The notes under the pieces are model-generated. The model was not told the DNA's origin. It saw nothing but the letters and a program-made list of their open reading frames with translations, and did not search any database. Shown here piece by piece: positions 1-64,000 of a stretch of 64,000 nt of DNA; within the stretch, counting starts at the first letter, position 1, and every line of letters begins with the position of its first letter. Made by a program: the position numbers and the translations under genes. This DNA is from an uncultured Solirubrobacteraceae bacterium (GTDB lineage: Bacteria > Actinomycetota > Thermoleophilia > Solirubrobacterales > Solirubrobacteraceae): contig CAWCBZ010000005.1 of the NCBI GenBank assembly GCA_963793935.1, positions 75,139-139,138 on the forward strand, written 5' to 3'.

Positions 1-142
1 AACCGTTTCGGTTCCCGAAACGAACACATGGCCGACGCCACTGGCGACTTTTTCAAGCGTGTTGACTGGCGACCACAAGCCGCTGATTTTCTCGAATCAT
101 ACGCCTCCACAGAACTTTTGTCCGGCAGCGCAACGGCTTCAC

Positions 143-1045
143 TCACCCATCAGGTCCCTCCACTTGCTCCAGCAGGCGCGCCGCCCACCGCGAATGGCGG
201 CGCCGAAGCTCACCTTCATCCAGATCACCCCGCCCAAGCGGCGCGTAATTGGGCCCCCACGTGACAACCCCATCGTGCGAGCGCGCGACCGCCCAGCTGT
301 CCCACAGAACGATGTCTGCGACGGTCGCGCCAATCGCGCTTTCATAGGCTGAGAGGAACACATCGGCCACGCGCTCGTCGAACAGCAGAACGAGATCGAG
401 ACGACACCAGCCCAGGTCAAAGCCGCTTGGACCCCGCGCGCCGCCCGACCAATCCACGATGCCCGTGAGCCTGTCGTCCCGCCAGACGACGTTGCCCGAC
501 CAGTAGTCACAGTGGCACAGCACCATCGCCGACGCGGTGATCTGCGCCCAGCGAGAGCGGACCGCATCAGCCAGCGAGCCACCCAACGCGTCGCGAGAAC
601 CTCCGCTGTGACCAAGCACGCTCGGCAAGCCCGTCAGCCGCTCGTTCGGCACCGCATGCACAACCGCCAGCGCACGAGCGAGCTCGTCGGTCCATTTCTC
701 GACATCGGTCGGCGTGATGTTCGCGTGCCCGTCCAGCCGACTGATCAACGACGTCGGACGATCTGACCACCGAGCGTTCGAGTCGCCGCCGAGCAGCACG
801 GGAGCCAGGCCGCCCAGCCCGTCGAGCGCCCGCAGCACGCGCTGTTCGCTCGCGCACGCCTCGTCGCCCACCGGAAACTCGCGGATGATCACGCTGTGCG
901 CGGGATTCTCGGTGTCGACTCGCCACGTGCTCGCGTGCTGGCCGCCGTCGAGCCGCGTGACGGTCCGAATCGCGGCCGACCGCCCGGCTATGCGGCGCAC
1001 TTCCTCGAGTGCTCCCGATGAGGGCAGAGTCTCGGGTTGGGGCAT
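143..1045 (-). CDS. Aminoglycoside/choline-kinase-type phosphotransferase (APH family)
   Basis: 300-aa ORF. Brenner-like catalytic motif HCDYWSGNVVW and a D..G region typical of APH/phosphotransferase enzyme family. Consistent third-position GC bias. Confidence 0.65.
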   Translation of the reverse strand: MPQPETLPSSGALEEVRRIAGRSAAIRTVTRLDGGQHASTWRVDTENPAHSVIIREFPVGDEACASEQRVLRALDGLGGLAPVLLGGDSNARWSDRPTSLISRLDGHANITPTDVEKWTDELARALAVVHAVPNERLTGLPSVLGHSGGSRDALGGSLADAVRSRWAQITASAMVLCHCDYWSGNVVWRDDRLTGIVDWSGGARGPSGFDLGWCRLDLVLLFDERVADVFLSAYESAIGATVADIVLWDSWAVARSHDGVVTWGPNYAPLGRGDLDEGELRRRHSRWAARLLEQVEGPDG

Positions 1046-1160
1046 AGTTGAAACCCTACGCCCGCACTAAGCCATCGCGCCTTGGCTGTCGATAGCTAGA
1101 CAGTCGGTTCCGCCGCGGCCGTGTGTCTCCAGGCCGAAAGCCGCGCAACGCCCGACGTTA

Positions 1161-2039
1161 ATGCCGATCACACGCTCAACGCTCGCACTCTCCCTGACAG
1201 CCGCGGTGGCGATGCTCGCCGCATGCGGCAGCTCGACGACCTTGCCGCACAGCGCTTCGGCGACCCCGCCGGTCACCGCCAAACCGATTACCGTCGCGGC
1301 TCCCGCCTCCAAGCCGGCGTCACACCATGAGCGGCCACATGCGCAGTTCGCGAACTTCGCCAAGGCCGTCAACCTTCGCCCCGAAGATGTGCCGGGTTTC
1401 AGCGCCACGCCGAGGAAAGCTCATAGTGGCCGTGCGCGCAACGCCGCGCTCGAAGCCAACGCTCCCTACCGGCGTTGCTTTCAGGTCGCCAACGAAGTCA
1501 AGCCGCTCGTCAAGCTCACCTCCCGCCGCTTCAAGGCAGGCAGCGCTCTGCACCTGCAGCAGGTGAGCTCGAGTGTCGAAGTCGAGCCATCGCTTGTGAT
1601 TGCAAGCCGCGAACTGGCCGAAGCCAGGAGGGCACTTCACAGCCACTCCGCGAGAAAGTGCTTCGCTCGCGAATTCGACGCCCAGGGCACGCGAGCACGA
1701 CCGATTCACGTCGGCGGGGGAACGGTGCGAGTACTCGTCGGCAACCTGCGTCTCGTGCCATTCTCGGTGTCCGCCGCGACGCACGGCACCGGCGGCGGCT
1801 TCGGCTTCAGCCTCAGCGCGCGCGTCACCTACCTCGCACGCGTGCATGGACATCGGTTCACGCACCGCACCTCGATCGAGTTCGACACGCTCGGCTTCCT
1901 CGTCGGCCGCGCCGGCGTCAAGCTGGACACGGAGACGCTCGGCAGCTCGTTTCCGCCGCAGCTCGAGGCGAGTCTGCTCTCGCGGCTCGTCTCACGCGCC
2001 ATCGCCGCCGGGCAGGCAAGTCCCGCCGTCATGCGCTAG
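1161..2039 (+). CDS. Hypothetical lipoprotein
   Basis: N-terminus MPITRSTLALSLTAAVAMLAACGSS is a lipobox-type signal peptide. No recognisable domain. Overlapping opposite-strand ORFs are judged to be GC artefacts. Confidence 0.45.
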   Translation: MPITRSTLALSLTAAVAMLAACGSSTTLPHSASATPPVTAKPITVAAPASKPASHHERPHAQFANFAKAVNLRPEDVPGFSATPRKAHSGRARNAALEANAPYRRCFQVANEVKPLVKLTSRRFKAGSALHLQQVSSSVEVEPSLVIASRELAEARRALHSHSARKCFAREFDAQGTRARPIHVGGGTVRVLVGNLRLVPFSVSAATHGTGGGFGFSLSARVTYLARVHGHRFTHRTSIEFDTLGFLVGRAGVKLDTETLGSSFPPQLEASLLSRLVSRAIAAGQASPAVMR

Positions 2040-2150
2040 CCCACCCCAACCAGTCACCGGCGCCTGCCGCGGCCGATGCGCAGCGAGCGGCCGAGGTGCG
2101 CTAGATATGACGGCGTGAGCGACGAGGCCAACACGTTCTCCGCCGAGGGC

Positions 2151-3065
2151 ATGGAGACGGTCGTGATCGCGTCTTCCGACGACGCCCTGCAGGCGACGTT
2201 CGTGCCGGCCGCCGGAATGCTGTGCGGCTCGCTGCGCTTCCACGGCGAGCAGCTGCTCGCACAGCGCCGCGGCGTGCGCGCATATGCGGAGCGCGGATCG
2301 ACGATGGGCATCCCCCTGCTGCATCCCTGGGCCAATCGCCTGGCGGGCTTTGACTATGAGACGCCCGATCGTCCCGTGGAGCTTGATGCCCAGTCCCCGC
2401 TGATCGCCCACGATCAGAACGGCCTGCCGATTCACGGCGTCATCGCCGGCCTGCTGCACTGGCAGCTGCTCGAGCCGCCCGAGGAGCCCTCGAAGAGCCG
2501 GCTGCGCGCGCGCATGGACTGGGATCGCTCCGAGCTGCTTGCCGTGTTCCCCTTCCCGCACACGCTCGAACTCGACGCCGCCGTCACCGATTCGACGCTG
2601 ACGTTCGAAGCGACATTGCGTCCGTCCGCGCTGGCGGCCGTTCCGGTTTCGTTCGGATATCACCCCTATCTCATGATTCCCGGCGTCCAACGCGCCGACT
2701 GGCAGGTGCGCCTGCCCGCGGCGAGGCGGCTGCTGCTCGACGATCGAATGATCCCGACGGGCGACGGCGAAGCGACAAGCGCGCGGCGTCTGGCGCTCGC
2801 CGACAGCGGCTGGGACGACGCCTATGCCGATCTGCCGCCGACGCCGCAATTCTCGATCTCCGGCCAGGGTCGCACAGTCGCCCTGGAGTTCCTCCGCGGC
2901 TATGACTTCGCCCAGGTCTTCGCGCAGCCAGGGCAGAGCTTCGTCTGCTTCGAGCCGATGACCGCGCCAACCAACGCGCTCGTCAGCGGCGATCGCCTGC
3001 GGCTTGTCGAGCCCGGCGGGGAGTTTCGTGCTGCCTTCAGCGTGTCGATCGCCGCTTGGCGGTAG
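2151..3065 (+). CDS. Aldose 1-epimerase (galactose mutarotase-like) family protein
   Basis: Motifs HPYL, FVCFEPMT, HGVIAG and the overall length fit the aldose-1-epimerase family. Start placed at METVVIAS; an upstream in-frame M at 2076 is possible. Confidence 0.65.
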   Translation: METVVIASSDDALQATFVPAAGMLCGSLRFHGEQLLAQRRGVRAYAERGSTMGIPLLHPWANRLAGFDYETPDRPVELDAQSPLIAHDQNGLPIHGVIAGLLHWQLLEPPEEPSKSRLRARMDWDRSELLAVFPFPHTLELDAAVTDSTLTFEATLRPSALAAVPVSFGYHPYLMIPGVQRADWQVRLPAARRLLLDDRMIPTGDGEATSARRLALADSGWDDAYADLPPTPQFSISGQGRTVALEFLRGYDFAQVFAQPGQSFVCFEPMTAPTNALVSGDRLRLVEPGGEFRAAFSVSIAAWR

Positions 3066-3074
3066 CTTGATCGG

Positions 3075-3995
3075 ATGAGCTCCGCTTGGCCCGCGATTTC
3101 CTATGAGCAGTGGAGCGCCACCTGCGACACGCTGCACGCGCACACGCAGGTGCTGGGCAAACTCTCGGCGAGCCTCGCGCCCGCGCAGCCGGAGCTGCAG
3201 CACGCCGCGCTGCGTCTGAGCGCGCGCGGATGGGAGACGCTCCCGCTGCCGGCTCCAGACGGCTCCGGCGCGTTCGTCGTCGTGCTCGACCTGCACAAAC
3301 ACGCAGCCCGTGTGGAGCACGTCGATGGTCGCTCGGTCGACGTTCCGCTGACGCCCGACCGCGCGGTCGGCGAGGTCACGCGCGAGCTGCTCGACGCGGT
3401 TCGCAGCCTGGCCGGCCCGGTGGAGATCAGCCTGGTCCCGCAGGAGGTCGACTGGACTTCACCGCTGGACCAGGACGTCGAGCACGCCTCCTATGAGCCC
3501 GAGCAGGTCGAGCGCTACTTCGCGGCGGCGACCCGCGCCGCGCTCGTGCTCGCCGAGTTCCGTGCCCCCTATCGCGGACGTTCGACGCCGGTGAACGCGT
3601 GGTGGGGGTCCTTCGACCTCAGCGTCAGCCTGTTCTCGGGCAAGCGCGCCGAGCCGCCTTCGCAGGACTTCATCATGCGCAACGCGATGGATGCCGAAGA
3701 GATCGCGGTCGGCTGGTGGCCCGGCGACGCCAAATACGGACGGGCCGCCTTCTACGCCTATGCCCATCCCGCGCCCGACGGCTTTTCAGAGGCGACGCTC
3801 GCGCCGGCCGCCGCACGCTGGGACGAGGCGCTCGGCGAGTTCGTGCTCGATTGGGACGACATGCGAACGAGCGCAAGCCCTCATCTGGACGCGCTGGCGT
3901 TCGCGCGCTCGGCCTTTCAGCATGCCTGTGCCGTGTGCAGATGGGACGAGCGGCTTTCGGCGAGCGCCGAAGGCAGCCCGCCTCCGGTCATCTGA
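3075..3995 (+). CDS. DUF5996 family protein
   Basis: N-terminus MSSAWPAISYEQWSATCDTLHAHTQVLGKL matches the conserved WP..Y..W..T..TLH..TQ..GK start of DUF5996 proteins. 306 aa. Confidence 0.5.
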   Translation: MSSAWPAISYEQWSATCDTLHAHTQVLGKLSASLAPAQPELQHAALRLSARGWETLPLPAPDGSGAFVVVLDLHKHAARVEHVDGRSVDVPLTPDRAVGEVTRELLDAVRSLAGPVEISLVPQEVDWTSPLDQDVEHASYEPEQVERYFAAATRAALVLAEFRAPYRGRSTPVNAWWGSFDLSVSLFSGKRAEPPSQDFIMRNAMDAEEIAVGWWPGDAKYGRAAFYAYAHPAPDGFSEATLAPAAARWDEALGEFVLDWDDMRTSASPHLDALAFARSAFQHACAVCRWDERLSASAEGSPPPVI

Positions 3996-4006
3996 GCCAA
4001 ACGATC

Positions 4007-4954
4007 TCAGCCGCGCTGCTCGGTCAGCGAGCCGTACGTGTCGGGCCGCCGCGTACGCAGAAACGGGAACAGCTCCAGCCAGTCCTCGCGCTGGTCGAGG
4101 TCGAGGTCGGCGACCAGCACGGCCGGCTCGTCGCGCGGCGCCTGCACGAGCTTTCTGCCGTACGGATCGCAGATGAACGAAGAGCCGTAGAAGGTAAGCG
4201 GCGGCTCGTCGCCGATGCGGTTGACCGCCACCATGAAAACGCCGTTGGCGATCGCGTTGCCGACGATCACGCGCTCCCACAGCGGCTCGGTGTCGAAGTC
4301 TGGGTGGTCGGGCTCGGAGCCGATCGCCGTGGGATAGACGATCACGTCGGCGCCGCGCAGGCTGTACGCGCGCGCGACCTCGGGAAACCACTGGTCCCAG
4401 CACGTCGGCAGGCCGAGCCGAGCCTCGCCGAGTGCCACCACGGGGTATGGCTCGCCATCGGCCGGGCCAGGTCGGAAGTAGCGATCCTCGTGGTAGCCCT
4501 CCGTCACGGGAATGTGCAGCTTGCGCGTGCGCGCGACGAGCGCGCCGTCGGGCGCGACGACGATCGCCGTGTTGAAGCCCAAGCCGTCGGCTCCTTCGGC
4601 TCGCTCATACAGCGACGCGTGCACGTGAATGCCTGTCTCGTGCGCCATGCGGGCAGCGAACTCGTACGTCGGCCCGCCCGGCAGCTGCTCGGGCTCGACG
4701 CCGAGGCTCTCGGGCCCCGCGGCATCGACGGCGAAGTAACGACTGAGCGTCAGCTCCTGCAGGCAGACCAGCTGCGCCCCCGCGTGCGCCGCCTGCTCGA
4801 TGCCCTTTGCGAGCGCCTGCTGATGCTCGTCGGGGTCGGCGTGCCAGCGCTGTTGCACCGCCGCGACGCGAAACTGCGGGCGGTGAGCCGGGCGCGTGCG
4901 CGCCGGCGAATCCAGCGGCCCGGCGGCCACGATCAGTTGGATCTTCTCGGCCAC
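4007..4954 (-). CDS. aguB: N-carbamoylputrescine amidase (carbon-nitrogen hydrolase family)
   Basis: CN-hydrolase signature: E...K...C triad context (AAVQ, CWDQWFPE, VIVYPTAIG). Divergently adjacent to agmatine deiminase. Confidence 0.75.
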   Translation of the reverse strand: MAEKIQLIVAAGPLDSPARTRPAHRPQFRVAAVQQRWHADPDEHQQALAKGIEQAAHAGAQLVCLQELTLSRYFAVDAAGPESLGVEPEQLPGGPTYEFAARMAHETGIHVHASLYERAEGADGLGFNTAIVVAPDGALVARTRKLHIPVTEGYHEDRYFRPGPADGEPYPVVALGEARLGLPTCWDQWFPEVARAYSLRGADVIVYPTAIGSEPDHPDFDTEPLWERVIVGNAIANGVFMVAVNRIGDEPPLTFYGSSFICDPYGRKLVQAPRDEPAVLVADLDLDQREDWLELFPFLRTRRPDTYGSLTEQRG

Positions 4955-5029
4955 TGCAGTGACTGTAGGTGCTTGCGCCGATTCGCCGTCGCCGCGCGGT
5001 CACGCGCCGGAGCACCGTCCACGCTTGGC

Positions 5030-6148
5030 ATGCTGTGGCCGATGAGCACGACACTCACTTCCACGCCGGCTGCCGACGGCTACCACATGCCTGGAGAGTT
5101 CGAGCCTCACGCCGGCTGCTGGATGGCGTGGCCTGAGCGACCCGACAACTGGCGCGACGGCGCCGCACCCGCACAGCACGCCTATGCACAGGTCGCCGAG
5201 GCGATCAACGCCGTCGAGCCGGTGACCATGGTGGTCTCCGACGTCCAGTACGAGCGCTGCCGCGCGTCGCTCGCGGACTCCATTCGCGTCGTGGAGATGT
5301 CGACCGACGATGCCTGGATGCGCGATACCGGACCGACGTTCGTGATCGACTCGGCAGGCTCCCGCCGCGGCGTCGATTGGCGCTTCAACGCGTGGGGCGG
5401 CTCGCAAGGCGGGCTGTACTCCACCTGGGATCGCGACGAGCGTGTCGCGCGCAAGGTGCTGGAGATCGAACGCACCGACCGCTATCGCGCGCCGATCGTG
5501 CTCGAGGGAGGCGCCGTGCACGTCGACGGCGAGGGCACGGTGATGACGACCGAACGGTGTCTGCTCAACGCCAACCGCAACCCTGAGCTCTCACGCGAGC
5601 AGATCGAGCGGACCCTGTTCGACCATCTCGGCGCGAGCAAGGTGATCTGGCTGGGCGACGGCGTGTTCAACGACGAGACCGACGGCCACGTCGACAATCT
5701 CGCCTGCTTTGCGCGCCCCGGCGTCGTGCTGCTCAGCTACAGCGACGACGAGACCGATCCCCAGCACGCGATCTCACGCGACGCCGAGCAACGCCTGCAA
5801 GCAGCCACCGACGCGCGCGGACGTTCGTTGGAGGTGATCAGACTGCCCTCGCCCGGTCCAATCGCGATCGGCGAGCACGAGGCCGCGGGGGTGCTGCCGG
5901 CGCAGGGAAGCATGCCGCGCCGCGCAGGCGACCGGCTGGCGGCCTCCTACGTCAACTTCTACCCGGCCAACTCGCGCGTCGTCTTCCCTCTGCTCGACGA
6001 GCGCCAAGACGATCAGGCCGCAGAGATCCTCGCGCGCTGCTTTGCCGACCGCGAGGTCGTCGGGGTGCCCGCGCGCGAGATCCTGCTGGGCGGCGGCAAC
6101 ATCCACTGCATCACCCAGCACGTGCCGTCGACCGTCGCCTCCAGCTAG
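5030..6148 (+). CDS. aguA: Agmatine deiminase
   Basis: MPGEFEPHAGCWMAWPER, AWMRDTGPTFV and C-terminal GGGNIHCITQQ(H)VP are hallmark agmatine deiminase / porphyromonas-type peptidylarginine deiminase motifs. The listed 849-aa ORF is a GC-driven upstream extension; the true start is at M 5030 or 5042. Confidence 0.8.
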   Translation: MLWPMSTTLTSTPAADGYHMPGEFEPHAGCWMAWPERPDNWRDGAAPAQHAYAQVAEAINAVEPVTMVVSDVQYERCRASLADSIRVVEMSTDDAWMRDTGPTFVIDSAGSRRGVDWRFNAWGGSQGGLYSTWDRDERVARKVLEIERTDRYRAPIVLEGGAVHVDGEGTVMTTERCLLNANRNPELSREQIERTLFDHLGASKVIWLGDGVFNDETDGHVDNLACFARPGVVLLSYSDDETDPQHAISRDAEQRLQAATDARGRSLEVIRLPSPGPIAIGEHEAAGVLPAQGSMPRRAGDRLAASYVNFYPANSRVVFPLLDERQDDQAAEILARCFADREVVGVPAREILLGGGNIHCITQHVPSTVASS

Positions 6149-7653
6149 CTCGCCGCCTCGACCCGATCCTCGACCGACGCGTCGCGATCTGAGGACCGCG
6201 CGGAGAAGTGGCGGAGCTCCAGCACGATGCGAGCACCGCCCTCGGCCGATTCTTCGGCCCTCACGCTCCCGCCGTGCGCGTCGGCGATCGCGCGTACGAT
6301 CGCCAGCCCGAGCCCGGCTCCGCCAGTCGCGCGGTCGCGCGCGGCGTCGGTCCGTTGGAAGCGGTCGAAGACATGCTCGCGCTGGTCTGCGCGAATCCCC
6401 GGGCCGTCGTCCTCGACGACGAAACGCAGCCGGCCATCGCGGCCGACCTCGACGCGCATGCGCACGAGGCCGTGCTCGGCGGTCGTGTGCTCGATCGCAT
6501 TGGCGACGAGGTTGCGCAGAGCCTGCGTCAGTCGATCGGGGTCCGCGCGCAGCGTTCCCGAGGGAATTGGACCGAGCTCGAAACGCCGGCTCGCGAGCAG
6601 CATCACGCCGTCCCACAGCTCGCTCACGTAAGCCGGCAGGGCGATCGGCTCGACGCGCAGGAACTCCCGCTGTTCGCTGCGCGCCAGCAGCAGCAGGTCG
6701 TCCACCAGTCGGCCGATGCGTCCGATCTCGGCCTGCACCAGGCGCTCGACGCGGCGGACTTCCTCGGCGGACGGGTTGGCCTGGCGGGCCAGCACCTCGA
6801 GCTGACCGGCGACCACGGTCAGCGGAGTGCGCAGCTCGTGCGAGGCATCGGCGACGAAGGCGCGTTGCGCCGCGAACGCCTCGGTGAGTCGATCGAGCAT
6901 GTTGTTGAAGGACTCCGCGAGCACCTCGATCTCCGTTCCCTGCCCACCGGGATCTTCGATGCGCGGGTGCAGGTCACCCGCATCGACGCGCGCGGCGACC
7001 GAAGCCATGCGACGCAGCGGACGCGTCAGGCGGCTGCCGATCAGATAGGCGCCGAGCAGGGCGCCGGCGAGCGCGAGGATGCCGGCGAGGATGAACGCGC
7101 GCGCGACGCCCGCCTGCGCGTTGGCGACCGTCGCAAGCGGCTCGCCGGCCCCGACCGTGACGGTGCGCCCGCCGGGCAGGCGCACCGCGCGCTTGAGCAG
7201 CCGCAGGTCGCCAACGTCAGGAAGCGTGACCGTGCTGTAGCCGACCTGCGCGCTGAGCAGGCTCTGCGACAGCTTGTTCTCTTCGGCCTGGCGGGCGAAC
7301 GACTCTCCGTTGTCGGGCGCCGCCTGGCTGAACAGCTCGGGGCGGTTGGTGCTCGTGCGAGCGCCGGGCGTGAGCGTGAACAGCAGCCTCGAGGTGGCCG
7401 CGAACGGCTGGCTGCTCACGTAGCGGTCGGATGCGCCAACGATCTGCTTGGGCGTTTGCGGTCGCGCGAGCTGCAGGCTGCGCCCGAGCTCGCCGGCGTC
7501 GCCGCGGAGCTCGCTGTCGACCTGGGCGCGCAGCTTCACGCCGGTCCCGTGATAGACGGCCAGGAAGCTGATGCCCGTACAGACCAGCAGCACGAGCACG
7601 ACCCACGCCGCCAGCCGCCAGCGCAGCCCGCCGCGGGCAAGCAAGCCGCGCAT
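6145..7653 (-). CDS. Two-component sensor histidine kinase
   Basis: Two TM segments, a HAMP-like region, H-box HELRTPLTVVAGQLEVL, and N/G boxes of HATPase_c. Its start overlaps the response regulator stop by ATGA. Confidence 0.8.
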   Translation of the reverse strand: MRGLLARGGLRWRLAAWVVLVLLVCTGISFLAVYHGTGVKLRAQVDSELRGDAGELGRSLQLARPQTPKQIVGASDRYVSSQPFAATSRLLFTLTPGARTSTNRPELFSQAAPDNGESFARQAEENKLSQSLLSAQVGYSTVTLPDVGDLRLLKRAVRLPGGRTVTVGAGEPLATVANAQAGVARAFILAGILALAGALLGAYLIGSRLTRPLRRMASVAARVDAGDLHPRIEDPGGQGTEIEVLAESFNNMLDRLTEAFAAQRAFVADASHELRTPLTVVAGQLEVLARQANPSAEEVRRVERLVQAEIGRIGRLVDDLLLLARSEQREFLRVEPIALPAYVSELWDGVMLLASRRFELGPIPSGTLRADPDRLTQALRNLVANAIEHTTAEHGLVRMRVEVGRDGRLRFVVEDDGPGIRADQREHVFDRFQRTDAARDRATGGAGLGLAIVRAIADAHGGSVRAEESAEGGARIVLELRHFSARSSDRDASVEDRVEAAS

Positions 7654-8414
7654 CAGTCCGCTCGGGTGGCCCCCGCGCCGCCGAGGCGGTAGCCGACCGC
7701 GCGAACCGTCGCGATCGGAGCAGGGTTGCCGGGCCGCGCGAGCTTACGCCGCAGATAACCGACGTACACGTCCACCACGTTGGTCGTGGGATCGTGCTCG
7801 TAGCCCCACACCGCGCTGAGGATCTCCTCGCGCGAAAGCGTCTGGCCCTGGTGGCGCATCAGGTGGGCCAGCAGCTCGAACTCTGTCGTGGACAGGGCGA
7901 TCTCGCCGTCGGCTCGATGCACCTGGCGCGTCAGCAGGTTCAGCTCGATGTCCTCCGCGCAGAGCACCGCCTGCGAGGCCTGCGCGACGACGCGCAGCTG
8001 CGCGCGCAGCCGCGCGACGAGCTCGGTCAGCGAGAACGGCTTGACCAGGTAGTCGACAGCGCCGCTTTCCAGACCCTGAACGCGGTCCTCCACCTCGCCG
8101 CGCGCGCTGAGCACGAGCACAGGCAGCGTTGGCGAGGCGCGGCGAACCGAGGCGAGGATCTCCAGCCCCGGACGGCCGGGCAGCATCAGGTCGAGCACGA
8201 TCGCGTCAAAGCGCCCCGAGAGCGCCAGGCGCTCGCCCTCCACGCCGTCGAGACAGGCCTCGACGGAGAACCCCTCATCCGCGAGCCCGCGGCGAAGGAA
8301 ATCGACGATACCCGGCTCGTCCTCGATCAGCAGCACGCGGTCGGGCGCAATCGCCCGCTCGTTCGCGGCAGCTGCGAGCGGATCGCGCCCCAGTGCGCGC
8401 GCGGTCGTGGTCAT
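7653..8414 (-). CDS. OmpR-family response regulator
   Basis: Receiver domain (VLLIEDEP..., D..LDLMLPG, K) plus C-terminal winged-helix (Trans_reg_C: VWGY...VDVYVGYLRRKL). The real start is probably downstream of the listed M. Confidence 0.8.
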   Translation of the reverse strand: MTTTARALGRDPLAAAANERAIAPDRVLLIEDEPGIVDFLRRGLADEGFSVEACLDGVEGERLALSGRFDAIVLDLMLPGRPGLEILASVRRASPTLPVLVLSARGEVEDRVQGLESGAVDYLVKPFSLTELVARLRAQLRVVAQASQAVLCAEDIELNLLTRQVHRADGEIALSTTEFELLAHLMRHQGQTLSREEILSAVWGYEHDPTTNVVDVYVGYLRRKLARPGNPAPIATVRAVGYRLGGAGATRAD

Positions 8415-8522
8415 CGCTCAAGAATAGGGCGTGGTGGTGCCTGGAGTTCGCACTCGTGCAGGCGCTCTGCGCGTCGCCGCTGCGGCGACACTGCGAGCGC
8501 TCCCGTCGCCGAACCCGCTCAC

Positions 8523-8978
8523 TCAGGCGTCGCCGTCGAGCAGGAAGATCTCAGCCGCCACATCAGGATCCATGTGGTTGGCGCTCATGAACGCCGCCAC
8601 CTTCCTCCCCGAGATCCCTTCGACCCCCGCGACCAGGTCGTCGCGCATCGTCTGCTGGTAAGCGAAGCGCGTGCTGCGCACCACCTCTTCCCTGCCGTCG
8701 CGGACGAGGCTGCGTTCGCCCTTGGTCAGCGTGTCGCGCATGATCACCGTGATCAGGTCGTCCTCGATGTGCGTTCGCGCCTTCGTCGGACCGCGCCCCG
8801 TGTAGTCGCTGGTCAGCTTCACGACCAGGTTCGATATTGCCGCAGCCTGCTCGCCTCGCGCGGCGTGGTCGATCTCAGTGCTGGACACTGTGAGCCTTCC
8901 CTCGCCCCCTCTGAGAATGGGCGAGGCGCATGAAGAAGGAGACGGATGAAATCCGTGCGCACCGCCCGCGGCCCGCAT
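8523..8978 (-). CDS. DUF2294-like small protein
   Basis: The core ISNLVVKLTSDYTGRGPTKARTHIEDDLITVIMRDTLTKGERSLV resembles DUF2294. The true start is likely an internal GTG near 8890 (VSSTEID). Confidence 0.45.
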   Translation of the reverse strand: MRAAGGAHGFHPSPSSCASPILRGGEGRLTVSSTEIDHAARGEQAAAISNLVVKLTSDYTGRGPTKARTHIEDDLITVIMRDTLTKGERSLVRDGREEVVRSTRFAYQQTMRDDLVAGVEGISGRKVAAFMSANHMDPDVAAEIFLLDGDA

Positions 8979-9045
8979 GCCGTTATGGGTTACTCCATCG
9001 TCTACCCGGCCACGACTCGCGTGTTCACAGCATAGACCCCGCCGA

Positions 9046-9720
9046 TCATTCGACCAGCAGCGTCGCTTTCATACCTTTGGCCTCGTGGCCGGGAAGCGTG
9101 CAGAACAGCGTGTACGAGCCCGGCCGCATTTCCAGTTCGAGGGTGCTCACGCCTTTGGACGGAGTGTTCGCAAACGCAGTCGTCGGCGGCCCTTCGCCGG
9201 TTTCGAGGTCCAGGTTGTGTTCATCCTGGCCGTCGTTGACGAACTGCAGCACGACCTTGCCGGCGGGCACGTTCGTGCGCGACAGCGAGAAGCTGTACTC
9301 CACGGCGCTGACCTGCACGTGCGGGACCGACGGAGGTTCGACCGGCGCGGGAGGTTCGGCTTCGCCGACCGGCCCGGTGGCAGGCGCGCTCGGCGACGCG
9401 TTCGGCGGCGGGGCGGGGGTCGGCTGAGGCGGGCCTTCGCCGACGATCGTACCGGCGAGCGGCGTTACGAGCGTGGCCGGCGACAGCGGCGCGGGCGGAT
9501 GCGCGACGGCGCCGTGGCGCCTGGAGCGACAACGGCGTGAGCGGCGAGCATGCGAGCTTCGTCGAGCGCGGCTTGCGCACCGCCGATGCGCCGCGGTCGA
9601 TCGCTCGGCGCGCAGGTCGCGATGCGGCGCCTCACCCCAGCCGGACGCCGCGGCGGCGCCGACGGCCCACACGCAGCACATCGTGAGCACGAGCAGAACG
9701 GCTCGCAGGCGCGCGCTCAA
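9046..9720 (-). CDS. Secreted cupredoxin (blue-copper) domain protein
   Basis: C-terminal cupredoxin signature (GSYTLFCTLPGHEAKGMKATLLVE: Cys-x-x-His-x-x-x-Met copper ligands). A Pro-rich linker precedes it. Signal peptide at ARLRAVLLVLTMCCVWAVGAAAA. Start called at TTG 9720, which overlaps the stop of the upstream DUF1501 gene by 4 nt. Confidence 0.6.
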   Translation of the reverse strand: MSARLRAVLLVLTMCCVWAVGAAAASGWGEAPHRDLRAERSTAAHRRCASRARRSSHARRSRRCRSRRHGAVAHPPAPLSPATLVTPLAGTIVGEGPPQPTPAPPPNASPSAPATGPVGEAEPPAPVEPPSVPHVQVSAVEYSFSLSRTNVPAGKVVLQFVNDGQDEHNLDLETGEGPPTTAFANTPSKGVSTLELEMRPGSYTLFCTLPGHEAKGMKATLLVE

Positions 9721-11132
9721 GCGATCAACTCGGGGATCGTTCCGTACGGGCTCGAGCCGGCTTGGCCACTGCCCGCGCCGGGAATCACCAGTCCGGCCTC
9801 GGTCTGAAACCACTGAGCCAGCAGCGCCGCGTACATCGCGCGGAAGTCCGACGTGTTGAGCAGGTTTTCGTTGGCGTCGAGTTTGCTCAGACCGGGAAAC
9901 TCGCCGACCATTTCGCCCTTGACGCGCGAGCCGATGAGAAAGGCCACGCCGGCGGCGCCGTGATCGGTGCCCGAGCCGTTTTCGCGCGGACGGCGGCCGA
10001 ACTCCGACCACAGCTGCACGAGCACGCGTTTGTCCAGCCCGCGCGCTTCCAGATCGCGCTGAAAGGCCACCACCGATTCGATCGTCTGCCCGAGGTTCGT
10101 GCTCAGCGTGTCGACCTCGTCGGAGTGCGTGTCATAGGAGCCGACTGCGCTCAGCGAGACGCATTTGATCGGCAGCGCTTCGTCGTCGAGCATCGCCGCC
10201 AGCGCCGCCAGACGCTGCGGGAACTCGCCGCCGCTGGTCGGGTAGGACACCGGCGAGGTGAAACCGGGTTTTCCTTCGTGTTCGCCGAACGGCGCGATCT
10301 GGTTGCGGATCACGTTCGTGTTCAGCGATGCCGCACGTGCCTGTGCGAAGGCCGGCGAGGGAGCGCCCAGCGCGCCGAGAGCGCCGAACGCGTCGAGCGT
10401 CGGCGAGGTCAGCGGTTCGCCCAGGCCGTATGCCCAGAAGTCGTAGTCCGAGGGAGATGACACGGCCGCGACGGGCACGCGCGTGGTGGCCAGCGCCGGC
10501 GCCAGCGAGTAATCCAGCGACAGCCCCTGCAGCGGGTTGCCGGGGTCTCCGGCGACATCGAGGTAGCGGCCCATCCAGCCCGAGCGCGTCTGCGCGTTCA
10601 GTTCGCCGACCTCCCAGTAGTGGCGGCTGGTGAAGTGGCTCTCGTCGGGCGGGTCGTAGCCGATCGCCGGGAACACCGTGACCTTGCCCTCGCCGTGCAG
10701 CTGCGCCAATCCGGCCGCCTGCGGGTGCCACATCAGCGCTTCGTCCTCGGCGAACTCGACGCCTTCGCCTTCGGCGCGCGCGAGCGTCGGTCGCAGTTCG
10801 TGGTACTTGGCTTCGCGCACCGGAGCGAGCACCGACAGCGCATCCCAGCCGCCTTCCATGAAGATCGATACGAGCACCGGCTGATCCGGCGGCGCGGCCG
10901 CGGCGGCTTGGGCGATGCCCTCCTCGAAGTGCTGCGGCGAGAGCGCCGAGGCGCCGTACACCGCGAGCAGCGCGCCGGCCGAGCGCAGCAAAAACGAGCG
11001 CCGGTCCATGCCGCTGCCGGCCGGCAACGGCTGGCCCGGCTCGATCGAGGGAAGCCCGCGTCCCGCGCGCGCGACACCCGCGCGCAGCAGCTGAGCGCGA
11101 GTGAAGTCGTTGCAGGAGCAGCTCGCGGCCAC
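9717..11132 (-). CDS. DUF1501 family protein (Tat-signal, sulfatase-like fold)
   Basis: Twin-arginine motif MDRRSFLLRSAGALLAV preceded by the conserved CSCNDFTRAQLLR N-terminal segment seen in DUF1501 proteins. C-terminal HGG/DHG motifs. GTG start at 11132 lies 2 nt after the DUF1800 stop. Confidence 0.75.
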   Translation of the reverse strand: MAASCSCNDFTRAQLLRAGVARAGRGLPSIEPGQPLPAGSGMDRRSFLLRSAGALLAVYGASALSPQHFEEGIAQAAAAAPPDQPVLVSIFMEGGWDALSVLAPVREAKYHELRPTLARAEGEGVEFAEDEALMWHPQAAGLAQLHGEGKVTVFPAIGYDPPDESHFTSRHYWEVGELNAQTRSGWMGRYLDVAGDPGNPLQGLSLDYSLAPALATTRVPVAAVSSPSDYDFWAYGLGEPLTSPTLDAFGALGALGAPSPAFAQARAASLNTNVIRNQIAPFGEHEGKPGFTSPVSYPTSGGEFPQRLAALAAMLDDEALPIKCVSLSAVGSYDTHSDEVDTLSTNLGQTIESVVAFQRDLEARGLDKRVLVQLWSEFGRRPRENGSGTDHGAAGVAFLIGSRVKGEMVGEFPGLSKLDANENLLNTSDFRAMYAALLAQWFQTEAGLVIPGAGSGQAGSSPYGTIPELIA

Positions 11133-11134
11133 GG

Positions 11135-12769
11135 TCAGCTCACCTGCAGGTCGGGTGAGGTTGCGATCAGCATGCGCAGGGCGTTCTGGCGCATCGCCCG
11201 GTAGGGGCTCTTTTGCCATTTGGCCGTGACCAGGCCCTGCAGGCAGGACTGTGCGAAGACTTCGATCGAGGCCAGCGTTTCACCCGACAGCGCAGGGTTG
11301 CCCCAGTAGGCCAGCGCGGCTGCAAGAGCGGCGGCCGGTTCCTCGGTTTCGCTGTACTTCGCTTCGCCCGCGCCGGGCCACGGGTTGGGGTAGGTCTTGG
11401 CCGTTACGTAGCTCGCCAGTTCCCAGCGTGCCTTGGCCGTGGACGTGTCGAGCCAGCGCGTGAAGTCCCACCCGGACACGTTGGGCGGGTAGAACAGCTG
11501 CTGGCCAGCGCCGCTGCACAGCCATGACCATGCTGTCGTGTCGATCGGCCGGCCGATCGCGCGCAGCAGTCCGGCGTTGTAGACGACCGGCGGCGTGACC
11601 AGCTCCGGCCCTTCGAGGAAGTCCGGGTGCGCGAGAATCGCCTCGACGACCGGCCGGATCTGATGGCCCGAGCCGAGATACAGGCCCTGCAGCGACGCCA
11701 GCGTCTGCTCTGACGGCGGCGTCGGCACGAAGTATCCCCACAGCTTGGCGACGAAGAACGAGGCGTGCAGCGGGTGTCCCAGGCACAGGTTGACGGCGTC
11801 TTCCCACCCCCACTTGCCCGTCTGTCCGAAGATCGTCTTGTTCGCGTTGTCGTGGCGCGAGGCGACGTAGCGAAAGTTCTGCAGGCCGTTGCTTTCGGTC
11901 CAATCGGCGGTCCAGCCGGTGAGCGCGCGAGCCATTTCGCGTACGTCGTCCTCGGTGTAGGCGCCGCGGTCGGCGCCCAACGAGAACAGCTCCATCATCT
12001 CGCGCGCGTAGTTCTCGTTGGGGTCCCAGCGGTCGTTGTAGATCCCGTCGAGGAACACCAGCATCGCCGGGTCGACCGTGACGGCCATGAACAGGTCGTG
12101 AAAGCTGCCCAGCGCGTGTTCGCGAAACAGCGCGTTCTGATCGAGCATGCGCTGCTGGCTGTTGACCTTCTCGTTGGAGTTGGCAAACCAGTCGTGCCAG
12201 ATGAACGTCATCCGCTCGACCAGCTGCTGGTCGGAGCGCACCATGCGGTCCAGCCACCAGCAGTGATCCTCGCCCCACGCGTCGGCGGGAGCCAACGCCC
12301 TGCCTTCATCGTCGGTCGGCGCCGGGCCGTGCAGCACGGCGGCGCCGTTGGGGCGCGTGAGCGCCTGCACGGCCGCTTCGACCGGCTGGCCCGCGAGCGA
12401 CTCCGCCTGCCCGGGCGTCGGACCGAAGCCCGCCCGCCACAACAGCCGGCGAGCCTGCGCGGCCGTCAGCTGGGCGGTGACCGCCGGCGGCGCCACGGTC
12501 GAGGGCGAGGGCGGGTTGGCGGGGATCGGCGGCGGCGCCGGGGCTCCCGGCAGTCCCGCGGCGCTGGGCGCGGTCGCGGCTGCGGTTGGCTGGACGTGGG
12601 CGGCGGTCTTCTTGTGGTGCTTGCGGCGGCGGCGATGCCTGCGGTGGTGGTGCTTGCCGGGCTTCGACGTCTTGCCGTGTTTGGCCCGCGAGTCGCCGGC
12701 GGCGGCCTTGTTCCTGGCCGATCGCGCCCGCTCGCCCGAGCCGTTTCCCGCGCTCGGTCCCGAGCTCAT
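11135..12769 (-). CDS. DUF1800 family protein
   Basis: The long conserved core (LLWRAGFG, FIWHDWFANSN, ELFSLG, HDxxxKT) fits DUF1800, which is canonically paired with DUF1501. The listed N-terminus carries an unusual His/Arg/Lys-rich stretch, so the start is uncertain. Confidence 0.75.
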   Translation of the reverse strand: MSSGPSAGNGSGERARSARNKAAAGDSRAKHGKTSKPGKHHHRRHRRRRKHHKKTAAHVQPTAAATAPSAAGLPGAPAPPPIPANPPSPSTVAPPAVTAQLTAAQARRLLWRAGFGPTPGQAESLAGQPVEAAVQALTRPNGAAVLHGPAPTDDEGRALAPADAWGEDHCWWLDRMVRSDQQLVERMTFIWHDWFANSNEKVNSQQRMLDQNALFREHALGSFHDLFMAVTVDPAMLVFLDGIYNDRWDPNENYAREMMELFSLGADRGAYTEDDVREMARALTGWTADWTESNGLQNFRYVASRHDNANKTIFGQTGKWGWEDAVNLCLGHPLHASFFVAKLWGYFVPTPPSEQTLASLQGLYLGSGHQIRPVVEAILAHPDFLEGPELVTPPVVYNAGLLRAIGRPIDTTAWSWLCSGAGQQLFYPPNVSGWDFTRWLDTSTAKARWELASYVTAKTYPNPWPGAGEAKYSETEEPAAALAAALAYWGNPALSGETLASIEVFAQSCLQGLVTAKWQKSPYRAMRQNALRMLIATSPDLQVS

Positions 12770-12943
12770 GCGTCGTCCTGCGAGCCTTGCGCCCGCACGA
12801 CGCGTCCCCCGATGGCCACCGTGCCTCCCATCCGCCCGAGCCTGGCAGACGGCGGCGCCCGCGCGGCCGTCTGTGGGCGAGGTTCGACGTTTGTACGACG
12901 CGCGGCGCGCCCGCTGCCGGCGATCGTTGTCGAGCGCGCCGAA

Positions 12944-12977
12944 CGGCCGCCCACAGCCTCGATCGGCTGCGGGCGGC
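12944..12977 (-). terminator. GC-rich stem-loop downstream of SGNH hydrolase gene
   Basis: 14-bp inverted repeat ggccgcccacagcc / ggctgcgggcggcc (1 mismatch) around loop tcgatc, about 25 nt after the stop at 13002. No U-tract. Confidence 0.35.
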
Positions 12978-13001
12978 CAGCCGCGCTCAGCGCGCTACGA
13001 C

Positions 13002-13778
13002 TTAGATGACGGCTTTGACGAGCGTCGTGAACTCGCCCTGCCCGCTCACGTTCGGGTGATAGCTTTCTTCGAGCGGGTTGGACTGGCCGTTGAGCCACTC
13101 AGAGGTTGAGCACACCTCGTGTGCTTCGAACGGCACGGTCGGATTGACAAAGGTGAATTTCATCGCTTCCGCGCGCGCCTTGATCGCGGCATCGAGTTTT
13201 TCGGCCGTTTCGTTGAGTTTCTTCTCGTTGCCCGACGTCAGCAGGTTGACGTTGCAGGTCTTGCCTTCTTTGGTGAACAGCTTGGGATAGCCGAGCACGA
13301 CGACTTTCGCGGTGGTCGCTTTGGCGCGGATGTCTTTGTAGGTCGTTTCGAGCAGAGCCGGCAGTTTGTTGGCGATGAAGCCGTTTGCTTCGCTGATCGC
13401 CGAGCCGCAGGTGATGAAGTACAGCGCGCAGTTGACGATGACGTTGGAGAAGCCCGCATCGTTGCCGCCGATCGTGATCGTCACGAGCGCGGTCGAGCTG
13501 CTGAGCGTGCCGAGCTGTTTGCTGTTGACGTCGGTCGTCTTGGCGCCGCTGCATGCCTGGAAGCTCAGCGTGTAGCCGTTGGCGGCGGCGACCAGCGGAC
13601 CGTAGGCTTTCGGGCTGCGCTTGCAGCTGCCCGATTCTTCATAGAACACGCGTGTTCCCACGCCCGACGAGTAGGAGTCGCCCAAGGCGACGTACTGCGA
13701 GGCGGCGGCCGAAGCGGCCGGTACGAGCACTGCTGCGAGGACGGCGACGACGCCGACCCAGCGCGCTTGCTTTCTCAT
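13002..13778 (-). CDS. Secreted SGNH/GDSL-family hydrolase (lipase/esterase)
   Basis: Signal peptide, then block I GDSYSSG, block III GGND and block V HPN. Noticeably more A-ending codons (aaa, gaa) than neighbours. Confidence 0.75.
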   Translation of the reverse strand: MRKQARWVGVVAVLAAVLVPAASAAASQYVALGDSYSSGVGTRVFYEESGSCKRSPKAYGPLVAAANGYTLSFQACSGAKTTDVNSKQLGTLSSSTALVTITIGGNDAGFSNVIVNCALYFITCGSAISEANGFIANKLPALLETTYKDIRAKATTAKVVVLGYPKLFTKEGKTCNVNLLTSGNEKKLNETAEKLDAAIKARAEAMKFTFVNPTVPFEAHEVCSTSEWLNGQSNPLEESYHPNVSGQGEFTTLVKAVI

Positions 13779-13943
13779 CTCACTCCCCCTGTTCGCGATG
13801 CTTTTGTGTGCGCCCAGGGACGCTCAGCGCGCCGCATCGCGCGCATGCCGATCCCCAACGGCGCGGACGAGCGCAACCTATCCGCGCCGCCAGACGGCCG
13901 TCAAGCACGCGTCGGCGTGCGGCGCCCACATATGTTCTGACGC

Positions 13944-14396
13944 GTGAGCGAGCTCTACTTCGCCTATGCCAACAACATGGCGTCTGAGACGATGCAGCGG
14001 CTGTGTCCGGGACATCGCTTCGCCGGGGTCGCCGAGCTGCGAAATCACCGGCTCGCCTTCACGCGCCGCTCGATCCGCAGCGGCACGGGCGTCGCCGACA
14101 TCGTGCGCGCCGACGGTCAGAGCGTGTGGGGCGTGCTCTACGAGCTCGATGCGGCGATGCTCGCGGTGCTCGACGAAAAAGAGGGAAACGGCTGGGCCTA
14201 CCGGCGCGATCTCGTGTCGCTGACGGGCGCGCGCGGAGAGGACTTGGTGGCGCTGGCCTACTCGGTGATCGCCAGGGAGCCCGCCGAAGTGCGCCCGTCG
14301 CCGGAGTACCTGCGCGGCGTGCTCGAGGCGGCGCGCGAGCGCCTGCTGCCCGACCCCTACATCGCTGCGTTGGCCGCGATGTGGGAGCCGCTATAG
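13944..14396 (+). CDS. Gamma-glutamylcyclotransferase (AIG2/GGCT-like) family protein
   Basis: N-terminal YFAYANNM (compare YFAYGSNM) and E-containing core typical of the GGCT fold. 150 aa. Confidence 0.6.
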   Translation: MSELYFAYANNMASETMQRLCPGHRFAGVAELRNHRLAFTRRSIRSGTGVADIVRADGQSVWGVLYELDAAMLAVLDEKEGNGWAYRRDLVSLTGARGEDLVALAYSVIAREPAEVRPSPEYLRGVLEAARERLLPDPYIAALAAMWEPL

Positions 14397-14438
14397 GATC
14401 GACGCCTCCGATCGCCGCACAGGCGCCGAGCACTGGCC

Positions 14439-16628
14439 GTGTCCACGTCAACTCTCCGAACGACCGAAGCAGGCCCGCCGCGACGCGGGCGCACGGCCGC
14501 CAGCATCGCACTGGCGATTCTCGCCACGCTCATTGTGGTCCTCGGCGGGACCTGCCTCTACGTGCGCCAGCAACTGCTCGACTCGCACGCCTTCGCCAAT
14601 CGCACCGTTTCAGCGTTCGCGCGCGAGCCGGTGCGTCGGGTCGTGGCGCGCGAGATCGTCGTGCAGGCGATCGACAAGAGCTCGCCCGATCTGATCGCCG
14701 CGCGGCCCGTGATCACATCGGTCGTCGAGACGGCTGTGGCGACGCGCCAGTTTCGTTCGCTGATGCACACCGTCGCCGAACAGGCCCACCGGCTGCTCTT
14801 TCAGCGCGGCGGGAACGTTGCGTTCAGCATCGCCGATGCGGGCACGGTGGTCATCTCGGCGCTGCGCACGCTCGCGCCGAAGATCGCCGCGAAGATCCCG
14901 CCCAACCTCGACGTGCGGCTGCTGGATCTGCGCCGCCGGAGCTTCGCCGTGCGCGCGCTGCGCTACGCCGACGACATCCGCACACTCGGCGTCGTGCTGC
15001 CGTTCGTGGCGCTCGCGCTGTTCGCGCTGGCGGTGGCCGTCGCGCCGCGCCGGCGACTGGCGATCACCCGCTGCGCGGTCGCGCTGGCCGTCGCCGCGCT
15101 GGCGGTGTTCGTAGACCTCGCGCTGCTGCGCCACACCACGCTGTCGAACCTGTTCGGCGCCGAAGAGCTCACCAACGCCGACGTGCGCGCGGCCGCCGGA
15201 GCGCTGTGGGACTCCTACATCGGCGGGCTGTCCACGTGGGCTCTGTTGGTCGCCGCCGCCGGCGCCGTGCTCGCGGCGGCGGCCGCCAACGTGCTGCGCC
15301 CCTACGCGGCGGTCGAGAGCTTCTCGCGCATCCGCCGCCGCGCCTGGCCGCCGAGAACGCGCGGCGGCCGCGTCGTCATCGGCCTCGCCGCACTCGTCGG
15401 CGGCGCTCTGCTGATCTCCTGGCCGACGCTGGCGCTCGATGTCGTGGTCGTGCTGGGCGGCCTGCTGCTTTTGTACTTCGGGGCGGGCGAGCTGCTTTCG
15501 GCGGTCGGCGTCGCCGGCGAGGACGAACGCATCACGCTGGGGCGCAGCCGCGTCGGAGCGCTCGCCGCAACGGCGAGTCTGGGCGTGTTGATCGGCGGCG
15601 CGGCGATCGCGCTCGCCGGCGCCGGGCCGTCCGCCTCGCGCCCGCCGACGCTCGCCCATCTGACCTGCAACGGCTACGCCCAGCTGTGCGATCGGCGCAT
15701 CGATCAGGTCGCCTTCGCGGGCGTGCACAATGCGATGTCCGCGGCGGACTCGCCGGGTTGGCTGATCGCCAACCAGGCGCACGGCATCGCACGACAGCTC
15801 GACGACGGCATCAGGGCCTTCAAGATCTCCACGCACTACGGCATCGGCTCGAAGCCCGGTCACGTGCGCACCGACATCACGGCCGAGGGAGCACGCGCCA
15901 ACCGCGTGTCGGAGAAGCTCAGCAATGAAGCGCGCACGGCGCTTCAGCGCTTCAGCGGCTCGCTCGGCTTCGGCTCGGCCAAGGGCAAGCCGGCGGTCTG
16001 GCTGTGCCACACGCTCTGCGAGTTGGGCGCCACGAGCATGGCCAGCTTCCTCGGCACGGTCGCGAAGTTCCTCAAGGAGAACCCCGACCAGGTGTTGATC
16101 TTCTTCGATGAGGACTACGTCTCCGAACGCTCGCTGCAGGATGAATTCAAGCGCGCCGGGCTGTTCAGCCATCTCGCCGTGCTGCGCGAGGGCCAGCAGC
16201 TGCCGACGCTCGGCGAGCTGGTGCGCTCGCAGCACAACTTGCTGGTGTTCACGCAGGAGCCGGTCAGCGGGCGCTACCCGTGGAACATGTACGGCTTCAA
16301 GTTCATCCAGGACACGCCGCTGGGCGCGGTCAAGCCCAAGCAGTTCACCTGCCGGCTCAATCGTGGCCTGCCGGCCAATCCGCTGCTGATGATGAACGAC
16401 TGGGCCGACGTGTTCCCGCCACGGCGCAGCCCCAACCTGCCGCTGACAAAGCGTGCGTTCATCCTGCACCGCGCGCGCCAGTGCGAGTCAGAACGCCGCC
16501 ACATTCCCAACCTGATCCTCACCGATTTCTACAACAGCGGCGACGTCGTCGGAGCCGCGCGAGTGCTCAACGGCCTCGGCGATCTCAAGCCCGCGCCGAT
16601 CGTGTCGCTCGAGCGTCTAGGCGGCTGA
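14439..16628 (+). CDS. Polytopic membrane protein with C-terminal PLC-like phosphodiesterase domain
   Basis: About 8 predicted TM helices in the N-terminal 400 aa. The C-terminal approx. 300 aa has FAGVHNAMS and a second His in ISTHYG, resembling PI-PLC X-box catalytic motifs. Confidence 0.45.
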   Translation: MSTSTLRTTEAGPPRRGRTAASIALAILATLIVVLGGTCLYVRQQLLDSHAFANRTVSAFAREPVRRVVAREIVVQAIDKSSPDLIAARPVITSVVETAVATRQFRSLMHTVAEQAHRLLFQRGGNVAFSIADAGTVVISALRTLAPKIAAKIPPNLDVRLLDLRRRSFAVRALRYADDIRTLGVVLPFVALALFALAVAVAPRRRLAITRCAVALAVAALAVFVDLALLRHTTLSNLFGAEELTNADVRAAAGALWDSYIGGLSTWALLVAAAGAVLAAAAANVLRPYAAVESFSRIRRRAWPPRTRGGRVVIGLAALVGGALLISWPTLALDVVVVLGGLLLLYFGAGELLSAVGVAGEDERITLGRSRVGALAATASLGVLIGGAAIALAGAGPSASRPPTLAHLTCNGYAQLCDRRIDQVAFAGVHNAMSAADSPGWLIANQAHGIARQLDDGIRAFKISTHYGIGSKPGHVRTDITAEGARANRVSEKLSNEARTALQRFSGSLGFGSAKGKPAVWLCHTLCELGATSMASFLGTVAKFLKENPDQVLIFFDEDYVSERSLQDEFKRAGLFSHLAVLREGQQLPTLGELVRSQHNLLVFTQEPVSGRYPWNMYGFKFIQDTPLGAVKPKQFTCRLNRGLPANPLLMMNDWADVFPPRRSPNLPLTKRAFILHRARQCESERRHIPNLILTDFYNSGDVVGAARVLNGLGDLKPAPIVSLERLGG

Positions 16629-16655
16629 GCGCGTCGCGCCGGCTGATTCACCGCG

Positions 16656-17174
16656 ATGCGTGAGCTGCGCCACATCGACCCGCACAAGCGACGCGGGCGC
16701 CTCTATTACACGGTCGCGAGGCTGTCGGCGACGAAGTTCGGCGCCTGGTTCTCAGTGCATATCGCGTGGAAGCTCGACCCTTTTCTGCTGAAGCTCACGG
16801 GCGGGCGCTTGAGCACGGCGGGTCCGCTGGCCGTGGCGCTGCTGGAGTCGCGCGGCGCGCGCAGCGGCCGACCGCGGCGCAACGCGACGCTGTACTTCCA
16901 CGACGGCGACCGCGTGACGATCGTCGCGTCAAAGCGCGGGTTGCCTGAGCACCCAGGCTGGTATTACAACCTGCGCGAGAACCCGGACGTCGTGTACGGA
17001 GGTCTTCCGTTTCGTGCCGAGCTCGTGCAGGACGAGAGCGAGCGCGGACGACTCTGGGAACTGGCCGACCGTGTCTTTCCCGAGTACGCGGACTATCGCG
17101 AGCGCGCGGCCAAGGCCGGCCGGGTCATTCCGATCTTCCAGCTGACGCGCCGCGGCGATGCCGATCGGACATAG
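16656..17174 (+). CDS. Deazaflavin (F420)-dependent nitroreductase-family oxidoreductase
   Basis: The PGWYYNLRENP motif and approx. 170-aa size are characteristic of the Ddn/DUF385 family. Confidence 0.65.
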   Translation: MRELRHIDPHKRRGRLYYTVARLSATKFGAWFSVHIAWKLDPFLLKLTGGRLSTAGPLAVALLESRGARSGRPRRNATLYFHDGDRVTIVASKRGLPEHPGWYYNLRENPDVVYGGLPFRAELVQDESERGRLWELADRVFPEYADYRERAAKAGRVIPIFQLTRRGDADRT

Positions 17175-17183
17175 GATCACGCC

Positions 17184-17729
17184 ATGCCCGACCGCCTCTA
17201 CTTCACCGAGTCCGACGCGGCCAACGAGCTGATCGCGCAGGACGCGATGGCGCTGCTGATCGGCTTCGCGCTGGATCAGCAGGTCTCCGTGCAGAAGGCG
17301 TTCTCCGGCCCACTCGCGCTGCGCGAGCGCCTCGGCTCGCTCGACGCGAGGAAGCTCGCGGCGGCGGACCTCGAGCCGTTGTTTCGTGAGAAACCGGCGA
17401 TCCACCGTTTTCCCGGCGCGATGGCCAAGCGCGTGCACGAGCTCGCGGTGCACGTGATCGACAACTACGACGGCGACGCCGCGCGTGTGTGGAACGACGC
17501 GTCAGACGGCGACGCGTTGCGCGCGAACATCGCGGCGCTGCCGGGCTTCGGCGAGATGAAGATCAAGTCGCTCGGCGCGGTGCTGGCCAAGCGCTACAAG
17601 CTGAAGTCGGCCAAGGCGCTGGTGCCGTCCCACCCCACGCTCGGCGACGTCGACTCTGCGCAGGCGCTGGTCGACTATCAGGCGGCCAAGCGCGCGCACA
17701 AGGCCGAGTGGTCGAAGGCGCGGCTGTGA
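17184..17729 (+). CDS. HhH-GPD-type base-excision DNA repair protein
   Basis: N-terminal ...FTESDAANELIAQDAMALLIGFALDQQVSVQKAFSGPLALRERLG matches the short actinobacterial HhH-GPD family. Confidence 0.55.
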   Translation: MPDRLYFTESDAANELIAQDAMALLIGFALDQQVSVQKAFSGPLALRERLGSLDARKLAAADLEPLFREKPAIHRFPGAMAKRVHELAVHVIDNYDGDAARVWNDASDGDALRANIAALPGFGEMKIKSLGAVLAKRYKLKSAKALVPSHPTLGDVDSAQALVDYQAAKRAHKAEWSKARL

Positions 17730-17739
17730 CGGACGCGCG

Positions 17740-18351
17740 CTAGCTTCGCGGCGCGAGCGCCACGCGCGAGAGCTGCGGGTAGGTGGCGCGATAGCCGCGC
17801 CGGCGCGCCAGCGGGGCGATCGCGCCGAAGACGACGCGCTGAACCGCCGGCGGCGGCTTGCGCAACACCATCACGTCGCTGAACTCCTGCGCGAACAGCG
17901 CAAGCTGCAGGGGGTGCGGCAAGCCCTTGGCGTTGGTGTGTCCCAGGCGCGCGAGCCCGAACAGCGTCTCGATCATGTGGGCGAAGCGCTCGCCCGGCGT
18001 GACCTCCACGCGCACGCGCGCGTCGCGGTCAGCGGCGTTCCACCAGTCGTGCCACACGCCCGGCTCGATGACGGCCGTCTCGCCCTCGCGCAGCGTGGTC
18101 GTCTGCCCATCCCGCTTGACGGTCAGCTCACCCTCGAGCACGGTGAAGCGCTCGACCAGCGCTGGATGGAGGTGCTCGCCGACCACCCGCGCCCCCACGA
18201 GAGCGTTCAGCTCGGCGACCGCGCGTCCCTCGGGATTCGTGTGGGGAGGCTCGAGCAGTATCGCCCGCTCGCGCGTGACCGGGTTCTCCCAGACCTCACC
18301 GATCTCAATCGGCCTCAGGTCAGGCGGGGCGTCCGGGTCAGGGTGCGACAC
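17740..18351 (-). CDS. Cupin domain protein
   Basis: Two-His cupin motif region (GEHLHP ... VWHDWWN) in a 203-aa protein. Confidence 0.55.
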   Translation of the reverse strand: MSHPDPDAPPDLRPIEIGEVWENPVTRERAILLEPPHTNPEGRAVAELNALVGARVVGEHLHPALVERFTVLEGELTVKRDGQTTTLREGETAVIEPGVWHDWWNAADRDARVRVEVTPGERFAHMIETLFGLARLGHTNAKGLPHPLQLALFAQEFSDVMVLRKPPPAVQRVVFGAIAPLARRRGYRATYPQLSRVALAPRS

Positions 18352-18378
18352 GCGCCGCGGAGTGTACGCCGCGAACGA

Positions 18379-19911
18379 CTAGTGAGAAGGCAGTCCGGCG
18401 CCCGGCCCAGTGGCGGCGTCGGGGCTCGTGTCGATGCCCAGGTAGGAGTATTCGCCGCTGAAGCGGTCGCGCTTTGTCGGGATCATGCCCGGGCACCCTT
18501 CGCGCATGTCCTCGCAGTCGAATGCCTGCCCGTTGCGCAGGTGGATGTCCATGCGTGAGAGGTAGTAGAAGGAGAACGCGTTGCCGTCGTGGTTGGCGTC
18601 GACCGCGGCCTCGGCCGGGTCTTCGCGCCAGCGCTCGCTGAGCAGCCGTTTGTCGGCGGAGCCCTGGTGCTTGACGTACTTGTCAAACCACGCCGACGTG
18701 TACCAGGCGATCTCATCCGGCCCGCGCAGCGACGCGCCGAACGCCTGGTTGGGAATGAAGCTGAAGTCCAGGTGCGAGCCGCCGCGGATGATGATCTCGC
18801 CGCTGTCCACGCCGGCGTCGCTGTAGGCGTGTGACTCGGTCGACTTGGCGTTGGGGTCGGGTAGGCCCGTGTTGGGAAGCGGCGGCAGCCCGTAGTCGGC
18901 TGACATGCCGAGAGCGGGCTTGGTGATCGGCACGGTCGTGCGCGCGGCGGGGTCTGCGGGGCAGGGCTTCTCGCCGATCGAGCTCATCGGCGGCGCGCCG
19001 CCCTGCTGGCTTGGCACCGAGCCGGCTTCGGGTCCGGGGCCGCCGAGGTTGTCCCACGCGACGACGGCCTTCACACGCGGATCCCACTGGGCGATGTAGG
19101 AGACGCCCGCGGCGCCGTAGGAGTGTCCGGCGAGGCCGATCTGCGACGGCTTGAGCAGCTTCCAGTACGGGTTGTAGGCCGCGTCGAGGCCCTGCGACAC
19201 GCGTTCGTTCTGCTTGGCGGCATGGCTCGTGCCCGTTTCGCAGCTGGGCACGGGCACATATGGGTGCTTGGCCGTGGAGAGGAAGAAGTTCAGCGCATCC
19301 TCGGTGCCGTCGTAGAACGGGCGTCCATCGGATTGCGCCGGCACGCCCTCCTGTTCGTCGGGCGCCTGGCCGAGCGTGTCGCTCTGGCCCTGTCCCTGTG
19401 GATCGAAGGTGAGCACGACATAGCCGTCCTTGGCGAGCGTCTGCGCGGCATACCAATACATCTGTTCGTCGGCCTGCACCGAGCCATTGGTGATCACGAC
19501 GCCTGGGCGTTTCTTCGGTCCGCCGACGGTCGCCCACACGCGCCCGGACAGCGTGGCGCCGTTTCGCGCCGTGAACAGCACCGGGTCGGAGATGCCGTAG
19601 CCGTTCTTGACCCAGTCGTTCAGGCGGATGTCGCCGGCGCAGCCGTTGCCGCGGTTCCAGCAGAGGTTGTTGGTGAAGAAGCGTCCTGGGTCCGCGGCCT
19701 GCGTGGCGAGCGCTTCGGACAGGCTGGTGGCGCTGTCGGCGGTCAGCTGTGCTTGGTATTCGGGCGTGTCGTAGATCGCCTGGCGCTGCTGCGTGATCGA
19801 GAAGTTCTGCGCCTCGACCGTGGGTTCGAAGGTCGTCGGCGGCGCGGCCTGACTTGCGGCGGGCAGGGCGAGCAGGACGGCGACCGCCGCGATCTGCAGC
19901 TTCGCCCCCAT
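18379..19911 (-). CDS. Secreted alpha/beta-hydrolase (esterase/lipase-like)
   Basis: Signal peptide MGAKLQIAAVAVLLALPAASQA, nucleophile elbow GHSYGA, large size. Start placed at M17 of the listed ORF. Confidence 0.65.
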   Translation of the reverse strand: MGAKLQIAAVAVLLALPAASQAAPPTTFEPTVEAQNFSITQQRQAIYDTPEYQAQLTADSATSLSEALATQAADPGRFFTNNLCWNRGNGCAGDIRLNDWVKNGYGISDPVLFTARNGATLSGRVWATVGGPKKRPGVVITNGSVQADEQMYWYAAQTLAKDGYVVLTFDPQGQGQSDTLGQAPDEQEGVPAQSDGRPFYDGTEDALNFFLSTAKHPYVPVPSCETGTSHAAKQNERVSQGLDAAYNPYWKLLKPSQIGLAGHSYGAAGVSYIAQWDPRVKAVVAWDNLGGPGPEAGSVPSQQGGAPPMSSIGEKPCPADPAARTTVPITKPALGMSADYGLPPLPNTGLPDPNAKSTESHAYSDAGVDSGEIIIRGGSHLDFSFIPNQAFGASLRGPDEIAWYTSAWFDKYVKHQGSADKRLLSERWREDPAEAAVDANHDGNAFSFYYLSRMDIHLRNGQAFDCEDMREGCPGMIPTKRDRFSGEYSYLGIDTSPDAATGPGAGLPSH

Positions 19912-20021
19912 CAAGTGCTTACCTCTCCCGCGCACGGAATGCTGCTTACCCAGCGGCACGGATCTCTAATCGCGCTCTCCGTGCGCCGGCGAGGCGAGGT
20001 GCGCTTGGGTGGTCTCCGCGA

Positions 20022-21113
20022 CTAGGCGAGCGCGCCGAGCGTCGGATCGCCCGCCGCCAGGTCGGCCGGCCGCGACGGCGGGGCCTCGGCGCGACGGGCT
20101 GCCGCGCGCCCGCGACGGCGCGGGCGCCACACGCGCAGATACTGCGCGGCGACGTAGGAGCCGAGCACGAGCGCCAGCGCGATCGCCTGCCCGATGAAGG
20201 TCTCCCAGTTGTTGAACAGCGAGAACCACGTGCCCATCCAGGCCGGGATGCTCAGGCCGTGGATTTCGCTCGTGCCGATCCAGCCGGCGAGCTGCATCTC
20301 GTTGACCTGCTCGCCGACGGACACGACGAGCACGAACAGCAGCATCACGCCGGTAATCACGAGCAATCGCTTGTAGGGCAGTCGCTGGTGCAGCGCGAAC
20401 GTGAGCACGCCCGCGGCGGCCGTGAACAGCGCGCCGATCGCCACGCCCTCGAGCACCACGCTCGAGCCGTACAGCTCGCGCAGGTTCTGCAGGAAGATCA
20501 CGATCTCGAAGCCCTCGCGATAGACCGAGGTGAAGCCCAGCAGCGCGAGGCCGAGCAGCATGCGTCGCTGGTTGGTCTCGGGGTCGGCCGCGAGCAGGCT
20601 GCGACGTCGCTTGTGGTGGCTGGAGATCCAGCCGGTCCAGTAGACCTTGTGAAAGAACCAGTTCATCACGATCAGCAGCACGATCAGCGCGGGCAGGCCG
20701 GTCGCCGCCTGCACGTCGAACTCGCCGCCGTGGAACTGCCCGATCAACCAGATCACGGCGAACCAGGTGGCGATCGAGGCGACGATCGCGCCGGCGCCGC
20801 CGGCCGCGACGGGACGCCTGTAGAGCTTGTTGGCGCCGAGGAAGCTCGCCGTCACCGCGGCGAGCACGAGGATCGTCTCCAGGCCCTCGCGAAAGACCAG
20901 GATGGCGCTGTTGACGACAACGGTCGTGTGGCTGAGGCTGCGCCCCGGCGGCAGATCGGTGGGGTTGGCGGTGCCACCGGAGGCGTGCCAACCGAGCACC
21001 ACAGCGGTCACGGAGATCGCCAGCACGAGCAGCGTCCAGACGTAGAAGCTCGCGCGCTCGTGCAGGCGCTTGGACGCTGCGGCGGTGTCGGCTGCGGGCA
21101 CGGTCTCGGCCAT
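20022..21113 (-). CDS. FTR1-family high-affinity iron permease
   Basis: Two REGLE motifs (VFREGLETILV and VYREGFEIVIF) in a 7-TM protein. Confidence 0.8.
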   Translation of the reverse strand: MAETVPAADTAAASKRLHERASFYVWTLLVLAISVTAVVLGWHASGGTANPTDLPPGRSLSHTTVVVNSAILVFREGLETILVLAAVTASFLGANKLYRRPVAAGGAGAIVASIATWFAVIWLIGQFHGGEFDVQAATGLPALIVLLIVMNWFFHKVYWTGWISSHHKRRRSLLAADPETNQRRMLLGLALLGFTSVYREGFEIVIFLQNLRELYGSSVVLEGVAIGALFTAAAGVLTFALHQRLPYKRLLVITGVMLLFVLVVSVGEQVNEMQLAGWIGTSEIHGLSIPAWMGTWFSLFNNWETFIGQAIALALVLGSYVAAQYLRVWRPRRRGRAAARRAEAPPSRPADLAAGDPTLGALA

Positions 21114-21132
21114 CGCGCGCCACGCTATCAGA

Positions 21133-21162
21133 TTAGGGTTCCCTAATATTAGGGGACCCTAA
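21133..21162. promoter_or_regulatory. Tandem near-palindromic operator (TTAGGGTTCCCTAA TA TTAGGGGACCCTAA) in FTR1 5' region
   Basis: A 30-bp AT-rich dyad sits 20-50 bp upstream of the FTR1 start in an otherwise GC-rich genome. Each 14-mer has TTAGGG/CCCTAA arms. Confidence 0.5.
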
Positions 21163-21237
21163 GACGCTTTCCTTGCAGCTCCTGGCGCGCGTCGCGGGGC
21201 TGGCGCGCGCTCGTCGCCGCCCAGCTGTGTGTGGCGC

Positions 21238-21519
21238 TCAGCGCTGCTCGGCCGGACCGTCGCAGCCGTAGAGGTGCTCGCGCAACTGGTCGCACACCTC
21301 GGCCGACAGGCGCTCTGAGGTCTCCAGCGACTCGATCAGCGTCTCGGCCACGCGCACCTGGCGCTCGCTCTCGGGCTCGCCGAACAGCAGCGCGTCGGCC
21401 GCTTCGAGCAGCTGTTCGCGCTCGCCGGCGTGAAGCTTGGCGGCGCCCTGGCGGTCCATCAGCTCGACCAGCGACGTGTAGTGCGCGCCGCGCGTGGTCA
21501 TCGTCTCTGCGGTCATCAT
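21238..21519 (-). CDS. Hypothetical small acidic protein
   Basis: 93-aa ORF from MMTAETM with consistent codon bias. No known domain. The upstream part of the listed ORF is rejected as an extension. Confidence 0.35.
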   Translation of the reverse strand: MMTAETMTTRGAHYTSLVELMDRQGAAKLHAGEREQLLEAADALLFGEPESERQVRVAETLIESLETSERLSAEVCDQLREHLYGCDGPAEQR

Positions 21520-21550
21520 CGTCGCGCCCACGTTAGCGCCCCGCGCGCGC

Positions 21551-22339
21551 TCAGCAGGGTTCGAACCTCTTGCCGTTGAGGCTGAGCGCGAAGCGCACGC
21601 CCATGATGCCGGCGGCGCGGTCAGGCGCGCAGAACTGGCTCGTGCGCTTGCGGTACTCGGCATTGATCACCGGCTCGCCTGCCGCGAGGTAGGGCTGGAA
21701 GTCCGCGCATTCTTCGTACTGGTTGCACTGCTCTGTGAGCGCGCCGTCGAAGTAGGCGTGCAGCTGCGGCGTCTGTTCGCCGTCGTTCTTCTGCAGCGCG
21801 GCCATGCTCAGCGAGTGCACGTCTTCGGCGATCCACTCGTTGTAGGCGAGCTGCTGCTGCGGCGTGATCGCAAAGCCGCTTTTGTTGGAGAAGGCTTCGA
21901 TGTTGTCCGGCTCGACCGCGTCAAAGCCCTTTTCGCGGCACATCGCAAAGCGCTTGGCCATGATCGGCTCGATCGTCGAGAGCTTGCGAATGTCCAGCCA
22001 TTTCTCGCCGGGCCAGCCGTTTGAGCGTCCCAGCAAGGACTTCGGGAAGGCCGAGTAGTCGGGACGGAAGTTCTCGGCGGTGCCGGCGTCGATGTAGCAG
22101 ATCACGTGCTTGCCCTGCGCATGCAGCGCGGCGACCTCGCTGGCTTCGTTTTCGAACCCGTCGATGTCGTAGGCGGCGACCTGGTGTGCGTTTGAGACGC
22201 TGCCCTGCAGCTGCCAGAACCACGTCAGCTGCTGCGGCGGCTTCCACCAGCTCGGCGCGGCGCCGGCCGACGCGGCGGCGAGCGCGAACAAAAGCGCCAC
22301 GGCCACCACGGCGAGCGAGCGAGCGCTAGGCCGCGGCAT
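21551..22339 (-). CDS. Secreted glycoside hydrolase family 114 (endo-alpha-1,4-polygalactosaminidase-like)
   Basis: Signal peptide MPRPSARSLAVVAVALLFALAAASAGA. GH114 hallmarks are HVICYIDAGTAE and DAVEPDNIEAF. Confidence 0.65.
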   Translation of the reverse strand: MPRPSARSLAVVAVALLFALAAASAGAAPSWWKPPQQLTWFWQLQGSVSNAHQVAAYDIDGFENEASEVAALHAQGKHVICYIDAGTAENFRPDYSAFPKSLLGRSNGWPGEKWLDIRKLSTIEPIMAKRFAMCREKGFDAVEPDNIEAFSNKSGFAITPQQQLAYNEWIAEDVHSLSMAALQKNDGEQTPQLHAYFDGALTEQCNQYEECADFQPYLAAGEPVINAEYRKRTSQFCAPDRAAGIMGVRFALSLNGKRFEPC

Positions 22340-23297
22340 TGTCCTCGCGCCGCGACGGCGGCGAGCGCCGCGCGAGTATCGAGCCCCAGTCGCCGTCGGC
22401 GATCGCGCCGGGGCGCGTGTCGCGCATGAACTCGCGCAGCAGCCCGGACAAGCCGTCGGGGTCTTCCAGGTGCGGGAAGTGCGCGGCGCTCGGCAGCGTG
22501 GCGAAGCGGCTGTCGGGAATCGCCTCGTGCGCGGCGCGGCCGTGCGCAAGCGGAATCGTGTTGTCGCGCTCGCCCCACACGATCAGCGTCGGCAGCGCCT
22601 CCAGCAGATACAGCCGATCGGTCGCGCTGACGCGCTGGCCATGCACGTCGATGACCGCGCGCAGCGTGTGCAGGAAGGCCTGGCGCGCGCCGGCGCTCTG
22701 CAGCGGGCGCAGCGCTCGCGCGGCGGCCTGCAGGTAGACACCGGCGCCGACACCGCGCTCGCGCAGGCGCGCGCCGCCGGCTGCCAGCGCCTCGATCAGA
22801 CGCGGGCGGATCGTCAGCGCGAGCAGCGGCGAGACGCCGGGCAGCGCGGCGGTGCGCAGCGACGGCGTGACGTCGCGCCCCAGGCCGCCGCTGGAGATCA
22901 GGGCGAGGCGCTCGACGCGCTGGGGGAACTGGTAGAAGAACTGCATCGCCACGCCGCCGCCGAGCGAGTGCCCGACGATCGTCGCGCGGTCGATGCCGAT
23001 CGCCGCTAGCAGGTCGCGGATGCTGGCCGCGTGCGCGCCGAGCGAGTAGTCGCCGCGCGGCGCGGCGGAGTCGCCGTGGCCGATCAGATCCGGCGCGACG
23101 ACGGTGTACTCGCCGGCGAGGTTGAGCGCGACCTGGCGCCAGTGGCTGGAGGAGTTGAGCATGCCGTGGATCAGCACGATCGGCGGACCGCTGCCGGCGA
23201 CGCGGTAGATCACGCGGCGCCCGTGCAGCTCGATCTGCCACTCGTCGAACTGCGCCGGCAGCGGCGTCACGGCTGCCGGCGATCGGCCCTGACGCAT
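22326..23297 (-). CDS. Alpha/beta hydrolase fold protein
   Basis: HG oxyanion (IVLIHGM) and nucleophile elbow GHSLGG. Approx. 320 aa. Confidence 0.7.
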   Translation of the reverse strand: MRQGRSPAAVTPLPAQFDEWQIELHGRRVIYRVAGSGPPIVLIHGMLNSSSHWRQVALNLAGEYTVVAPDLIGHGDSAAPRGDYSLGAHAASIRDLLAAIGIDRATIVGHSLGGGVAMQFFYQFPQRVERLALISSGGLGRDVTPSLRTAALPGVSPLLALTIRPRLIEALAAGGARLRERGVGAGVYLQAAARALRPLQSAGARQAFLHTLRAVIDVHGQRVSATDRLYLLEALPTLIVWGERDNTIPLAHGRAAHEAIPDSRFATLPSAAHFPHLEDPDGLSGLLREFMRDTRPGAIADGDWGSILARRSPPSRREDNAAA

Positions 23298-23423
23298 CGC
23301 GCGCCAGCCGCGTCCCTCGCGATCGCCCTTGCCCTCTTTCGATCTCAGCGCGGCACCTCGCGGCTCACCCTACCAAGGCCCTCCGAGGCCCAGACGAGCG
23401 CGCCGGCGCGGCGGCGCCGCGGC

Positions 23424-24394
23424 TCACGCGGTCAACCAGCGCTTGGGGTTCTGCACGAAGATCGTGTCGAACGAGGCGTCGTCCATCGCGCCGGCCTCGC
23501 GCAGCGCCGGCACGACCTCGTCGAACACGAGCGTCATCGACCAGTTGCGGATCGCGCCCTGGCTTTCGAACACCTCGGCGGCCTCGGGCGGGAAGTAGTC
23601 GATCGTCGCGCAGAAGTCCTGAGAGATCATGCAGCCGCTCGGCGTGGCCGCGGCGCAGCAGCTCGATCGCCGTCGCGTTGCGCTTGTCGATCGGCAGGAA
23701 CATGTCCAGGCCGTAGCGGTCGAGCCCGACGTAGACGCCCTTGTCGATCAGACCCTGGATGTAGTCGACGTCGTCGGTGTCGCCGCAGTGGGCGATGACG
23801 ACCTTCGCGAGGTCGACGCCCTCCTCGGCGAAGATCTCGACCTGGCGCGGGCCGGTGCAGCGACGGCCGGCCGGGAGTGGGCCATGATCGGCGCGCCGGT
23901 CTGCACGCTCGCGCGCGCGACCGCGCGGTGGATCTTCTCGACGTTCGCGTTGACGCCCGGCCGCGTCGGCGGCGCACTTGAGGAACGCCGCCTTGATGTC
24001 GGTGCCCTGGATGCCCGTTTCGGATGTCGTCGACGAAGTGGTCGGCGATCACGTCCTCGTGCGGTTGACGAAGTAGTGCGGCAGGTAGTCGTAGGTGTAG
24101 ATGCCGGTGCAGGCGACGACGTGCACGCCGGTCTCGTCGGCGACGCGTCTTCCATGAAGCGTCACGTCGCGCCCGAGGAACATCGCGGTCGGGTCGACGA
24201 TCGTCTGGATGCCGTGCTCCTTGGCGCGGCCGAGCGCCTCGAGCAGCGCGGTCGTCGTGCTCGGCCGCCTCGTCGTAGCGGCCGGGCCACGCTCGGCGAC
24301 CGGCCTCGTCGCGGAAGCGCAGGTGCTCGTGCGCGAGCGTCAGCCCCAGCTCGTCGGCCTCGACGGGGCCCTGCACGGTCTGCACGTCGGACAT
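23424..24394 (-). pseudogene. Phosphotriesterase-related protein (PTER/PHP family), multiply frameshifted
   Basis: The N-terminus MSDVQTVQGPVEADELGLTLAHEHL (frame a), internal NVEKIHRAVARASVQTGAPIMAHS (frame b) and the C-terminus ...DDASFDTIFVQNPKRWLTA (frame c) are all recognisable, but they lie in three different frames with nonsense in between. Confidence 0.6.
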
Positions 24395-24417
24395 GCCATC
24401 CCTCCCGTCGGTTTGTC

Positions 24418-25988
24418 TAGCGCAGCGGCTCGCCCCAGTCGGTCTCTTCGCGCAGCTGCGCCTTGAGCACCTTGCCCGCCGGGGTTGCGCGGCAGCGGCT
24501 CGTCGCGCAGCGCGACGTACTGCGGAACCTTGAAGTCGGCGATCCGCTCGCGCGGCAGTGCGCGATGACGGCGGCCGACGTCGAGCTCGGCGCCGGGCGC
24601 GGGCACGATCACCGCGCCGACCTTCTCGCCCATCATCTCGTCGGGCACGCCGATCACCGCGGCCTCGCCCACGCCCGGCGCGCCGGCCAGCGCCGTTCTC
24701 GACCTCGATCGCAGTACACGTTCTCGCCGCCGCGGTTGATCATGTCCTTCTTGCGATCGACGATGTAGAGCAGGCCGTCGTCGTCGATACGCGCGAGGTC
24801 GCCGGTGTGCAGCCAGCCGTCGACGAACGTCTCGGCCGTCGCCTCGGGCTTGTTCCAGTAGCCCTGCACGACGTTCGGGCCGCGGACCAGCAGCTCGCCG
24901 ACGCCGCGTCTCGGGTCGGGCTCGATCGATCGCCAGGTCGACGACCGGCATCGCGAAGCCGACCGAGTCGGCGTGCTCGGCGGCCGTCCTCGTGCGGGCA
25001 GGAACGACGGTCAGCGAGGACGACTCGGTCAGTCCGAAGCCGTTGCCGACGCGCGCGTTGGGAAACGCGTCCTTGAGCTCGTGCACGAGCTCGCGGCGAT
25101 CGGCGCGCCGCCGTAGCTGACCCAGCGCACGCCGCTGAGCGTCGAGCCTCGGCGAACCGCGGGTGGCGCGTGCAGCGCGTGGTAGATCGCCGGCACGGAC
25201 GACGAGCTGGTTGACGCCATGCTCGCCGACGGCGGCGAGGAAGCCGTCGAGGTCGAGCGGGCTGGACAGGATCTCGACGCGCCCGCCGCCACTCGAGCAT
25301 CGGCAGCAGCTGGCTGTTGCAGCCGGTGACGTGGAACAGCGGCACGGAGACCAGCGTCGCCAGCGCGGCGAGCTCTCGAGCGCGGTCGACGTTGAGCACG
25401 CGAAAGCACGTTCTCGGAGTTGGTGAGGAAGTTGGCGTGCGAGGTCATCGCGCCCTTGGGAAAGCCGGTCGTGCCGCTGGTGTAGAAGATCGCCGCGAGG
25501 TCGTCGGGCGCGAGGTCGTCGACGACGATCGGCTCGCCGTCGGGAAGCGGCGCGTCGGGCACGAAGGTGAACGCGGCGCCGGAGTCGTCGACGACGATAG
25601 CTGACCTCGTCGTCGGTGAAGCGCGTGTTGACCGGCACGACGACCGCGCCGAGCGAGCTGGACAGCCGAAGAACGCGAGCACCCAGTCGGCGCCGTTGCC
25701 CAGGCGGATGGCCACGCGATCGCCGCGCTGCGATGCCGGCGTCGCGCAGGCCGCCGGCGACGCGCGCCGCGCCGATCCCACAGCTCGCCGTAGGTCAGCG
25801 AGCGCCCACCGCCGACCTCGACGATCGCCGTGGCGTCGGCGGTCGCGCTCGACGCTGGCGCGCAGCATGTGCACGAGCGAGGCGGGACGATCGCTGTAGC
25901 GCGCACGACCATCGGGGTCTCTGCGCACGCCGCTCTCGTCGAACGGATTGCGCCCGCGCGGGGCCGGCTCGACGCTCGTCGCCTCCAT
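24418..25988 (-). pseudogene. AMP-dependent synthetase/ligase (acyl-CoA synthetase), multiply frameshifted
   Basis: AMP-binding motif [64 protein letters not shown] and the terminal GKVLKAQLRE are all present. They are spread over at least 5 reading frames. Confidence 0.65.
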
Positions 25989-26092
25989 CACCGCCAGCTT
26001 ACTTCTTGATCGATATATGCCTATCGGCCTCGTGTCGCGCCAGTTGAGACGGACGCGCACGCCGGACGTCCGGGCTGCCGCGCGATAGCCGA

Positions 26093-27274
26093 CTAAAGCT
26101 GTTTTGTGTCCGTTGGCAAACCAAGCAGCAGGCGGCCGCCAAGCTCCCAGGTGGCCGGCGCGACCATCATGTGCTGCGTGGCCACGTGCACGTCGCGAAA
26201 GCGCCGCTGCAGCATGCTCGAGTCATAGATCGACGTGCCGCCGCCGGCGTGGTACATCGCGGTGACGACCTCGGCGGCGACCTCGGTGGCGTGACTGGCG
26301 GCGAGGCGCAGGCCGAGCCGGTGCTGCTGGGCCATCTCGCCTCCGCGCTCGGCGGCGCTCCAGGCCGCGTCTGCTTCGCCGAGCACGAGCGCGCGCGCGG
26401 CGCGCAGCGACGCCTCGGCGCGCGCGACCTGCGCCTGCACGGTGGCGCGTTCGGCGAGCGTCTTTCGCCCGGCGGCGGGCGTCTTCGCGCCGGCCAGCGA
26501 CGCGAGGTCCTCGATCGCGCCGCGCGCGATGCCCAGCGCGACGGAGGCGATGCCGATCGCCAGCAGGCCGAACAACGGGAACGAGTACAGCGCGCCGGGG
26601 TGCAGCGGCCGATCGGTGAACAGCGACAGCACGCGCGCCTCGGGCACCGTCTGCGCGACGGCCGTCATGTCGTGGCTGCCGGTGCCGCGCAGGCCGGACA
26701 CCGACCACGTGTCGATCACCTCGACAGCGTCGATCGGCATCAGCGCCAGGCGCACGTCGGGGCTGCCGTCGTCGAGCAGCGCGGGCTCCTCGCCGTGGTG
26801 CACGACGACGCCGCCGAGCACCCAGTCGCAATGCGTGACGCCGCTGACAAACGACCAGCGGCCGTCGACGACGAACGCGCCGTCGCGCCGCTCGGCGCGC
26901 CCGCGCGGCGCGAACACGCCGCCGGTGACAGAGCGTCCGCCGGCGTAGATGGTTTCGGCCTCGCGCTCGGGCAGGTACGCGCCGAGCAGGCTGCTGGTCG
27001 AGGCGACCATCGCGCACCAGCCGGTGGCGGCATCGGCGCGCGCGAGCTCCTCCAGCGCGCGCACCATCTCCGTTGGGCGCGCCTCGACGCCGCCGAGCGC
27101 ACGCGGCAGACACATGCTCAGCAGGCCGGCGTCGAGCAGCTCATCGACGAGCTCGCGCGGCAGCGCGCGCTGCCGCTCGATGCGCTCGCCGTGCTCGCCG
27201 GCTCGCGGCGCGATTCGCCGCGCCGCTGCGAGCGGCGACTCCGTCGTGCCGATGGTCTCGGTTTCGATCGCCAT
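26093..27274 (-). CDS. Acyl-CoA dehydrogenase family protein (possibly flavin-dependent monooxygenase oxygenase component)
   Basis: ACAD N, middle (WSFVSG) and C-terminal helical domains recognisable over 393 aa. Confidence 0.7.
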   Translation of the reverse strand: MAIETETIGTTESPLAAARRIAPRAGEHGERIERQRALPRELVDELLDAGLLSMCLPRALGGVEARPTEMVRALEELARADAATGWCAMVASTSSLLGAYLPEREAETIYAGGRSVTGGVFAPRGRAERRDGAFVVDGRWSFVSGVTHCDWVLGGVVVHHGEEPALLDDGSPDVRLALMPIDAVEVIDTWSVSGLRGTGSHDMTAVAQTVPEARVLSLFTDRPLHPGALYSFPLFGLLAIGIASVALGIARGAIEDLASLAGAKTPAAGRKTLAERATVQAQVARAEASLRAARALVLGEADAAWSAAERGGEMAQQHRLGLRLAASHATEVAAEVVTAMYHAGGGTSIYDSSMLQRRFRDVHVATQHMMVAPATWELGGRLLLGLPTDTKQL

Positions 27275-27388
27275 GTTCCAAACGCGACGCTGACTGCCGA
27301 CTAGCGGGCGAGACTACCGGCTCGCGCGTTCGCGCGACGGGCGAGCGCGCCTGCGCGATCGCCCGATCGACTGGCATGATCGACGGCG

Positions 27389-28150
27389 ATGCTGTTCGAA
27401 GATCGCTCGCGCGCGGAGTCCTTCGGCGCGATCGCCGAGCTGTATGACCGCGTGCGCCCGAGCTACCCCGCCGCACTGGTCGACGCCTTGCTCGAAGGCG
27501 AGTGCCACGACGTGCTGGACGTCGGTTGCGGCACGGGCATCGTCGCGGCGCTGCTGGCCGAGCGCGGCTGCGACGTGCTGGGCGTGGAGGTCGACGAGCG
27601 CATGGCCGAAGTGGCGCGCGCACGAGGCATCGTCGTCGAGGTGGCGCCGTTCGAGCGCTGGGACGCGCGCGGGCGCACGTTTGACCTGCTCGTCGCCGGG
27701 CAGGCGTGGCATTGGATCGATCCGATCGCCGGCGCGCAGAGGGCCGCGACGCTGCTGCGGCCGGCAGGACAGCTGCGGCTGTTCTGGAACTTCGGCTCGC
27801 CGCCGCGCGAGCTGGCCGAGCTGTTCGCGCCGATCTACGCGCGCCTGGCGCCGGGCGTGGAGAGCTACTCGGTGCTGCTGGGCGGCAGCGATGCGCGCGC
27901 CGACACGGCCGTCGCGGGCATCGCCGAGTCGGGCGGCTTCGATGCGCCGCAGCTGCGCACGTTCGCCTGGAGCCGGCGCCATGACACGGCGCAGTGGCTG
28001 GAGATCCTGCAGACGCACTCCGACCACCAGGCGCTGGAGCCGGTCCGCCGCGCGGAGCTGCTCGCGGAGATCGGCGCCGCGGTCGACTCGATCGGCGGAA
28101 CCTTCGACATGCCCTACGAGGCGGTGCTCGTCAGCGCGCGACGGCGCTGA
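27389..28150 (+). CDS. Class I SAM-dependent methyltransferase
   Basis: Motif I VLDVGCGTG, motif II acidic residue, approx. 250 aa. Confidence 0.75.
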   Translation: MLFEDRSRAESFGAIAELYDRVRPSYPAALVDALLEGECHDVLDVGCGTGIVAALLAERGCDVLGVEVDERMAEVARARGIVVEVAPFERWDARGRTFDLLVAGQAWHWIDPIAGAQRAATLLRPAGQLRLFWNFGSPPRELAELFAPIYARLAPGVESYSVLLGGSDARADTAVAGIAESGGFDAPQLRTFAWSRRHDTAQWLEILQTHSDHQALEPVRRAELLAEIGAAVDSIGGTFDMPYEAVLVSARRR

Positions 28151-28207
28151 CGGCGCGCGGCTCCCGCCGGCAGCGCGTACGCGTGACGACGACGCGCCGG
28201 CGCCGGC

Positions 28208-28810
28208 TCACGGCGACAGCCGCGTCAGCGACCAGGCATCGCCGTCGCGCTGGTAGAGCAGGCGGTCGTGCATGCGGTCGGGCGCTTGCGACCAGAACTC
28301 GATCGCCTGCGGCTCGACACGGATGGCTCCCCAGTCGGGCGGGCATGCGGGCGCGGTCTCCATCGTTTCGAGCAGGTGCGCGTGGCGCGCGCGCAGCGGC
28401 TGCAGGTCGTCGATCGGCTCGCCCTGGCGCGAGACGACGGTCTGCAGCTGGTGTGACACGTCTCGCTCGGCGAACAGCTGCTCGGCCAGCGCGCGCTCGG
28501 CGAGCACGGCGTCGCCGGCGACGTGCACCTGGCGTCCGAGCGAGGGCCAGTGAAACAGCAGCGACACGTGCGGGTTGCGCTCGATCTCGCGCGCCTTGCG
28601 CGTCCACAGCGCGGAGGTGAACACGAGCGCGTCGGCCTCGAGGCGCTTGAGCGAGACGGTGCGCGCAGTGGGGCGAGCGTCGTCGCCGACGGTCACGAAC
28701 GCCGCCGACTGGGCCTCCGCCAAGCGCGCCTCGCGCGCGTCGGCGAGCCACGCGTCGAGCAGCGCAAGCGGCTCGCGCGGGTCGGCGTGGACGTTCTCGC
28801 GCGCGCTCAC
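28208..28810 (-). CDS. pdxH: Pyridoxamine 5'-phosphate oxidase
   Basis: C-terminal IEFWSQAPDRMHDRLLYQRDGDAWSLTRLSP is the PdxH signature tail. FMN-binding split-barrel core present. GTG start overlaps the upstream cupin stop (GTGA). Confidence 0.7.
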   Translation of the reverse strand: MSARENVHADPREPLALLDAWLADAREARLAEAQSAAFVTVGDDARPTARTVSLKRLEADALVFTSALWTRKAREIERNPHVSLLFHWPSLGRQVHVAGDAVLAERALAEQLFAERDVSHQLQTVVSRQGEPIDDLQPLRARHAHLLETMETAPACPPDWGAIRVEPQAIEFWSQAPDRMHDRLLYQRDGDAWSLTRLSP

Positions 28811-29169
28811 TCGGTCAGGCAGGTGTCCTCGTCGGAGTACGCCGGCGAGCATGCGCAGACGACGCGCAGCGGCTCGTCGCCGGCGTTGAACAGCTTGTGC
28901 CGAGCGCCCGGCGGGATCAGCGCACAGTCGCCCAGCTCGATCGTGCGCTCCTCGCCGTCGATGACCAGGCGGCCGCGGCCGGCGCTGACGAGGTACAGCT
29001 CCTCGGTCGTGCGGTGGTAGTGCTCGGTCGTGGCGCCGCCGACGGGAACGGTCGCCTCGGCGAGGCTCTGGTTGCAGGCGGGCATCGCCACTTTGCCGGC
29101 CCACTCGCGAATCTGCGAGCCGTCGAGCGTCTGGAAGGGCTCGATGTCGGCGTAGGAACGAACGTACAT
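28807..29169 (-). CDS. Cupin domain protein
   Basis: 120 aa. G(x)5HxH..E and G..P...H cupin motifs (VPVGGATTEHYHRTTEELYLV ... IPPGARHKLFN). Confidence 0.65.
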   Translation of the reverse strand: MYVRSYADIEPFQTLDGSQIREWAGKVAMPACNQSLAEATVPVGGATTEHYHRTTEELYLVSAGRGRLVIDGEERTIELGDCALIPPGARHKLFNAGDEPLRVVCACSPAYSDEDTCLTE

Positions 29170-29174
29170 GCGCC

Positions 29175-29693
29175 TCAGCTCCCCGGCAGGTTCTCGGGCA
29201 TCGGCACGTCCTGCGGCGAGCGCCCGGGGCCGCCTTCGTCCCAGGACTGCCAGGCGTGGCCGTCGCGCCCGACGTGCTCGCCAGCGCCGCCAAGAGCCAG
29301 CAACGCGAGACGCTCGGCGCCGGCGTTGACGAGCTGGCGGCGAACGCCGCGCGGGACGCGCGCCGCCTGTCGCGGGCCGAGCACGTGCTCGACGCGCTCG
29401 ACGACCAGCGTCAGCTCGCCCTCCAGCACGATGTAGACCTCTTCCTGCTTGTCGTGGGAGTGGATGCGCGCGCGCTCGCGCGGCGCGAAAAGCAGCAGGT
29501 TGATGCCAAACGACTCGACGCCCAGTTCGCGTCGCAGAGTCTGAAAGCGCTCGCCGTGCGCGTAGTCCAGCGTGGCGAACGTGACGTCGGCCTCGGCCAT
29601 CGCGCCAGCATATGCCGAGACCGTCGCAAGCGTCGAATCGTTCTCGCGTCCAGGCGCGACCGGAGCGTCATAGCGCGCGGTTATGGTCAGCAT
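29175..29693 (-). CDS. Cupin domain protein
   Basis: Cupin motifs (RIHSHDKQEEVYIVLEGELTL ... VPRGVRRQLVNAG). Start set at internal MLTITARY to avoid overlap into the MFS gene. Confidence 0.55.
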   Translation of the reverse strand: MLTITARYDAPVAPGRENDSTLATVSAYAGAMAEADVTFATLDYAHGERFQTLRRELGVESFGINLLLFAPRERARIHSHDKQEEVYIVLEGELTLVVERVEHVLGPRQAARVPRGVRRQLVNAGAERLALLALGGAGEHVGRDGHAWQSWDEGGPGRSPQDVPMPENLPGS

Positions 29694-31275
29694 CAGCGTG
29701 GCGTCGACGACTTCAGCGGCGGCGGCGAGCACCGAGCCGCCGATCGATCGCAAGACCGCACTGGCGCTCGTGGCGATGGGCGTGGCGGTGTTCATCATCG
29801 CCAACGACTTCACGGCGCTGGCGGTCGCGCTGCCGGCGATCGAGAAGCAGTTCGACACCGACGTCGGCACGGTGCAGTGGGTGATCAACGCCTACGCGTT
29901 GACGTTCGGCGTGCTGATCGTCATCGGCGGGCGCCTCGCGGACATCTTCGGGCGCAAGCGCATCTTCATCATCGGCGCAGGCGTGTTCGCCGGCTTTTCG
30001 GTGCTCGGCGGCGCGGCGCAGAGCACCGCCTGGCTGATCGCCTGCCGCGCGCTGATGGGCATCGGCGGCGCGATGATGTGGCCGGCGATTCTCGGCATGA
30101 CCTTCGCGGCGTTGCCGCAAAGCCGCGCCGGGCTCGCCGGCGGGCTGATTCTCGGCGCTGCGGGCATCGGCAATGCGGTCGGGCCGATGTTCGGCGGTGT
30201 GCTCACCGACGCGCTGAGCTGGCGCTGGATCTTCTTCGTCAACGTGCCGATCGCCGCCTTCGGCGTGTTGGCGACATGGCTGGCGATCCACCAGACCGAG
30301 CCCGAACCGGCTGACAGACGAATCGACTACGCCGGCGTGGCGACGCTCTCGCTGGGGCTCGTGTCGCTGCTGGTGGCGCTCGACCAGGTGACCGACTGGG
30401 GCTGGGGCGACGCGCGAATCATCGTGCTGCTGGTGCTGTGCGCGGCGATGCTGGTCGGCTTCGGCTTCGTCGAGCGGCGCATGGACGAGGGAGCGCTGAT
30501 CCCGCGCGACGTGATCGCCAACCGCGACTTCAGCACGGCCTGCCTGGCGGTGCTGCTGATGTCGGCGGTGTTCTTCGCATCGCTACTGTACCTGCCGCAG
30601 TTCATGCAGAAGATCCTCGGCTACTCGCCGCTGAAGTCGGGCGTCGGGCTGGTGCCGATGATGGGCATGTTCGCGCTGACGTCGTTCATAGCCGGGCCGC
30701 TGTACGGAAAACTTGGCGCGAAGCTGATCGTGTCGCTCGGCTGCGCGGCGATCTCCGTGGGCATTCTGCTGCTGTCGCTCGTCGGCCACGACTCCGGCTA
30801 CGGCGGCCTGGTCGCCGGCATGCTCGTGCTGGGCGTCGGCATCGGCCTGTTCTACTCGTCGATCACGACCGCCAGCGTGACCGCGCTGGACCCCGCGCGC
30901 GCCGGTCTGGCCGGAGGGATCGTGTACATGTTCCAGATCGCCGGCGGCTCGGTCGGGCTGGGGCTGAACACGACGATCTTCACGTCAAGCTCCAAGAGCG
31001 ATCTCAACAGCCACCTGAGCACGCTCGGCGCGAAGGTCTCCGAAACGCAGTCCGATCTCGTGCACGGCATTCTCGCCGGCACCGCTTCGGGCAAGCAGGT
31101 GCTGGGGCAGTTCTCCTCGGGCGTGGCGCAGCGCCTGTCCTCGCTGGTGCGCGACGCGTTCGTGGCGGGCCTGCACACGGCCTTTCGCCTGGACACGGCG
31201 CTGGCGATCTGCGCGCTGCTGGTGGCCGTGCTGTTCATCGGCGGCTCGCCGCGCAGGCAGGCGCAGTCCAGCTGA
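29683..31275 (+). CDS. MFS transporter (DHA2-like, 14 TMS)
   Basis: 14 hydrophobic segments, MFS motif A-like G(R/K) loops, 530 aa. The true start may be a few codons downstream. Confidence 0.8.
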   Translation: MVSISVASTTSAAAASTEPPIDRKTALALVAMGVAVFIIANDFTALAVALPAIEKQFDTDVGTVQWVINAYALTFGVLIVIGGRLADIFGRKRIFIIGAGVFAGFSVLGGAAQSTAWLIACRALMGIGGAMMWPAILGMTFAALPQSRAGLAGGLILGAAGIGNAVGPMFGGVLTDALSWRWIFFVNVPIAAFGVLATWLAIHQTEPEPADRRIDYAGVATLSLGLVSLLVALDQVTDWGWGDARIIVLLVLCAAMLVGFGFVERRMDEGALIPRDVIANRDFSTACLAVLLMSAVFFASLLYLPQFMQKILGYSPLKSGVGLVPMMGMFALTSFIAGPLYGKLGAKLIVSLGCAAISVGILLLSLVGHDSGYGGLVAGMLVLGVGIGLFYSSITTASVTALDPARAGLAGGIVYMFQIAGGSVGLGLNTTIFTSSSKSDLNSHLSTLGAKVSETQSDLVHGILAGTASGKQVLGQFSSGVAQRLSSLVRDAFVAGLHTAFRLDTALAICALLVAVLFIGGSPRRQAQSS

Positions 31276-31388
31276 GTTCTCGACCCGCCGCCGTTTACGG
31301 CCGTCGGACGTCGAGCAATAGAATCGCTGGGCGCAGCGGTCGCCGCGCGCGACGGTGCATGCGACTCGCAAATCGTTAGGAGAAACGG

Positions 31389-31800
31389 ATGGGATTCGAC
31401 CAGTACCACGAGCCACCGGACGAGCTGCCCGAGCAGACGCGCACGTTCGCGCGCCTGTGCTCGTCGCTGACCGAGGAGGCCGAAGCGATCGGCTGGTACG
31501 AGCAGCGCCTGGCGATCGAGCGCGACCCCGAAGCCAAGGCGGTCATGTCCGACGCGGTCGGCGAGGAGTACAAGCACTTCAGCATGGACCTCGAGTTCCT
31601 TCTGCGGCGCACGCCGAAGTGGCGCGCAGATCGCCCAGGGCGTGCTGTTTCAGCCCGGCGACATCGTCGAGCACGGCGAGGCTGCCGAGGCCGGCGCCGA
31701 CGACGACGGCGACGAGGGCTCAGCCGCGGCGGCGGCACCGGCTCCCGCCGCGGCGGGCGGCTCGCTGAGCATCGGCAGCCTGCTTGGGGAGGGGCTATGA
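31389..31800 (+). CDS. Encapsulated ferritin-like cargo protein (EncFtn/Flp), interrupted by a 1-nt frameshift near 31626
   Basis: N-terminal 80 aa contain EAIGWYEQRLAIERDPEAKAVMSDAVGEEYKHFSMDLEFLLRRTPKW, the EncFtn metal-binding helices. The C-terminal cargo-loading peptide ...GSLSIGSLLGEGL* is encoded in the +1 frame and ends with TGA overlapping the encapsulin ATG (ATGA). Confidence 0.65.
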
Positions 31801-32612
31801 GCCATCTGCTGCGCGAGCACGCGCCGATCACCGACGACGGCTGGAAGCTGATCGACGAGGAGGCGCGCGAGCGCCTGCTGCCGGGGCTGGCCAGCCGGCG
31901 CCTGGTGGACTTCTCCGGGCCGCACGGCTGGGAGCACTCGGCGACGAACCTGGGACGCGTCGAGCGCGCGAACGTGAGCGAGCAGAAAGGCGTCGAGGCC
32001 AACCGCCGTGTCGTGCTGGCGCTGGTCGAGCTGCGCTCGCGCTTCACGGTCTCGCGCGAGGAGCTGCGCGCGGGCGATCGCGGCGCCGAGGACGTCGACT
32101 TCGAGTCGCTCGATGCGGCCGCACAACGCATCGTCGACGCTGAGAACACGGCGGTCTTCCACGCCTGGCCGAAGGCCGGCATCGAGGGCATCACGGCAAG
32201 CTCGCCGCACAAGCCGATCGTGCGCGGCAAGACCTTCGAGGACTACCCGGGCTGCGTCGCGCGTGCGGTCGAGCTGCTGCTGCGCAACGGAATCGCCGGC
32301 CCCTACGGGCTGGCGCTGGGACGCGAGGACTACACCAGCGTGGTGGAAACGGCCGAGCACGGCGGCTACCCGCTGCTGGACCACCTGCGCAACATCATCA
32401 AGGGCCCGATCGTGTGGGCGCCGGGCGTCAGCGGCGCCGTCGTCGTGAGCATGCGCGGCGGCGACTTCGACTTCCAGTCCGGCCAGGACCTGTCGGTCGG
32501 CTACGAGTCCCACGACGCCGACTCTGTGTCGCTGTACATCGAGGAGTCCTACAGCTTCCGCGTGCTGACGCCCGAGGCGGCGGTGGCGATCGCGGCGCCG
32601 AAAGGACGCTAG
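31797..32612 (+). CDS. Family 1 encapsulin nanocompartment shell protein (linocin M18-like)
   Basis: MSHLLREHAPITDDGWKLIDEEA..., GPYGLALGREDYTSV, DHLRNII.GPIVWAP, RGGDFDF.SGQDLSVGYESHD track the HK97-fold encapsulin family along its whole length. 271 aa. Confidence 0.85.
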   Translation: MSHLLREHAPITDDGWKLIDEEARERLLPGLASRRLVDFSGPHGWEHSATNLGRVERANVSEQKGVEANRRVVLALVELRSRFTVSREELRAGDRGAEDVDFESLDAAAQRIVDAENTAVFHAWPKAGIEGITASSPHKPIVRGKTFEDYPGCVARAVELLLRNGIAGPYGLALGREDYTSVVETAEHGGYPLLDHLRNIIKGPIVWAPGVSGAVVVSMRGGDFDFQSGQDLSVGYESHDADSVSLYIEESYSFRVLTPEAAVAIAAPKGR

Positions 32613-33472
32613 GCCTTCGCCGGCAGGCCGCTCGCTACGGGCGACTGCGCGGCGGGTCGCGAGAGCAGCACAGCGCCGATGCTGACGGCTGCGAACGCGA
32701 GGATGCGCACGGCGCCGAGCGCGCCCGAGGGCACGGGCTCTTCCAGCACCAGGGTGCCGGCGAGGATCGGCAGCGCGTTGGTCAGCAGCTTCGCCAGGCC
32801 GGCGACGGTCAGCGCGCCGCCGGCCTGATAGCCGAGCTGCAGCAGGCTCGTGCCGAGCGTGTAGCCGAGGATCAGCGGCACGAGGAAGGCGATCCGCGCG
32901 CCGCCCTGCGTGGCCAGCTTGGTCGAGATGTCGCCGGCGGAGAACAGCAGCCCTCCGGCGATGCCGTTGGCGACGTCGACACCGAACAGCGCGCGACCGA
33001 AGAGGACGATCGCAACCGCGAGCACGCCGGTCGCGCAGATCCACACGATCACCGCGAGCGTCGAGCCGCTGTGCCCTTCACCGCCGCTGCCGTTGACCAG
33101 CGAGACAGCCAGCGCCACGAGGCCGAGCACCGCGAACGCCACGCCCACCCACTGGCGCGAGTCAAGCCGCGGACCGCCCAGGCGCACCGACAGGAACGCG
33201 AGCAGCCCGATCGCGCCCGCGGCGACGCTCTGCACGAGCGCCAGCGGCGCGAGCGCCAAGGCGACCGCGTACAGCGCGAAGCCTCCGCCCTCCATCGCGA
33301 AGCCGAGCAGCCAGCTGCGGTCGGTCAGCAGCAGGCGCAGCGACTGCAGCGGGTGGCGCAGCGTGAGCGCGGGCAGCGCCGCGGCGGCGTCGTGCTCGCG
33401 CAGGTAGGCGAGGCTCGCAAGCGTGGCCGACAGCAGTGCGAGCAGAAACGCGATGGCTGTCGCGACGCGCAT
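32609..33472 (-). CDS. Integral membrane protein (possibly DMT/EamA-like)
   Basis: 9-10 hydrophobic helices over 287 aa. No specific motif recognised. Confidence 0.45.
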   Translation of the reverse strand: MRVATAIAFLLALLSATLASLAYLREHDAAAALPALTLRHPLQSLRLLLTDRSWLLGFAMEGGGFALYAVALALAPLALVQSVAAGAIGLLAFLSVRLGGPRLDSRQWVGVAFAVLGLVALAVSLVNGSGGEGHSGSTLAVIVWICATGVLAVAIVLFGRALFGVDVANGIAGGLLFSAGDISTKLATQGGARIAFLVPLILGYTLGTSLLQLGYQAGGALTVAGLAKLLTNALPILAGTLVLEEPVPSGALGAVRILAFAAVSIGAVLLSRPAAQSPVASGLPAKA

Positions 33473-33515
33473 CTGAGCGCCAACCTACGCCACGGCGCCG
33501 ATGCATCCGGCGCGG

Positions 33516-33773
33516 CTACTGCAGGTATTTCTCGACGGTGCCCGCGTCGCGCTCCTGCGCGTCGTCGGGATCCTCGCCGGCGGCGCGTCGGGCGCGTCGC
33601 TGGCGCAGCAGATCCCAGCAGCGATCGAGCTCGACTGAGACGCGCTCCAGGCGCTCGCGATCGGCGGCGAGCGCCTGCTCGCTGGCGGCGTCGCTCTGCT
33701 CGCCGCCCTGCAGCGCGTGCTCCTCCGCGACGAGCTTCTCGATGTGGCTGAGAATCGACTGGTCGTCCATCAC
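33516..33773 (-). CDS. DUF2630 family protein
   Basis: MMDDQSILSHIEKLVAEEHALQ... matches the conserved start of the small actinobacterial DUF2630 family. Confidence 0.5.
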   Translation of the reverse strand: MMDDQSILSHIEKLVAEEHALQGGEQSDAASEQALAADRERLERVSVELDRCWDLLRQRRARRAAGEDPDDAQERDAGTVEKYLQ

Positions 33774-33797
33774 GCGCAGCCTAGCCGAGCCAGCGCC

Positions 33798-34253
33798 TCA
33801 GCCGGTGTAGACGCGCGCCAGCGACTCGGCGACGCAGACCGGCTTGTCGCCGCCCTCGCGCTCGAAGGTCAGCTCGGTGGCGATCTGCGCGCCGCCGGGG
33901 ATGTCATCGACGGACACGAGCTTGGAGCGCATGCGCACCTTCTGTCCGACCGGCATCGGCGCGGGGAAGCGCACGCGGTTGAGGCCGTAGTTGACGCCGA
34001 AGGCGAAGCCGTCGAATTTGACCATGTCATAGGAGAAGCGCGGAGCGAGCGAGAGCGTGTAGTAGCCGTGGGCGATCGTGCCGCCGAACGGGCTCTGCTT
34101 GGCGCGCTCGGGGTCGATGTGGATCCACTGGTCGTCGCCGGTCACGTCGGCGAACTCGTCGATCTTCTGCTGCGTGACCAGGTGCCAGTCGCTGACGCCC
34201 AGCTCCTTCCCTACATAGCCCTTCACCTCGTCGAGGCCGGTGAGCGTGAGCAT
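33798..34253 (-). CDS. MaoC-family (R)-specific enoyl-CoA hydratase / hotdog-fold dehydratase
   Basis: Hotdog-fold motif DDQWIHIDPERA...GGTIAHGYY. 151 aa. Confidence 0.75.
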   Translation of the reverse strand: MLTLTGLDEVKGYVGKELGVSDWHLVTQQKIDEFADVTGDDQWIHIDPERAKQSPFGGTIAHGYYTLSLAPRFSYDMVKFDGFAFGVNYGLNRVRFPAPMPVGQKVRMRSKLVSVDDIPGGAQIATELTFEREGGDKPVCVAESLARVYTG

Positions 34254-34335
34254 TGGTCGGTCGTCCCCTCTTCGTAGCGCTTGTTTGAGGCCGTCAGCCT
34301 AGCCATCCACGCCGGGCTCCTGCCAAGATGGCGCC

Positions 34336-35061
34336 ATGGCGCGTTTGCGCGACGGGAGCGAGGTGACGATCCGCAAGCTCACGCCGCGCGATGCGCCGGT
34401 GCTCGCCGAGGCCTTCGAGCGGCTCAGTCCGCAGTCGCGCGACCTGCGCTTTCTCAGCGCCAAGCCGCGCCTGTCGTCTAACGATCTGCAGTACCTGACC
34501 GACGTCGACGGTCACCTGCACGAGGCGCTCGGCGCCGTCGACAAGGCGACCGGCAGGGGCGTCGGCGTGGCGCGCTTCGTGCGCTTGGACGCCGACGCGC
34601 CGGTTGCGGAGGTCGCGGTCACGGTCGTCGACGACTGGCAGCGCCGCGGTCTGGGAACGCTGCTGCTCGAGCGCCTGAGCGAGCGTGCGCGCGCCGAGGG
34701 CATCGAGCGCTACACGGCGCTCGTGTCCGGGGAGAACAGGGCCATCGTCGGCCTGCTCGACGCGCTCGGCGCGCGCGTGCTCAGCGCCAACGCCGCTTCG
34801 GGCACGGTCGAATACGAAGTCGAGGTGGCGCCGGTCGGGCTCGGCCACAGCCTGCGCGGGGCGCTTCGCGCGGCGGCCGGCGGGCAGATGACGCTGACGC
34901 GCCGCGCAGCCGAGGCGCTCGGCTCGCTGCTGGACCACGCGGTGCACTGGAGCGACACGGCGGAGGTCGTCGGCGAGGACGAAGACGCCGAGGGCGAGAC
35001 GTCCGCCGACGCCGCACGGCAGCCGGCGGACGAGGCACGCAAGCCTCAGGCCAAGCGCTAG
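34336..35061 (+). CDS. GNAT family N-acetyltransferase
   Basis: Motif A region VDDWQRRGLGTLLLERL (Q/RxxGxG/A), approx. 240 aa with acidic tail. Confidence 0.65.
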   Translation: MARLRDGSEVTIRKLTPRDAPVLAEAFERLSPQSRDLRFLSAKPRLSSNDLQYLTDVDGHLHEALGAVDKATGRGVGVARFVRLDADAPVAEVAVTVVDDWQRRGLGTLLLERLSERARAEGIERYTALVSGENRAIVGLLDALGARVLSANAASGTVEYEVEVAPVGLGHSLRGALRAAAGGQMTLTRRAAEALGSLLDHAVHWSDTAEVVGEDEDAEGETSADAARQPADEARKPQAKR

Positions 35062-35786
35062 CCGCCGGCCTCGACCGCCGACTCGCCGGGCGCGATCTGG
35101 CTGCTGCCGCTGAACAGCGTGCGATGCACGATCGCTCCAAGCAGGCCGCCGGCGAGCGGCGCGACGATGAACAGCCACAGCTGGCTTAGCGCCCAACCGC
35201 CGACGAAGATCGCCGGCCCGATGCTGCGCGCCGGGTTGACCGAGGTGTTTGTGACGGGAATGCCGACCAGGTGGATCAGCGTGAGCACGAGCCCGATCGG
35301 AATGCCGGCGAAGGCGACGTTGGCGATGCGATCGGTCGAAGCGAGCACGGTGAACACGAGAAAGGCCGTGAGCACGATCTCCACGACCAGCGCCGAGCCG
35401 ACGGGAAAGCCGCCGGGCGAGTGCGCGCCATAGCCGTTGGCGCCCAGCCCTTCCATGCGCACGTCATAACCACCTTTGCGACCGGACACGACCGCGAGCA
35501 GAACCGCCGCGGCGGCGATCGCGCCAAGGATCTGCGCGACCCAGTAGCGCAGGGCCTCGCCGAGCTCGACCTTGCCGCTGACGAGCAGACCCATGGTGAC
35601 GGCCGGATTGATGTGACAGCCGGAGATCGGGCCGACGGCGTAGGCCATGGCGAGCAGCGACAGGCCGAAGGCGAAGGCGACGCCGAGATAGCCGATCTTG
35701 TCGCCGGCGATGACCGCAGCGCCGACGCCGCCGAAGACCAGCACGAACGTGCCTATGAACTCTGCGCTTGCTCGCTTTAGGGCCAT
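35058..35786 (-). CDS. aqpZ: Aquaporin Z (MIP family water channel)
   Basis: Two NPA boxes (HINPAVT, NPARSIGPA), ar/R residues, 6 TM. Strong similarity along its length to AqpZ. Confidence 0.85.
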   Translation of the reverse strand: MALKRASAEFIGTFVLVFGGVGAAVIAGDKIGYLGVAFAFGLSLLAMAYAVGPISGCHINPAVTMGLLVSGKVELGEALRYWVAQILGAIAAAAVLLAVVSGRKGGYDVRMEGLGANGYGAHSPGGFPVGSALVVEIVLTAFLVFTVLASTDRIANVAFAGIPIGLVLTLIHLVGIPVTNTSVNPARSIGPAIFVGGWALSQLWLFIVAPLAGGLLGAIVHRTLFSGSSQIAPGESAVEAGG

Positions 35787-35853
35787 TGCAGCGCCTCCTC
35801 TTGGCGGGGTGGTTGCCTGAGCAGGATTCGACTGCTCGGGACCGACTCCTGCC

Positions 35854-35897
35854 GCTGTCAGGGCGCTGTCAGAGTGCTGTCAGGGTGCTGTCGGGCC
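35854..35897. repeat. 4 x 11-bp tandem repeat (GCTGTCAGRGY) upstream of aqpZ
   Basis: Read directly: gctgtcagggc gctgtcagagt gctgtcagggt gctgtcgggcc, 68-111 bp upstream of the aqpZ start codon. Confidence 0.7.
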
Positions 35898-36029
35898 GTC
35901 ATGCGCTTGCTCGCCCGCCCTGCGCTGCTTGCGCTGGCGGTAGAGCGCGAACAGCGCGTTGCCGACGACCATGCCGACGACGAGCAGCATGAAGGCCGAG
36001 AAGACGACGATGCCGACGGTTTCGTTCAT
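35880..36029 (-). CDS. Possible small single-TM protein (49 aa)
   Basis: ATG 16 nt after the YihY stop. MNETVGIVVFSAFMLLVVGMVVGNALFALYRQRKQRRAGEQAHDGPTAP has a hydrophobic helix followed by a basic tail. Below the ORF-track size cutoff. Confidence 0.3.
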   Translation of the reverse strand: MNETVGIVVFSAFMLLVVGMVVGNALFALYRQRKQRRAGEQAHDGPTAP

Positions 36030-36044
36030 GAGCAGCGACCAATG

Positions 36045-36905
36045 CTAAGGGCGACGGCCGGTCGGCGTCTCAGCTGCGCTCGCTCGCGCCGGTCCGGCGC
36101 GTTCGATCGCCGCGCTGACCTCGGCGCCGAGCATCAGCGCGACGTTGGTCAGCCACAGCCACACGAGCAGGATGATCGCTGCGGCGAAGGAGCCGTAGGT
36201 GACGTTGAAGCTCTTGAAGTTGGCGAGGTACGTAGAGAATGCCGCCGAGGCGGCGAGCCACAGCGCCACGCCGACGAGCGCGCCCGGCGCCATCCAGCGA
36301 AAGCCGCGATGGCGCACGTCGGGCGTGACGTAGTAGATGAAGCAGAACACCAGCAGAGCGCTGACCAGCGCGCCCGGCCAGCGCGCGATGCGCCAGACTG
36401 ACGCCGCGCTGGAGCCGAGCACTTCGTCGACGACGTCGCCGCCGGCGAACATCAGCACGATGGTCACGACCACCAGCGCCATCAGCACGAACGTGGAGCC
36501 GATGTCGATGGCCTTGCGCCGCAAGAAGCTGCGCCCGCCGGTGGCGCCGAACACGACGTTGAGCGCGCGCCGCGCTGCCTCGAGGTAGCCGGTCGCGCCA
36601 TACAGCGCCGCGGCGACGGCGAGAATCAGCCCGGCCGTGGCGGTGCCCTTGCTTTTCAGCGCCGCGCGCACGGCCTCATTCAGCGGCGCCAGCGTCACCG
36701 CGGGCACGACTTCGCGCAGGTGCCTCACGATCGCTTCGTAGGTGTCCGGAAACTGGCCGAGCAGGCCGAGCAGCGACACGCCCAGCAGCAGCGTCGGAAA
36801 CAGCGACATCAGCGCGTAATAGGTGAGCGCAGCGGCGTGGTGTGTGCCCTGGTCGTCGTAAAAGGACACGACCGAGCGCTTGGCGACCTGCCAGGTGCGG
36901 TTCAC
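36045..36905 (-). CDS. YihY/BrkB family inner membrane protein
   Basis: Conserved start (AAALTYYALMSLFP), 6 TM, approx. 286 aa. Confidence 0.7.
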   Translation of the reverse strand: MNRTWQVAKRSVVSFYDDQGTHHAAALTYYALMSLFPTLLLGVSLLGLLGQFPDTYEAIVRHLREVVPAVTLAPLNEAVRAALKSKGTATAGLILAVAAALYGATGYLEAARRALNVVFGATGGRSFLRRKAIDIGSTFVLMALVVVTIVLMFAGGDVVDEVLGSSAASVWRIARWPGALVSALLVFCFIYYVTPDVRHRGFRWMAPGALVGVALWLAASAAFSTYLANFKSFNVTYGSFAAAIILLVWLWLTNVALMLGAEVSAAIERAGPARASAAETPTGRRP

Positions 36906-37028
36906 CGCCGCAACCTACCTGCCGGTGACCCCGTGTCACGCTCGCCGGAAGGCCCTGACCGGCAAAGGCACGAGTGGCTCGCATCCGTCCAAGAGCTGAA
37001 GGCTCGTGGGTGCGGGTAGTTAGGTCGG

Positions 37029-37901
37029 GTGACGACGGCACCGGCACAGAGCGTCGCGCCGTCTCGTTGGCCGCGCCCCACCGAGCGATCGCAGCGCTGG
37101 TCGGCTCGCTATGCCTTGGTCGCGTTGATCGTCGGCGCAGTGGCCTCGTCGGTGGTCGTCTGGACGCTCAGATGGATCGGCATCGACGTCCCGCGCGGTG
37201 TCAGCGGCCTGTTCGTGGAGATCGCTCTGCTCTGCACGCTCGTGCCGCTTTACCGCTCGGGCAGGCTGCGACCGGTCGACCTCGGACTGCGCCGCGTGCC
37301 GCCGGCGCGTTCTGTGGGCTATGCCGTTCTCGGCCTGTTCGCGTATGGGTGGTCGAGCCGCCTGTGGAGCTCAGCGGTGCATCCGCCGCCGATCCACGGC
37401 ACCTTCGCCGGCATCGCCGATCAGAGCACGGCCGTGATCGCATTGACGGGCCTGGTCGCCGTGGCCGGCGCTCCGATCGTCGAGGAGGTCTTCTTCCGCG
37501 GCTTTCTCTACCGCAGCCTGCGAAACCGCATGCACATCCTGCCCGCCTGCCTGGTCGTCGGCGCGGTGTTCGGAATCGGCCACACGCAGTACCCGCTGCT
37601 CGTGCGTCCGGTGCTCGCCGGGTTCGGCGTGATCACCTGTCTGATGTACGAGCGCACGGGCTCGCTGCTTCCGGGGATCGCGATGCACTCCTTGATCGAC
37701 TCGAGCGGCTTCGAGTACGCATTGACCGGGCGCGTCAACATCGTCTTCGAGGCCTTCGCGCTGCTCGCGCTGGCGATGCTGCTGCTCGGCTTCTTCAAAA
37801 CGATCGGCCGGGCGCACACGCCGGAATCGCTGCCGAACAAGTCGGGGCTGCAACGGATGCGCGCGCGGCGGGCTCACTCTGAGACAGGCGCTGGAGGCTG
37901 A
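37029..37901 (+). CDS. CPBP family intramembrane glutamic endopeptidase (CAAX protease-like)
   Basis: Motif 1 EEVFFRG, motif 2 FGIGH, motif 3 H in last helix. Polytopic. Confidence 0.7.
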   Translation: MTTAPAQSVAPSRWPRPTERSQRWSARYALVALIVGAVASSVVVWTLRWIGIDVPRGVSGLFVEIALLCTLVPLYRSGRLRPVDLGLRRVPPARSVGYAVLGLFAYGWSSRLWSSAVHPPPIHGTFAGIADQSTAVIALTGLVAVAGAPIVEEVFFRGFLYRSLRNRMHILPACLVVGAVFGIGHTQYPLLVRPVLAGFGVITCLMYERTGSLLPGIAMHSLIDSSGFEYALTGRVNIVFEAFALLALAMLLLGFFKTIGRAHTPESLPNKSGLQRMRARRAHSETGAGG

Positions 37902-38009
37902 GCGACGCGCTTTTGTTGGGAGGCGTAGAGTTCGAGCGACCCGTTTTCACTCGACATCCGGAATAGCTCTTACCGCGGCCGACCGTACCTTGCTGAGAGG
38001 ATTCTGAAA

Positions 38010-38615
38010 ATGCCTTCATCGCCGGCTCCCGCACCTGCACCTCCACCGGCCTTTGCGTGGGATGGGCTCGGCCAGTTCAAGGCAGGAGGCCGATTTCTCG
38101 ATGGCTATCCCTCAGACGTGCGCACCTTCTACTCGCCGGTGGACAACGTCCATCAAGTGCTCGTCTCGCTGCTGGCATCGACGCAGAAGTCGATCGTGCT
38201 GAACATGTACGGCTACGACGACTCAGACCTCAACGACATCATTCTCGAAAAGCTCGAAGACGACCATGTGTATGTGCAGATGAGCCTGGACAAGTCTCAG
38301 GCGAGCGGGAAACGTGAGCGGAGCTTGCTGGCGAAGTGGAAGAACGACGCCGCCGGCAACTCGATCGCGATCGGGCACTCGAGCAAAGGCGCGATCTCGC
38401 ACATGAAGATTCTGATCGTCGATGGCGTTTACACGGTGCGCGGATCGACCAACTGGTCGCTCGGTGGCGAGCAGGATCAGGACAACGAGCTGACGATCCA
38501 CAACAACGCCGTCATCGCCGCCGAGACGCGAGCGGAGCTCGACCGCAATCATGACGAAATGCTCAAGCAGATGGCCAAGGCCAGGTCGACTGGCCCCCCG
38601 GCGGGGAAACAATGA
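38010..38615 (+). CDS. Phospholipase D-like (single HKD) domain protein, Nuc-like
   Basis: HKD motif SHMKILIVDG....GSTNWS. One PLD domain of approx. 170 aa, implying a homodimeric Nuc/BfiI-type fold. Lower GC than flanks. Stop overlaps the next gene's ATG. Confidence 0.65.
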   Translation: MPSSPAPAPAPPPAFAWDGLGQFKAGGRFLDGYPSDVRTFYSPVDNVHQVLVSLLASTQKSIVLNMYGYDDSDLNDIILEKLEDDHVYVQMSLDKSQASGKRERSLLAKWKNDAAGNSIAIGHSSKGAISHMKILIVDGVYTVRGSTNWSLGGEQDQDNELTIHNNAVIAAETRAELDRNHDEMLKQMAKARSTGPPAGKQ

Positions 38616-40098
38616 GCGGCGAGCCTGACCTGTCACTCAAGCGACTGAACGACATCAAGCACATCGTCGTGCTGATGATGGAGAACCGATCCTTCGACCA
38701 GATGCTCGGCTATCTCAAGCGGGACGGAATGCCCGACGTGCGCGGGCTCGACGGCACGGAGTCGAACCCCGACGCGCAAGATACGGAGCACGCGGTGTTC
38801 GAATGGAGCGCCGAAGACACGGTGTTCCACCCCCTGCAAGATCCGACCGGCAAGATCCTCGACCCCTGCCATTCCAAGGGATGCGTCGCCGAGCAGCTGG
38901 CCGATGGCAACCGCGGCTTCATCAAGAACTTCATCGCGACGCGCACGGACAAGGACGGAAACGCGGTGAGCATCCCCGAGGAGTACCACGCCCTGCCGAT
39001 GGGCCACTACGGGTCACAGCACCTTCCGATGTATGACTTCCTCGCGCGCAACTACACCGTCTGCGACGCCTGGCACAGCTCGGTCCCAGGCGACACTTGG
39101 CCGAATCGGCTCTTCGCGCTCGCCGGTCGCGAGGGGCCCAAGGCGCTTGCGCCGCTGATGGAGCGCATCAAGGAGGAGTTCAAACACGAATTGCACCTGC
39201 TGCAGAACGCACCGATCTACGACGTCGCGACCTTTCCCGACACCTGGCTGCCGACCAGTGGCGCTGGTACTCCCATGATCCCGCGACCCTGCGCGCAGCC
39301 GACGATCGCTATCGCCAGTTCGGCGAGCGCGGGAACTTCGCGTTCTTCGACCGACGGGCGGTAAGCATTCTCACGGAACTGCTGGAGAGCCCGATCGTCA
39401 GCCCCGACAGCTTCCTCGACGACGCGGCCAGCGGCAGGCTGCGCGAGGTCTCGTGGATCGATCCCAATTTCATCGACCTGAAAGTCCTCGAGACGGACTC
39501 CAACGACGACCACCCACCCTCGGACGTACGTGCCGGGCAATCGCTGGTCTTGGAGGTCTATGAGGCGCTGAGGAACAGTCGCGATTGGCAGGACACGCTG
39601 CTGGCGATCGTCTATGACGAGCACGGTGGGTTCTACGACCACGTCGCGCCGCCGGCGCTGGGGTTCGAGGACAGCTCCGGTTATCAGACCTTCGGCGTGC
39701 GCGTGCCCGCCCTGCTGGTAGGGCCACGCGTGCCAGCAGGTGTCTGTCACACGCAGTTCGATCACACGAGCCTGATCAAGACGATCTTGCTGCGCTTTGC
39801 CGAGCAGCCCCAGGAGGCGATCGCCCAGATGGGTGCACGCGTCGCGCATGCCGAGCATCTCGGCGTTGTGCTGGGCGACGAGCCGCGTGCGGCGATCCCT
39901 GACAACGAGGACGCTCGCAGCGCGATCAGCGAATGGCGGGCGAGGACCAAGGCGGCGAGGCGAGGCACGCCGCCCGATCAGAACCCGTTGGCGTGGGACG
40001 GGGCCGGCGGCGCCGTCGGCCTGCACGAGTTCCAGGAAGACTTTGCTCGGTTTGCACTTTCGATGCGCAGGGCGGGGCTTCCCTATGGAGAGCCTTGA
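38612..40098 (+). pseudogene. Phosphoesterase family protein (non-haemolytic phospholipase C / acid phosphatase, PF04185-like) with one frameshift near 39250
   Basis: HIVVLMMENRSFDQMLG, PNRLFALAG (frame 1) and then WIDPNFID..DDHPPSDVRAGQ, IVYDEHGGFYDHV, GVRVPALLVGP (frame 2). Total approx. 495 aa, as expected for the family. Confidence 0.65.
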
Positions 40099-40120
40099 TC
40101 CCGCGTAAGCGCTGTCAGCA

Positions 40121-40531
40121 CTAAGCCCCTTTCTTGGGGTCGCCTCCGATCTGCTCAGCGGCTCTCGACGCTGCCTGCTGGGCGTCGTCTTGCTTGTCTC
40201 CGGGAACGAACGCCTGAACAGCGGCGAGCTTGGCGTGCGCTTCACTGGCGTCTTGCGCGAGACCCTTGCTTTGATCGGTGCCGATCTTGATGCCGAGGTA
40301 GGCGCCAACCACAGCCGAGATCACGCCGAAAGCAGCAGTCGTCAACGGGATCATCGTGTTGGCGTCCTTGCCACTGTCGATGAAGGCCATCGTCGAGATC
40401 GCGAGCGCCGTGATCGCGAACACGCCGAACAGCACCGCGACCAGGCCGCCGACGCTTTGGATGCTCTCGGCCGTTGGCAAGACTTTGTTATCTCCCGATC
40501 CGGCCTGGTGCTGCCCCACTTGAGTCGCCAT
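40121..40531 (-). CDS. Hypothetical small membrane protein
   Basis: Two hydrophobic helices flanked by charged regions. No homology recognised. Confidence 0.35.
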   Translation of the reverse strand: MATQVGQHQAGSGDNKVLPTAESIQSVGGLVAVLFGVFAITALAISTMAFIDSGKDANTMIPLTTAAFGVISAVVGAYLGIKIGTDQSKGLAQDASEAHAKLAAVQAFVPGDKQDDAQQAASRAAEQIGGDPKKGA

Positions 40532-40740
40532 CCGAGTCCTCCCTTGCGCGCAGTTTGCGCATATTGGGGAAACGTTCGACTGAGCTTACTCATTCCGACT
40601 GAGCGGCGGATTCTGCCAGCTCGGTATATCGGCTGGTCGGTTTGTGTGAGACGCTGTTAAGCAGTTACCGACACGGCTCGTCGAGTGTCGACTAGGCGGC
40701 GTTCGCTTCTGGGATCTCGACCTGCTCAAGCCATTCCGGC

Positions 40741-40823
40741 CTAGCAAAGCTTCAGGGAGGGCGAAGTGCGCCAGCTTTTGCGTGCGTGCTTGCGCGGCGC
40801 CGACGTCTACTGCGGCACTGAGG
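40741..40823. repeat. Direct repeat copy A (approx. 85 bp, about 88% identical to 41478-41562)
   Basis: ctagcaaagcttcagggagggcgaagtgcgccagc...ggcgccgacgtctactgcggcactgagg recurs 737 bp downstream with a few substitutions/indels. Confidence 0.7.
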
Positions 40824-41090
40824 CAGCGGGCCTGCCGGGGGCGGCTCAAGCGCCACCTCTACTCAGAGAGCAATCCGAGGTCGCGTCTGGGGCACGCAGC
40901 CTCAGTTCAAGTGGTCGCTATCACGGTGCGGGGTCTCCGTCGTCACCATCCGGCTCGTCTCCGATCCGACCATAAGGTCCAATGCGGAACGCTGGATCGT
41001 TGGGTCCACTCGGCGGCCCGCCCCCGCCCCGCGTCATGTAGAAGCCGATGACAACTACCACGACGACCGCTATGCCGATGATCGCGTCTT

Positions 41091-41374
41091 TTATCGCCAC
41101 CAAGTTTTGCGCATCCGTCGGCCGACAGGTTTTTCAGGCACGTTGACGAGGCGCTCGTTGAAGGTCCAGCGCAGGCCTTCAGCCGTGCCGACGTAAAGAC
41201 CCGGCTTGCCGTAGAGCAGGCGCTTGTGTTCGAGCAGGCCGTCGCGAACCAGCAGCGATAGGCAGGCGTAGGCCCAGTTGCGGCCCATGCCAAGCGGAAC
41301 ATCACGTGCTCGGCAGAGGCAGCTCCGATCCGTACCAGCCAGCTGACGATCTGGGCATCGCGGTCTGTTTGCAT
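41091..41374 (-). pseudogene. Remnant of a winged-helix DNA-binding protein gene (two frames)
   Basis: MQTDRDAQIVSWLVRIGAASAEHVMFRL (one frame) followed by ...AYACLSLLVRDGLLEHKRLLYGKPGLYVGTAEGLRW (another frame) together look like a wHTH/MarR-type recognition domain split by a frameshift. Low GC. Confidence 0.3.
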
Positions 41375-41477
41375 GGCGCCTCCTTGCGGCGATCGACTTG
41401 AGTACTTCCGACTAGATGTCGATCAGAGGCAGCTATAGACCCCCTGACAATTTCGAGCTAGCGCAAGCCAACCGCAG

Positions 41478-41562
41478 CTAGCAAGGCTTCAGGGAGGGCG
41501 CGAAGCGCGCCAGCTCTCACGTGCTTGCTTGCTCGGCGCCGACGTCTACTGCGGCACTGAGG
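41478..41562. repeat. Direct repeat copy B
   Basis: ctagcaaggcttcagggagggcgcgaagcgcgccagc...ggcgccgacgtctactgcggcactgagg. Indels break any common reading frame, so likely non-coding. Confidence 0.7.
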
Positions 41563-41665
41563 GGAGCAGAGATGCCGAGCGGGCTCAGGCGCTGCTGCCC
41601 CTAAGAGCTTGCTGTTGGCCCACCATGAGCCAGCGGGGTTGAGCTGAGTGCTTACATAGCCCCCG

Positions 41666-42331
41666 TTAAGGAGCCGTCACGGTGCGCGGACCGTCGCCTT
41701 CCAGCCAGTAAATGCGCCCAGGAACGGCAGCCAACGAGCGATAGTCGATCGTTGCAGAGCTCGCAACGTGCTGAGGATCGCGCGAGCCGGCACGGAGCTC
41801 GAAGACATCGTTGACGGTCGGGGTCGCTTCTGCACCGGCCGTGATCCAAGCCACTGTGCCCTTTGGGGTAAGCACCAGGTTCCTTACCCCGCCCTTGGGC
41901 GATGGAAACTGGCCAGCGGCCGCGCATTCCCGCGATTTTCCCTCCTGAACATTCACTCGGCAAACCTTCCAAACATCGACTGGAGAGGTCCCGCCGATCT
42001 CCAACGCGTAGGCCGCATAACGCCCTGCGACGCTCAAGTGGCTAAGGGTGACTTCAAGGTCGGGCCCCGGCATTTCATCGCCCAAGCGGGTGAATCTTCC
42101 CGATGGCCGCCACAAGGCGAACGTGCTCTGGTAGGGAATTTCCGCGACGTGGCGCTGTCGGGCTTGCACGACGCGCAATTGCTGCGTTTCGGCCAGGGTG
42201 CGACACCGATACTTCCGGCAGGAAGGCGCGACACGGCGCGCACTCGCTGCCGCGAGAGGCCACGCGAGCCCGAGCGGCACCACCAGCGCAACCGCCCCAA
42301 AGCGAAGCATTCGCAGGACGCTATAGCTCAC
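41666..42331 (-). CDS. Secreted hypothetical protein, translationally coupled to upstream giant gene
   Basis: Signal peptide MLRFGAVALVVPLGLAWPLAAASA. Start codon overlaps the stop of 42331-45954. No known domain. Confidence 0.5.
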   Translation of the reverse strand: MSYSVLRMLRFGAVALVVPLGLAWPLAAASARRVAPSCRKYRCRTLAETQQLRVVQARQRHVAEIPYQSTFALWRPSGRFTRLGDEMPGPDLEVTLSHLSVAGRYAAYALEIGGTSPVDVWKVCRVNVQEGKSRECAAAGQFPSPKGGVRNLVLTPKGTVAWITAGAEATPTVNDVFELRAGSRDPQHVASSATIDYRSLAAVPGRIYWLEGDGPRTVTAP

Positions 42332-45300
42332 TACGTCGTCTTGTGTCGATAAACATAAAAGATTGGCCTCGGCATATTACCGGGGTTGAGCAACCCTGAA
42401 TCTTGATGCCCACTCGACTTCGCTTCGCCTCTCATCTCGTAATAGTAGAAGCTAGTGATCTGACGGCTCTGACGCGTCAGCTGGTGCGCGCCATCCTCGA
42501 CATAGGCGTGCATGATCCGCAGTGCGTTCGTGCTGCTTGCAGCCGGCTTATTTACGTATTTGTTTGAGAAAATCACGCCTTGCTCGCTCAGCCAGATGTC
42601 TGGCAGCTTACGAGCTTTGGTCACTTTATCGATCTCCTTGCGGAATGCCTTAAAGCGACTCCACCATTTGCCTGGTTCCTTCCATTCCTTCGTGCCCGCG
42701 CGAAGGCCGTCCGTGTAGGTGTGCCAGGCCCACCGTGCTGCCTGCGGATGGCTCATCCCAAGCAGGTATTTATGGAAATATTTACCGCCCGTGGTCTTCC
42801 CATTGCCCGCTTCGGGCATCTTTGTATCAGAGAAGTCCCCGGCCGCCACGAGGCAGTTGTGGTTTTTCGGCGCACAGAGCGCGTCCAGCACCGCCCAGTA
42901 TTCTCCAGCTAGTTCAGCCTTTGTCAGTTCGCTCGTGGGTTGCGTGGGATTATTGGGCTCATTCCACGCGGTAAATAGGTTGACATTTTTCAAAACCGGG
43001 TTGGTCAAGAATTCAGTGACGGCCGTGGTGTATTCAGCGCGTTCCGGTGGAGTGCTGCAGCTCTTCGTCGCCGATTCCCCGACTTTTGAGTGCGCGATCC
43101 ACGACCCATCGCATCGCTCAAAGGAGATCAGCGGCTGACCGCCGCCTGGAAGTGCGCGGACTTTTTCCACCCATTTTTCGACGTCTTTGAGCTCTTGTTC
43201 TTGTGCCGTACCCCCATGGGTGCCCGCATATACGATGTCAAACGGCACAGTGCGGCGGACACGTTTCACATGAAGGCTTTTGAAAGTACCCTTGCCGAAA
43301 TATTCGAAATGCGTCCCTTCAATGACATGGTTGTTGTCTGAGATGCCGTACTGCGCCGGCGCTAGGTCCGGAATGCTTTTTGCCACCAGCGGCGCGAATG
43401 AGCCTTCTCCTTCTTCTTCTTCTTCTTCTAGGTTCGCTTCGTTTTCCGGTTCTGGATCTTCTTCGCCGCAGTATTCAGTGGGTACATAACACGCTCCTTC
43501 TGCAACTTCTTCCTGGGCTTCGAATTCCGAGGAGCCTTCTTCTGCTTCGTCAGCTGGTTCAGTGTCGCTCGTGATTTCGCCGAGCGCGTTGTAACAGTAC
43601 GTCGTCGATCCGCCTTCTTCGCCCGGTGCGTCCGCCACGACGGTCTGCCCTACATCAGTTTCGGGGTTGCAAGTCGGGCTGGCTGGCGCTTCATAGGCGT
43701 ATGAGGTGATTTCGTCTTCGCTGCCTGGCGTGCTGACCGTGCCATTGACGATGCGCCGCGTAGACGTTACGCGGTCACTTTCGTCGTAGGCGATGATATA
43801 GGTCCCGCTAGGGTCGACGATTTTGTTGAGCAGGTCTTCGCTGGTGTATCCGTATTTCGTTTCGTGGCTTTCTGGACCGGTGACGGTCGTCAAACGCGCC
43901 GAGCCGTCGTACGTATAGTTCCATTCTTCGCCGTGAGCCCCGTTGATTTTCGTCACGTAGCCTGAGAAGGGGTCACGAGTCAGCGTCAGTTCGTTGCCGT
44001 GTGTGTCGCTCAAGCCCGTCAGGTGTTCGTACGCGTATGAGAGAGAGATCGTGTTGCCTTCCCCGCTTGGATCAACGATCTGTTCGGGGAAGCCGTCGTT
44101 GTCATACTTCCAATCGGTTTCAGTTTCTGGGTAGGTGACGGTCCGCGTGCCATTTTCATGTTCGATCAGCGTCGGCGGTTCTTCGCCGGTTGTCGTGAAC
44201 GCTTTGTCTCCCGCGCTTGGCGCCCCATCGGCGGACGGGTTTCGGTCGTAACGGCGATCGGAGCCATCGGGCTGTTGGACGATCGCCGAGCCGTCCCATC
44301 CGGTGTGGTAGAGGATGCCGTCTTCACCTGTGCTCAGCCGCCAAAGGTGCATCGCGCCACCGGCGATCTGATCGTACTGGCTGTTGTAGTAGCGGACCAA
44401 TTCCGTTTCGTAACCTTCGGTTTCGTAGCGCATTTCGGGATCGTTCACAAAGAGGTTGCCGTTGACGACGTTGACGCCCATCGTCGCGCCGTAGCCGATT
44501 GAGTCTTCGATCAGCGTCTGGTCAGGCTGGCTACCGAGATGCGGCTCATAGAGCACTTCGACAAACGGTTCCGGTGTTTCTTCGGGGCTGTCGGTCTGCT
44601 CGAAGGCGTAGTAAGTCGGCGTCGTCTCATTAGCGGCCTTCAGTAGAACCCCGTGATTGGAGCTGGGATTTCTGATCCATTCTTCGACTTGCGGCGTGAA
44701 GCCCCAACTGACAAATTCTCCTTCGTTGGCAGGGCTGACGGTTTGTTGGCCGATGGGCGTCGAGCCAAAGTCGCCGCCGGCGCTGGACCAGGGGGTTTCG
44801 TAGGCCGACTGGTTCCACGTGACATAGTCGGTGAAGTCGTGCGATAGGGCGAAGGCCTGGATATCCAGGGGTTCTTCGCCGACGTGCCAGTCCTCCCATA
44901 GCGCGAGGCGCGAGCGAAGGACGTTGGCGTCCGTCGGAACGCACGTCATATCGAAGTGGGTGACAGTGCGCGCGACGTGTTGGGGCGATTCAGAGTCAGC
45001 GCCAATGAACAGCGGGCCGCCGCATTCCTGAGCGTTGGCCAAGTCTTGACTGATGATCGCGCAGTCTTCGCCTTCGGTGTAATAGACTTCAGGGTCGATC
45101 ACAACCGGAAAGACTCGCTTGGGGCTGCTCAGCCATGCCTTGTCGAGTACTAGAGAGAGAGTTGAGCCGTCGCTGCTCAATGTGTAGTGCACGGGACGGC
45201 TTGATCTAAAGGAACGGTTCGGCGAGGAGTCGGTGACGGTAGGAGGAGCCAGCCAGTACGCCCTCCGCCCCGCCGTGTTCGCGATGTCCACCCTTCCGCT

Positions 45301-45954
45301 GGGACGCAGCGTCGCATGAAGTCCGGGACTCAGAGAGAGCGCGTAGCGATACGTCGTCGGGGCCGCGCGGCTTGCCAAGGAGAGCGTCTCGCGGACGCTG
45401 TCGGGCGACGAGACGTAGGAGACGCTGACGCCCGGCAGAGCGCCGGCATAGGAGCGGCGGCTGCCCACCGCAGAACCTTCTGCCTTGCTGGCGCCTTCCA
45501 GTGCAAAGGAGAAACGCTGGCCGCTCGGCCCAACCTCGATCGGGCCGCTGCCCAGCGAGGCGGGCAGGCTGATCGGAACAGGGGTAGCGGCCGGGTGCCA
45601 CTTGCCGTCGGCCGAGCGTTGAAGGCGGTTTTCGATCGCATGCCAGACACCGTTGACCCGATAGTTGATCGGATGGGAATAGATGTGCTGAGAACGGGTT
45701 CCGTCGGCTAGCTGGTAGGTGTCTGAGGTAGCTGTCCTCAAGCTTGGGATCTCTCGCGGAGCCGCTTCGCCCTGCCGATCGGGGCGGGCTGCCGTCGCCG
45801 TGTTGCCCGAGGCTGGCAGCGCGCCGAAGGCCAGCAAGCCAAGCACCGCGCAGGCGAGCAGGTAAGCGGTCGGATGCAGGCGGCGGTCCGCGGGTCGCTC
45901 GACCTGCCGCCTCAAGCGACACCAACGCGCGCAACTACGCAGCGACGTACGCAT
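42331..45954 (-). CDS. Large secreted Rhs/WapA-like YD-repeat protein with C-terminal clan GH-A glycoside-hydrolase-like domain
   Basis: 1207 aa. N-terminal signal/TM. ENRLQR segment resembling the DNRLRE-domain N-terminus of Gram-positive Rhs proteins. YD repeats (YDRNPSADG, YTYDGSARLTTVTG, YGYTSEDLLNKIVDPSG, IAYDESDRVTS). Acidic (E)6 linker. C-terminal domain has FTAWNEPNN (acid/base) and IWLSEQG (nucleophile) spaced like a GH5-type TIM barrel. Codon usage is A/T-richer than the genome. Confidence 0.65.
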   Translation of the reverse strand: MRTSLRSCARWCRLRRQVERPADRRLHPTAYLLACAVLGLLAFGALPASGNTATAARPDRQGEAAPREIPSLRTATSDTYQLADGTRSQHIYSHPINYRVNGVWHAIENRLQRSADGKWHPAATPVPISLPASLGSGPIEVGPSGQRFSFALEGASKAEGSAVGSRRSYAGALPGVSVSYVSSPDSVRETLSLASRAAPTTYRYALSLSPGLHATLRPSGRVDIANTAGRRAYWLAPPTVTDSSPNRSFRSSRPVHYTLSSDGSTLSLVLDKAWLSSPKRVFPVVIDPEVYYTEGEDCAIISQDLANAQECGGPLFIGADSESPQHVARTVTHFDMTCVPTDANVLRSRLALWEDWHVGEEPLDIQAFALSHDFTDYVTWNQSAYETPWSSAGGDFGSTPIGQQTVSPANEGEFVSWGFTPQVEEWIRNPSSNHGVLLKAANETTPTYYAFEQTDSPEETPEPFVEVLYEPHLGSQPDQTLIEDSIGYGATMGVNVVNGNLFVNDPEMRYETEGYETELVRYYNSQYDQIAGGAMHLWRLSTGEDGILYHTGWDGSAIVQQPDGSDRRYDRNPSADGAPSAGDKAFTTTGEEPPTLIEHENGTRTVTYPETETDWKYDNDGFPEQIVDPSGEGNTISLSYAYEHLTGLSDTHGNELTLTRDPFSGYVTKINGAHGEEWNYTYDGSARLTTVTGPESHETKYGYTSEDLLNKIVDPSGTYIIAYDESDRVTSTRRIVNGTVSTPGSEDEITSYAYEAPASPTCNPETDVGQTVVADAPGEEGGSTTYCYNALGEITSDTEPADEAEEGSSEFEAQEEVAEGACYVPTEYCGEEDPEPENEANLEEEEEEGEGSFAPLVAKSIPDLAPAQYGISDNNHVIEGTHFEYFGKGTFKSLHVKRVRRTVPFDIVYAGTHGGTAQEQELKDVEKWVEKVRALPGGGQPLISFERCDGSWIAHSKVGESATKSCSTPPERAEYTTAVTEFLTNPVLKNVNLFTAWNEPNNPTQPTSELTKAELAGEYWAVLDALCAPKNHNCLVAAGDFSDTKMPEAGNGKTTGGKYFHKYLLGMSHPQAARWAWHTYTDGLRAGTKEWKEPGKWWSRFKAFRKEIDKVTKARKLPDIWLSEQGVIFSNKYVNKPAASSTNALRIMHAYVEDGAHQLTRQSRQITSFYYYEMRGEAKSSGHQDSGLLNPGNMPRPIFYVYRHKTT

Positions 45955-46280
45955 ACCCAGCCTCCCTCATAAGTGCGTGTGGAGCCGCAGCTCCTATGTC
46001 CCCCGGTGCTTCGCGGAGAGCCCTGTCCGAGCTAATGCGCAGGTCTATTGCAGATTCGCTTGCCTGTCAAGACCCAAATAACGGGACGTCGACATTCATA
46101 CGACGCGATGTCGATATTTGGGCTGCGCGCGCCAGGTTGAATGAGCGCGGAGCGGGTACACAGAAGTGGCACCCGGCCGAAGCACGGTCGCGCTAACGCA
46201 ACTGAGAGGCCATACCGGACAGGGCATGAGGCCTCCGGCTCGGCCGGGTGCCAGTGCAAAGCCTAACCGGCACTTCTTGA

Positions 46281-46355
46281 GGGTGAGCGACGGGACTTGA
46301 ACCCGCGACCGCCTGGACCACAACCAGGAGCTCTACCAACTGAGCTACGCCCACC
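46281..46355 (-). tRNA. tRNA-His (GTG)
   Basis: Reverse complement GGTGGGCGTAGCTCAGTTGGTAGAGCTCCTGGTTGTGGTCCAGGCGGTCGCGGGTTCAAGTCCCGTCGCTCACCC folds as a cloverleaf. Anticodon loop TTGTGGT, encoded G-1, T-loop GGTTCAAGTCC. Confidence 0.85.
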
Positions 46356-46383
46356 ACGGGCCCCGCAGTCTAGCGCCGGGCGC

Positions 46384-47124
46384 TCAGCCCCTGCGGGCGA
46401 TCTGCAACGCACCGACCACGCCGTCGCCCCAGCTATCGAGCGCGCGCAGCGCGGCCTCGACGCGATCCTCGGTCACGTCCTGCCAGGCTGTCGCGGCGCC
46501 CGGAGCATCTGCGTCGGCGCCCGGCGCGCCGCCCTCGCGAAGCACGACCAAACCGCGCCCGATCAGCGAGTGCACGGCCGCCTCGCCGAGCGCCAACGAC
46601 TCGGCCGCTGAGGCGTCGCCGAGCCGCTGCGCCGCCATGCGCCACGCCTGCGCCAGCGTGACCGGCGCGCCGTCGACGATGCCCAGCAGCTCCAGCGCGA
46701 GCGAGTCGGCGAGCAGCCGCGGGTCGGCCGCTGCGCCGCCGGTCGGCTGCGCCGCGGTTTCAGCAGCCCTGCCCTCCCCCTCCGCATCCGCGCCGCTCGC
46801 CGCGACGGGCGCATCCGTTGGAGCCGCAGCCTGCGCGCCCGCGCCCGCGCTCGTGCCCTGCCTGACGGCCGCGAGCACGCGCTCGGTGACGTTCTCGCTG
46901 CGCCGCTGCGCGTTGCGCCAGCCGCGGCCCATCGCCAGCTCGGGCATCGACAGCTTGGGGCCCTCGAGCACGGTGATGGTGGCTTCGTTGGAGTTCCACT
47001 TCTGTTCGCCCTCTTCGAACCACTCCTCTTTGACCCACGGCACGAGGATCGCGGCGACCTGCGCTTCGCTCTGGTTGAAGCGGCAGACCGTGTGCGGGAA
47101 CTTGCGCAGCTCGAGGTGATACAC
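46384..47124 (-). CDS. Hypothetical protein
   Basis: 246-aa ORF with good codon bias. N-terminal 80 aa non-repetitive (MYHLELRKFPHTVCRFNQSEAQVAAILVPWVKEEWFEEGEQKW), Ala-rich C-terminal half. No family recognised. Confidence 0.45.
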   Translation of the reverse strand: MYHLELRKFPHTVCRFNQSEAQVAAILVPWVKEEWFEEGEQKWNSNEATITVLEGPKLSMPELAMGRGWRNAQRRSENVTERVLAAVRQGTSAGAGAQAAAPTDAPVAASGADAEGEGRAAETAAQPTGGAAADPRLLADSLALELLGIVDGAPVTLAQAWRMAAQRLGDASAAESLALGEAAVHSLIGRGLVVLREGGAPGADADAPGAATAWQDVTEDRVEAALRALDSWGDGVVGALQIARRG

Positions 47125-47142
47125 GCGCCAAAGGCTCGCACG

Positions 47143-48417
47143 TCAGCGACGTACGGGCACCTGTGCCTGCCGCGCCTGCCGCGCCTGCCAGGCTTCGACC
47201 ATGGCCAGGCGCTGGACGATCGTCGGGTGGTTGTCGAACAGCACGTAGCTCCACGTCGGCGGGTTGGGATTGGCCAGGCTCGTGCGTGCGAGATCGGCAA
47301 ACAGCGCACGTGCCGAGGCGGGATCGCGCGTGGCGCGCAGCGCCGACCAGTCGGCCTCGGCCTCCTGGCGACGCGAGACGATGTTCATCAGCGGCGCGGT
47401 CAGCAGCTGCAGCACGACGAACACGAACAACGCCACCGGCACCGCCTGCGGGCTGGCGAGGCCGCCGCGCGGGCGCGTGAACAATGCGACGAGGCCGGCC
47501 GCCGGCAGCAGGAACAGCGCCAGCCAGCCGACGTCCTTGAGGATGTGCTTGTGCGCGATGTGGCCGAGCTCGTGCGCGACGACCACGCGCACCTCGCCGC
47601 GCGAGAAGCGGCCGTCGAGCAGCGTGTTCCAGAGGATCACGCGCCGCGTCGAGTCAAAGCCGACCGACTCGGCGTTGGGCGCGGTCGTCTCGCGGTCCAC
47701 GCGCTGCACGTCCGCGCGCGTGCCTGCAACGTGCTCGATGCGCGCCAGTTCGCGCACGTCGGCGGCGGTCGTCGGCGCGGTCAGCGGTTCGGTGTTGGGG
47801 ATCAGATAGACGGTCAGAAAGGCCGACAACAGCGCCAGTGCAGCGAACGCCGGCGCGGCGACGGCCCACCACCAGCGCCGCAGCACGCCGGCCAATCCCA
47901 TGGAGATCAAAAGCGCCAGCGAGACGAACAGGAACTTGCCGCCGAGCGAGAGAAAGCTTTCGATGAGCGACGCCACGTAGCCCTGGTGGGAGATGCCGTG
48001 TTTGCGCTGCCACCAAACCGCGGCCAGGCCGAACGGAATCTCGGCGATCCACAGCACGGCGAAGCCGAGCATGCCGAGCATCATTCCCGTGCCGATGCGC
48101 CCGGCGGCGGACTCGCGCATCAGCCGGTGCCCGCAGCGTGCGTACAGCGCGAACACGACCAGCACGGTCAGCGCGCCGAGCAGCGCGTCGATCGCCAGAA
48201 AGCGTTCGTAGGAGGCGCTGCGGCGCAGAAACGCCGCCGAGAAGACATGGTGCGGGTCGACGTGCGCCAGCTGCAGCCCGCTGGGCACGCTCGTGTGCCA
48301 CAGCGCGTGCGCCGCCAGCGCCCACAGCACGGCGAACGCGACCAGGCCCACGAGCACCGCCGAGCTGTGCGCGGGGCGCGCCGCCGCCCGCCGCCAGATC
48401 GCGCGCGCGCCGGCCAA
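47143..48417 (-). CDS. M48-family zinc metallopeptidase (HtpX/Ste24-like), membrane-bound
   Basis: HEXXH motif HELGHIAHKH plus downstream E, multiple TM helices, 424 aa. Confidence 0.75.
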   Translation of the reverse strand: MAGARAIWRRAAARPAHSSAVLVGLVAFAVLWALAAHALWHTSVPSGLQLAHVDPHHVFSAAFLRRSASYERFLAIDALLGALTVLVVFALYARCGHRLMRESAAGRIGTGMMLGMLGFAVLWIAEIPFGLAAVWWQRKHGISHQGYVASLIESFLSLGGKFLFVSLALLISMGLAGVLRRWWWAVAAPAFAALALLSAFLTVYLIPNTEPLTAPTTAADVRELARIEHVAGTRADVQRVDRETTAPNAESVGFDSTRRVILWNTLLDGRFSRGEVRVVVAHELGHIAHKHILKDVGWLALFLLPAAGLVALFTRPRGGLASPQAVPVALFVFVVLQLLTAPLMNIVSRRQEAEADWSALRATRDPASARALFADLARTSLANPNPPTWSYVLFDNHPTIVQRLAMVEAWQARQARQAQVPVRR

Positions 48418-48422
48418 CTGGC

Positions 48423-49781
48423 TCAGGTCAGGCCGACGTCGGGAGCGCCCGGCGCCGCAGGCGCGCCAGGCGCCGCGGAAGCAGGCGCCGCCGGTGCGCC
48501 GAGCGCGGCCGCTGCGCCGGCGCCGTCGGGCGTGTGCGCGAGCACGGGCCCGCTGTAGGGGTAGGCGTCGGTCAGCAGCAGCAGGTAGCCGTGCGTCTGT
48601 GCCTGGTAGCGCAGCGCAAGCGCGCCGGCGTTGCGCAAGCCCAGCGGCATGCGTCCGCGCGCCAGCGAGCTGAACCAGCCGAGCAGCGCGACGACGAAGG
48701 CCAGCACGCCATAGGCGCTCGCGAGGATCAGCGCGGGGATCGCCAGCACGATGCGAAAGCCGGTCTTCCAGCGGTTCTGGCGCTCGCGCGGCGCGACGGC
48801 GATTTCAAAGGGGTAGCTGCCGCGCTTGCCGACGAAGCCCGGAAACGGATTGGCGATCAGGTAGAGAAACGCGTAGACGTGGTTGGCATAGCGCAGGTAC
48901 GCGGCGAGAAAGCGATGCAGCCACTGCGGCGAGCGGCCGGCGAACAGCGTGGCAAACCAGTTGAGCACCGCGCAGACGAGCATCAGGATGCCCCACAGCT
49001 GCAGCCAGATCAGGTGCGGCAGCGCGAGCAGCAGGCGAAAGAACACGGTCAGGCGCGAGCGACGCAGGTCGTCGTCGAGTTCGAGTCGGATCGGGTCCTC
49101 GCGCACGGGCAGGTCGGGCACGGCCGCCAGCGGATCGCTGTCGGGGTAGCGGTCGGTCAGCAGCAGCGCGTAGGACCAGAACTGCGCGCCGTAGCAGAGC
49201 GCGTAGGCGGCGCCGTCGCGCAGCCCGCGCGGCATCGTGCGACGAGCGAGGATCGCGAACCAGCCGAGGACGGCTACGCCGGGCAGCAGGCCGCCGGTGT
49301 AGGAGTAGGAGCGACGGCCGGCGCCGCTGGAGTTGGGGTTGCCGTTGAGCACGACGACGATCAGCAGCGCCGGCAGCAGCAGGATGCCGCGGAACAGGAC
49401 AGTCCACCGATTCTGCGGCGAGGGTGGCGGGATCTCGACGTCGATCGGATAGCCGGGCGTGCCGTCGAAGCTGGGGTAGGGGTTGGCGGCGAGGTGCAGG
49501 TAGGCGTGGAAGTGCGTGGCGTATTTGACGTACGCCGCGAGCGGGCCGTACAGCCAGGCGGGAGGGCGCCCGAGGATCAACGTGGCGAACCAGTTGACGA
49601 CGGCGAGCGCGATCGTGACGATCCCCCACAGCGTGAGCCAGATGAAGAGCGGGATCGAGAGGATCAGGCGGAAGACGACGGTCAGGCGGCTGCGCTGGAG
49701 ATCGTCTGTGATCAGCAGCCGGACGGGATGATGTCCGCCGGGTGCGGGCGACGCGGATGCTGAATGCTCGGACACGTTCAC
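48423..49781 (-). CDS. Tandem DUF4389 domain membrane protein
   Basis: Two internal repeats, each with RSRLTV(V/F)FRL(I/L)L..P..IWL..WGI and NWFATL..GR.P, the DUF4389 signature. Start overlaps the MTase stop by 4 nt. Confidence 0.7.
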   Translation of the reverse strand: MNVSEHSASASPAPGGHHPVRLLITDDLQRSRLTVVFRLILSIPLFIWLTLWGIVTIALAVVNWFATLILGRPPAWLYGPLAAYVKYATHFHAYLHLAANPYPSFDGTPGYPIDVEIPPPSPQNRWTVLFRGILLLPALLIVVVLNGNPNSSGAGRRSYSYTGGLLPGVAVLGWFAILARRTMPRGLRDGAAYALCYGAQFWSYALLLTDRYPDSDPLAAVPDLPVREDPIRLELDDDLRRSRLTVFFRLLLALPHLIWLQLWGILMLVCAVLNWFATLFAGRSPQWLHRFLAAYLRYANHVYAFLYLIANPFPGFVGKRGSYPFEIAVAPRERQNRWKTGFRIVLAIPALILASAYGVLAFVVALLGWFSSLARGRMPLGLRNAGALALRYQAQTHGYLLLLTDAYPYSGPVLAHTPDGAGAAAALGAPAAPASAAPGAPAAPGAPDVGLT

Positions 49782-50719
49782 CTGATCGGCTCGGCCGTGC
49801 GCGCTCTTGACCGTTTGGCTTGCACGCCCGCCGAGACGCCGGCGGCGCTCACGCCAGGGTCGCGGTCCTCCGCGTCAGGACCCTCGACGGCCTGGCCAAG
49901 CCGCTCGCGCATCACGCGCACGGCCTCGGCGTTGGAGTCGATCAGCACGTAGCGCCGCTGAAGCGCGGCGGCCACGGCGCCGAGCGTGCCGCTGCCGGCG
50001 AAGAAGTCCAGACACCAGTCGCCAGGCCGCGTGGAGGCCTGCACGATGCGCCGCAGCACGCCCTCGGGCTTCTGCGTCGGATAGCCGGTCTTCTCGGCGC
50101 CGTTGGTGGGCACGATGGTGTGCCACCAGACGTCCGTCGGCAGCTTGCCGCGCGCGGCCTTCTCTGCGGTGACCAGGCCGGGCGCCATGTAGGGCTCGCG
50201 GTCGACCGCGGCGGAGTCGAAGTGGTAGCGCGACGGGTGCTTGACGTAGACGAGGATCGTGTCGTGCTTGGCCGGCCAGCGGCGCTTGGCGCGCGCGCCG
50301 TAGTCATAGGCCCAGATCAGCTCGTTGAGAAAGCACTCGCGACCGAAGATCTCATCGAGCAGCAGCTTGCAGTGGTGCGCCTCGCGGTAGTCGATGTGGA
50401 AGTACAGCGTGCCGTCCTCGCGCAGCAGCCGGTGCGCCTGCTGCAGGCGCGGCGCGAGAAAGCCGAGGTAGTCGTCGAAGGCGTCGTGATAGGAGGACTC
50501 GGCGAGCAGCCGCGTGCGATAGCGACGTCCCTGAAAGCCGACGCGCTCGCCGTCGTCGTCTCCGGCGACCGCCAGCGTCTTGCGCACCTGCGCGCGGCCG
50601 GTGTTGAACGGCGGGTCGATGTAGATCAGCTGAAACGAACCGTCTGAAAAACGCGGCAGCAGCTCCAGGTTGTCGCCGAGCAGGATCTGATCGATCCGCG
50701 GTGCTTCGGGCGCATGCAC
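49778..50719 (-). CDS. Beta-class DNA methyltransferase (N6-adenine or N4-cytosine)
   Basis: Motif IV IYIDPPFNTG precedes motif I LDFFAGSGTLG, the circular permutation defining beta-class amino-MTases (CcrM/M.PvuII-like). 313 aa. Confidence 0.8.
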   Translation of the reverse strand: MHAPEAPRIDQILLGDNLELLPRFSDGSFQLIYIDPPFNTGRAQVRKTLAVAGDDDGERVGFQGRRYRTRLLAESSYHDAFDDYLGFLAPRLQQAHRLLREDGTLYFHIDYREAHHCKLLLDEIFGRECFLNELIWAYDYGARAKRRWPAKHDTILVYVKHPSRYHFDSAAVDREPYMAPGLVTAEKAARGKLPTDVWWHTIVPTNGAEKTGYPTQKPEGVLRRIVQASTRPGDWCLDFFAGSGTLGAVAAALQRRYVLIDSNAEAVRVMRERLGQAVEGPDAEDRDPGVSAAGVSAGVQAKRSRARTAEPIR

Positions 50720-50818
50720 GCGTTGAGACTACGTCCGACCGCCGATGGAGCGCCCGAGCGACGACGAGATCTCTTTAAAATATTGATTTCACTCGAGCGT
50801 GCGCGCGGCGACGCCCGG

Positions 50819-53281
50819 CTATGGCGCGACGAGCTCGACCCACAGGTAGCTGCGCGCGCAGAGCGCCGCGCGGCTGTCGTTGGGCGCCAGCGTTCGCAAG
50901 CTCCTGGCGGGCGTGTGCGCGGGCGTGAGAAAGGCGTCGTCGAGCACCGCCGCGCCGCCGTTGCCCGGCGCCGCGCTGAAGCCCGCGCGTGTGATCGACA
51001 GGCGGTGTTCGCCGGCGCTCAGGCGCACGGCGATCGGCGTGGCGGTGTCGGGCGCCAGCGAGTTGCCCGCCAGCTGCCCGGAAATCGCACCGATCGCGCT
51101 CCCGTCGACGGCGACGCCGATGCGCGGCATGAACTGACCCTGCAGCCACAGCTGCCAGACGCCGTCATGAGGCACCGAGAAGCCAGCCGTCAGCGTGCCG
51201 GCGCGGCGCATGGCAAAGCCCGCGCGCTCGCGCCCCCAGCCGCGCGGACGTTTGGCGCGTGCGAGCTTCACGCGCGCCAAACCGGGCGCTTCGGCGCCGA
51301 CCGCCGCGAGGCCTTGCGCATGCGCCGAGCGCACCTCACGCTGCACGCGCGCACAGGCGAGCGTTCGCCCGGCGGGCGCCGCGACGTGACGGATCGCCGG
51401 CCTGACGCCACGCCGGCGCGCCCATACCTCGTAGTAGCGGCCCTGCCAGGCCAGCGCGTAGACGGCCGGCGGCGGCGGCGCGCTCGGATCGCGCCGCGTG
51501 ACGATCAGCGCATAGGCCGCCAGCGCCGCCGGCGACGCGCGGTCGAGCAGCACCGGGCGGCCGTAGCCGCCGGCCAGCGAGGCCAGCGTCGGCGGCGGAT
51601 AGACGAAGTCCGGACCGCCCACGTCGAGCTTGCGCAGCGCGTACATGGAGTATTCGTCGAAGTCCGTGAACAGCGTCGGCCCGCGCCCGGCGAAGCGGTC
51701 GCCGATCGACGCTAGCTCTTCATAGCGCTGCGTCGGCGCGATGCTCGAGCTGTGGTACTGCGCGACGTCGGAGGCCAGCACGCCGGCGCTCAGCGCCAGC
51801 GCGAGCAGCACCGCCGGCACGCGCGCCTTGTGCGACGCTCGCGCGCCACGCCGCCGCGGCGGCTGCGCGCGAGCACGCGATCGTCGCTCGCCGCGACTGG
51901 CCGGCCCGAGCAGCGCCGCAACGCCGGCCCAGGCGAGCAGCATGACCACCGAAGACGTCAGCACGAGCGCCTTGGCGTCTACCCACGTGGTCGCCGAGCG
52001 GCTGAGCGCGATCCAGGCGATCAGCATCAGCGCTACCCACGCCAGCAGCGCGTGGCGGCGACTGCGCAGCAGCGCCAGCGCGCCGAGCGCGCAGCAGGCG
52101 ATCACGACGGCGATCAGCGCGACCGTAAGCACCTGCCAGACGCCGCTCGGCGCCTGCTTGTAGCTGCCGTGCAGCCACACGCCGAACACCTGCGTTCCTT
52201 TGAGCGGCGCCGGCAGGTTGCCGGCGTTGCCGGTCGAGGCGATGTTCTGCGCGACGTGCAGCGACGCCGACACGTGCTTCCAGGTCGGCCACGCGGCGAC
52301 CAGCAGCGCGACCGCGCCGGCGGCGACCGTCGCCAGCGTCGCGCGCGTCTGCAGTCGTCCCGCGCGGAGCTCTCCGCCGAGCACTACGAGCAGCACGGCC
52401 GCCGCGGCAAGCGCCCAGGCGCCGAAGCCGACGCCGAGCGCCGACACGCCGGCGGCGAGCACGAGCGCGATCGGCAACGCGCGGCGCGGCGAGTGCGATA
52501 GCCAGCGCCGGTGCAGCACGACCAGCGCGCCGAGCGTGAGAATCATGTCCAGCGAGACGATCTCCTTGACCGAGCCGATCAGCTCGTAGCCGTAGACCAG
52601 CGCCGGCACGCTCGCGCCGAGCGCCGCGAGCGCCGCCCACCGTCCGCGCAGCCCGGCGGCGCTCGCCAACAGCCACGCGGGGCCGCTGCACAGCGCGAGC
52701 ATCAGCGCGACGAACGGTTGAAACGCCCAGATCAGCGGCAATCCGAGCAGCAGCGCGCTGCCGCCGAACAGCGTGTCCGAGCCCGACGGGTAGCCGGTCG
52801 CGTAGTAGTTGGTCAGAAACTGGCCGTAGGAGTTGCGCAGATCCAGATGCGCGTAGTGCTGGCCGTGGTGGATCAGATAGTCGGCGCCGATCATGTGCAC
52901 GGCCGAGTCCGACAGCGCCATGAACGAGGAGAAGCTGGCGCGCCCGCCCAGCAGCACCGGCGCCAGCGCCAGCGCGTAGACGGCCAGCGGCACGCACAGC
53001 AGTCCCAGGCGCGCGCGCGCGAGCGCGACCAACGCGGCGGTGCGCCGGCGCGCGAGCAGCGGACCGGCGAGCGCTGCGGCGAGCAGCAGATAAGGCGTCG
53101 CGCGCGCGAACGGCGATACGTACGTGCTCAGCTGCGACAGGCCGATCAAGGCGCCCGCGCCGACGCTCGGCAGCAGCGCCGCGGGCAGAAAGCCGCCGCT
53201 GCAGCGATCGATCAGCAGGCCGGCGCCGACGCACAGCAGCGCCAGCACCAGCGGGTAGACGAGCACCGTGAGCGCGAACAA
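50819..53281 (-). CDS. Large polytopic membrane protein (possibly GT-C-fold glycosyltransferase)
   Basis: About 14 TM helices in the first approx. 480 aa, then a soluble C-terminal domain. No precise motif recognised. Confidence 0.45.
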   Translation of the reverse strand: MFALTVLVYPLVLALLCVGAGLLIDRCSGGFLPAALLPSVGAGALIGLSQLSTYVSPFARATPYLLLAAALAGPLLARRRTAALVALARARLGLLCVPLAVYALALAPVLLGGRASFSSFMALSDSAVHMIGADYLIHHGQHYAHLDLRNSYGQFLTNYYATGYPSGSDTLFGGSALLLGLPLIWAFQPFVALMLALCSGPAWLLASAAGLRGRWAALAALGASVPALVYGYELIGSVKEIVSLDMILTLGALVVLHRRWLSHSPRRALPIALVLAAGVSALGVGFGAWALAAAAVLLVVLGGELRAGRLQTRATLATVAAGAVALLVAAWPTWKHVSASLHVAQNIASTGNAGNLPAPLKGTQVFGVWLHGSYKQAPSGVWQVLTVALIAVVIACCALGALALLRSRRHALLAWVALMLIAWIALSRSATTWVDAKALVLTSSVVMLLAWAGVAALLGPASRGERRSRARAQPPRRRGARASHKARVPAVLLALALSAGVLASDVAQYHSSSIAPTQRYEELASIGDRFAGRGPTLFTDFDEYSMYALRKLDVGGPDFVYPPPTLASLAGGYGRPVLLDRASPAALAAYALIVTRRDPSAPPPPAVYALAWQGRYYEVWARRRGVRPAIRHVAAPAGRTLACARVQREVRSAHAQGLAAVGAEAPGLARVKLARAKRPRGWGRERAGFAMRRAGTLTAGFSVPHDGVWQLWLQGQFMPRIGVAVDGSAIGAISGQLAGNSLAPDTATPIAVRLSAGEHRLSITRAGFSAAPGNGGAAVLDDAFLTPAHTPARSLRTLAPNDSRAALCARSYLWVELVAP

Positions 53282-53532
53282 GTCGCGAGATCATCTCAGC
53301 GCCCGCGCGCGAGCGGGCTTAAGTACTCGCGGCGCGCCCGGCATCAATGCCAAGCGCGCCGCAAGCTGATCCAGGACCATCCGACGACTCCGGGCAACCC
53401 CGCGCGGGGGTTTGGGGCTGCGTGAAGGAGTCGGCGGATTGGATCCCGTCCCCATTGGGGCCTCTTGCCGGGGTATAGCGAGACCCCGCCTGTTTGCTTA
53501 CCCGGTCCCGCATCGACGAAACGGCCAAATGA

Positions 53533-53606
53533 TGCCCCCGGCTGGACTCGAACCAGCAACCCCCGGCTTAGAAGGCCGGTGCTCTATCCAGTTGAGCTAC
53601 GGGGGC
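53533..53606 (-). tRNA. tRNA-Arg (TCT)
   Basis: Reverse complement GCCCCCGTAGCTCAACTGGATAGAGCACCGGCCTTCTAAGCCGGGGGTTGCTGGTTCGAGTCCAGCCGGGGGCA. Anticodon loop CTTCTAA, T-loop GGTTCGAGTCC. Confidence 0.85.
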
Positions 53607-53712
53607 AAGGCGGTGGCCGGCGGGCCACGTTCGACGCCTGCGCACGCGCGCGCGAATGCATCGTGGCATGAACTTAGGCACGCTTGAGCGGAAACCTGTA
53701 AAAGTTGCACCC

Positions 53713-54543
53713 ATGAGCAGCGAGGAGGAGGACGACGGGCAGGATCTCACGCGCAAGCAGCGCCGCGAGCAGGCGCGCTCGGAGCGCAAAGCGCTGGAGC
53801 AGGCCGAGGCCGCCAACCAGCAGCGGCGCAAGCGCCTGATCCAGCTCGGCTCGGTCGCCGGCGTCGTCGTCGTGATCATCGTCGTGATCGTGGCCGCCAC
53901 GAGTGGTGGCGGCAACAGCACGACGGTCCCGACCACCGGAAACCCCAAGACTGCCCCGCCGGTCAAAAAGGTCATCGCCGAGATCGGCGGCATTCCGCAA
54001 AAAGGAAACGTCCTGGGCAGCGCCAAAGCGCCCGCGACGCTCGTCTACTACGGCGATCTGGAGTGCCCGATCTGCAAGGACTTCACGCTTGGCGCGCTGC
54101 CGACGCTGATCCAGAAGTACGTGCGCGCGGGCAAGCTGCGCATCGAATACCGCAACCTGGAGACGGCGACGCGCGAACCGGAAACGTTCAAGACGCAGCA
54201 GGTCGCGGCGCTGGCGGCGGGCAAGCAGAACAAGGGCTGGTACTACATCGAGCTGTTCTACAACCAGCAGGGCGAAGAGGACAGCGGATACGTGACCGAG
54301 CAGTACCTGCGCACGCTGGCCGAACAGACGCCCGGGCTGAACCTGACCGCATGGACGGCGGCGCGCAACGATCCGGAATTCACGAACACGATCACCAGCG
54401 ACGCGCAGGCCGCCAACACCGCCGGCTTCACCGGCACGCCGTCGTTCCAGATCGGCAAGACCGGCGGCCCGGTGCAGAAGCTCGAATACTCGTCGCTGAC
54501 CGATCCGTCGGGCTTCGAATCGGCGATCGACAAGCTGATCTAG
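53713..54543 (+). CDS. Membrane-anchored DsbA-family thiol:disulfide oxidoreductase
   Basis: Acidic N-terminus, one TM (VAGVVVVIIVVIVAA), thioredoxin active site ECPICK (CxxC). An alternative start is at 53656. Confidence 0.7.
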   Translation: MSSEEEDDGQDLTRKQRREQARSERKALEQAEAANQQRRKRLIQLGSVAGVVVVIIVVIVAATSGGGNSTTVPTTGNPKTAPPVKKVIAEIGGIPQKGNVLGSAKAPATLVYYGDLECPICKDFTLGALPTLIQKYVRAGKLRIEYRNLETATREPETFKTQQVAALAAGKQNKGWYYIELFYNQQGEEDSGYVTEQYLRTLAEQTPGLNLTAWTAARNDPEFTNTITSDAQAANTAGFTGTPSFQIGKTGGPVQKLEYSSLTDPSGFESAIDKLI

Positions 54544-54556
54544 AGCGGGTCGGGCG

Positions 54557-55048
54557 ATGAGCGCGCGCACGCTGAGGATCACGATGATCGTCCTCACGGT
54601 GCTCGGCCTGATCGTCGCGAGCTACCTCACCTACATCCACTACGCCGGAATCAAACCGCTGTGTGGGACGAACGGCGGCGGCTGCGAGATCGTGCAGACG
54701 TCGGTCTACTCCAAGCTGGCGGGCATACCGGTCGCGCTGATCGGGCTGATCGGCTACATCACGATCCTCGGCTCGCTGCTCGTGCCCGAGAGCGAGACGT
54801 CGCGCTTTGCCACCGTCGCCTTCACGGTGATCGGCTTCGGCTTCAGCGCCTATCTGACCTGCCGCGAGCTGTTCTCGATTCATCACATCTGCGAGTACTG
54901 CGTGTCCAGCGCGATCATCGTGACGATCCTCATGTGTCTGTCGATCTGGCGCTTCTTGCGCGGCGACGGCGCGCTGCGAGAGCAGCACCAGGACGCCGAG
55001 CTCGGCCACTCAGAGACCGCGGCGCCGCTCGGCACCGCCGGTCCCTGA
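54557..55048 (+). CDS. Vitamin K epoxide reductase (VKOR) family protein
   Basis: Loop cysteines CGTNGGGC and active-site CEYC in a 4-5 TM protein. Adjacent to DsbA, as in actinobacterial DsbB-less systems. Confidence 0.75.
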   Translation: MSARTLRITMIVLTVLGLIVASYLTYIHYAGIKPLCGTNGGGCEIVQTSVYSKLAGIPVALIGLIGYITILGSLLVPESETSRFATVAFTVIGFGFSAYLTCRELFSIHHICEYCVSSAIIVTILMCLSIWRFLRGDGALREQHQDAELGHSETAAPLGTAGP

Positions 55049-55155
55049 CGGACGCCGACAGCCCGCAAATACGGGCGATCGCACTAGTAAATCCGTCCAA
55101 CAAGGCTTAGAGGCCACGCGCGCGCGTCCGCCTGGGTCGACGTGATTCCCAGACG

Positions 55156-56973
55156 ATGCGATCTCCTCTCTCCAGCCCCCAGGCGCTGCCGGTGGCCAGC
55201 GTGCGCCAGCCGCCGGACGATGCTGCTGTCGTGGGCGGGCCGCAGCTCGGCGCGACGCCGCACTCCGGCGACCCGCGCGTGGCTCGCCTGTTCGAGATGA
55301 CCAGCGACCTGCTGGCGACGATCTCCATGGACGGACGCTTCACGCTGCTGAACTCAGCCTGGGAGCAGTTGCTCGGGTGGACGCTGGAGGAGCTGCGCGC
55401 CCGGCCGATCGCCGACTTCATCCACCCCGAGGACGTCGAGCAGACGCGCGCGCTGCTGCTCGCCGGCCGCGCGCGTCCGGCGCAACTGGAGAACTTCACC
55501 AACCGCTATCGCCACCGCGACGGCTCGTGGCGCTCGCTGCTGTGGAGCGCGCACTGCGACGGCGACATGTGGTACGCCGCGGCCAAGGACGTGACCGACC
55601 GCATGTGGCTGGAGAGCCAGGCGCTGCGCGACCCGCTGACACGTCTGCCCAACAGGCTGCTGCTGATGGATCGCGCGCGACAGGCGCTGGCGCGCATCGC
55701 ACGCAGCGGCGGCGTGGTCGCGCTGCTGTTCGTCGACCTCGACCGCTTCAAGGCGGTCAACGACAACTTCGGCCACGACGTCGGCGACCGCCTGCTGATC
55801 GGCGTGGCGGAGCGACTGGGCGAGATGATGCGCGACAGCGACACCGTGGCGCGCCTGGGCGGCGACGAGTTCGTGATCCTCGGCGAGGAAATCGAGACCG
55901 ACGCCGAAGCGCTGGCGCTGGCCGAGCGCGTGGTGCAGACGCTGAAGCAGCCGTTCGTGGTGGGCGCGGTCGAGGCGACGATGCACGCCAGCGTCGGCGT
56001 CTCGGTGACACACGACACCGACGCCGACCCCGACGCGATGCTGCGCGAGGCCGACATCGCGATGTATCGCGCCAAGCGCGCCGGCGGCCGGCGGCCGGAA
56101 ATGTTCGACGAGAGCCTGCGCAAGGAGATGACGGCGCATCTGGAGATCGGCGAACGCCTGCTGCGTGCGCTGCCGCACGACGAGATGGTGCTCACCTACC
56201 AGCCGATCCTGCCGCTGTCGGGCGGTCGCGCCGTGGGCTGCGAGGCGCTCGTGCGCTGGCTTCCCGACGGCGACGAGGAATCGGCGATCGACGAGCTGCT
56301 GCCGGCGAAGTTCCTGCCCAGCGCCGAGGAGAGCGACCTGATCGTGCAGATCGGCGACTGGGTGCTCAACACCGCCTGCGCCCAGGCGGTCGCCTGGCGC
56401 CGGCAGGGCATCTCCATTCCGATCTCCGTGAACGTGTCCGCGCGCGAGCTCTCAGAGCTCGACCTGGCGGCGCGCGTGCGCAGGGAGCTGACGCGCTTTC
56501 AGCTGCCCGGTCGCGCGCTGTGCCTGGAGGTGACCGAGGAGGCCGTGCTGCGCGATCCCGAGCGCGCGCGCAAGACGCTCGGCGAGGTGCGCGACATGGG
56601 CGTCGCCGTCGCGCTGGACAGCTTCGGCGCGCACGACTCGGCGATCACGCTGCCGCGCAACATGCCGCTGGACATGCTCAAGCTCGACCGCACGCTGATT
56701 CACAACTTCGAGCGCGACCGCGAGACGCGCGCGATGGTCGCGGCGATCGTCGCGCTCGCGCACAAGTCCGGCCTGACGGCGGTCGCCGTGGGCATCGAAA
56801 CCAACCGCCAGCTGGCGCTGGCGCGCGAGCTCGACTGCTCGGTCGGGCAGGGCTTCTTGCTGCACAGACCCGACTCGCCCGAGCGGCTGAGGCTCGCGGG
56901 AGCCGGCGGGACGGTAACGTCCGCGCCATGGCGTCCGCGCGTGCGACTGGGCGAGAGCGGGCGGCGTCGCTGA
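55156..56973 (+). CDS. PAS-GGDEF-EAL signalling protein (diguanylate cyclase/phosphodiesterase)
   Basis: PAS-like N-terminal region, GGDEF site RLGGDEF, EAL site CEALVRW plus downstream DxxFGxxxS. Confidence 0.8.
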   Translation: MRSPLSSPQALPVASVRQPPDDAAVVGGPQLGATPHSGDPRVARLFEMTSDLLATISMDGRFTLLNSAWEQLLGWTLEELRARPIADFIHPEDVEQTRALLLAGRARPAQLENFTNRYRHRDGSWRSLLWSAHCDGDMWYAAAKDVTDRMWLESQALRDPLTRLPNRLLLMDRARQALARIARSGGVVALLFVDLDRFKAVNDNFGHDVGDRLLIGVAERLGEMMRDSDTVARLGGDEFVILGEEIETDAEALALAERVVQTLKQPFVVGAVEATMHASVGVSVTHDTDADPDAMLREADIAMYRAKRAGGRRPEMFDESLRKEMTAHLEIGERLLRALPHDEMVLTYQPILPLSGGRAVGCEALVRWLPDGDEESAIDELLPAKFLPSAEESDLIVQIGDWVLNTACAQAVAWRRQGISIPISVNVSARELSELDLAARVRRELTRFQLPGRALCLEVTEEAVLRDPERARKTLGEVRDMGVAVALDSFGAHDSAITLPRNMPLDMLKLDRTLIHNFERDRETRAMVAAIVALAHKSGLTAVAVGIETNRQLALARELDCSVGQGFLLHRPDSPERLRLAGAGGTVTSAPWRPRVRLGESGRRR

Positions 56974-57638
56974 GCGACGCCGAGCAGGTCGCGCGCCGCA
57001 AGCGCGACGCGGCCTACGCCGCCGCCGAGCTGGTGCAGGACGGCATGCGCGTGGGGCTCGGCACGGGCTCGACGGTGGCCTACCTGTTGCAGGCGCTCGG
57101 CGAGCGCTCGCTGACGCAGGCGCGCTTCGCGGCCACCTCGCCGGCCACCGAACAGGGTGCGCGCTCGCTCGGCCTGAGCGTCGCGACGCTCGACGAGCTC
57201 GGCGAGCTCGACCTGGCGATCGACGGCGCCGACGAGGTCGATCCGCAGTGCTGGCTGATCAAGGGCGGCGGCGCGGCGCACACGCGCGAGAAGATCGTCG
57301 CCGCGGCGGCACGCGAGTTCGTCGTGATCGTCTCGGCGGAGAAGCTCGTCGAGACTCTGTCGGCGCCGGTGCCGCTGGAGCTCGTGCCGTTCGCCGTGGA
57401 GACCACGCTGGCGGCGCTCGGACAGGCCGAGTTGCGTGATGTGCCCAAGAGCCCCGACGGCGGCCTGATCGCCGATTACCTCGGGCCGATCGGCGACGTG
57501 CGCGAGCTGGCGAGCAGGCTCAGCGCGCAGCCAGGCGTCGTCGAGCATGGCCTGTTCGCGCCGGAGATGGTCAGCTCGGTGCTGGCCGCCGACGAGGCCG
57601 GCGTGCAGCGCCGCGCCGGCGCCAAGCCGCCGCGCTAG
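56928..57638 (+). CDS. rpiA: Ribose-5-phosphate isomerase A
   Basis: GLGTGST phosphate-binding loop, DGADEVD and KGGGAAHTREK motifs. 236 aa. Start overlaps the end of the GGDEF-EAL gene. Confidence 0.75.
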   Translation: MASARATGRERAASLSDAEQVARRKRDAAYAAAELVQDGMRVGLGTGSTVAYLLQALGERSLTQARFAATSPATEQGARSLGLSVATLDELGELDLAIDGADEVDPQCWLIKGGGAAHTREKIVAAAAREFVVIVSAEKLVETLSAPVPLELVPFAVETTLAALGQAELRDVPKSPDGGLIADYLGPIGDVRELASRLSAQPGVVEHGLFAPEMVSSVLAADEAGVQRRAGAKPPR

Positions 57639-58183
57639 CGCTGCTGCGGGCGCAGCTCCTGCGTGGAGGGCATGGTGCTGCGCGCGAGCACGCCATCCTC
57701 GCCGATCTCATAGGCGCCCATGCGCGCCAGCGGCGGCGAGTAGACGTGCAGCGTCACCGCCGGATCGCTGCCGCCATGGCGCACGCGGTGGATGTCCGAC
57801 GCCGAGAAGTGAAAGGCCTCGCCGGCGGCGAAGCGGCGCCGGCGTGGGTCGCCGCCGATCGCCAGGCGCTCCTCGCGCACGCTGCCGCCGACGACCGCCA
57901 CGGCGCCGGCGGAGATGTCGTGGTCGTGAAAGCCTGTGTCGTGGTCGTCCATCCAGCAGATCAGCCAGGCGGTGACGTGCTCGTCGCTGAGCAGCTCCTC
58001 ATAGACGCGCTGGCTGGCGTCGTGGCGCACGAAGTCGATCCACAGCTCCGGGCGATCGGCCAGCTCGCGCACGAAAGCCTCGAGCTCGGCGCCAGACAGG
58101 TCGCGCCCGCGCGGTCGCGGCACCGCCGATAGCTCACCGCGGCGCAGCTGCGCCGGCGCGGCGAGCGCCGCCGCGGTGCTCAT
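57635..58183 (-). CDS. Cysteine dioxygenase type I-like cupin
   Basis: Cupin with His cluster (WMDDHDTGFHDHDIS). Size approx. 180 aa from MSTAAALA. The upstream Arg-rich extension is rejected. Confidence 0.5.
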   Translation of the reverse strand: MSTAAALAAPAQLRRGELSAVPRPRGRDLSGAELEAFVRELADRPELWIDFVRHDASQRVYEELLSDEHVTAWLICWMDDHDTGFHDHDISAGAVAVVGGSVREERLAIGGDPRRRRFAAGEAFHFSASDIHRVRHGGSDPAVTLHVYSPPLARMGAYEIGEDGVLARSTMPSTQELRPQQR

Positions 58184-59193
58184 CGCGCCACCGCGCTCCG
58201 GTCGCGCGTGTTCGATCCGCCAGCTACACCGACGCTGCGGGCATCGGCGAGCGCTGCGCCGCCTCGCCGCAGCGCGCGGCGCGCGGCGTCGTCGACGGCG
58301 TTCCAATCGAGCGCGTCGAGCACGTCGTGCTCGGCCGGGTCGGCGACCGGCCGGTCAGAGCCGTAGAGAAGCTGCTCGGAGCCGACCGCGTCGGCGACGC
58401 AGCGAACGGCGCCGGCGCCGTAGGAGGAGGTCTCATAGAAGCTCAGCGGATCGGCCGCCAGGTCGGCGGGGCCGCCGCGCGAGCGCAGCCGCTCGGCGTG
58501 CAGCGGAGCCAGGCCGGCGAGCATCGTGAAGACGACGCGCAGCCTCGGGTGCTCGGGGCGACCCGCGCACAGGAACGCCAACCACGCGGCGTGCATGTCC
58601 GCGACGTAGCGCGTGAGCGCCGACCACCACAGCGGCTCTGCCAGCGACGGCTCGACGCCGGCCGGCGGGCGCTGACGACGTCGCGAAAGACCCGGGCCCG
58701 GATGGATCAGCAGCGGCGCGCCGGCCTGCTCCAGGCGACGCAGCACGGGTTGCAGCCGCGCGAGACCGTCGACGTCGGCGATCGCGCCGGCCGGCAGCGA
58801 CAGGCCGATGCAGCCGCGCCGCAGCGCGCGATCGACGTCTGCCGGGTCCACGCGGTCGAGCGCCAGCGCGCCCCACACGCCAAACGGCTCGCCGAGCGCC
58901 AGCGCGCCCTCGTGGTAGGCCTCGATCAGCGGCTGGGCCTGCTCGCGTGGCAGAGCCTCGATTCCCAGCGGGCTCGACAGGCAGATCAGCGCTCGATCGA
59001 GCCCGTCGTCGTGCACCAGCTGCGCGCGCCGCGCAGGCGTCTCGGAGGAACGCTCGATCACATATGGCCGCTCGCCGCTGGAGAACAGCACCGTCAGGCC
59101 GTGCTCGCGGCGCACGAAAGGAAGCTCGGCGCGCTGCGCCAGCGCCTGCACGAGCGGCTCGGTCCAGAGGTGCTGGTGAACGTCGATCTTCAT
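58180..59193 (-). CDS. Amidohydrolase-2 family protein (ACMSD/metal-dependent hydrolase)
   Basis: N-terminal MKIDVHQHLW (HxH metal site), TIM-barrel amidohydrolase_2 layout. 4-nt overlap with the downstream cupin. Confidence 0.7.
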   Translation of the reverse strand: MKIDVHQHLWTEPLVQALAQRAELPFVRREHGLTVLFSSGERPYVIERSSETPARRAQLVHDDGLDRALICLSSPLGIEALPREQAQPLIEAYHEGALALGEPFGVWGALALDRVDPADVDRALRRGCIGLSLPAGAIADVDGLARLQPVLRRLEQAGAPLLIHPGPGLSRRRQRPPAGVEPSLAEPLWWSALTRYVADMHAAWLAFLCAGRPEHPRLRVVFTMLAGLAPLHAERLRSRGGPADLAADPLSFYETSSYGAGAVRCVADAVGSEQLLYGSDRPVADPAEHDVLDALDWNAVDDAARRALRRGGAALADARSVGVAGGSNTRDRSAVAR

Positions 59194-59397
59194 CGCGGTT
59201 TCCTTCGTGCTCGGCGTCTGCAGCGACGCTATCAGCTAAACACTAGTTTGTCGACCTGATTTATGGACTTTAGCACACCGGCAAGCTAAGTCAGCTCTGC
59301 CGCGTCTTGCGAAACCGCTGCATCGCCGAAAAACCTGCCGAGATTGCCACGCCGCTCCTTCAGTCGGCGCCCGCGCCTGTCGACACCCACTGAAGTC

Positions 59398-60039
59398 ATG
59401 GAAGACCAGTCCTCGACCGCCGCGAACGCGCCGGGTCAGCGTGGCGCGCGCTGGCCTGCTCTGCTACGCCGGCGCCTGGCAGGCAACGGCGGCTTCACCC
59501 TCGTCGAGGTGGTCGTCGCCGCGGCGCTTGCGATCGGCGTGTTCGTCGCGATACTGAGCATGCTGGACAACAGCCAGCGGGTGGAGGCGCGCGACAGCGA
59601 ATGGGCGCTCACCCTGCAGGACGCACGCAGCGGCTTGGCGCGCATCGCGCGTGAAGTACGACAGGCGTCGAAGGTCGAAAAAGCTGAAGCCGGGACGATC
59701 GACTTCTTCGCGCGGATCGGCACGAGCAGCTACCACGTACGCTTGGAATGCGGCGTCGCAGAAAGCGCAACGAGATACAAGTGCGTTCGTTTCGCCGCCG
59801 AAGAAGGCAAAAGCCTGCCGGCCACCGGAACGCGGATCGTCGGCGGAGTCCTCAACGGCAGCGAAGTCTTCAAGTACTTCAAGGATGGCGCGGCCAACAC
59901 GACGGAACCGGACTACGTGACGCTGAAGCTCGAAGTGCCCGCCTCAGGCGCCCTCACGCAGAGCGGCAGCAGCTTCTACAAAAACCGCGTGGTTCTCACC
60001 AACGCGGCATACATGCGCAACCTCAACCCGGAAGGCTGA
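59398..60039 (+). CDS. Type IV pilin-like minor pilin (PilW-like), prepilin N-terminus
   Basis: Prepilin cleavage/methylation motif GG|FTLVEVVVAAALAIGVF after a long basic leader. Approx. 210 aa. Confidence 0.55.
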   Translation: MEDQSSTAANAPGQRGARWPALLRRRLAGNGGFTLVEVVVAAALAIGVFVAILSMLDNSQRVEARDSEWALTLQDARSGLARIAREVRQASKVEKAEAGTIDFFARIGTSSYHVRLECGVAESATRYKCVRFAAEEGKSLPATGTRIVGGVLNGSEVFKYFKDGAANTTEPDYVTLKLEVPASGALTQSGSSFYKNRVVLTNAAYMRNLNPEG

Positions 60040-60041
60040 GG

Positions 60042-60743
60042 ATGAGCTCGCGCAGCTTCTCGGGAGACGTCGGGCGCCTGCATCGCTGCCACTTGGGCGA
60101 AGAGCAAGGGATCATGATCGTCGAGGTGCTCATCGCGGTCCTCGTGCTCGTCGTGGGCATCCTCGGCTTGATCGGAGCGTTCGACAGCTCTCGCAAGCTC
60201 GACCTCCTGTCCGAACGGCGCACGGTCAGCGCCCACCGCGCGCAGCTCGAGGTCGAGCGCCTGCAGGCGATCCCCTACGCGCAGCTCGCGTTGATCTCTG
60301 CCCCCGCCCACTCCAGCGAAACCAAGAGCCCCGACTACTACGTCAACTACTCGAGCCCGGTGAAGTGCTCGAGCCCCAATTGCTATGCCTGGAACCTGGC
60401 GAGCACCGGCGAAGAAGAGCCCTTGGTCATCGCCACCAAAGCCGAAGAATGCCCATCGGCGATCGCCACCGGATGCGGAACGGTCGCGGCGTCGCCAATC
60501 GGTCGCAGCTGCACCTCGGTCGCGGGAGCGTGCGAATGGACCGACGGCACGGTGAGCGGCAAGGTCTACGACTTCATCACCTGGCACAAAGACGGCGTCT
60601 GCGAAAAAGAAGAAGCCGGCAAAAAGCTCTGCTCCAGCGAAAGCTACAAGCGGATCACGGTCGTGGTCACGGTCAACGTGCCGAGCGGCCAAGCACCGAC
60701 GCCGGTCCGCGTCTCGACCCTGATCGCAGAACCGACGTCGTGA
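60042..60743 (+). CDS. Type IV pilin-like minor pilin (PilV-like)
   Basis: QG|IMIVEVLIAVLVLVVGILGLIGAF N-terminal helix. Cys-rich C-terminal half. ATG overlaps the previous stop. Confidence 0.55.
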   Translation: MSSRSFSGDVGRLHRCHLGEEQGIMIVEVLIAVLVLVVGILGLIGAFDSSRKLDLLSERRTVSAHRAQLEVERLQAIPYAQLALISAPAHSSETKSPDYYVNYSSPVKCSSPNCYAWNLASTGEEEPLVIATKAEECPSAIATGCGTVAASPIGRSCTSVAGACEWTDGTVSGKVYDFITWHKDGVCEKEEAGKKLCSSESYKRITVVVTVNVPSGQAPTPVRVSTLIAEPTS

Positions 60744-60757
60744 CCTACGGATTGAGG

Positions 60758-62149
60758 ATGATTTCAATGCGCAACTACTTCCACACAAGTGATCGAGGCG
60801 GCTCGGAGGCCGGCTTTGTCCTGCCGACGGCCGTCATCGTGCTGGTCGTGATCACGGCGCTCACCGGCGCTGCGGTCTCCGTCGCGGTTCGATCGTCGAC
60901 CTCCACGACGCGCGACGACAACACGAAGGCTGCGCTGGAGGCCGCCGAAGCCGGGCTGCAGGTCGCCCAGTACCGCATCAACGCACTGAAGCCGAAAACC
61001 ACGCAGTGCGTCGCCTCCTCCGAAACCAAGACCGTGGAAGCCGAATGCAAGACCACAGCGCCCGAGGCGCTGGGCAACGGCGCATCCTTTCAATACTGGA
61101 CGTCGCTGCCGCTGAAAAACGGCGCGAAATGCGCCGGCGAAGCGGTCGTCGAAAAATCCGGCACGGTTCAGCGCTGCATCACCTCAGAAGGGACGGCCAA
61201 CGGAACCCAGCCGGGCACGCGCCTACAGGCGCGCGTCGAATCCGCGGTCGGCGAAGCGCTGTTCGCGATCCACGGCATTCTCGGTCTCGAAGAAGTCAAG
61301 GTCAGCGGGTCGGTCAAAGCCACCTCGATCGTCGCCAGCAACGGGCTGATCAAGGGAGAAGGCAGCGCGGCCTTCGAAAAGGGCTTTGAAATCTGTCCGC
61401 CAAGCGGCGAATTCAAACCGGCTGCCGGCAGCGAAAGGAACCGATCGGGCGTGACGGTCGGTGGCGTGGGTGGAACGCTGTCCAATCCGCCTTTGGAAGT
61501 CACGCGCACCTCGGGCTGTCCGATCGAAGCGAAACTTCCGAGCGTTCACGCGACCGCGACGGAAAACGAAGACAGTCACATCGGAGGGAGCGACGAATTC
61601 GCCACCGCAGGAAAGTCGGAAAACAAATTCACCGGCTCGCCGACCTACGAACTGACCGCCGCCAGCAACGCCAAGCTCACGCTGCACGGCCCGAAGTACT
61701 ACTTCTGCAAGATCCTGGTCGAACGCAATGGCGAACTGAAAATCGAAAAAGGCGTCAAAACTGAAATCGTCGTGGACTCCCACGAAGACAACCCCAGCTG
61801 CCCGGTCGGCACAGGCACGTTCGCGATCGAAGGCAGCGCCAAACTGGAAAACCCGAACGGAGCCGGCGCGCTGCTGATCATCATGATCGGCAAAGGCCCA
61901 CTGAAGATCACCAACGGAGGCAGCCTGGTCGCGAACATCTACGCGCCCGAAGCGGAAGTGATCCTCAGCGGCAGCGGCACGCTGACGGGCGCGATCGTGG
62001 GCAAGAAGGTCAAGCTCGAAGCGGGCTCCTTCAACTTCAGCGAAGAATCCGAAGCGATCGAAGTCGCGAGCGGCAGCGGCGGCGCCTACGCACGCAAGGG
62101 CTGGCAGCAGTGCACGCCCTCGAGCGAACCGGCGACCGCGATCTGCTGA
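60758..62149 (+). CDS. PilX-like pilus-associated protein with C-terminal repetitive beta-rich domain
   Basis: PilX_N-like helix GFVLPTAVIVLVVITALTGAAVS. Long Gly/Ser/Thr-rich C-terminal domain (..ANIYAPEAEVILSGSGTLTGAIVGKKVKL..). GAGG RBS upstream. Confidence 0.55.
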   Translation: MISMRNYFHTSDRGGSEAGFVLPTAVIVLVVITALTGAAVSVAVRSSTSTTRDDNTKAALEAAEAGLQVAQYRINALKPKTTQCVASSETKTVEAECKTTAPEALGNGASFQYWTSLPLKNGAKCAGEAVVEKSGTVQRCITSEGTANGTQPGTRLQARVESAVGEALFAIHGILGLEEVKVSGSVKATSIVASNGLIKGEGSAAFEKGFEICPPSGEFKPAAGSERNRSGVTVGGVGGTLSNPPLEVTRTSGCPIEAKLPSVHATATENEDSHIGGSDEFATAGKSENKFTGSPTYELTAASNAKLTLHGPKYYFCKILVERNGELKIEKGVKTEIVVDSHEDNPSCPVGTGTFAIEGSAKLENPNGAGALLIIMIGKGPLKITNGGSLVANIYAPEAEVILSGSGTLTGAIVGKKVKLEAGSFNFSEESEAIEVASGSGGAYARKGWQQCTPSSEPATAIC

Positions 62150-62216
62150 GCCCGCCGCGGCCGCCGCCCCCTTCGGTCCGGTCCGCGAAAGCCCGCAAAT
62201 CCGGCCTCTGACGAGC

Positions 62217-62281
62217 GGGGAACCGAGGAGTCGAACCTCGCGTTGCGGTTTTGGAGACCGCCGTGTATCCCGGGAATCCCC
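62217..62281 (-). other. tRNA-Trp(CCA)-like fragment with degenerate D-arm (pseudo-tRNA / att-site remnant)
   Basis: Reverse complement GGGGATTCCCGGGATACACGGCGGTCTCCAAAACCGCAACGCGAGGTTCGACTCCTCGGTTCCCC. It has a perfect anticodon arm (CCA), T-arm (GGTTCGACTCC) and acceptor 3' strand, but only an 11-nt D region. Confidence 0.45.
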
Positions 62282-62404
62282 TTCTTTGATAGGGCAGAGA
62301 TGCAGAGCGCAGTCAATAGGGACCGCTAGAGGGACCGAATCCCCCCGCCCGCAAGTGCTTGGAGCGGCCTCGAACGTGTCGATCGCGGCTGCAATGCTTC
62401 ACCA

Positions 62405-63316
62405 GTGCAGATCCATCGACCGAAAGATCAAGACCCCAAGCGCTGCCGACTATGCGGAGAGGAACGGCCGCTCACCTTTGAGCACATCCCGCCGCGAGCG
62501 GCCTATAACCGCAGTCGAGTCTCGATGCTCGGAATCGAGGCGTGGCTCGCCCACGACGCCGATCCGAGCGGTCCGGCGCCCAGGCGTCGCATCCAGCAGC
62601 GCGGTTCGGGCGCCTACTCACTCTGTGCCGAGTGCAACAATCTGGCCGGTCGCCTCTACGTACCCGAGCTGAGATCCTGGGTGCAGGCCGGCGCGGACGG
62701 ACTCTTCGGCGAGCCGGGGCTCGCGGGCCAGTTCCGCGAGGAGGGGCGCACCGTGTATGCCGAATGGAAGCTCCAGGGGTGTCGCCCTGGGCGCTTTCTC
62801 AAGCAGGTTGTCACGATGCTGCTCGCGATGAGCCCGCCCGCGCTCGGCGATCGCGTCCCTGCGCTACGCAGCTATGCGCGCGATCCCGACAAGCTCGGGC
62901 TGCCGCCCGAGTTGCAGCTCTACCTCGCGCTCTACGCTGGGCCCAACGGTCGCTACGTATCCGGAGCAGCGCAGGCCAGCCTCGGACCCGACAGCGGGAT
63001 CCATCACATCTACGAGCTGGCCGCACCGCCCTTCTCCTACATCCTTAGCATGGACGAGCAGACACCGGTGATCGAGGCGGGCAATATCTCGAACTTCGCC
63101 ACCTGTGGCATTGACCAAACGGCAAACGTCGAGATGCAGTTGATCATCGGATACGGCGAGACGCCGTTTCCGCTGGACTTCCGCTCGCCCGCCGCTCTTA
63201 GGGCGCGCCGCGGCCGAAGCCACGATGGGTGCTTGAGCAGAGGCGCTCCGTCACTTAGCCGGGGAAGATCTCCTCTCGAGTCCAGCACCGGACAGTGTCT
63301 TGGAATTGTCGTTTAG
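62405..63316 (+). CDS. Hypothetical protein with N-terminal HNH/His-Me-finger-like zinc-ribbon motif
   Basis: CRLCGEERPLTFEHIPPRAAYN ... CAECNNLAG reproduces the CxxC-H-N-CxxC spacing of HNH nucleases. The remaining approx. 220 aa are unassigned. Confidence 0.4.
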   Translation: MQIHRPKDQDPKRCRLCGEERPLTFEHIPPRAAYNRSRVSMLGIEAWLAHDADPSGPAPRRRIQQRGSGAYSLCAECNNLAGRLYVPELRSWVQAGADGLFGEPGLAGQFREEGRTVYAEWKLQGCRPGRFLKQVVTMLLAMSPPALGDRVPALRSYARDPDKLGLPPELQLYLALYAGPNGRYVSGAAQASLGPDSGIHHIYELAAPPFSYILSMDEQTPVIEAGNISNFATCGIDQTANVEMQLIIGYGETPFPLDFRSPAALRARRGRSHDGCLSRGAPSLSRGRSPLESSTGQCLGIVV

Positions 63317-63396
63317 ATTCGCGAAGGAATTAAGACACCGCAGGGATAGGCGGGCCAAGTGGTTGTCCTGCACGTGGCGTCATGCTTGCAAATACG

Positions 63397-63963
63397 TCAG
63401 CATCGAGGGATCGTCGGCGTCCAGGTGCCGAAGCCGGGCGTGTCGATGTAGAGGTCGCTGACCCAGGCTCCGCTCGTGAGCTTGTCCCAGACCGAGCTGG
63501 ACACGCCACTGCTTGGGCTGGGTCCGACCGTCTCACCTTCAGTCTGGCAGACGATCTGCACTTCGCTTCCGTCGCCCAGCACTCCGAGACTCGCGTAGCT
63601 GGAGTACCCGGGGCCGGCGCGGAGGTGCAGTCCGCAGGCGCCGTCACGGCAGGTGTTCTCGACAAAATAGACGAAGTAGCTGGGCGTCGGTGTCGGTTCC
63701 GGCTCGGGTGTGGGGCTCGGAGTAGCCCCGTTCGGGATCGTCGGCGTAGTTGCGGTCGAGGGCGTAGCACTCCCTCCTGTATGGGCCGGCAGAACCGTCG
63801 TCAGGCTGATCGTCCCACCCGGGGATGTGGTGAACGAGTCCAAGAGCTTCGATGCCGCGTCCTTAAGTGCTTTTTCTGCGACCGACGCCCCGAGGAACTC
63901 GAGGGAAAGCGGCCCAATCTTCAACTCCGGGCCGAAGCCCGTTTCGAAGATGCATCTGATCAC
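63397..63963 (-). CDS. Hypothetical protein with Pro/Thr-rich linker
   Basis: 188-aa ORF. N-terminal alpha-rich part, PT-rich linker (TPSPTPEPEPTPTPS), Cys-containing C-terminal domain. No family recognised. Confidence 0.35.
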   Translation of the reverse strand: MIRCIFETGFGPELKIGPLSLEFLGASVAEKALKDAASKLLDSFTTSPGGTISLTTVLPAHTGGSATPSTATTPTIPNGATPSPTPEPEPTPTPSYFVYFVENTCRDGACGLHLRAGPGYSSYASLGVLGDGSEVQIVCQTEGETVGPSPSSGVSSSVWDKLTSGAWVSDLYIDTPGFGTWTPTIPRC

Positions 63964-64000
63964 AATCGCGACGCCCGCTAGCGGAGACGCTTGACCGGCC

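Follow-up and report, generated by a model that had tools for sequence, protein, structure and literature searches.

What would a Solirubrobacterales-like soil actinobacterium do with a giant Rhs-like protein that ends in a glycosidase and whose gene overlaps that of a small secreted protein? The original prediction had proposed a polymorphic toxin/immunity pair directed against the cell wall. Our analysis of the window (the whole stretch of 64,000 nucleotides) retained part of this reading, namely the clan GH-A barrel, the Rhs/WapA-type scaffold, the secreted and coupled partner and the polymorphism, but not the equation of an ENRLQR motif with a DNRLRE domain. The pair is encoded as follows.

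42331..45954, minus strand: giant gene, 1207 aa, ATG start
41666..42331, minus strand: partner gene (family S1), 221 aa, GTG start
45805..45954, minus strand: start codon and Sec-type signal peptide of the giant (aa 1-50), assigned from sequence

The same two genes are called in a public assembly. An SD sequence (GAGGGAGG) lies 7 nt upstream of the ATG of the giant gene, and the genes overlap by 1 nt, since the TAG stop codon of the giant gene ends, as predicted, on the base with which the partner gene begins (TAGTG). The signal peptide of the giant, with an Arg-rich n-region and the h-region AYLLACAVLGLLAFGALPA, would direct its export; all scaffold relatives have an N-terminus of the same kind, followed by VRELPxLRTAxSDT. 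The small protein indeed has a signal peptide of its own (MLRFGAVALVVPLGLAWPLAAASA/RR, cleavable at AASA/RR), a feature shared by its homologues with full starts. Apart from this cleavable signal peptide the partner has neither a lipobox nor a membrane or lipid anchor; it contains a conserved CxxYRC pair and matches no known family in Pfam, NCBIfam or PDB. The Cys residues of the mature giant are paired. DsbA and VKOR genes, which belong to the disulfide context, are present in the window.

The scaffold of the giant (about 800 aa) starts with the signal peptide, includes a DNRLRE/CBM96-like domain and a YD-repeat tract of about 210 aa, and is followed by a linker.

45025..45777, minus strand: aa 60-310, conserved N-terminal scaffold region, fold unassigned, 35-55% identity in relatives
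44554..45015, minus strand: aa 314-467, DNRLRE / CBM96-like / Disaggr_repeat domain (NF033679)
43555..44187, minus strand: aa 590-800, short YD/RHS-repeat tract (PF05593, TIGR01643)
43399..43554, minus strand: aa 801-852, acidic linker (by composition)

The region of aa 60-310 has no match in Pfam or NCBIfam and is conserved in GH-, protease- and Rhs-type relatives alike. It includes the ENRLQR motif (aa 108-113), from which a DNRLRE-like N-terminal region had been deduced; such a domain is present, but at aa 314-467 (NCBIfam NF033679, E 2.3e-15, 57 bits, cut-off 34), and the motif match is therefore coincidental. The domain also reaches 27.5 bits with PF06848, which is under the Pfam cut-off, relatives match PF24517 (CBM96), and it is probably a glycan- or surface-binding beta-sandwich. 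The predicted short YD tract was confirmed by repeat matches located only around aa 667-718 (TIGR01643 at aa 667-701, PF05593 at aa 682-718), and it terminates in the conserved module RRIVNGT...GSEDEITSY...C...TYCYNALGEIT. A profile of this region in the relatives matches the Rhs toxins Tre23 and Tse5, and teneurin. The linker, in which D or E make up 25 of 60 residues, contains the expected poly-Glu run (EEEEEE at aa 843-848) and a small C822-C829 loop, and its GC3 is 0.33.

For aa 1-852 of the giant we found 46 relatives. Proteins of about 1570 aa designated 'RHS repeat-associated' are 35-38% identical to the giant from aa 1 to about 800, which substantiates the Rhs/WapA-type secreted scaffold. 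The YD tract of the giant can be aligned to the initial third of the YD region in these proteins, and homology to the Rhs-type relatives stops at about aa 800, upstream of their core motif. By inspection, the translation of the giant contains no RHS core (P....DP.G[LMIVW]); the same pattern, searched for in the scaffold relatives, is present only in some of the Rhs-type ones, where a PINxSDPxGL core comes with variable tips in some of the ~1570-aa proteins. Since the giant has neither shell nor core, it is not a textbook Rhs protein, in agreement with the original prediction. The payloads among the relatives are GH domains (n=13), S1 proteases (n=12; a payload class, not the partner family S1) and other ends (n=3). 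Protease- and other-ended relatives have scaffolds 44-55% identical to that of the giant, homology to them breaks at aa 764-845, and one protease-type protein (P0156), at 55% identity across the scaffold, is nearer than most GH types. Their protease ends match streptogrisin B (1e-6) and carry invariant TAGHC, D and GxSGxP motifs. The acidic linker is thus the junction of payload exchange. More distant scaffold kin are encoded on plasmids of Priestia and Paenibacillus as 'DNRLRE domain-containing proteins', with small ORFs behind them.

The payload of the giant itself is an enzyme domain.

42334..43398, minus strand: aa 853-1207, clan GH-A (beta/alpha)8 glycoside hydrolase domain
42958..42960, minus strand: codon of E999 (WNEPN), predicted general acid/base, invariant, aligned to PslG
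42583..42585, minus strand: codon of E1124 (IWLSEQG), predicted nucleophile, invariant, aligned to PslG

The motifs FTAWNEPNN (aa 994-1002) and IWLSEQG (aa 1120-1126) place two Glu residues 125 residues apart, which align with E165 in WNEPN (construct index 139; PMC4928890) and E276 in IWSTEWG (construct index 250; PMC4928890) of PslG. Across 31 relatives, E999, E1124, H1078, Y1080, W1121 and the C1027/C1034 pair do not vary, so that these motifs are not chance matches. The AF2 model of the domain has a pLDDT of 90.6, and a profile of the GH family, compared with PDB, matched PslG (3e-5), the closest structure, and GH128 (8e-5), with WNEPN and IWxTExG aligned. Model, invariance and alignment support the predicted clan GH-A barrel with its two catalytic glutamates. 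The domain of the giant is under threshold for every Pfam GH family, with no PF11790 or PF00150 match at E <= 0.1, and PF11790 is reached by 10 of the 31 relatives (best 1.2e-9). It is PslG/GH39-like and GH128-like and fits no existing family.

The genes downstream vary with the payload. S1 homologues occur immediately behind GH giants in the loci L002, L005, L032, L048 and L049/L050, with three tandem copies in L032. The partner family retains 36-56% identity; the partner is coupled to the giant and keeps its synteny with the GH domain across at least six independent loci. GH ends are followed by a secreted protein of family S1, S2 or S3, even on Ig-like or PD40 scaffolds, protease ends by a ~120-aa lipoprotein family (3/3 loci), and one Rhs-type relative by an RDD membrane protein gene. 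From this we conclude that the family is polymorphic, as predicted: payload exchange at the linker is accompanied by a change of downstream gene. By analogy, such joint swapping resembles toxin/antidote pairs, which makes this a candidate role. Other observations fit immunity less well. S1, S2 and S3 have no detectable relationship to one another, and GH domains linked to S3 nest among those linked to S1, which is unusual for co-evolving immunity proteins unless they share a fold. The anchorless partner leaves its retention at a monoderm surface unaccounted for. As to whether the partner occurs independently of the giant, the picture is divided, with the synteny on one side and at least three S1 homologues without an adjacent giant (L001, L055, L062) on the other; orphan immunity genes are common in polymorphic toxin systems.

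The surroundings of the pair carry signs of mobility.

46281..46354, minus strand: tRNA-His (GTG) (ARAGORN; Rfam tRNA 63.9 bits)
41150..41389, minus strand: winged-helix-like small gene, frameshifted (tblastx 59-68% identity, two frames)
41461..41562, no strand: ~100-nt direct repeat, copy 1 (repeat families D1, D2)
40724..40823, no strand: ~100-nt direct repeat, copy 2 (repeat families D1, D2)

The tRNA-His gene directly upstream of the giant gene abuts a low-GC island and is probably both its integration site and its boundary; GC3 is 0.64-0.75 in the island compared to 0.86-0.92 in the flanking genes, and GC drops as well. The direct repeats (80-90% identity, 737-739 nt spacing) flank the winged-helix gene, which has a 91-aa homologue behind an Rhs-type relative (L054:10801-11076) and is probably left over from the mobile element that introduced the pair. 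Frameshifts affect two neighbouring genes of the island, and the loci of relatives hold Recombinase, Replic_Relax, integrase, SSB and HTH_17 genes. The pair, situated in a low-GC3 island beside tRNA-His, was horizontally acquired. No transporter or regulator genes and no sugar-utilisation operon are found near the giant gene, and it does not lie in an EPS or wall-biosynthesis cluster.

Among known systems, the giant resembles the WapA / Sec-dependent Rhs toxins of Gram-positives (B. subtilis WapA; S. suis WapA-CT1, PMC12704120) in its Sec signal, DNRLRE domain and YD/RHS repeats, in the C-terminal end that varies between otherwise similar proteins and in the small gene immediately downstream; the relatives of the giant share DUF6531 as well, and S. 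suis WapA has Sec signal, DNRLRE, DUF6531 and Rhs in the same arrangement (PMC12704120). In contrast to these toxins, the giant lacks a PxxxxDPxGL core, shows no sign of autoproteolytic release and, with only ~210 aa of YD repeats, has no closed shell; its payload is a 355-aa disulfide-bonded enzyme on an acidic linker rather than a small encapsulated nuclease or deaminase, and its partner is itself secreted. In T6SS Tge/Tgi and Tae/Tai and in T7SS TelC/TipC, a cognate protein, secreted or located at the surface and encoded next door, neutralises an envelope-degrading effector that acts outside the cytoplasm. Here the likeness is in logic only, with no homology detected; those effectors have lysozyme-like, amidase and phosphatase folds and use different secretion machines, and their immunity proteins are usually anchored or periplasmic. 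PslG of Pseudomonas aeruginosa, a GH39-like endoglycosidase of Psl exopolysaccharide (4zn2, 5bx9), is 12-14% identical to the GH domain. Its gene is part of the psl biosynthesis operon, and the enzyme brings a membrane anchor of its own and a beta-sandwich at its C-terminus, whereas in the giant the barrel forms the last module of a 1207-aa secreted scaffold located in a mobile island. GH128 (8j3x) likewise belongs to clan GH-A, but despite the profile match it appears at Foldseek rank 18. Methanosarcina disaggregatase and DNRLRE/Disaggr_repeat surface proteins (PMC2447325) share the DNRLRE-type domain on a polysaccharide-degrading module, but differ in catalytic module and architecture, and the Pfam match of the giant is below the gathering score.

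Taken together, we lean towards the pair being a horizontally acquired effector and partner cassette of a polymorphic, Sec-secreted Solirubrobacterales family derived from Rhs/WapA toxins. Rather unlikely, though it deserves the most attention among the alternatives, is a secreted or surface-tethered carbohydrate-active enzyme feeding on foreign polysaccharide (fungal or bacterial beta-1,3-glucan or other soil glycans), with the DNRLRE/CBM96-like domain and the YD tract as binding modules and the partner as substrate binder, folding helper or regulator. This would agree with the significant profile match to the GH128 curdlanase CBM6E and the PF11790 matches of the relatives, and with the DNRLRE domain being ~30% identical to alginate-binding CBM96 and occurring in polysaccharide lyases (PMC9971899). 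The GH family has also expanded in Solirubrobacterales, where its modular architectures and tandem paralogues are those usually seen in CAZymes, and nutrition is equally possible for the protease payloads. Against the effector reading, many GH paralogues are stand-alone or N-terminal and have no such partners, so that the enzyme class is not intrinsically self-toxic. In addition, clan GH-A is not known to include a peptidoglycan hydrolase, and the nearest relatives cut exopolysaccharide (PslG) or beta-1,3-glucan (GH128), so that a lethal target in the cell wall is not evident. What speaks against feeding is the homology of the scaffold to genuine Rhs proteins, which have a core and short toxin tips, together with the joint swapping of payload and downstream gene, the tandem partner arrays and orphan partners, and the location in a mobile island. 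Feeding CAZymes also do not usually have a dedicated secreted partner that is so tightly coupled.

We regard it as improbable that the enzyme, like PslG or Methanosarcina disaggregatase, trims or disperses the producer's own exopolysaccharide or wall polymer under control of the partner as a regulator. The closest structure, the Disaggr_repeat/DNRLRE domain shared with disaggregatase-type surface proteins and a UDP-glucose dehydrogenase gene adjoining one paralogue point this way, but foreign GC3, the adjoining tRNA, mobile-element remnants and the position outside an EPS or wall-biosynthesis cluster do not, and scaffold swapping to proteases and Rhs toxin tips is not expected of a housekeeping enzyme. 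That a truncated Rhs gene was accidentally fused to a glycosidase and decays, non-functional, with a chance ORF behind it would suit the island frameshifts and the lost shell and core, but this very improbable reading is already contradicted by conservation, as the 1200-aa architecture persists at 40-58% identity with intact catalytic residues in at least 13 relatives, the partner is conserved, and both ORFs are intact and identically called in another assembly.

The giant is hence most likely a cage-less polymorphic effector and its partner an inhibitor or immunity protein. Once exported, the N-terminal 800 aa would serve as a surface- or glycan-binding front end of Rhs/WapA type that lacks both YD cage and autoproteolytic core, so that the payload, a folded, disulfide-bonded 355-aa retaining glycosidase of clan GH-A, would be tethered by the acidic linker rather than encapsulated. 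It may cut a surface glycan of neighbouring cells (secondary cell-wall polymer, capsule or exopolysaccharide) from outside, so that no import step would be needed, and the translationally coupled secreted partner would bind and block the GH domain in the producer.

Both open reading frames (ORFs) of the gene pair, as well as all motifs cited in the original prediction, were recovered in the translation where they had been placed. The 1207-aa ORF (42331..45954, minus strand; here called the giant) has an ATG start with GAGGGAGG just upstream, and the 221-aa ORF (41666..42331, minus strand; the partner) has a GTG start. The two meet in a TAGTG junction, in which the TAG of the giant and the GTG of the partner have one base in common, and the same two products are called identically in an independent public assembly.

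Features of the giant (amino acid positions; gene on the minus strand)
aa 108-113: ENRLQR, motif present in the translation
aa 314-467: DNRLRE domain (NF033679, CBM96-like), NCBIfam 57 bits, cut-off 34
aa 843-848: EEEEEE within the acidic linker, motif present in the translation
aa 994-1002: FTAWNEPNN, motif present in the translation
aa 1120-1126: IWLSEQG, motif present in the translation

The ENRLQR motif had been taken for the DNRLRE-like region, which we reject, since the DNRLRE domain, scoring above its curated cut-off, is located at aa 314-467 and ENRLQR lies outside of it. RHS/YD models of Pfam and NCBIfam match the giant around aa 667-718 only, and its YD tract, about 210 aa long, corresponds to only the first part of the shell found in relatives of about 1570 aa; a complete YD-repeat shell of several hundred residues (TEN_YD-shell) is absent from the giant. 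The lack of an RHS-associated core with the PxxxxDPxGL autoproteolysis motif, as stated in the original prediction, was borne out when the translation of the giant was inspected by eye. A regular expression for this motif, run on the relatives of its scaffold (the N-terminal ~800 aa), was positive in some Rhs-type proteins (P0174, P0186, P0193 and P0197), and the homology of the giant to the core-bearing relatives stops at about aa 800.

The last 355 aa of the giant alone gave no match in Pfam, NCBIfam or PDB sequences (phmmer vs PDB). No GH Pfam match was obtained for this domain at E ≤ 1, nor at E ≤ 0.1 in a second run, and the curated thresholds of the existing families GH5 (PF00150), GH128 (PF11790) and GH39 were not reached. 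A word-indexed homologue search retrieved 4 relatives, and an exhaustive HMMER profile search 714, including 291 with E ≤ 1e-10; many of the 714 are proteins of 1000-1900 aa that carry the GH domain at their end. A profile of 31 relatives matches PslG (E 3e-5) and the GH128 curdlanase CBM6E (8e-5), and PF11790 is reached by 10 and PF00150 by 2 of these 31 sequences. The similarity to the nearest structures exists at the profile level only (E 3e-5 to 8e-5), with an identity of 12-16%. In the alignment of the 31 sequences E999 (NEP) and E1124 (SEQG) are invariant, and so are H1078, Y1080, W1121 and the cysteine pair C1027/C1034. The profile-vs-PDB alignment puts WNEPN and IWxTExG on the counterparts of PslG E165 and E276: E999 in WNEPN aligns with E165, as expected for the acid/base (a Glu in Asn-Glu-Pro after strand 4), and E1124 in IWLSEQG aligns with E276, as expected for the nucleophile (a Glu after strand 7). 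AlphaFold2 with the 31-sequence alignment returned a barrel of alternating strands and helices, i.e. the (beta/alpha)8 TIM barrel of clan GH-A (pLDDT 90.6, pTM 0.91); with a 5-sequence alignment, the pLDDT was only 41.7. The invariant glutamate pair, the profile matches to PslG and GH128 and the modelled barrel together confirm the structural prediction of a C-terminal GH-A barrel with catalytic glutamates. The domain is thus a predicted retaining glycosidase, assigned to clan GH-A by its modelled fold and its putative catalytic glutamates, and a distant clan member below the threshold of every existing family.

A scan with the pattern [FY][TEA]AWNEPN, which biases the result, located the GH family mainly in Solirubrobacterales (Solirubrobacter, Conexibacter, Paraconexibacter, Svornostia), plus a few myxobacterial and acidobacterial matches. 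The C-terminal GH domains of the giants form one clade in a neighbour-joining tree, apart from stand-alone or N-terminal paralogues, and the genes beside such paralogues had no common theme among the neighbours looked at. In L020 (three genes: 1318-4875, 4763-7234, 9791-12067) and L012 (two genes), paralogues are arranged in tandem and have this GH domain at the N-terminus, with long unassigned regions after it, which indicates a lineage-specific expansion of the family in Solirubrobacterales-like genomes. A stand-alone copy on L031 (CAMCUD010000002.1), a contig labelled as a Bifidobacterium breve MAG, could be due to mis-binning or transfer.

With a profile of aa 1-852 of the giant and the counterparts from related loci, 46 proteins were retrieved, which fall into four classes.

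Classes of scaffold relatives, with their identity to the giant and the region compared
GH type, ~1200 aa: 13 relatives, 40-58%, full length
Ends with ...TAGHC...D...GxSGxPVYK...LHVHV: 12 relatives, 44-55%, scaffold only
Other, unassigned ends: 3 relatives, 42-45%, scaffold only
'RHS repeat-associated', ~1570 aa: 16 relatives, 28-39% (35-39% in 13 of the 16), giant aa 1 to ~800

All four classes share an N-terminal signal peptide with VRELPxLRTAxSDT after it. The profile of the TAGHC class matches streptogrisin B at 1e-6, from which we conclude that these proteins end in an S1 protease. Between the giant and the protease and other types the homology breaks at aa 764-845, which corresponds to the acidic linker, and the scaffold of one protease-type protein (P0156) is 55% identical to that of the giant and hence nearer to it than most GH-type proteins. 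Past the position corresponding to aa ~800 of the giant, the ~1570-aa proteins have about 650 more YD-shell residues and end in short variable tips, which in some of them are preceded by a PINxSDPxGL core. The YD part matches the Rhs toxins Tre23 and Tse5 as well as teneurin, and the scaffold is distantly similar (21-25%) both to a Janibacter RHS-core protein and to 'DNRLRE domain-containing proteins' encoded on plasmids of Priestia and Paenibacillus. One of the Priestia DNRLRE genes (5649 nt, ~1880 aa) has a 149-aa ORF behind it. DNRLRE, DUF6531 and Rhs regions have the same arrangement in Sec-dependent WapA toxins (PMC12704120), and the DNRLRE domain shares about 30% identity with CBM96, a carbohydrate-binding module (PMC9971899). 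From the comparison of the classes, the breakpoint in the linker and the likeness to Rhs/WapA proteins we conclude that the giant, judged by its sequence, is an Rhs/WapA protein reduced to its front half, devoid of cage and core and bearing an exchangeable enzyme. Polymorphic toxins, in the sense of Zhang/Aravind and of Jamet & Nassif (PMC4436062), combine a conserved N-terminal region for secretion or as a scaffold with alternative C-terminal domains, and this is what we observed here (44-55% scaffold identity; GH, S1-protease and other ends).

A downstream cognate gene that changes with the C-terminal domain, which is the second hallmark of such systems, was found as well. The 221-aa partner, with its cleavable signal peptide and a CxxYRC pair that is conserved, represents family S1 (not to be confused with the S1 protease), whose members are 25-56% identical and lie directly downstream of GH-ending genes in L002, L005, L032, L048 (here overlapping by 4 nt) and L049/L050. 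Two further families with signal peptides follow other GH-ending giants, to which they are adjacent or which they overlap, namely S2 in L007, L008, L011, L013 and L018, and S3 in L003 and L004. None of the partner families has a Pfam or NCBIfam match, profile searches against the PDB yielded nothing for S1 and noise only for S2, and hhalign revealed no relationship among S1, S2 and S3. The unit of GH domain and partner also occurs behind other N-terminal regions, i.e. Ig-like domains (L032, L008) or CBM96 combined with PD40 (L009), which argues that the partner goes with the enzyme and not with the scaffold. In L032, the GH-ending giant with an Ig-like (Big_3) instead of a YD scaffold is followed by three tandem S1 paralogues (4155-6373). 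One Rhs-type relative is followed by a gene for an RDD membrane protein, and the protease-ending relatives are directly followed, in all three loci examined (L051:8432-8839, L052:8678-9052, L053:8593-8952), by a lipoprotein of about 120 aa (lipobox LSAC or AVGC). This lipoprotein family, which has no Pfam match, is a candidate protease inhibitor; a resemblance to inhibitor family I78 was considered and dropped, as it found no Pfam support even at E ≤ 10.

However, several observations speak against a simple immunity model. S1 proteins are without an anchor, S3-linked GH domains are nested among the S1-linked ones in the neighbour-joining tree, and S1 genes without an adjacent giant are present in L001, L055 (beside an IS fragment) and L062. 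The original prediction had named a partner widely found without the giant as a point against it, and these three loci bear on that point. In a metagenome scan for S1, 6 of 8 contigs break off immediately upstream of the S1 gene, which made linkage unscorable there.

The pair is located in a region that differs from the rest of the window. The GC content of about 70% falls to 57-63% between ~38000 and 46000, the GC3 of the pair is 0.64-0.75 compared with 0.86-0.92 in the flanking genes, and a tRNA-His gene (46281..46354) abuts the pair.

Further features of the region
40724-40823 and 41461-41562: ~100-nt direct repeat bracketing the winged-helix remnant, 80-90% identical, 737-739 nt apart
~41150..41389 (-): frameshifted winged-helix-like gene downstream of the pair, with an intact 91-aa homologue after an Rhs-type relative (L054:10801-11076)

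The relatives adjoin genes for a serine recombinase, Replic_Relax, integrase fragments, SSB and HTH_17. Two relatives with other payloads (L063 and L064) have SIR2_2, DUF4238 and TIR_2 genes beside Replic_Relax, SSB and HTH_17 genes, indicating that the islands with these scaffold genes also harbour genes of the defence type. A search of 36500-46400 for a direct repeat of the 3' end of tRNA-His (attR) was negative. The Rfam scan found two tRNAs and no other RNA, and promoter- or terminator-like sites were no more frequent than in shuffled sequence. Within the island, a PLD-like gene (38010..38615) precedes a PF04185 phosphoesterase gene (phospholipase C/acid phosphatase family) that is split into two overlapping frames (38612..39364 and 39097..40098, +), either as a frameshift pseudogene or by an assembly error. 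Elsewhere in the window, a tRNA-Arg gene (53531..53607, minus strand) precedes adjacent genes for a DsbA-like thioredoxin (53656..54543, +) and VKOR (54557..55048, +), an actinobacterial extracytoplasmic disulfide-forming pair, which fits disulfide-bonded secreted proteins. A 407-aa protein (31389..32612, +) combines an EncFtn-like domain (aa 5-79) with a Linocin_M18 encapsulin shell domain (aa 137-387) and is a cargo and shell fusion encapsulin.

Computation shows the fold and catalytic residues, the ancestry of the scaffold, the exchange of payloads, the co-variation of the partner and the mobility, and on this ground we favour with moderate confidence a horizontally acquired, Sec-secreted, cage-less polymorphic effector, which the coupled secreted protein would neutralise in the producer. 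The glycan- or surface-binding Rhs/WapA front end would tether the retaining GH-A glycosidase, which would act from outside on a glycan in the envelope or matrix of other cells. Nothing was found in favour of the cell wall as the target; the nearest characterised enzymes have an exopolysaccharide and beta-1,3-glucan as substrates. A CAZyme serving in feeding together with an accessory protein, which the match to the GH128 curdlanase and the CBM96-like domain would suit, is an unlikely explanation, as payload and downstream gene are swapped together, albeit one to be taken seriously. Clearly less probable is a self-directed matrix-remodelling enzyme like PslG, in which case the profile match to PslG would have to be set beside the exchange of GH for protease ends and the Rhs/WapA likeness of the scaffold. 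A decaying fusion, for which frameshifted genes lie nearby, is highly improbable in view of two intact ORFs and an invariant glutamate pair.

Beyond this locus, we tentatively suggest that the effector may belong to an undescribed class of 'cage-less' Rhs/WapA derivatives in Solirubrobacterales, in which a surface-binding front end and an acidic linker would carry swappable whole extracellular lytic enzymes (PslG-like GH-A, streptogrisin-like proteases and others), each encoded on mobile islands together with its own inhibitor, which would be secreted or lipid-anchored. The envelope would be attacked from outside, translocation would not be needed, and the GH domain would found a new family with a proteinaceous inhibitor. 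The WapA/Rhs scaffold, the clan GH-A barrel and the downstream cognate gene are each of a known kind; for their combination, in which a truncated scaffold without cage and core presents entire extracellular enzymes as exchangeable payloads and the partners are secreted, no description was found in the literature searched.

To our knowledge, protein inhibitors of TIM-barrel glycosidases are rare in bacteria. If the proposed effector reading is true, there would be up to three unrelated families of candidate inhibitors, along with a clan GH-A family that is uncharacterised, has 714 relatives in public data, nearly all of them without annotation, and probably acts on the envelope or an exopolysaccharide. 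Pairs of enzyme and inhibitor could then serve as biofilm or cell-wall tools. It would also mean that trimmed Rhs/WapA scaffolds can take on a new use, the display of exchangeable enzymes that are large and folded, in place of encapsulated small toxins. In monoderm bacteria, polymorphic toxin systems would then have to be defined more broadly, and there would be a first way to approach competition between bacteria in the Solirubrobacterales, a poorly studied soil order.
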